The position numbers were made by a program, and so were the translations under genes. Of a DNA stretch of 24,000 bases, positions 1-24,000 are shown piece by piece; position 1 is the stretch's first letter; each line of letters opens with the position of its first letter. This stretch comes from Terriglobia bacterium (lineage in GTDB: Bacteria > Acidobacteriota > Terriglobia > Versatilivoradales > Versatilivoraceae), in NCBI GenBank assembly GCA_963663845.2, contig OY760650.2, forward strand, positions 1,468,927 to 1,492,926. The letters run 5' to 3'. The notes beneath the pieces were generated by a model. The model ran no database searches and was not told where the DNA came from. It saw nothing but the letters and a program-made list of their open reading frames with translations.

Positions 1-318
1 CCGTCTCTTGGAGAAGTAGTTGGCCACCAGCAGGATGATGGCGAACAGCCAGAACTTGTAGATGGGAGGCAAGCCGATTCCCGGCTCGGGAGAGGCCAGC
101 CAGGAGGCCAGGGTGGTCCCGACAAAGAGCAGCAGGGGCAGCTTGACGGGAGGGAACCGAAGGGTCGTCCGCCGATTCAGGAGGCAGTCCAGCAGGAACC
201 CCAGAATCGCCAGCCCAAGGAAGGTCTGGGATACCGCAATGCTGATCACCGGAAAGACGACCGCCAGGGTCGTCAATCCGAAGACGATGGGATCAAGCCT
301 GCTTCTGAACCATTGCAT
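1..318 (-). CDS. Polytopic membrane protein, N-terminal 106 codons (gene continues past the window start); resembles O-antigen ligase/Wzy-type N-termini
   Basis: Manual minus-strand translation from ATG at 316-318 gives MQWFRSRLDPIVFGLTTLAVVFPVISIAVSQTFLGLAILGFLLDCLLNRRTTLRFPPVKLPLLLFVGTTLASWLASPEPGIGLPPIYKFWLFAIILLVANYFSKRR. The frame is open to position 1, has GC-rich third positions and several hydrophobic spans. It is absent from the ORF track because no stop lies in the window. The family call rests only on remembered O-antigen ligase N-termini. Confidence 0.6.
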   Translation of the reverse strand, partial: MQWFRSRLDPIVFGLTTLAVVFPVISIAVSQTFLGLAILGFLLDCLLNRRTTLRFPPVKLPLLLFVGTTLASWLASPEPGIGLPPIYKFWLFAIILLVANYFSKRR

Positions 319-362
319 GGCGGGGGAAACGGGCACTCGGGAGACCGCTTGGGATCACAGAG

Positions 363-423
363 GAGCCATTTGCAAGATTTGCCGGAAGGAGACCACCCGG
401 GAGCGCGGGCGTCTCGCCCGCAT
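363..423 (+). repeat. Mosaic intergenic repeat: TTTGCAA-box segment plus GC hairpin core (H motif)
   Basis: GAGCCATTTGCAAGATTTGCCGGAAGGAGACCACCCGGGAGCGCGGGCGTCTCGCCCGCAT. The hairpin GCGGGCG-TCT-CGCCCGC is at 405-421. The reverse complement of 22815-22878 aligns along its whole length. It lies directly after the stop of the 426-1157 gene. Confidence 0.75.
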
Positions 424-425
424 CC

Positions 426-1157
426 TTACTTGCGAGCCACCACGACCTGCCGGTCGAAGCCCCAGCCGGTCACGTCCTGGCCCCGGACCAGGCGGCGCCG
501 GCTGAAGCCGGCCGCGCCCAGCCGATCCAGAATATCGGTCCCGTAGTTGCGATAACAGAGAACGGCCCCGGAGCCTCGAATGCGGTCCCCATGATATTCC
601 GGCGGCAGCAGGTGCTCCAGCCTGCCGTCTACCAGCCGGACTCTTTCCACGGTTTTCTCGGCGCCTGCCATCGGAACGGTGAACAGCAGCGACCCACCCG
701 GCCTGAGCACCCGGCGCAGCTCTCCAAAGCCCTGCAGATCATTGGGAACGTGCTCGAAAACCTCGGTCGAGGTGCAGACGTCGAAGCAGCCGTCGGGGTA
801 GGTCAGTTGCTGCACGTCCTGACATTGAACCCCTGCCTGGTATTGCCCGGGAGGCACGTCATCGAAATACTCGGAAAGCGTCAGCTTGCCGGCATGCCTG
901 CGAAGATAGCCCACCAGGGGGCCCCTGGAGGACAACTCGTACACATGGCGGCTCGACAGGTCGGGGAGGACGCCCTTCAGCACGCTCACAAAGGAGAGGG
1001 TGGCGGCGCTGGAGCGGCACCTGAGGCAGCGGACGGCCATCTCGTAGTCATCCAGCTTGACGAACCCCGCAGGGCCGCACACGGGACAATCGCCGACCCT
1101 GACCCCGACCTTGCGCCAGTTCAGCAGCGCCGCGGCTGTCCGTATCTCCCTCAACAT
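426..1157 (-). CDS. Class I SAM-dependent methyltransferase with N-terminal Cys4 zinc-ribbon-like motif
   Basis: 243 aa ORF. CPVCG...CLRCRS lies near the N-terminus. The methyltransferase fold signature is FDVCTSTEVFEHVPNDLQGFGELRRVLRPGGSLLFTVP (Methyltransf_11/25-like). Confidence 0.85.
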   Translation of the reverse strand: MLREIRTAAALLNWRKVGVRVGDCPVCGPAGFVKLDDYEMAVRCLRCRSSAATLSFVSVLKGVLPDLSSRHVYELSSRGPLVGYLRRHAGKLTLSEYFDDVPPGQYQAGVQCQDVQQLTYPDGCFDVCTSTEVFEHVPNDLQGFGELRRVLRPGGSLLFTVPMAGAEKTVERVRLVDGRLEHLLPPEYHGDRIRGSGAVLCYRNYGTDILDRLGAAGFSRRRLVRGQDVTGWGFDRQVVVARK

Positions 1158-1436
1158 GGTCTAGCCCACATTTCTCACCAGGCCGCTGGTGGCAGGACGA
1201 AAGGTAGTTTTTCTTCCAGCACCTTGATTGGCTTCAATTAAAGGGCTTGCGGATAACAGACGGCGCTGGGCATGCCCTGGCTGGTCCTTTTCCCTTCAGC
1301 GCGCACAGGCTCCCTCGACCGTAGAAACCGCTACGCTCTTCGGTCGCGAGCACGCCCTGAAGGAAAAATGCCTGCGCCATGATCATGCCCCCTGGTGAGA
1401 AATGCGGGCTTGCCCTGAGCGATCGCTGCCGGGGGA

Positions 1437-2561
1437 CTACTGCAGTCGAGTGCGGCCTTTCATGGTCTTGGGCGTGTCGAAAAAATCCTCGATCACGCGG
1501 CGCGCCGAATTCAGGTCGCGGCAGCGGTTCACCTGGGTGGAAAGGAAGTGTCCAAAATGGATCCACTTGTGTCCCCAGGCCAGAAACAGCCGCAGGCGAG
1601 GCAATTGCTCGGCCGGAGCGAATCCGGCTTCCAGCCGGTCGCAGAAATACGACAGGGCCCGCTGGTATTCCCGGCCCTCCTCCTCTGCCGTCCGGGGCGC
1701 CCGCTGCCCCTCCCGTCCCCTGGGCGGGGCGAACCCCAACTGCTCGGCCACCTGCCAGAAGATCCAGGGCCTGGCGGTGGCGGCCCGAGCCACCATCACG
1801 CCGTCGCAACCCGTCTGCCGCAGCATGCGCACCACATCCGAGGCCTGCTGGACGTCCCCATTGCCGATGACCGGGATTCGCACGGCCTCCCGCACCCTGG
1901 CGATGTACTCCCAGTTGGCCTGGCCGCGGCGGTGCTGGGACTGAATCCGGGGATGGAGCGTGACCCAGTCGGCTCCGGCCTGCTCCAGCATCCTGGCAAA
2001 ATCCACCAGGTACTCGGGATCATCCTTGAGGCCGGTCCTCATCTTCACCGAGAGCGGCAGGGAGGTGAGCCGCCGGGTGGTGCGCACCACTTCCTCGGCG
2101 TACCGAATGTCCCCCATCAAGGCCACTCCCCAGTTGTGCTTGAGGACCTTGCTGACCGGACAGCCCATGTTGATATCGATTCCAGCCGGCGAAAGGGTCA
2201 TCAGCTTCCTGAGCGACGGCGCAATCCAACACTCGTCGTTACCCAGAAGCTGGGGAATCAGGTTCCGTTCCCCCGCCGCGACCCGGGTCTTGGGTGTCCG
2301 TCCGACCTCCTCCCCGGGCAGAATGCGCGTGGACAGCATCTCCGTAAACAGCAGGGTTCCGGCATGGGACGGCAGGTAGGTTCGAACGAGCTGGCGAAAG
2401 GCCAGGTGCGACAACCCCGCCATGGGCGCGAAGATCACCGGAAAGTCGACCCGCACCCCGTTGCCGAAGGGAACGCCAAACAGCCGGCTGTCCCGCACCC
2501 TGGCGGGGGGCGCTTCCCGGATCGGGGCGGGTCTCGACACGGGCGCTTCCACGCTGATCAT
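1437..2561 (-). CDS. tRNA-dihydrouridine synthase (Dus family)
   Basis: 374 aa ORF with Dus hallmarks: FAPMAGLSHLAFRQLV, GIDINMGCPVSKV, LSVKMRTG, VTLHPR, PVIGNGDV. Confidence 0.9.
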   Translation of the reverse strand: MISVEAPVSRPAPIREAPPARVRDSRLFGVPFGNGVRVDFPVIFAPMAGLSHLAFRQLVRTYLPSHAGTLLFTEMLSTRILPGEEVGRTPKTRVAAGERNLIPQLLGNDECWIAPSLRKLMTLSPAGIDINMGCPVSKVLKHNWGVALMGDIRYAEEVVRTTRRLTSLPLSVKMRTGLKDDPEYLVDFARMLEQAGADWVTLHPRIQSQHRRGQANWEYIARVREAVRIPVIGNGDVQQASDVVRMLRQTGCDGVMVARAATARPWIFWQVAEQLGFAPPRGREGQRAPRTAEEEGREYQRALSYFCDRLEAGFAPAEQLPRLRLFLAWGHKWIHFGHFLSTQVNRCRDLNSARRVIEDFFDTPKTMKGRTRLQ

Positions 2562-2621
2562 GACTTCCTGCCCCTCGGTGAATGTCTTTTTCCCTGCTTG
2601 TCGGTCTGAGGCGCAAGCCGG

Positions 2622-3110
2622 CTAGTGGACGGTCATGTCCATGTTGCCGATGGCCTTGAGGGCCACCTCATTCTCGGGATCGATTTCCAGCGCCTGCATG
2701 TACTCGTCCAGGGCCTTCATCTGTTCACCCTTTGCCAGGTAGATGTGCCCCAGGTTCAGGCAGGGGAAGTGCTTGGGATCGTACCGCTTGGCCTTCTTGG
2801 CTTTCTCCAGCCAGCCGACGGCCTCGTCCATTTGTCCCTGGCGCATCAGGTAGACGCCGATGTCGTTGTAGGGATTGCCGAACTCGGGATCGACCGCAAT
2901 CGCCAGGTGGCAATCGCGGATGGCCTGGTCGAGCATGCCCAGGAAGGATACGGCCCAACCCCGGTAGGTGTAGCCTTCGGCGGTTGGATGGACGGCGACG
3001 CTTCGGTTGAAGAGTCCGACCGCCGTGAGGAAGCGGCCCTTGACCAGGTGCTTGACTCCCTCTTCCCAAAGGGTGCGCGCCTGTTTCTGGTTCTGATCTT
3101 CGGAACTCAT
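2622..3110 (-). CDS. Tetratricopeptide (TPR) repeat protein
   Basis: 34-residue TPR periodicity runs through ...GRFLTAVGLFNRSVAVHPTAEGYTYRGWAVSFLGMLDQAIRDCHLAIAVDPEFGNPYNDIGVYLMRQGQMDEAVGWLEKAKK...YLAKGEQMKALDEYMQALEIDPEN. I chose the start at ATG 3108-3110 (MSSEDQNQ). The longer ORF versions (3188, 3257) read through an interspersed repeat that also occurs at 13889-14055, so the extension is probably not coding. Confidence 0.75.
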   Translation of the reverse strand: MSSEDQNQKQARTLWEEGVKHLVKGRFLTAVGLFNRSVAVHPTAEGYTYRGWAVSFLGMLDQAIRDCHLAIAVDPEFGNPYNDIGVYLMRQGQMDEAVGWLEKAKKAKRYDPKHFPCLNLGHIYLAKGEQMKALDEYMQALEIDPENEVALKAIGNMDMTVH

Positions 3111-3164
3111 GGCTGTGAGGAACAGGATACCCCCCTCGATTGGATTCAGGCAAGCCCAGCCCGG

Positions 3165-3320
3165 CCCCTCCACGACGGTGCGGATCATACGGGAGTGAAA
3201 CACCCAATCGTCAATAAAGGCGAACCACGAATGAACACGAATAGACACGAATGCCAATGGACCTCCTTGGCTGCGATGCCGTCACGGGATGAAGCCCCAC
3301 CTGGGGGCGCCTCTCCCGTG
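3165..3320 (+). repeat. Interspersed repeat family E (copy b), ending in a degenerate H motif
   Basis: CCCCTCCACGACGGTGCGGATCATACGGGAGTGAAACACCCAATCGTCAATAAAGGCGAACCACGAATGAACACGAATAGACACGAATGCCAATGGACCTCCTTGGCTGCGATGCCGTCACGGGATGAAGCCCCACCTGGGGGCGCC... aligns along its length with the reverse complement of 13889-14055. It contains CACGAAT at 3226, 3236 and 3246, an exact 10-nt period. Confidence 0.8.
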
Positions 3321-3451
3321 TGTCTTGGTGGATCACTCCTTTTTTCGAGCCATTTGCTGAATGTGGCAGCGGGACGTTTCCCGAGAATGGCTACAAAAAG
3401 GACAGAAATACAAAAAGAACCCTCGGACCGGCAAGACTCGAGTTCAAGAAA

Positions 3452-3545
3452 CTCATTTTGTGCCTTTTGTGCTTTTTGTGGTGAATGACGGAGCCGGTAG
3501 GCCGCCTCAACGTCATTCCCGATGGGGAATTTTGCAAAGGGCTCA
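3452..3545 (+). repeat. Interspersed repeat family C (copy 1)
   Basis: TTTTGTG occurs three times at 9-nt period (3456, 3465, 3474). This is followed by GTGAATG.CGG, CCGCCTCAACGTC, the hairpin ATTCCC-GATG-GGGAAT (3515-3530) and TTTTGCAAAGGGCTC. The same order of blocks occurs at 16234-16350. Confidence 0.8.
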
Positions 3546-3551
3546 TGACCT

Positions 3552-3668
3552 ATTGGTGTTCATTCGTGTCCATTCGTGGTTCGCCGTTCCCCGTGGTGGA
3601 TATCTCTTTCCCTTTTGTGTCTTCCTTGGTGACCCTTCGTGGATTTCTTTTTGGAGGTCTTCGTGGAT
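3552..3668 (+). repeat. Short-repeat arrays (ATTGGTG/ATTCGTG x3 at 10-nt period; CTTCGTGGAT x2)
   Basis: ATTGGTG is at 3552, with ATTCGTG at 3562 and 3572. CTTCGTGGAT is at 3635-3644 and 3659-3668. Related arrays occur at 3226-3252, 13962-13988 and, in reverse complement, at 11691-11716. Confidence 0.65.
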
Positions 3669-3718
3669 AACCCCTCATTCGCTTTCGACTCGGAGGTGCA
3701 TTGGCTCCGTCCGCCGGC

Positions 3719-3746
3719 TTGACCCGAAATCGGCAATTCCTTTACT
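3719..3746 (+). promoter_or_regulatory. Candidate sigma70-type promoter for ispG
   Basis: TTGACC (3719-3724), a 16-nt spacer, then TTTACT (3741-3746), about 50 nt upstream of the ispG ATG. GGTGGAGAG is a likely RBS 9 nt before the ATG. This is a pattern match only. Confidence 0.3.
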
Positions 3747-3798
3747 CTGTGTTGGCAATCGCCTGACCTCGTGCCATAAAGGGGTGGAGAGACGTCGG

Positions 3799-5037
3799 AT
3801 GAAAACGATCCAAAGGCGGCAGACGGTGGCGGTCCGGGTCGGACCGGTCATGGTGGGCTCCGGATTTCCGGTGGCGGTGCAGTCCATGACCAACACCGAC
3901 ACCGCCGCTGCGGCCGGCACCGCCAACCAGGTGGCCGCTCTGGCCCAGTCGGGCTCGGAGCTGGTCCGGATCACGGTAAACAACGACCAGGCAGCCCGGG
4001 CCGTCCCCGAGATCGCGTCCCGCCTGCGCGACCTGGGGATCGAGGTCCCGCTGGTGGGCGACTTTCACTACAACGGGCATCTCCTGCTCAGCCGCTATCC
4101 CGACTGCGCCCGCACCCTGGCCAAATACCGCATCAACCCCGGCAACGTCGGCGCCGGCAGGCACCGGGACGACAACTTCCGCCGCATGATCGAGGTGGCC
4201 AACCAGAACGCCAAGCCGGTCAGGATCGGGGTGAACTGGGGGTCGCTGGACCAGGTGCTGCTGGTCCGCCTGATGGACGAAAACGCGGCTTCCCCCCGGC
4301 CGAAGGACTCCGCCGAGGTGACGCGGGACGCCATCGTCAGGAGCGGACTGGAATCGGCCCGTTTGGCGGAAGAATACGGCATGCCCCACGACCGCATCAT
4401 CCTGAGCGCCAAGGTCTCGGGCGTGCAAGACCTCATAAAGGTCTACCGGGACCTGGCGGGCCGCTGCGACTATCCCCTGCACTTGGGGCTGACCGAGGCG
4501 GGCATGGGGACCAAGGGGATCGTGGCCAGCACGGCCGCCCTGTCCGTGCTGCTTCAGGAGGGGATCGGGGATACCATCCGGGTCTCCCTGACCCCCGCTC
4601 CCGGGGGCGACCGCACCGAAGAGGTCCAGGTCTGCCAGCAGATTCTCCAGTCCATGGGAATTCGCAGCTTTCTGCCTCAGGTGACCGCCTGCCCGGGATG
4701 CGGCCGCACCACCAGCACCTTCTTCCAGGAAATGGCCGAGGAGATCCAGAACTATCTGAAAAACCGCATGCCGGCCTGGAAGGACCGGTACGAGGGGGTG
4801 GAAGACCTCAAGGTTGCGGTCATGGGCTGCGTCGTCAACGGCCCCGGGGAATCCAAGCACGCCCATATCGGCATTTCCCTTCCCGGCACGGGAGAAGACC
4901 CCAAGGCGCCCGTGTTCGTCGACGGCCGACTCGAGACCACCTTGCGGGGAGCCGGACTGGTGGCCGAGTTCCTGGAGCTGATCGATGGATACGTGGACTC
5001 GCACTACTCCAGAAGAGACCCTTCCTCCCCCGGGTGA
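3799..5037 (+). CDS. ispG: 4-hydroxy-3-methylbut-2-en-1-yl diphosphate synthase (flavodoxin), IspG/GcpE
   Basis: The start is at ATG 3799 ([15 protein letters not shown]...), preceded by an RBS. The part of ORF 3361-5037 upstream of it runs through repeats. IspG motifs are [28 protein letters not shown] and RIGVNWGSL. The C-terminal Fe-S ligand region is ACPGCGRT...[12 protein letters not shown]. Confidence 0.93.
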
Positions 5038-5040
5038 GAC

Positions 5041-6159
5041 ATGCGGGCCAGCTCCCCAATCTCGGCGCCGCTCCTGCTGGCGGTGTGGGTTCTGGGCTTT
5101 CCGGGGGCGGCCCGGCTCCATGCCTCCGACCTGCGGAACCCTTCCGAGGTCATTCCCGGCGGCGAGACCCTGGTCTACGAGGTCCGCTGGGACCCTCCGG
5201 CCTGGCTGTTCTTCATCCCCACCATCAGCGCCGGCGAGATGACTCTCAAGTTCGAGAAGGGAGTCGACGAGGGGGGCAGGCCCATTTTCAGGATCACGGC
5301 CGATGCGGTCTCCGCCGGAGTGCTTCCCCGGCTGACGGGCATCACCGTCAAGGACCACTTCGAGTCGCTGGTGGCGGCCGAGGGGTTCTGCTCCAACCGG
5401 TTCACCAAGATCACCCGGGAAGGCAGGCGCCACCGGGACGTGGTGCTCACCTTCGACCAGGAGTCCCGTCGGGGCCGCTACCTGGCCTGGGACGCTGCCC
5501 AGAAGCCGCCCAGGGAGCTGAAGAACGAGGAGCTGGAAGACCTTCCCCCCTGCGTCCAGGACTTCCTGTCGGCCATCTACCGCACCCGATTGCGAGGGCT
5601 CCGGGTGGGAGAGAACTACCCGCTGCACGTGAGCGACAACGGAGTGGTCAAGGAGGTCGACATCCGGGCGGTGAGGCGCGAGCGGGTGGAGGCCATTGCG
5701 GGAACCTGGTCCGCCATCAGAATCGACACCGTTTCGGTGGGAGGGCTCTTCAAGGGGGGAGGGAGCTTCGTGCTCTGGTTCAGCGACGACGGGGCCAGCA
5801 TCCCCGTCAAGTACGAAGCCCAGGTCAAGTTCGGGAAGCTCTTCGGCACCATCAAGCACCTGGAGGGCGCCGCGGCCAAGCGGGCCGACTCGCCCCCTGC
5901 GACAACGGAGCCGTCAACAGGCAGGCTACACCAGTTCCTCGATGGGGGTTCCGGTCTCGTCGTTGATGGAGTTGGCGATCTTGAGCGGACGGCCGATGGG
6001 ATGCATGTACTCCTTGGTCCAATCGATGCCGAACGCCTTGTAGATGGTCGCCAGCAGGTCTCCCACGGTCACCATCCGATCGGCCACGTAGGCGCCGCGC
6101 TCGTCGCTCGACCCGATGACCTGGCCGCCCCGGATTCCGCCGCCGCCCAACACCACTGA
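5041..6159 (+). CDS. DUF3108 domain-containing secreted protein with an unusually long C-terminal tail
   Basis: The ATG lies 3 nt after the ispG stop. There is a signal peptide (MRASSPISAPLLLAVWVLGFPGAARLHA). DUF3108-like blocks are GETLVYEVRW, AGEMTL, VQDFLSAIYRTR and FVLWFSDDGASIPVKYEAQVKFGKLFGTI. The first in-frame stop is at 6157-6159, so the last 234 nt overlap the convergent DUF1501 gene. Confidence 0.75.
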   Translation: MRASSPISAPLLLAVWVLGFPGAARLHASDLRNPSEVIPGGETLVYEVRWDPPAWLFFIPTISAGEMTLKFEKGVDEGGRPIFRITADAVSAGVLPRLTGITVKDHFESLVAAEGFCSNRFTKITREGRRHRDVVLTFDQESRRGRYLAWDAAQKPPRELKNEELEDLPPCVQDFLSAIYRTRLRGLRVGENYPLHVSDNGVVKEVDIRAVRRERVEAIAGTWSAIRIDTVSVGGLFKGGGSFVLWFSDDGASIPVKYEAQVKFGKLFGTIKHLEGAAAKRADSPPATTEPSTGRLHQFLDGGSGLVVDGVGDLERTADGMHVLLGPIDAERLVDGRQQVSHGHHPIGHVGAALVARPDDLAAPDSAAAQHH

Positions 6160-7269
6160 GAAGCAATGGCACCAGTGATCCCGGCCTCCGCCGACATTGA
6201 GGTCATGGGTCCGGCCGAACTCTCCCGTCACCACCACCACGGTTGACTCCAGCAGGCCCCTCTGCTCCAGGTCCTCCAGCAGCGCCGACAACGTCTGGTC
6301 CACCACCGGCACCAGGTAGTCGCGATGTTGGTAGTCGTTGCCGAAATGGGTGTCCCAGTCGCGCCCCGTCTGGGGCCGGTTCAGGTCCAGAGCCGTCACG
6401 AAGCGGCTGCCCGCCTCCACCATGCGCCGCGCGATCAGCACGCTCTGGCCGAAGGTGTTGCGGCCGTAGGCATCCCGGGTCGCCTCCGACTCCTTGGAGA
6501 GGTCGAAGGCCTCCCGGACCGCCGGCGACAGGATCATGTTCCAGGCCTGGGCCCGAAAGGCGTCCATGCTGGCATGCTCGGCGCTTTCCACCTTGCGGCG
6601 GTAGAGTTGGTCCACCACCCCCAGGAAGGAGCGCCGCGACTCCATGCGCTCCACCGTGAGCCCCTCCGGCAGGCTCAGGTCGGGCACCTCGAAGCCCTGG
6701 TCGTTGGGATCGGGGATCTCCAGCGGCTCATAGCGGGCTCCCAGGAAGTGGGCCTTGTAGTAGTTCCGGTACCCGGGATGGATCTTGGGGACGATGATGT
6801 TGGCCGGCACGTCCCGCCGCGGCCCCATCTCCTTGGTGATGATGGAGCTGAAGGCGGGGAACTTCATGGAGGGGTTGGGCCGGTGCCCGGTCATGACGTA
6901 GTGGTGGCCCAGGCCGTGGTTGTTCTCCTCGGTATGCATGGAGCGAATGACCGCCAGCTTGTCCATGTGCCTGGCCGAACGGGGGAGAAGCTCCGAGATC
7001 CGGATGCCCGGCACGTTGGTCGAGATGGGCTTGAAGGAGCTGTTGGCCTTGGGGTCCCACATGTCGATGTGGCTGGGACCCCCGTTGAGCCAGAGCAGAA
7101 TGCAGGCCTGGGCCTTGCCCGGCAGGGCCGCGCCGCCCGAGGTTGCGAGCGGAGCCGCCTGCAGGTAACGGCTCAGGTTCATTCCCATGAAGCTCAGGGC
7201 GCCCACCCGCAGCATGGAACGGCGGCTGAGATCGGCTCCTTCGACAATCCAGCGACTTGGCTTTTTCAT
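5926..7269 (-). CDS. DUF1501 domain-containing protein (sulfatase/alkaline-phosphatase-like fold), Tat signal; module copy 1, gene 3
   Basis: 447 aa. The twin-arginine motif is LSRRSMLRVGALSFMG. DUF1501 blocks are ILLWLNGGPSHIDMWDPK, AVIRSMHTEENNH, TGEFGRT, GGRDHW and VLGGGGIRGGQVIGSSD. The RBS GAGGGAG lies before the ATG, 21 nt after the upstream stop. Confidence 0.9.
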   Translation of the reverse strand: MKKPSRWIVEGADLSRRSMLRVGALSFMGMNLSRYLQAAPLATSGGAALPGKAQACILLWLNGGPSHIDMWDPKANSSFKPISTNVPGIRISELLPRSARHMDKLAVIRSMHTEENNHGLGHHYVMTGHRPNPSMKFPAFSSIITKEMGPRRDVPANIIVPKIHPGYRNYYKAHFLGARYEPLEIPDPNDQGFEVPDLSLPEGLTVERMESRRSFLGVVDQLYRRKVESAEHASMDAFRAQAWNMILSPAVREAFDLSKESEATRDAYGRNTFGQSVLIARRMVEAGSRFVTALDLNRPQTGRDWDTHFGNDYQHRDYLVPVVDQTLSALLEDLEQRGLLESTVVVVTGEFGRTHDLNVGGGRDHWCHCFSVVLGGGGIRGGQVIGSSDERGAYVADRMVTVGDLLATIYKAFGIDWTKEYMHPIGRPLKIANSINDETGTPIEELV

Positions 7270-7290
7270 GGAACTCCCTCGTTAGGTCCC

Positions 7291-9861
7291 TCAGTGGTTT
7301 TCCGCGAATTCGCGAGAGGTGATCAGGGCCCACAGCAGATCTTCCAGGGCCTCTCCGCGTTGGGGGTGGGAGCCGACCAGCGCGGCCAGCCGGTTCGACT
7401 CCTCCTCGGTGGGAAAGCGGGAAAGGGCGGCCAGGTAGAGTTCCTCGATCGCCTCCCGGTCCGAGGCTTGACGTTCGAGCAGCCCCTCCAGGCGGCCTCC
7501 CGGCCTGCCCAGCTTTCGGTTGTAGGTCGAGCCGACCAGGATGTGCAGCGCCTGGCTGAGGTTGACCTTGTTGTCTCGTCCTCCCACCGCATCCCGCTGA
7601 GGCCGGCCATAGATGTCCAGGAACCGGGACCGGTAGCTGGCGGGAAACTTCAGATTGATGGCCCGTGTTCCCGGAGCCGCCGTTTCGTAGGCGTAGATTT
7701 CATTCCCGGGAGGCACGAAGTCCTCGGGAACGCCGGTCGCCGCCGATACGGCGTCCAGCAGCACTTCGGCTTCCAGGGGTCGAGGCAGCGCGTGGGAGTA
7801 GTTGACGTGGTCGTCCCGATTCCCCGGATGGGTCCGGCTGGAGAGCTGATAGGTCCCGGAGAGGACGATGCGACGGATCAGGTGCTTCAGATCGTAGCCG
7901 TGGTCGCGGAAATCTTCGGCCAACCGCTGCAGCAGGCGGGGATGGGTGGCCGGATTCCCCAAGCGGAAATCGTCCACCGGCTCGACCAGCCCTCTTCCGA
8001 AGAAATGCCCCCAGTAGCGGTTGACGGTGGCCCTCGCAAAGTCGGGATGGTCCGTCATCCAGCGAGCCAGCTCCAGGCGCTGGTCGGTTCTGGAAGCAGG
8101 CGCCAGGGCCGTCCCGTCCAGGAAGGCGGGCTCCACCCGGGTCTTGCGGCGGGGATGGGTGACCTGCTTGAAGACCAGAGAGGTCTGTCCCATTTCCCCG
8201 TAGTCCTGTTCGTGCCCTGCCGGATCATCAAAGACGACCATGTTCGACCCGTTGCCGACGTTGGTGGCTCGACCGAAGAAGGCGGCCAGGCCCCAGAACT
8301 GGTTTTGGGTCCAGAGGTCGTAGGGATGGTTGTGGCACTGGGCGCAATCCATGCGACGCCCGAAGAAGACCCGGAACTGCTCGGCCACCACCGTTTCCAC
8401 GCTGGCGCCGGCCCGAATGAGGTGCTTGGAGGCCCCATCGGATCCCTGGGCGGCGATCCTCTCCTGGGCGACCAGGTCGTAAGGCTTGTTGGAGGCCAGG
8501 CTCTGCCGTATCCACTCCCAGTAGTCGTAGGCGGAAAGCCGGACCCGGAAGAGATCCGACCAGCGAAAGGTCCAGTAGTCCACGTATTCGGCGGAATCGA
8601 GCAGGACTTCCACCAGCTTCTCCCGCTTTTCGGGGTCGCGGCTGGCCAGGAACTCCCGCACTCGTTCCGGAGGCGGCAGCGTTCCGGTCACGTCCAGGCA
8701 GACGCGCCGCAGGAACTCGGCATCGTCGGCCGGCGGAGAGGGACGGATGTGGAAGCGCTCCAGCTTGTCGAAGATTTCCTCGTCGATCAAGTTGTTCCGC
8801 GCCACCCGGGGGAAGCCGTCCAGGGTCCGGCGAATCACGCCGAAGCGGGCGTGGCCCACCTTGCCCGCGGCCCGAACCAGGACCACGGCTTCGCCGGCGC
8901 GCCGGCCCTGCACGCGGCCTCCGGAACCGACCTCCAGCACCTCCCGGTTCAGAGATTCAAAGCGAACCTGCCCGGTAATGTCTTCGCTGCGGCCGTCGGA
9001 CAAATACGCCGTGACCAGCATCTGGTAACCGCCGTCCTCGAGCACCACCGCCTCTTGCGGAAAGACCTCCAGCCGCTGGATCACCGGGTCCGTCCCGGCG
9101 GGCCGGCCATAGGGGGCGCCGGCTCGAATCCAGCGCAGGATCGTCCGGTAGTCTGTGGATCCTTCTTCGAAGCGCATCCCCCCGCCGTGGGGCTGCCCCA
9201 GGGTCGGTTTCAGCAGGAGGAGGCTGTTCTCGGGGGCTTGGAGGTCGATGCGGGGGTTTCGCGGCCCTCGGGGCTCGTCGGTGAGCACCTGGTAGCCGCC
9301 GCCCTGGACAATCCAGTCGTAATCTTCCGCCGGATGCATGGCATTGGAGGAGAGTCGAAACCCGCCTCGGCCTTTCACCCCGCCGTGACAACTGCTGCCG
9401 TTGCAACCCTGCCTGGTCAGGATTCGGGCAATGTCGGTGACGAAGCTGGCCGGATCCCTCCTGCCGGACTGGCTGGTCCGGACCGCGGCCAGGGCGCTGT
9501 GGCCGCCCAGCGACGCCCTGAGCGTGGCTTCACCGTCGGAGACCGAAACCAGCTTGCCTTCCGGACCCAGGCTGGCCACCTCGGGGCGGGAAATCGAGAG
9601 GCTTGCCTGCGCCGTCACCTCCCGCTCCAGGCCGTCAGAGCCGGTCGCCAGCACCAGAACGCGCTGGCCGGCGCCGGCTCCCGACAGCGCCACCTGCTCC
9701 GGCACCAGCCGCAGGGAGACGATCTCCGAGGATGCCTGTCGATCCTCCGCCAGGGCGCAAACCGGAACGAGGCACCCCAACAGGCTGGCCGCCAGACCGA
9801 GGAAGCCGGCAGCGAGTTTCGCCCGGAACGGCCCAATGCGATTGGCTGACGTCATGGACAT
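7291..9861 (-). CDS. DUF1549/DUF1553 (PSCyt/PSD 'planctomycete cytochrome'-type) protein with N-terminal Ig-like segment; module copy 1, gene 2
   Basis: The signal peptide follows ATG 9859-9861 (MSMTSANRIGPFRAKLAAGFLGLAASLLGCLVPVCALA). The ORF track starts earlier, at 9963. Family motifs are GCNGSSCHGGVKGRGGFRLS, FIDEEIFDKLERFHIRPSPPADDAEFLRRVCLDVTGTLPP, RMDCAQCHNHPYDLWTQNQFWGLAAFF and the C-terminal LWALITSREFAENH. Confidence 0.9.
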   Translation of the reverse strand: MSMTSANRIGPFRAKLAAGFLGLAASLLGCLVPVCALAEDRQASSEIVSLRLVPEQVALSGAGAGQRVLVLATGSDGLEREVTAQASLSISRPEVASLGPEGKLVSVSDGEATLRASLGGHSALAAVRTSQSGRRDPASFVTDIARILTRQGCNGSSCHGGVKGRGGFRLSSNAMHPAEDYDWIVQGGGYQVLTDEPRGPRNPRIDLQAPENSLLLLKPTLGQPHGGGMRFEEGSTDYRTILRWIRAGAPYGRPAGTDPVIQRLEVFPQEAVVLEDGGYQMLVTAYLSDGRSEDITGQVRFESLNREVLEVGSGGRVQGRRAGEAVVLVRAAGKVGHARFGVIRRTLDGFPRVARNNLIDEEIFDKLERFHIRPSPPADDAEFLRRVCLDVTGTLPPPERVREFLASRDPEKREKLVEVLLDSAEYVDYWTFRWSDLFRVRLSAYDYWEWIRQSLASNKPYDLVAQERIAAQGSDGASKHLIRAGASVETVVAEQFRVFFGRRMDCAQCHNHPYDLWTQNQFWGLAAFFGRATNVGNGSNMVVFDDPAGHEQDYGEMGQTSLVFKQVTHPRRKTRVEPAFLDGTALAPASRTDQRLELARWMTDHPDFARATVNRYWGHFFGRGLVEPVDDFRLGNPATHPRLLQRLAEDFRDHGYDLKHLIRRIVLSGTYQLSSRTHPGNRDDHVNYSHALPRPLEAEVLLDAVSAATGVPEDFVPPGNEIYAYETAAPGTRAINLKFPASYRSRFLDIYGRPQRDAVGGRDNKVNLSQALHILVGSTYNRKLGRPGGRLEGLLERQASDREAIEELYLAALSRFPTEEESNRLAALVGSHPQRGEALEDLLWALITSREFAENH

Positions 9862-9999
9862 CGCCGCCTTGATTGAAACGACAGCCGACGCCCAATGGCT
9901 GGAAACCGGTTCAGAGTCAAGCATGGGCAAATTGTTTGATTCACATCGATGCACAGGATGCACAGGATTTTTCTTCTTGTCTGAAACAAAAGCCTCGAC

Positions 10000-11406
10000 T
10001 CAACCAGTCGGAACTTGCGGAAGCAGTTGAAAGCCAAGGGATTTAGCAGCATCTTTGAGGCCCGCGAGGCGGCGTTGCCGGAAGCGGTCTTCGTAGAGGT
10101 CCTGCCCGATGTCGACATAGTCCTGGCCGTAGCGCAGCATTCGGTAAACGAGAACGGCCAGCCTGCGGGCCATGCAGAAGACGGCGACACTCCATCCCTT
10201 GTGGCGGGCCTTGCGACGGAAGGCGGCGCCGAGAGCGGTCTTGGAGTGCTTGAGGGAGACGGCCGCCATGCGCAGGACGCCAGCGACCCGGGTGGACCCG
10301 GTGCCGTTGGGCTTCTTGTAGTGGAGCGGCTTGCCTGCGGAAACGGCCGTTTTCGGAGCCAGGCGCAGCCAGGAGACGAAGTGCTTCTCCGAGGGGAAGG
10401 CCGTCAGGTCAAAGCCGGCCTCGGTCAGCAGGGTCAGGGCGGCTTCGGTGCCGATGCCGTCGATGCGCGTCAGGTCGACCCCGGCAAAGCGCCACAGTTC
10501 GGTGCGCACGTTTTGGCCGCCCCGGCGGCGAATCGCCTTCTCCTTGATCGCATTGGGATGCTTGGGCGCGGATTGGTCGCGGCGCTCCACCGGTTGCAAG
10601 GCGCGTATCTCCTCCAGGATGCGCGCCTCATAGGCCGCGATCTCGCGCTGAGTCATGTCATATAACTTGAGCGCCGACTCGAGGTTGAACAGATGCTCCT
10701 CCCGCCAGTTGCCCGCCAGGTGCTCGGCAAACTCCTCGCTGGACTTCTTGCACCGCCCATGACGCAGGGCCGCCAGACGGCGAGGGTCCCGCTCTCCGTC
10801 CACAATCGCCCGCACGATCGCCATTCCCGTCTGACCGGTCAGATCGGTGACCGCACGATGGATCTGGATGTTCATCTGATCCAGCGCCTTCTGCATCCAC
10901 TGGACAAAACGGGTGCTTTCCCTCACCAGATTGCTCATCTGCCGGTGCAGACCCCGGATGGCGACGATGATCTCGTGCGGACGGAACGATCCCCGCAGCA
11001 AGCCACAACTGTGCAGCAACTGAATCCACTGGCAGTCCCGCATGTCGGTCTTGCGGCCCGGAACGTAGCGCAGTTGCCGGGCGTTGACCAGCAGGACCTC
11101 GATGCCGCAGGACTCCAGCAGTTCGTAAAGGGGAATCCAATACACGTTGGTGCTCTCCATCGCCACCGACTCCACCCCTTGCTCCAGCAACCACTCGACC
11201 AGTTGCTGCAACTGCGGCATGGTGGTGCCGAAGGTGCGCACGTTCGGCGTCCCAGCGGTCACCTCTGGAGCGCACACCCAGTGCTCCCGACTCCCCAGGT
11301 CGATCCCCGCCACCTGGGGGTGTATCCGCGACAACGCCGTGGAACTGCTGCGCTTCCTCTTGCGGCTTTTCTTCGCCTTCGTGTTGACTTTTCTGCTCTT
11401 GTCCAT
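10000..11406 (-). CDS. IS110 family transposase (DEDD recombinase)
   Basis: 468 aa. The N-terminal DEDD_Tnp_IS110-type blocks are VAGIDLGSREHWVC and VAMESTNVYWIPLYELL. The C-terminal Transposase_20-type blocks are LTRIDGIGTEAALTLLTEAG and FPSEKHFVSWLRLAPKTAVSAGK. The RBS GAGGAGG lies 8 nt before the ATG. Confidence 0.93.
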   Translation of the reverse strand: MDKSRKVNTKAKKSRKRKRSSSTALSRIHPQVAGIDLGSREHWVCAPEVTAGTPNVRTFGTTMPQLQQLVEWLLEQGVESVAMESTNVYWIPLYELLESCGIEVLLVNARQLRYVPGRKTDMRDCQWIQLLHSCGLLRGSFRPHEIIVAIRGLHRQMSNLVRESTRFVQWMQKALDQMNIQIHRAVTDLTGQTGMAIVRAIVDGERDPRRLAALRHGRCKKSSEEFAEHLAGNWREEHLFNLESALKLYDMTQREIAAYEARILEEIRALQPVERRDQSAPKHPNAIKEKAIRRRGGQNVRTELWRFAGVDLTRIDGIGTEAALTLLTEAGFDLTAFPSEKHFVSWLRLAPKTAVSAGKPLHYKKPNGTGSTRVAGVLRMAAVSLKHSKTALGAAFRRKARHKGWSVAVFCMARRLAVLVYRMLRYGQDYVDIGQDLYEDRFRQRRLAGLKDAAKSLGFQLLPQVPTG

Positions 11407-11604
11407 GAGATTGGCCTCCTCGGGGGCGATGGCTCCGGCCCGAGTTGGCGTGGTCGTTCGGATTCTTGTCTTGAGGAGAGCTTCCAGAGAAGCCTCACTA
11501 ATGAATGATGGCCTGCTCGGACCCAGACTTGCCTTGGGGCACTGGGCACCAATGTTCGCACGGGGTGTAGCTGCCGGAGCCTCGCCAGGAGCCTATTCTG
11601 TCAC

Positions 11605-11640
11605 AATGATCCGTTGTTTCACCCTCGGATGATCTGCCCG
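11605..11640 (+). repeat. Fragment of repeat family E (copy c)
   Basis: AATGATCCGTTGTTTCACCCTCGGATGATCTGCCC aligns with GACGATTGAGTGTTTCACTCTCGAATGATCCGCAC (14001-14035) and with the reverse complement of 3178-3212. Confidence 0.55.
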
Positions 11641-11759
11641 GCAGGGCAGGGGTGGTGCTTGCCTGAAACAAACGGAAAAAAGAGGAATCCACGAAGACAC
11701 ACGAAGGACGACGAAGGGCCACCAAGCGGGACGGCTCTGTCGCATCGGCAGGGGCTGTG

Positions 11760-11969
11760 CCTCCTCGCGGAGCAAGAAGGATGGGAGGAGGCGCCCCTCC
11801 GGGAGCGCGGGCGTCTCGCCCGCATCCCCTGCGTCGGGTGGCCGCTCCGTTTCCCCGTGGTGCGACGCCCGGCCACCCTGCCGGCAGGAACGGCCTGAGC
11901 TCGGCTGAAGCGGAATCGTGGCGCCGTTGCCGGTCGAGCACGGTGGAGGAGAGGGGTGAGGCTGTGCCA
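11760..11969 (+). repeat. Left part of a composite H-armed repeat, interrupted at 11969/11970 by the group II intron
   Basis: Aligns by eye at roughly 80% with 22600-22808. The shared blocks are CCTCCTCG.GGAG.AAGA..GATGGGAGGAGGC, then CCGGGAGCGCGGGCGTCYCGCCCGCATCC (core at 11799-11825, hairpin at 11807-11823), then GGCCACCCTGCCGGC.GGAAC, then CTGTGCC. Confidence 0.75.
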
Positions 11970-12016
11970 GTGTTGTATCGCGGTAGGAATCCGCATTGCT
12001 GGGGACCCCCCGCACA

Positions 12017-12049
12017 GATCCGGACGTGCGCAGCTAGCGCATCCGGCTC
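12017..12049 (-). ncRNA. Group II intron domain V hairpin
   Basis: The minus strand reads GAGCCGGAU-GCGC-UAGCU-GCGC-AC-GUCCGGAUC. This is the canonical 9-bp basal helix with the AGC triad, a 2-nt AC bulge and a distal helix. It starts 5 nt after the IEP stop codon. Confidence 0.75.
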
Positions 12050-12054
12050 CTCCC

Positions 12055-13521
12055 TCAGGTGTTGACGAGCATTCGTCGGTCCGGCCATGGATGCCGGATT
12101 CCCAGTCTCGGCCAGTAGGTCGCCGCCAGTCGGTTCATCGCCTCCCAGCTATATCCGCCCTTCTGGGATCGTCGATTGATTGCTCGCATCCACAATCTCA
12201 GGACGTGGCTCGCAAAGCGTCTCAGATAGCGCAGGCTGGTCGGGACAGCAAAGTAGTTCAGCCATCCGTTCAACACTCGCCCCAGCCATTTGCCGGTCTT
12301 CCCGATGCCTTCATGCATCCGCCTGCTCAGCTCCTCCTTCACTCGCTTCAGGGTGCGCCTCATCCGTTTCGCTATCGGTTTGCGCCCCAGCCCGTAGCGT
12401 CCCTTCCGGTCCTTCCTGCAATAGTGCGTGAAGCCCAGGAAGTCGAACGTTTCCGGTCTCCCCTCCCCCCTCCTTCGTCGGTTCTCTGCCGCATACCGTC
12501 CGAACTCGATGAGTCGGGTCTTCTCCGGGTGCATCTCCAACTCGAACCGTCCGATTCGCTCCTTCAGGTCGTTGAGGAATCGCTCCGCATCCCGCCGGTA
12601 CTGAAATCCCACCACGAAGTCGTCGGCGTACCGCACCATCAGGGTCTCGCCTTCGGCCTCGCGGGTCCGCCATTGCCTCTGGAACCAGAGGTCCAAACCG
12701 TAATGCAGGTAGACGTTCGCCAGGATCGGCGATATCACCGCCCCTTGCGGCGTCCCCTTCAGGTCGTCCCTCCACTCTCCATCCTCCATGACGCCGGCGT
12801 TCAACCACTTGGCAATCAACCGTATCACCCGCTCATCCCCGATGCGGTGCCTCAGAAACCGCAGCATCCAGTCCCGCGACACGTTGTCGAAGAATCCGCG
12901 TATGTCCGCGTCGATGATCCACCTGATCTTCCGCCGCCCGATCCCGACCGCCAGGGCGTCCAGCGCATCGTGCCCCCCTCGGCCAGGTCGAAACCCGTAA
13001 CTGAACCCCAGGAACTCCGCCTCATATATCGGCGTCAGCAGGTTGTCCGCCACGGCCTTCTGGACGATCTTGTCCTCCAGCGCCGCCACGCCAAGCGGTC
13101 GTGTCCCGCCATCCGCCTTGGGTATCTTCACCCGCCGCGATGGCGTCGCCCGGTACGCTCCCCGCTGTACCCGGTCATGCAGGTCGACCAATCGATCTTC
13201 CAACCCAACCGCGTACTCTTTCCACGTCATGCCGTCCACGCCGGGGGCCGCCCACCTCTTCAACTCCCCGTAGGCTTTCCTCAACGCCTCCACCGTGATG
13301 TGGTGCAGCAGCGCCGTCAACCGACTCTTCGGTTCCCGTTCGATGAACTCCCGTATCCGGTCCGCCGCCTGGGACACGCTCCCCCGTCTCTGCGTCCGGC
13401 GCGTGCTTTGGCTTTCCGGCTTCCCTTCGGGTAAGGCCCTTCGCTCCACCGACTCCGCCGGGAATCTCTCCCCTTTGTTCGCCGGCTTCTCCACTACTAT
13501 GGCCTCATCTGACTTCTTCAT
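12055..13521 (-). CDS. Group II intron reverse transcriptase/maturase (no endonuclease domain evident)
   Basis: RT blocks are RVKIPKADGGTRPLGVAALEDKIVQ, GFRPGRGGHDALDAL, GTPQGAVISPILANVYL and YADDFVVG. Maturase blocks are FDFLGFTHY and LNGWLNYFA. The C-terminus is GIRHPWPDRRMLVNT. The start is placed at the second ATG (MKKSDEAIVV), 9 nt after GGAG. The ORF track begins 9 nt earlier, at 13530. Confidence 0.93.
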   Translation of the reverse strand: MKKSDEAIVVEKPANKGERFPAESVERRALPEGKPESQSTRRTQRRGSVSQAADRIREFIEREPKSRLTALLHHITVEALRKAYGELKRWAAPGVDGMTWKEYAVGLEDRLVDLHDRVQRGAYRATPSRRVKIPKADGGTRPLGVAALEDKIVQKAVADNLLTPIYEAEFLGFSYGFRPGRGGHDALDALAVGIGRRKIRWIIDADIRGFFDNVSRDWMLRFLRHRIGDERVIRLIAKWLNAGVMEDGEWRDDLKGTPQGAVISPILANVYLHYGLDLWFQRQWRTREAEGETLMVRYADDFVVGFQYRRDAERFLNDLKERIGRFELEMHPEKTRLIEFGRYAAENRRRRGEGRPETFDFLGFTHYCRKDRKGRYGLGRKPIAKRMRRTLKRVKEELSRRMHEGIGKTGKWLGRVLNGWLNYFAVPTSLRYLRRFASHVLRLWMRAINRRSQKGGYSWEAMNRLAATYWPRLGIRHPWPDRRMLVNT

Positions 13522-13888
13522 GCCGTGCATCTCCGGTCTCGGATCTCTCCTTCCCTTTGCGGTCCCGCCACGACTGACGGAACAGCATGAAGACCTCCCA
13601 GGTCCCGGTGAAGCGCTTACGTGCGTGCCTGGGTTCTAAGACACCGCGGGGCTCCTCTCCCCCTCACCTTGGCGGTGGAGCGGATCTTGCCTTCGGCTGC
13701 CCGCATGGCCTCGGCACCCCGGATGAGCGTGTTTTCGGTGCTCAATAGCCCTGCCCACACGCACCCCTGTCAACGCTTGACCCACACCCTCGCGGTTGTA
13801 GGCCCATGACTCGGGGCGGAAGTGGTGGTTAACCTTTCCTTCCCGCCGGACTTTCACCGGCTACGCTTCACCAGTTAGCCTGGCGCTC

Positions 13889-14055
13889 GCGGGCGAGACG
13901 CCCGCGCTCCCGGGGGGGCCTTCATCCCATGACGGCGTCACAGCCAAGCAGGTCCATTGGTATTCGTGTCCATTGGTGTTCATTCGTGGTTCGTCTTTTT
14001 GACGATTGAGTGTTTCACTCTCGAATGATCCGCACCGTCGTGGGGGACGGGGGCA
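13889..14055 (-). repeat. H hairpin arm plus repeat family E (copy a); forms the 5' exon of the intron
   Basis: The hairpin GCGGGCG-AGA-CGCCCGC is at 13889-13905 and the H core at 13889-13913. The rest is family E, with ATTCGTG/ATTGGTG at 13962, 13972 and 13982, then GAGTGTTTCACTCTCGAATGATCCGCACCGTCGTGG to about 14055. The element begins only a few nt after the stop of the 14059-15975 gene. Confidence 0.8.
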
Positions 14056-14058
14056 CAG

Positions 14059-15975
14059 CTACTCTCCGGACGCCACTTGACTGACGGCCTTGGGCAAGGG
14101 AGTGTCGAGCACCGTCAGGTAGAGGTCCTTCAGGGGAAAGGGTTGGCCCGGGCGCCCCTCCGCCACCAACCGGGCGGTCAACCTTACCGGATGAGGCCGC
14201 AAGGGAGCCGCAATGTTCCCCTCCGCCAACAGCGTCAGCGACACTTGCTGCTTCCGGGGGAAGAACCGGTGCCGGTGGACTTCGTTCCGCGGCCCCTTGG
14301 CCTTCCCCGATGGTTCCTCCGGGACGACGGTCGGGAGCGCTTGAATTCCCGGGGGCAGATTCTCCAGGTGCAGCGTCACCATGTGGTCCAACCCCTCTTC
14401 CCTTTCCAGGGTCAGCTTCAAGGCTCGGGCTTCTCCCGGAACCAGGTTGATGTGATCTCCGCCCGCCAGGGTTACGACCCCGATGTGAGGCACCTGCGGC
14501 CGAACCAGCACCCGGTAGGTGAATCCTTTCCCTCCTCGCCGGGAGGTCAGGTCCCTCAGCCGCAAGATGTAGTCGCCCGCTTCCTCGAAGGTAAAGATCG
14601 TCTTGGACTGGAGAAACTTCTGCCAGTAGGCGGAATTGTTCTCCACGTTGCGATAGATGTTGGAGCAGACGGTTTGACCGGAAGAATCCAGCACTTCCAG
14701 CCAGGGGCTCAACTCCGGAAACATCCGGTCCACCGTCTGGATCTCGAAGGCGACTCTCTGCCCCGCCTCCACCGTGAAACGGAAGTGGTCGAGGTCGCCG
14801 GGAGCATCGATCCTGCCTTCGAGAATGACGGGAAGAGCGATGGCCGAAGCCAAATCCGGGGTCTCGTCGGGCTCGGATTCCACAAGGGAGGGATACCCGG
14901 TACGGGGAGGACTCTGGGCGCCGGCGCCGGCATCGGAGCGTCGCGGCCTATCCGCGCCCTCTCCCGCCACAGTCGGAGCGGGGTTGCCGTCAGGGCCTCC
15001 GGCGCCGCGGGCCCAAAGTTGTTGCCGGCGGCCCGGACGGATCTCCCGCCCAAAGCCTCTCTCCCCCCAGTCGAGAAGGGGGACGTCATGGGCCGGACGG
15101 TAACGGGTCCATCGGTCCTGACCTTGGCGCATGGATGGGCCGACCGGCGTGATCCGCAACTGGTAGTTGTGTCCGGGGCCCCCTTTTTGAGCCAGGCTTC
15201 CGACCGTCGCCAGGTACCGGCCCGGCTTGCCGAAGCGGTGCCGCAGCCGGGGCCTCAGGATGCCGCCCTCCACCGGCAGGAGAAAGAGGGTGGATTCCAC
15301 GCGGGTTTCCAGGCGCCGGGCCTTGCCCTGGAACCAACCCTGGGACGGTTGGAAGAGAATCAGCTCGGGATCGCGGAAGTGAATGGGAGAGCCCGGCAGG
15401 ATTCCGCCGGCAACCAGGACTTCGAACTGCAGTTCCTGGTTCTCCAGCACCTCGAAGGCGTAGAAATCCACCTCCCCGTTGCGGCTGATCCTGCCGTTGA
15501 GACGGGCCGGCAGCTCCAGCACCTGAGCGCTCTCGGGGTCCCGGTGAGGTTGCGGCTGTTCCTGAACGACCTTCCCGTGGCTGACCACCAACGTCACCGG
15601 TCCCGACAGACCCCAATCGGTGAGGAGTCGGAGGGAGCAAGCGCCTGGGGCGGCGTCCTCGGCAATATCGACCTGGAGGAACACCTCCTGTCCCGGGGAG
15701 TAGGTCTTCCTCGAAAATCTGGCCTTTTCGAGCTTGATCTCCTTGACGGACTTCACTTTGGCGGTCAAACGATCGCAATCGAACCAGACGGACCGGATCC
15801 CCTCCAGGTCTTCTCCACGCACCCGGAATTCCAGGGAGGAGCCCGCCGGACCGCCCATGGGCGTCATGGAGAGCAGTTGCGGGTTTCTCTTCCGATTCTC
15901 CGGGGATTCCTTGGCCCAAAGCCCCCCGGCAGCCAGCGCCAGAACGATGGAGAGCAACCCTGCGACGCGCTTCAC
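14059..15975 (-). CDS. Secreted multi-domain protein: Ig-like domain, two PPC (pre-peptidase C-terminal)-like beta-sandwich domains, C-terminal Ig-like domain; module copy 1, gene 1
   Basis: The GTG start at 15973-15975 is preceded by GGGAGG at a 5-nt spacing and gives the signal peptide VKRVAGLLSIVLALAAGGLWA. The ORF track extends to 16089. PPC-like signatures are LNGRISRNGEVDFYAFEVLENQELQFEV and LEGRIDAPGDLDHFRFTVEAGQRVAFEI. It is a paralog of 20432-22405. Confidence 0.8.
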   Translation of the reverse strand: MKRVAGLLSIVLALAAGGLWAKESPENRKRNPQLLSMTPMGGPAGSSLEFRVRGEDLEGIRSVWFDCDRLTAKVKSVKEIKLEKARFSRKTYSPGQEVFLQVDIAEDAAPGACSLRLLTDWGLSGPVTLVVSHGKVVQEQPQPHRDPESAQVLELPARLNGRISRNGEVDFYAFEVLENQELQFEVLVAGGILPGSPIHFRDPELILFQPSQGWFQGKARRLETRVESTLFLLPVEGGILRPRLRHRFGKPGRYLATVGSLAQKGGPGHNYQLRITPVGPSMRQGQDRWTRYRPAHDVPLLDWGERGFGREIRPGRRQQLWARGAGGPDGNPAPTVAGEGADRPRRSDAGAGAQSPPRTGYPSLVESEPDETPDLASAIALPVILEGRIDAPGDLDHFRFTVEAGQRVAFEIQTVDRMFPELSPWLEVLDSSGQTVCSNIYRNVENNSAYWQKFLQSKTIFTFEEAGDYILRLRDLTSRRGGKGFTYRVLVRPQVPHIGVVTLAGGDHINLVPGEARALKLTLEREEGLDHMVTLHLENLPPGIQALPTVVPEEPSGKAKGPRNEVHRHRFFPRKQQVSLTLLAEGNIAAPLRPHPVRLTARLVAEGRPGQPFPLKDLYLTVLDTPLPKAVSQVASGE

Positions 15976-16060
15976 GTTGACCTCCCAACCAAGTCGCACC
16001 TGATATTGAAAAAGGCAGAACATCACGGGTGTCGGCGAAATGACCTGACCCGCTACGAAT

Positions 16061-16147
16061 GTTGCAAAAGGCTCTTGAGGCGTTTGCAAAAATCGGCAGC
16101 AGGATCGTTACCGGCATTGGCCACAAAAGGCACAAAAAACACAAAAT
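16061..16147 (-). repeat. Repeat family C, inverted copy (preceded by a direct TTGCAAAAGGCTCTTGAG box)
   Basis: GTTGCAAAAGGCTCTTGAGG is at 16061-16080. The reverse complement of 16081-16147 then reads TTTTGTGTTTTTTGTGCCTTTTGTGGCCAATGCCGG...GATTTTTGCAAACG. CACAAAA occurs at 16122, 16131 and 16140, a 9-nt period. Confidence 0.7.
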
Positions 16148-16250
16148 GAGCGGAACGACCAGAAGCGACCAAGGCATGCGGGCCCTGTGCGATCAGGTCC
16201 GCCAAACAGCCTTCGAACTGCCCAAAAAATTGGTTTTGTGCCTTTTGTGA
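16146..16250 (+). pseudogene. Possible N-terminal remnant of a GxxExxY-family gene
   Basis: MSGTTRSDQGMRALCDQVRQTAFELPKKLVLCLL*. The stretch LCDQVRQTAFEL resembles the N-terminal helix of GxxExxY proteins as I remember them (..LCD.VR.T.F.IH.YLG.G.LEKVYENAL). The frame is cut off where repeat C copy 2 begins. This is a memory-based resemblance over about 15 residues only. Confidence 0.25.
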
Positions 16251-16350
16251 CTTTTGTGCCTATTGTGGTGAATGCCGGCGTTTACAGTCCTCTACCCTTG
16301 CCGCCTCAATGTCATTCCCGATTGGGAATTTTGCAAAAGGCTCTCTTGAG
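16234..16350 (+). repeat. Interspersed repeat family C (copy 2)
   Basis: TTTTGTG is at 16234, 16243 and 16252 (9-nt period). It is followed by GTGAATGCCGG, CCGCCTCAATGTC, the hairpin ATTCCC-GATT-GGGAAT and TTTTGCAAAAGGCTCTCTTGAG. Confidence 0.8.
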
Positions 16351-16431
16351 AATGGAATTGGGAAACAGGAAAGCAACGGGCGGCAGGCGCGACGGCCCAA
16401 AAGGCGATCGGCGCACCCTCACCGGGACGGT

Positions 16432-16458
16432 CCCGACTCCGCGGTCGCTTGAGTCGGG
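16432..16458 (-). terminator. Hairpin immediately after the DUF1501 (copy 2) stop; no U-tract
   Basis: CCCGACTC (16432-16439) pairs with GAGTCGGG (16451-16458), giving an 8-bp stem and an 11-nt loop 5 nt from the stop codon. With no T-run, the terminator function is speculative. It may be an mRNA-end stabiliser. Confidence 0.25.
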
Positions 16459-16463
16459 CCAGG

Positions 16464-17789
16464 CTACACCAGCTCGTGAACCGGATGGCCCTGCTTGTCC
16501 CCGATGGAATTGGCGATGTAGAGGGGCCGACCGTCCAGACCGGTATAGGTCTTGGTCCAATCCACCCCCAAGGCCTTGTAAACCGTGGCGAAGAGATCCC
16601 CGACGGTCACCTGGCGCTCGGCCACGTAGGCCGCGCGCTCGTCGCTGGCGCCCACGACCTGGCCGCCCTTGATTCCGCCGCCTCCCAACACCATGGACCA
16701 GCAATGGGCCCAGTGATCCCGACCGGCTCTGGCGTTGATTTTCGGCGTTCGCCCGAATTCGCCCATGGCCATGACCACCGTCGTCTCCAGCAAGCCCCTT
16801 TCCTCCAGCTCGGTCAACAGCATCGAAAGCGCCTGGTCGAAGCGAGGGGCCAGATTTTCAGACAGCAACTTGTCGTTGTCGAAATGGATATCCCATTCGC
16901 TGTGGTTGAAGCCCTCGGCGGTCACGAAGCGGCAGCCCGCCTCCACCAGGCGGCGGGCCAGCAGGACCGACTGTCCGAAGCGCGTCTTGCCGTAGGCTTC
17001 CCGCACCCGGTCCGGCTCCGCCGACAGGTCAAAGGCCTTCTTGACATTGGGCGAGAGGATCATCCTCAGGGCCTGCTCCTGGTAGGTGTCCATCTTGCTG
17101 AATCGGGCAAACTCCTCCTGCTGCCGGTAGTGGTGATCGACCACCTTCAGGAAGGATTGACGGTCCTGAAGCAGCTCGGGGGAGAGGGACTTCGGCAAGG
17201 TCAGATCGGGAATCTTGAAGTCTTCCTTGCTGGGATCGGGAACGATCATGGGGTTGTACTGGGGACCCATGTTCCCCGCCATGTAGGAGTGCCCGTAGGA
17301 GAGGGGCGGCGTGACCACGTAGGGCGGGATATTGTTCCGCCCTCCCAGCTCACGGGAGACGATCGACCCCAGGCTGGGAAATCGGAATGCCGGGCTGGGG
17401 CGATGCCCGGTCATCCCGTAGTAGGTGCCTTCGGGATGGTTCCCTTCCTCGCTGTGCATGGAGCGGATGATGGACAATTTGTCCATCTGCCGCGCCACCC
17501 GGGGAAGCGTCTCCGAGATCTGAATCCCGGCCACGTTGGTCGAGATGGGTTTGAAATTGCTGTTGGGCTTGGGATCCCACATGTCCATGTGGGGCGGACC
17601 GCCGGAAAGCCAGATGAGAATGACCGACTCGGCCTTCTTGCGCGCACCGGTACCGGTGGCGGCCAGCGTGTCGGCCAGCCTGAAGTAGTCGCTCAGCGTA
17701 ATGCCGAGGAACGTCAGGCCGCCCACCCTCAGGAACTGGCGACGCTCGAAGTTGCCTCCGGTGCAGGAAAGACATTCCGGCAGGTTCAT
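16464..17789 (-). CDS. DUF1501 domain-containing protein, Tat signal; module copy 2, gene 3
   Basis: The start is chosen at ATG 17787-17789 ([29 protein letters not shown]). This places the RR motif 15 residues in, as in the paralog, and GGGGGA lies upstream. The ORF track starts at 17873. Blocks are [44 protein letters not shown] and [17 protein letters not shown]. Confidence 0.9.
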   Translation of the reverse strand: [441 protein letters not shown]

Positions 17790-17876
17790 CACGATCCCCC
17801 AAAGCTGCTGCTTGAAAACGGGTTGGGGCGGAACTGCCCCAACCCCCCGGTTCCAATGGAGCTTAACCCTCAATTA

Positions 17877-20426
17877 TCAATGATTGTGCGAAAATTGTCG
17901 AGAACTAATTAGGCCCCAGGCCAGGCTCTCGACGGCTTCTCTTCGAGGGCGCTCGGATATCATTGCCTCCAGCCGCGCCCGCTCCTCGGCCGTGGGAAAC
18001 CGCGACAGGGCGGCCAGGTAGAGCTCGTCGACGATTTCTCCGTCTCCAGCCTCGCTCCGGAGCAGCCGGTCCACGCGCCCGCCCTCTCGCGCCAGCTTTT
18101 CGGTAAAGGTCTTTCCCGTCAACATGTGCAAGGCCTGGGCTAGGGCGGGCTCGGGCTTGCCTTCGGGCAGGGTCTTGCGCTCATTGCGTTCGAAGACGTC
18201 CATGAACTGAGAGGGCATGCTCGGCATCAGGGCGATGGCCCGGGTGCCCGCGGCAAAGCCCCGCTCGCCGCTGGCGAACGTCTCGGGAACCTCGGTGACC
18301 TGCGAGATGGCATCCAGCAACACCGCCGCCGGCAGCGGCTTCGGCAGCGCGTGAGAGAAGTTCAGGCGATCGCCCCGGTTGGTCTGGTTGGGGATGCCCG
18401 ACAACTGGTAGGTCCTGGACTGGACGATCACCCGCATCAGGTGCTTCACGTCGTGGCCGTTGACCCGGAAGTCCTCGGCCAGGGCCTTGAGCAACTCCGG
18501 GTGGGTGGGCGGATTGGTGGAGCGGAAGTCGTCGACGGGATGGACGATGCCCTTGCCCAGGAACCAGTCCCAGACCCGATTGACAAAGGCTTCGGCGAAA
18601 TAGGGGTGGGACACGATCCACTGCGCCAGTTTCATCCGCAGATCGGTTCGCTCGCCTTCCGGCAATTCCCGCCCGTCCAGGAAGCGCGGCTGGACCACCT
18701 TCTTGGTCCTGGGATGGACCACCCGGTCCTTGAGGGCGGGGTCGTCCACCAGCAGGGAGTCGTCCATGACCGAGTCCCGCAGATCCACCATCCTGCCGTA
18801 AAAGGCGGCCATCCCCCAGAACTGATCCTGGCTCCAGGCCTCGAAGGGATGGTTGTGGCAGCGGGCGCAGTCCAGCCGCCGGGCCAGGTAGACCCTCACC
18901 TGCTCGGCAATCATTTCCGCCGGCGGGATGATGAACCGCAACTGGTAGAAGAAGCGGGAGGGACCGTCGTAACCCTGGGCCGCAATCCTGTCCACCGCCA
19001 GTTGGTCGTAGGGCTTGTTGATGGCGATGCTCTGTCTCAACCACTCCCCGTAGAGCTGGGTGTCCTTGCCCAACTGGGTGGCGCCGCCGTACCAGCGGAA
19101 GATCTCCCCGTACCTGAAGAAGAGAAACTCCTCGAATTCGGGCGAATTCAGAAGGATCTCGATGATCCGGTTGCGCTTGTCGGGGTCGGTGGAAGCCAGG
19201 AATTGGCGGACCCGGTTGGGCGGCGGCAAGGTCCCGGTCAAGTCCAGACAGACCCGCCGGAGAAACTCGGCATCGCTGGAGAGCTCCGAGGGGACGATGT
19301 TGAATTTCTTCAGCTTGGCGAAGACATGCCGGTCGATGAAGTTGTTTTCCGGCGCCTCGGGATAGCTGGGGAGCGGATCGGCGATCACGCCGAAACGGAC
19401 GGCGGCGGCCCGGCCCGGCGCTCGAACCAGGACGCTGGTCTCCCCGGTCTTGTGGGCCTTGACCAGGCCCCCTTCGTCGACGTCCACCACCGATCGGTTG
19501 ATGGACTCGTAGACGACCTGCCGGGTGACATCCTCTCGCCGGCCGTCGCTGAGGTGGGCCGTGACCAGAATCTGCTGCTTGCCATCCAGATCCAGCACGC
19601 TTGCCCGGGGGTAGACCTCCAGGCTCTCGATCTGGATGTTCTCGGATTCACCTTCCTCGCCGTAGGGGGCCCCCAATTGAATCCACTGGAGGATCCTGGC
19701 GTACTGGGGGGAGTCGGAGCCGAATCGGAGCCCGCCTCCGTGGGGTACCTGGAGAGTGGCCTTCTGCAGAATCAGGCTCTTCTCCGGATCCTTCAGATTC
19801 ACCCGTGGATGGGGAGGTTCCTCCATTTCAGCCGTGAGGACTTCGAACTTCCCTCCCTCCACGATCCACTTGTAGTCGTCCCGCGGATAGGTGGCGTTGG
19901 TGGAAAGCTTGAAACCGCCCTGTCCGGGAACGGCGCCATGGCAGGTGGTGTTGTTGCAACCCTGTTGGGTCAGCAGCGACCCGATATCGCGAGGAAAGCT
20001 GAAGGGGCGCTTTTCTTGGGATCCCCGAATGGCGATGGAGGCCGTAGCCTCTCGTCCCGCCACCCGGGCCGTGAGCACCAGGTCGCCGTCCGCAAGCGGC
20101 TGGATGCGGCTGTGGGCGGAGAACCGGATCAATCCGGACTTGGAGCCGGAAAACTCCGCCTGCGCCGTGAGGTCGCGCTCCAGGCCGTCCGAGAAGGTTC
20201 CCATCACCAGAAACTGCTGGGAGGCATCGGCCCCCTGCAGCCGGACCTCGGAGGGCGCCAGGCGGAGTGACGACGGTTGGGGCGAGGTTCCCTGGGCGGT
20301 TCCCTCAACCTCTGCAGCCTGGACAAGTGCCGCCAGCAAACAGGATGCCCCAAGGGCCCACACGGCAATCAGGGCGGCCGGCGTTCGGCGGATGGCGGAA
20401 GCCTTCCTGCAGGATTTCGTTTCCAT
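17877..20426 (-). CDS. DUF1549/DUF1553 (PSCyt/PSD-type) protein with N-terminal Ig-like segment; module copy 2, gene 2
   Basis: 849 aa. The signal peptide is RRTPAALIAVWALGASCLLAALVQA. Motifs are GCNNTTCHGAVPGQGGFKLS, FIDRHVFAKLKKFNIVPSELSSDAEFLRRVCLDLTGTLPP, RLDCARCHNHPFEAWSQDQFWGMAAFY and the C-terminal LAWGLISSRQFSHNH. The ATG lies 5 nt after the upstream TAA. Confidence 0.92.
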   Translation of the reverse strand: METKSCRKASAIRRTPAALIAVWALGASCLLAALVQAAEVEGTAQGTSPQPSSLRLAPSEVRLQGADASQQFLVMGTFSDGLERDLTAQAEFSGSKSGLIRFSAHSRIQPLADGDLVLTARVAGREATASIAIRGSQEKRPFSFPRDIGSLLTQQGCNNTTCHGAVPGQGGFKLSTNATYPRDDYKWIVEGGKFEVLTAEMEEPPHPRVNLKDPEKSLILQKATLQVPHGGGLRFGSDSPQYARILQWIQLGAPYGEEGESENIQIESLEVYPRASVLDLDGKQQILVTAHLSDGRREDVTRQVVYESINRSVVDVDEGGLVKAHKTGETSVLVRAPGRAAAVRFGVIADPLPSYPEAPENNFIDRHVFAKLKKFNIVPSELSSDAEFLRRVCLDLTGTLPPPNRVRQFLASTDPDKRNRIIEILLNSPEFEEFLFFRYGEIFRWYGGATQLGKDTQLYGEWLRQSIAINKPYDQLAVDRIAAQGYDGPSRFFYQLRFIIPPAEMIAEQVRVYLARRLDCARCHNHPFEAWSQDQFWGMAAFYGRMVDLRDSVMDDSLLVDDPALKDRVVHPRTKKVVQPRFLDGRELPEGERTDLRMKLAQWIVSHPYFAEAFVNRVWDWFLGKGIVHPVDDFRSTNPPTHPELLKALAEDFRVNGHDVKHLMRVIVQSRTYQLSGIPNQTNRGDRLNFSHALPKPLPAAVLLDAISQVTEVPETFASGERGFAAGTRAIALMPSMPSQFMDVFERNERKTLPEGKPEPALAQALHMLTGKTFTEKLAREGGRVDRLLRSEAGDGEIVDELYLAALSRFPTAEERARLEAMISERPRREAVESLAWGLISSRQFSHNH

Positions 20427-20431
20427 GCGCT

Positions 20432-22405
20432 TTATCTTTCACCCCCGGCCGGCCGGCTCGCCAGTTGGCTCAGTTTCCTGGCGGGATTGGGATCCAGGAT
20501 CGTCAGCGGAATCTTCTTGACCGTCAGCCTGGGACCGAGCCGGCCCCCGACAATCGGGCGGGCGGTCACCGTGATCCAGACGGGCAAATGGGTGGGGGCC
20601 GCATCCTCCCGGGAATGAAGCACCACGCTGATGGTCTGGACCTTGGGCAGGTGGTGGTCGGCCCCCTTGATGACCGGGGGCCTGGGACCTCCCGGCAACC
20701 TGTAGCTGCTGGCGCCGGGAAGAGCCTCGACCCCTGCCGGCAGGCCTTCGACCGACACCGCGATCTGATTGGAGGGCAGGAAGAAACCCTCTTCCTGCTC
20801 CAGGATCAAGGTGAGCTTGACGGCTTCACCGGCCAGCAGATTGACGCGGTGGGGATCGACCCGTCCGTCCTCGAAGTCTCGCGTTCGGGTTTCCAGGTGG
20901 ATGTCGCCGACGTGGGGGATCTGCGGCCGGACCAGCACACGGTAGTGGAATCCGGGATCGCCCTTCCTGAGAGTCACATCCCTGACCCTGAGGTAGTAGT
21001 CCCCCCCTTTTTCAAAGGCGCCGATCACCTTGGCATCCACCGAAACCAGGTGAACGGCGGTGACGCTCCTGTACTTCTCGGTTCGGCGCAGGCTGCTGAA
21101 CTGGTCCCGTCCCCGGGAATCGATGATCTGCAGCAAGGGGTTGAAATCGGGCCGGGTGGCCTGGGGAGTCTCGACCTCGAAGGCCAGCTTCTGTCCGGCG
21201 TGAACCTTGAACTTGAACAGGTCGCTGTCCCCCGGGTGTTGCACCACCCCCTCGACGATGGACGGCACCGGAATCTCGACGGCGTCTTCCAGCCGGTCCC
21301 CGGGTTCCTTTTCCGAATGGACGTCGAGGGCAATGGCCGGGTCGGAGAGCTTGAGGTCGAGCTGGGCCGGATCGGGCTCCTTGGAGCCTTCGCCATCCTG
21401 GCCGCCCTCCGGCTTTTTCTCCAAGGCCGGCCGATCGTCCCTGACTCCCCTCGACCACAACTGCTCGAGCCGGTCACCGGTGAGTTTCCGCACGAAACTC
21501 CGCTCGCTCCAGTCCCGGAGCCCCGGAGTCTCATGGGAGGGTTGGTCCGGCGGGGCCACCCGGAGCTGATAGACGAAGCCGGCCTTGGCCTGTCCACCCA
21601 GCGAGCCGACCTCCACAAAGTAGCGGCCCGCCTCGGCGAACCGGTGCCGCAGGCTGACCCGAGTCCCGGTTCTCTGCCTGGGGTCCCGGTCCGCGATGAC
21701 CCGCTCCCCCCGGTCCTTGTCGCTGAAGGCCAGGCGCACCACCCGATCGGGATCGAACCAGCTTCCCCGGTGCGCATGGATCGAAATCTGGGAGCGAAAG
21801 ACGTTGGCTGCCGATTCCTGGCTGCGAGTCACTTCAAACAGGAGCTCCTGCCCCCCTGCGACCTCGACCTGGTAGAAGTCCATCTCGGCGGCCTTGTCGA
21901 TCTGTCCGTTGACCACCACCGGGACGTCGATCGCCTGGGCCCTGCCGGGCCGGTCGTGGGGATCGGCCGACTCCCGGATCACCCGGTCGGCGTTCACCCG
22001 AAATTGGACCCGGTCGCTGATTCCCCTGGGAGTGACCACCCGCAGCCAGTGGTTCCCCGGGCGGGCCGCCGCATCGATTTTCACCCCCACCCGCACCCGG
22101 TACTCCGGCTCCTTCTTTTCTTTCTTCTTTTCGGGCCCTTCCTCGCTTTCTTCCACAATCTCTTCAACCGTGCGGAACTCGGTCCGAATGCCCTCTTCCT
22201 CGGCCACCACCGCATAGGCCGACTGCAGCCCCTTCCCCCGGATCTCGACTTCCAGGGAGGTTCCGCGCTGCCCCCCCAAGGGAAACAGCCACATGGCTTC
22301 GGGTTCCTGCTTCGACCGGTCCGCCTCGGCCAGACCGGGAGCAGGTCCGAGCCAAAGGAGACAGCAGAGGGTCAGCAGGACGGATGTTGTTAAGCGCGGC
22401 GCCAT
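20432..22405 (-). CDS. Secreted Ig-like / double PPC-like domain protein; module copy 2, gene 1
   Basis: The start at ATG 22403-22405 gives the signal peptide MAPRLTTSVLLTLCCLLWLGPAPGLAEA. The ORF track extends to 22600 through non-coding-looking, AT-richer sequence. PPC-like signatures are VNGQIDKAAEMDFYQVEVAGGQELLFEV and VEGVVQHPGDSDLFKFKVHAGQKLAFEV. It is colinear with 14059-15975. Confidence 0.85.
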   Translation of the reverse strand: MAPRLTTSVLLTLCCLLWLGPAPGLAEADRSKQEPEAMWLFPLGGQRGTSLEVEIRGKGLQSAYAVVAEEEGIRTEFRTVEEIVEESEEGPEKKKEKKEPEYRVRVGVKIDAAARPGNHWLRVVTPRGISDRVQFRVNADRVIRESADPHDRPGRAQAIDVPVVVNGQIDKAAEMDFYQVEVAGGQELLFEVTRSQESAANVFRSQISIHAHRGSWFDPDRVVRLAFSDKDRGERVIADRDPRQRTGTRVSLRHRFAEAGRYFVEVGSLGGQAKAGFVYQLRVAPPDQPSHETPGLRDWSERSFVRKLTGDRLEQLWSRGVRDDRPALEKKPEGGQDGEGSKEPDPAQLDLKLSDPAIALDVHSEKEPGDRLEDAVEIPVPSIVEGVVQHPGDSDLFKFKVHAGQKLAFEVETPQATRPDFNPLLQIIDSRGRDQFSSLRRTEKYRSVTAVHLVSVDAKVIGAFEKGGDYYLRVRDVTLRKGDPGFHYRVLVRPQIPHVGDIHLETRTRDFEDGRVDPHRVNLLAGEAVKLTLILEQEEGFFLPSNQIAVSVEGLPAGVEALPGASSYRLPGGPRPPVIKGADHHLPKVQTISVVLHSREDAAPTHLPVWITVTARPIVGGRLGPRLTVKKIPLTILDPNPARKLSQLASRPAGGER

Positions 22406-22468
22406 GGATTTTCGAGTCGCTGGTAAAGAAACCGTAGGGGCAATATAACTGGCGATAAAACTAACGAA

Positions 22469-22497
22469 AGTATACCAAACGGGGTATCCGGCGGCAA
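22469..22497 (-). promoter_or_regulatory. Candidate sigma70-type promoter for module copy 2
   Basis: The minus strand reads TTGCCG (22497-22492), a 17-nt spacer, then TATACT (22474-22469), with TGG directly upstream of the -10 (extended -10-like). It lies about 64 nt upstream of the ATG at 22405, in the most AT-rich patch of the window. Confidence 0.45.
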
Positions 22498-22556
22498 ACG
22501 GCCAAGCGGCCGATTTTCCTTGCTCGCTTCCTTGTGAATTTGTAGGCCGTTTACCC

Positions 22557-22878
22557 GGTGTTTTTCGTAAAGGATGATTGCGGTTTGTACCCCCGATCAC
22601 CCCTCCTCGAGGAGTAAGAGTGATGGGAGGAGGCCATCCGGGAGCGCGGGCGTCCCGCCCGCATCCTCTCCCCTGGGTCGCCGCTCAGTTTCCCTGCGAT
22701 GCGGCGCCCGGCCACCCTGCCGGCGGGAACCGCATGGGCCCGACCAAAGTAGTGCCAGGGCGTCGTTTCCGCGCGATCCGACTGGGGGAGATGGGCGAGA
22801 CTGTGCCGGGATTTATGCGGGCGGGACGCCCGCGCTCCCGGGGGTTGTCCTTCCGACGAATTTTGCAAAAGGCTCAAC
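22557..22878 (+). repeat. Uninterrupted composite repeat: family E fragment, then two inverted H arms ~150 nt apart, then a TTTTGCAAAAGGCTC box
   Basis: GGTGTTTTTCGTAAAGGATGATTGCGG (22557-22583) is the family E tail. H arm L, CCGGGAGCGCGGGCGTCCCGCCCGCAT, is at 22638-22664. H arm R, ATGCGGGCGGGACGCCCGCGCTCCCGG, is at 22815-22841 and is the exact reverse complement. GGTTGTCCTTCCGACGAATTTTGCAAAAGGCTC then runs to 22875. Confidence 0.8.
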
Positions 22879-22923
22879 AGATTACAAGGGGCGAAACGTC
22901 CGTCTGGCACTACCGTCCTGAAA

Positions 22924-22960
22924 CAAAAAAAGCCAGGCAGCCGAAGATCGACTGCCTGGC
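22924..22960 (-). terminator. Rho-independent terminator of the TonB-dependent receptor gene
   Basis: The minus strand reads GCCAGGCAG-TCGATCTTCGG-CTGCCTGGC followed by TTTTTTTGTTTC. The stem is a perfect 9 bp and lies 24 nt after the stop at 22984. Confidence 0.8.
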
Positions 22961-22983
22961 GTGAAAAGGACTTCCTGGGCTTG

Positions 22984-24000
22984 CTAGAAGCCGAGACGCA
23001 AGCGGAAGAATACTCTCCGAGTGTGCCAACTGGCGGCATACTGCCCGAATCTCGGATCATTGAAGGTCAGAGAATTGGGCCCGCTGGGGTTGGTGTGGTT
23101 CAGCACGTTGGTGATATAGGCCTCCAGCTTGAAATAGGGGCCATTCTCGTAAGGCGTCAACGGGAACACCTTGAAGACGTTCATGTTGAACTGAGGATCC
23201 CGCGGCTGGTGCAAGAGGCCCCGGGTTGCCGTTCCGTAGGTTCCACTCCGCGGAATGCTGAAGCAGGAGGAGTTCCAATAGGAAGTGTAGGGAACGGTGT
23301 TGTCCCCGAATCCGTTGGGGTTGCAGCCCGGCTGAATGTCCGGACGGCCTCCCGAACGGCCGACGTTGGGTGAATCGAAACCCCCGAAATTCGGGGTGCT
23401 GCGGCCGCCCATGTTCATGGTGAGGATAGGCGTCACCGTCCACTGGCTGACCAACTGGTTGATCACGCCAGAGGCGCCCGAGAGGTACCGCTGTCCCTTG
23501 CCGAGGGGCAAGGAATAGACGGCCACCAAGCGAGACCGGAAGGGAAGGTTGCCATCCGTCCAGCCCTTGTCGCGGGAGCGGTTGTAGGGATCCTCGGTGG
23601 CGAAGCCGCCGGGACCCACCCAGCCGAACCGACCGCCTTCGACGTCATTGATAATGGACCGGTACTCGGCCCAGGCCCGAAGATAGAGGCCGCTGGAGAA
23701 CTGCCGCAGCAACTCGGCTTCCCAACCGTGGTAGTTGGAGTTTCCACCCAGGCGGTAGTCGGTGATGGAAGCGTAGGGTTCCGCCCCGAAGACCTTGCGG
23801 GACGCCGTGAAGGGAATGGTGCTGGCCCGGGGGATCTGCACGTTGACGTTGTAGGGCCAATGGGTCCCCTTGGAGGCCACGTAGGAAAGTCGCCCGGTCA
23901 TGCCGCTGCCCAGCTCCCTCTCGAGGGTGAGGTTCCACTGCTTGTCGGTGGGCCAGTTCTCGGTGCGGGTGTTGAGCAGAATGGCTCTCACACTCTGCAG
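22984..24000 (-). CDS. TonB-dependent receptor / outer-membrane beta-barrel protein, C-terminal part (gene continues past the window end)
   Basis: The frame stays open through 24000 (upstream codons read L-Q-S). Alternating beta-strand pattern is seen in GRLSYVASKGTHWPYNVNV, YHGWEAELLRQFSSGLYLRAWAEY and LVAVYSLPLGKG. The C-terminal sequence FFRLRLGF ends in a terminal aromatic residue, typical of OM barrels. Confidence 0.8.
   Translation of the reverse strand: MQSVRAILLNTRTENWPTDKQWNLTLERELGSGMTGRLSYVASKGTHWPYNVNVQIPRASTIPFTASRKVFGAEPYASITDYRLGGNSNYHGWEAELLRQFSSGLYLRAWAEYRSIINDVEGGRFGWVGPGGFATEDPYNRSRDKGWTDGNLPFRSRLVAVYSLPLGKGQRYLSGASGVINQLVSQWTVTPILTMNMGGRSTPNFGGFDSPNVGRSGGRPDIQPGCNPNGFGDNTVPYTSYWNSSCFSIPRSGTYGTATRGLLHQPRDPQFNMNVFKVFPLTPYENGPYFKLEAYITNVLNHTNPSGPNSLTFNDPRFGQYAASWHTRRVFFRLRLGF

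Follow-up and report, generated by a model that had tools for sequence, protein, structure and literature searches.

A IIB-like group II intron at the hairpin arm of a dispersed repeat and the pairings that define its target

Class C (IIC) introns such as B.h.I1, the O.i. intron, GsI-IIC and the IIC-attC lineage combine an En-minus protein with a small ribozyme and lie next to stem-loops in intergenic DNA. By published criteria, their EBS1 pairing spans 3-4 bp, EBS2 is missing, domain V is 2 bp shorter and carries CGC for AGC, and the target is a stem-loop upstream of IBS1 that is recognised as a structure, with IBS1 3-11 nt downstream of the stem (PMC1702495). RmInt1 and RmInt2 of Sinorhizobium meliloti (class D, IIB3) encode a reverse transcriptase-maturase without an endonuclease, read their target by EBS1, EBS2 and EBS3, and insert within another repeated mobile element, at the terminal repeat of an insertion sequence; RmInt2 has its targets in both inverted repeats of ISRm17 (PMC5894124), and it is the lagging-strand template that the En-minus RmInt1 uses (PMC8914252, PMC5894124). 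IIE and IIF introns, represented by Cl.be.I2 and Pe.th.I2, are En-minus and have a compact IIB-like RNA in which stem d of domain I holds EBS1 as well as EBS2, IBS1 and IBS2 stand just 5′ of the splice site, a 5-nt loop replaces the domain V tetraloop, α′ occupies the loop that ends a domain I d3 hairpin, and the non-ORF RNA measures 450-700 nt; their EBS2 is dispensable for self-splicing in vitro (PMC3753933).

In the 24,000-nt stretch of DNA analysed here (the window), a sequence-only reading had proposed a group II intron inserted directly 3′ of a GC hairpin carried by a dispersed repeat, and had likened it to class C. With class C the window intron has in common the En-minus protein, the small ribozyme, an intergenic location beside a stem-loop, EBS3-type reading of the 3′ exon and sequence blocks near the 5′ end that resemble theirs. 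With IIE/IIF introns it shares the absence of an endonuclease, the compact IIB-like RNA, the placement of EBS1, EBS2 and their exon partners and the 5-nt domain V loop, and it may share the position of α′; its non-ORF RNA, at 436 nt, is slightly below the published range. It also resembles RmInt1 and RmInt2 in the endonuclease-free reverse transcriptase-maturase, the reading of the target by EBS1, EBS2 and EBS3 and the use of another repeated mobile element, but the element here, a short non-coding repeat that includes a perfect hairpin, is no insertion-sequence terminal repeat, and the IBS1 and IBS2 of the window intron are mutually complementary. Judged by analogy, RmInt2 is the closest behavioural precedent. 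The window intron is a tidy, if ordinary, case of specialisation on a repeat, and what is understood of how group II introns move is unchanged.

Boundaries, RNA and protein of the intron

The group II intron on the minus strand was confirmed at the level of sequence, as had been claimed. Its domains I-IV match the full RF02005 model (1-225) at 13854-13632 with 175 bits (cut-off 49), domains V and VI match RF00029 at 12051-11977 with 39.4 bits (E = 1e-5), which is 0.6 short of the cut-off of 40, where related introns score 41-45 bits, and its protein matches TIGR04416 with 354 bits (cut-off 300). Rfam matches, relatives and near-identical copies delimit the intron to 11977-13888 (minus strand, 1912 nt), with GAGCG at its start and ...CCUACCGCGAU at its end. 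Homology to ~30 related introns starts exactly at 13888, with GTGCGCC or GAGCGCC, and thus the 5′ end proposed earlier holds at this base. GAGCG is a U2A variant of GUGYG that is common to at least four other family lineages, the remaining relatives beginning with GUGCG or GUGUG. An alternative 5′ splice site, the GTGCG at 14035-14031, belongs to a different repeat module and was dropped because homology to all relatives begins at 13888. The 3′ end had to be moved: it had been placed at 11970, 7 nt too far, but CUACCGNRAY closes the introns of all relatives and sets the end at 11977, where the terminal dinucleotide AU fits AY. Positions 11976-11970 (ACAACAC) are exon and are conserved in other intron copies. 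The boundaries are also set by nine near-identical copies of 1911-1912 nt each.

Judged from its sequence, the intron RNA is IIB-like (RF02005 type) with some of the published IIE/IIF traits. Domain V (12017-12049, minus strand), located by the RF00029 alignment and by family comparison, is 33 nt long, has the AGC triad and is built of a 9-bp lower helix, a 4-bp upper helix and the 5-nt loop UAGCU; the loop of relatives has 4 or 5 nt. A standard domain V has 34 nt, so that of the intron is one base shorter. In domain VI (11980-12013, minus strand; RF00029 alignment) the branch A bulges out at 11984; its distance of 7 nt to the 3′ splice site fits the 7-8 nt expected of group II introns. By eye, the candidate α′ pairing would join ..GGUGA.. 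or ..UGGC.. in the loop with ..ACCA.. or ..GCCA.. in an earlier hairpin.

The intron-encoded protein (12055-13530, minus strand), whose reading frame lies in domain IV, has 491 aa, with a reverse transcriptase domain in which YADD is intact and a maturase (X) domain. RVT_1 is its sole Pfam domain; a search for an endonuclease or DNA-binding domain gave no HNH or other Pfam match, and the TIGR04416 match stops at residue 454. The protein shares 98% identity with P0001, which belongs to a cluster of 69 members, and an exact-sequence look-up returned no record. Identity to representatives of ORF classes A, D, g1 and F/g3 is 29, 33, 35 and 34%, respectively, all of them distant, and the RNAs of these representatives belong to other Rfam D1-D4 families or to none; all four classes were excluded by this direct comparison. 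The F/g3 representative Ni.ha.I1, for instance, has an RF02003-type RNA and a protein of 34% identity. Class D identity was rejected on E.c.I9 (class D, PMC3552965 Table S1), which has an RF01999-type RNA and a 33% identical protein, and the same comparison argues against class D for a Burkholderia phymatum relative that is listed in that table under class D as 'D110(-), incomplete'. A literature text search for an ORF class label for Kl.pn.I5, class E or SOS-box introns found none. A class E intron, S.me.I4, is borne by the S. meliloti plasmid pRmeGR4b.

The H repeat and its pairing with the intron

The target lies in the H element, a dispersed repeat of ~230 nt with inverted arms, which carries the target sequence at the inner end of each arm. 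The window holds five H arms, with none expected by chance; the earlier count of at least five other copies of the repeat was therefore too high, as only four others are present. The uninterrupted element at 22625-22854 (arms 22625-22664 and 22815-22854) bears out the claim of a preserved empty site, since it shares the architecture of the interrupted one: its arms are 150 nt apart, compared with 153 nt in the interrupted element once the intron is subtracted. What remains of the interrupted element (11793-11976) divides into its interior, at 11824-11976, and an empty inverted arm, at 11793-11823; the arm equivalent to the latter is the occupied one in five other copies (L001, L084 and L091-L093). 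A solo unoccupied arm at 384-426 (plus strand) was recognised by repeat comparison.

The occupied arm, which is the 5′ exon (13889-13919, minus strand), ends with GCGGGCG-TCT-CGCCCGC, a perfect 7-bp hairpin at 13905-13889. IBS1 (13894-13889) and IBS2 (13903-13898) are the two arms of this hairpin and are complementary to each other. In the transcript, the first G of the intron lengthens the stem to 8 bp. No T-run was present downstream of the hairpin.

EBS1 (GCGGGC, 13699-13704, minus strand) is placed by the RF02005 alignment in a hairpin loop of domain I and is complementary to the last six exon bases. This pair had been proposed as a candidate from the letters alone, and comparison gave it strong backing: EBS1 covaries with the exon in 13/13 lineages and at all six positions, it pairs at 5-6 of six positions with its own exon in these 13 lineages versus 2.9 on average when foreign exons are used, and none of 20,000 permutations reached the observed pairing. 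EBS2 (ACGCUC, 13725-13730, minus strand), in a one-sided internal loop of domain I stem d, pairs with exon positions -15 to -10 (GGGCGU). Its mean run is 5.6 bp with own exons versus 4.1 bp with foreign exons, again with 0/20,000 permutations at the observed value, and its register shifts by 1-3 nt between lineages. EBS3 was sought by eye within the EBS2 loop, where no covariation was seen, whereas a column scan gave U13639 (minus strand), which is intron nt 250 and a bulged base in the basal part of stem d. The base in this column complements the first 3′ exon base at 21/22 sites, as U/A, G/C or A/U. In the window, IBS3 is A11976 (minus strand), and this base is A in 11/11 copies.

Copies, relatives and a proposed route of homing

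Nine further copies, 98.7-100% identical, were retrieved from three public metagenome assemblies. Two metagenome pattern scans with the intron 5′ end gave zero matches. All nine (9/9) abut the H hairpin. The possibility that copies elsewhere would lie away from such hairpins was thus answered in favour of the earlier reading, because every further copy follows ...CCGGGAGCGCGGGCGTCYCGCCCGC and precedes A, although the surrounding genes differ from copy to copy. Together with the window, ten copies (the others are L084 and L087-L094) are inserted between ...GCCCGC and A, so that 10/10 readable 5′ junctions fall at the same nucleotide, in agreement with the claim that the hairpin repeat is the homing site; an eleventh, L001, would be at this nucleotide by inference. 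Both H arms serve as insertion sites, and solo or atypical arms are occupied in L090 and L094. The sequences examined contain 31 H arms, of which 20 are empty. The opposite strand offers a mirror hairpin with an identical stem, the loop AGA and then G, and it was used in 0/10 junctions read. The genomes that bear copies appear to be derived from coral and marine metagenomes, and one record is labelled Latescibacterota.

Relatives use other targets. In a sister lineage, whose protein shares 87-89% identity, EBS1 reads CUCGGC and EBS2 reads UCACU. This lineage interrupts a DDE transposase gene between GGTGAAAGCCGAG and C, where there is no hairpin; it differs at exactly the EBS2 bases, which changed together with the target. 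These two lineages provide a clean natural example of retargeting, with differences at EBS1, EBS2 and EBS3: one resides in a hairpin repeat, the other within a gene for a transposase. More distant are RF02005 introns on proteobacterial plasmids, from Burkholderia, Cupriavidus and rhizobia among others, which belong to the same Rfam family, have proteins ~55% identical over the full length, N-terminal extension included, and likewise measure ~1910 nt with a CUACCGCGAY end, but differ from the window intron in their EBS sequences and targets. Among 38 distinct family sites captured, a clean stem ends at the junction only at H sites; the site of L077, with a G-U-rich 7-bp stem, is a weak case. 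In two members of the RF02005 family (L082 and L083), the insertion is flush with the 3′ arm of a palindrome, an SOS box that lies 5′ of umuD or imuA. By host, plasmid context and length alone, L082 is probably Kl.pn.I5 (PMC3522654 supplement).

We consider it very probable that the window holds an intact, recently active IIB-like intron that homes into one 25-nt site by base-pairing, not by a folded-hairpin landmark. The homing target would be one 25-nt sequence, CCGGGAGCGCGGGCGTCYCGCCCGC|A, at the inner end of each inverted H arm. In the proposed scheme, EBS1 would pair with the 3′ arm of the H hairpin, EBS2 with the 5′ arm and the first loop base, and EBS3 with the A after the hairpin. Because EBS1 and EBS2 pair with its arms, the hairpin would have to open for integration as well as for splicing, and because IBS1 and IBS2 complement each other, which makes the target an unusual one, the window intron would have to compete with a stable GC stem. 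Since the protein is without an endonuclease, the likeliest primers of cDNA synthesis are nascent strands at replication forks, the route shown for RmInt1. Moreover, as each arm of the inverted repeat carries the target, one copy would always have the favourable strand orientation. Outside the intron, the GC skew is flat and gives no replication direction. Near-identity of the copies at one nucleotide suggests, from sequence, that the intron is probably still mobile.

The hairpin looks like an incidental property of the target sequence, and not a recognised feature, because relatives with other EBS sequences occupy hairpin-free sites; its folding may then be dispensable. The H sites share sequence and structure alike, and the contribution of a folded hairpin is inseparable from that of base-pairing in these data. 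The 25-nt site predicts the places of further copies in these genomes, and the H target would be a convenient system for asking by what means an En-minus intron reaches a structured DNA target.

Weighing hairpin recognition and passive spread

If the intron behaved as class C, its ribonucleoprotein would recognise a folded DNA or RNA stem-loop together with a short IBS1, and any suitable hairpin would be a target. A perfect GC hairpin does stand directly 5′ of the intron in every copy, the non-ORF RNA is small, and among solved structures the protein matches IIC reverse transcriptases best (7uim, 164 bits; 6ar1, 148 bits), but class D, F/g3 and g1 proteins, at 33-35% identity, are matched no less well. 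The first ~40 nt are also similar to what we take to be the start of the O.i. intron. The start of B.h.I1, readable from primer sequences, is similar over the same length (PMC1702495). Against these likenesses, the window intron departs from the published IIC description in each of its parts (PMC1702495): EBS1 is a covarying pairing of 6 bp, EBS2 is present as ACGCUC paired with GGGCGU, domain V has 33 nt and the AGC triad, and IBS1 is itself the 3′ arm of the stem, IBS2 being the other arm, with the insertion flush with the stem. The lack of a T-run past the hairpin, the placement of relatives away from hairpins and the unused equivalent hairpin of the opposite strand all speak against class C behaviour too. 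The earlier analogy with class C is thus abandoned, and we regard such behaviour as highly improbable; hairpin adjacency alone is insufficient to call an intron class C. Passive spread, in which a single entry into one H element was followed by duplication or transposition of the intron-bearing repeat, would suit the numerous and often tandem H elements and the 3′ flanks of the window, L087 and L088, which are 93-95% identical. It is extremely unlikely, as most flanks outside the H core are only about 55-70% identical (median ~60%) next to introns of 98.7-100% identity, seven copies, each on its own contig of a single assembly, stand beside unrelated genes, either arm and even solo or atypical arms are occupied, and most H arms are empty.

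A combination of both modes, with base-pairing fixing the site and an extruded hairpin on single-stranded DNA or transcript adding affinity or access, would amount to convergence of a IIB-like intron on hairpins. The two separate RF02005 lineages that lie flush with the 3′ arm of a palindrome (H hairpin and SOS box) and the extension of the transcript stem by the first intron G are consistent with it, but the folded stem and the EBS1/EBS2 pairing are mutually exclusive, ~25 other target types in the family are without such a hairpin, and two cases among many lineages may be chance because palindromes are common in repeats and operators. We therefore hold this combination to be quite unlikely. 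About as doubtful, with a chance that we put a shade higher yet still low, is the broader proposal that a IIB-like lineage outside class C has independently come to exploit hairpins, with the extruded H hairpin, or the SOS-box palindrome for the plasmid introns, acting as a determinant of recognition or access on single-stranded DNA at forks and the intron proliferating together with the hairpin repeat. Homing by base-pairing into the 25-nt site remains our preferred reading. As a separate observation, the SOS-box lineage (L082 and L083) could hint at a preference for palindromes.

Boundaries and encoded protein of the intron

The RF02005 (group-II-D1D4-6) covariance model gave a full-length match to 13854..13632 on the minus strand with 175 bits, and RF00029 (domain V/VI) matched 12051..11977 with 39.4 bits, slightly below the cut-off of 40. 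Between these matches lies an intact ORF (13530..12055, minus strand) encoding a protein of 491 aa, for which the NCBIfam group II RT/maturase model gave 354 bits. RVT_1 was its sole Pfam domain, thus the intron protein lacks an endonuclease domain (En-minus).

Boundaries were set by comparison with 79 fetched loci encoding relatives of this protein. Homology of the relatives to the window starts precisely at 13888, thus the 5′ end proposed in an earlier sequence-only reading is correct; GTGCG at 14035-14031, which had been named there as a possible alternative 5′ splice site, sits in a separate repeat module. Most relatives start with GTGCGCCAGGCTAACTGG, and the GAGCG variant of the window is common to at least four other lineages. 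Every relative ends in CUACCGNRAY, which places the 3′ end at 11977 (...CCUACCGCGAU, bulged A at 11984), so that the earlier estimate of 11970 overshot by 7 nt; the seven bases, ACAACAC, are exon and were seen again in other copies. Both ends being fixed by relatives, the group II intron spans 13888..11977 on the minus strand (1912 nt).

Hairpin target and its recognition

The 5′ exon ends in CCGGGAGC-GCGGGCG-TCT-CGCCCGC, a perfect 7-bp GC hairpin at the inner end of one arm of the H element, a dispersed repeat of ~230 nt with two inverted arms. The 23-nt H core occurs five times in the window versus none expected by chance, i.e. four other arms and not the 'at least five' other copies counted previously. 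The two arms of the uninterrupted element (22625-22854) are 150 nt apart and those of the interrupted element (11793-11823 and 13889-13919) are 153 nt apart after intron removal, in agreement with the empty-site architecture described from sequence. An A lies directly 3′ of the hairpin in every empty H arm, and 11/31 H arms in the window and the copy loci sequences are occupied. On the opposite strand the same stem has an AGA loop and is followed by G, and this hairpin was never occupied among the junctions read.

The previously suggested EBS1 (GCGGGC, 13704-13699) is located in a domain I hairpin loop, and in an alignment of 30 relatives its six loop positions covary with the last six exon bases; in 13 lineages 5-6 of the 6 possible pairs form, versus 2.9 on average with foreign exons (observed value reached in 0/20000 permutations). 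EBS2 (ACGCUC, 13730-13725) lies in a variable one-sided internal loop and pairs with exon positions -15 to -10 (GGGCGU); its mean run length was 5.6 bp with the own exon versus 4.1 bp with foreign exons, again reached in 0/20000 permutations. A column scan identified EBS3 as U13639, a position complementary at 21/22 sites to the base that opens the 3′ exon. From the partners of EBS1 and EBS2, IBS1 and IBS2 are the hairpin's own two arms; EBS1 and EBS2 could likewise form about 4 bp between them. In a sister lineage (protein 87-89% identical), EBS1 is CUCGGC, EBS2 UCACU and EBS3 G, and the target is a DDE transposase gene, entered between GGTGAAAGCCGAG and C, where a hairpin is absent. This sister intron lies in sense orientation within the gene (DUF772/DDE_Tnp_1; L085:1728-4776 and L086).

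Insertion behind a stem-loop had been likened to the habit of class C introns, whose hallmarks are an EBS1 of 3-4 bp, absence of EBS2, a domain V that is 2 bp shorter with CGC replacing AGC, and a stem-loop upstream of IBS1, the insertion point lying 3-11 nt downstream from this structure (PMC1702495). In contrast, the window intron has a 6-bp EBS1, an EBS2, a 33-nt domain V with an AGC triad, and a stem that consists of IBS1 and IBS2 themselves, so that on these hallmarks it is not class C. No T-run follows the window hairpin. Nor do the relatives fit the analogy: among 38 distinct family sites, a clean stem running up to the junction was seen at H sites only. Non-hairpin relatives, the unused opposite-strand hairpin and the EBS pairing together indicate that sequence is recognised, not shape.

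Solved IIC reverse transcriptases matched the window protein with 148-164 bits and are not nearer to it than the references E.c.I4 (class A, 29% protein identity, no Rfam D1-D4 family), E.c.I9 (class D, 33%, RF01999), Sr.me.I2 (g1, 35%, no family) and Ni.ha.I1 (F/g3, 34%, RF02003). An IIB-like RNA, compactness, the En-minus protein and a 5-nt domain V loop are shared with IIE/IIF introns (PMC3753933), and an alpha′ candidate was spotted, by eye only, in a terminal loop. Class E is thus the most likely label, by elimination among references from A, D, g1 and F/g3 only. In domain V (12017-12049, minus strand), the G of the AGC triad stands opposite A (3′ strand ...GGAUC), the usual partner being U; the same holds for nearly all of 29 family sequences.

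Spread among H elements and proposed mechanism

The 90%-identity protein cluster containing the window protein holds 69 sequences, from which nine further copies with readable junctions were retrieved (one each from a Tara sample contig and a 4.9-Mb contig, and seven from as many contigs of a single assembly). All nine adjoin an H hairpin, with the 5′ exon ...GGGAGCGCGGGCGTC[C/T]CGCCCGC followed by A across the junction, whereas copies away from such hairpins would have spoken against the sequence-only reading. The occupied arm is in some copies the one used in the window (3′ exon ACAACRCTGGCACAG) and in others the opposite one (3′ exon ATGCAC... or ATCCTC...), with L090 and L094 being copies at atypical or solo H arms. 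A tenth locus (L001) belongs to a Latescibacterota genome bin with the isolate label Plut, suggestive of the coral Porites lutea. This locus lacks the 5′ junction, and its 3′ exon matches the sequence after GCCCGC in the neighbouring tandem element. Identity is 98.7-100% among the intron copies and, as a median, about 60% among the flanks beyond the H core; thus, the intron spread by homing and not as a passenger of the repeat. Gene neighbourhoods differ among the nine copies, and such same-site insertions in differing contexts bear out the idea that the hairpin repeat offers homing sites. The window intron belongs to a kind already known, the En-minus introns that insert site-specifically and have specialised on a repeated element.

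Because the protein has no endonuclease, the most likely route would be reverse splicing into transiently single-stranded or melted DNA, with priming probably by nascent strands at the replication fork, the mode established for RmInt1 (PMC8914252, PMC5894124). Both inverted repeats of ISRm17 serve as targets of RmInt2, so that the lagging-strand template is certain to carry one of them (PMC5894124), and use of both H arms may reflect the same strategy. GC skew was uninformative on fork direction at the window. Since IBS1 and IBS2 pair mutually, the hairpin would have to open for both integration and splicing.

Related introns and the surrounding sequence

The RF02005 family is common on proteobacterial plasmids, with protein ~55% identical to that of the window, and about 3700 Klebsiella plasmid records, matched by protein alone, were among the top protein matches. 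In an Enterobacter KPC plasmid (L082:2064-2140) and B. cenocepacia pBCJ2315 (L083:1061-1140), RF02005-type introns lie inside an SOS-box-like palindrome (TACTGT-N8-ACAGT, then AT), flush with its 3′ arm and directly upstream of umuD or imuA; our literature search found no paper describing such a target for these introns. Relatives form a head-to-tail pair at L009:2580-2700, and nested or tandem arrangements were seen at L021 (and L023, L024, L026, L033, L040, L045, L064, L065, L070, L074):1936-2800. In a Rhodothermales genome that has about 25 copies, domain I of an ORF-carrying copy contains an ORF-less one, and at L061:4500-4570 one intron is inserted into the domain V-VI linker of another.

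In the window, the interrupted H element is followed, about 380 nt downstream, by an IS110-family (RNA-guided) transposase gene (10000-11406, minus strand). Intergenic mosaics of short repeat modules occupy 3140-3700, 11600-11790, 13905-14050, 16030-16360 and 22855-22880, and comprise iterated 9-10-nt units (CACGAAT..., TTTTGTG...), a GATCATNCGNGAGTGAAACA module and a TTTTGCAAAAGGCTC module. The same repeat composite occurs without the H element at 3270-3330, an indication that this element was itself inserted, with CCNGG as its possible flanks. Two paralogous gene blocks of ~3.7 kb each (6013-9717 and 16551-20270), about 10.5 kb apart, are 70-76% identical.
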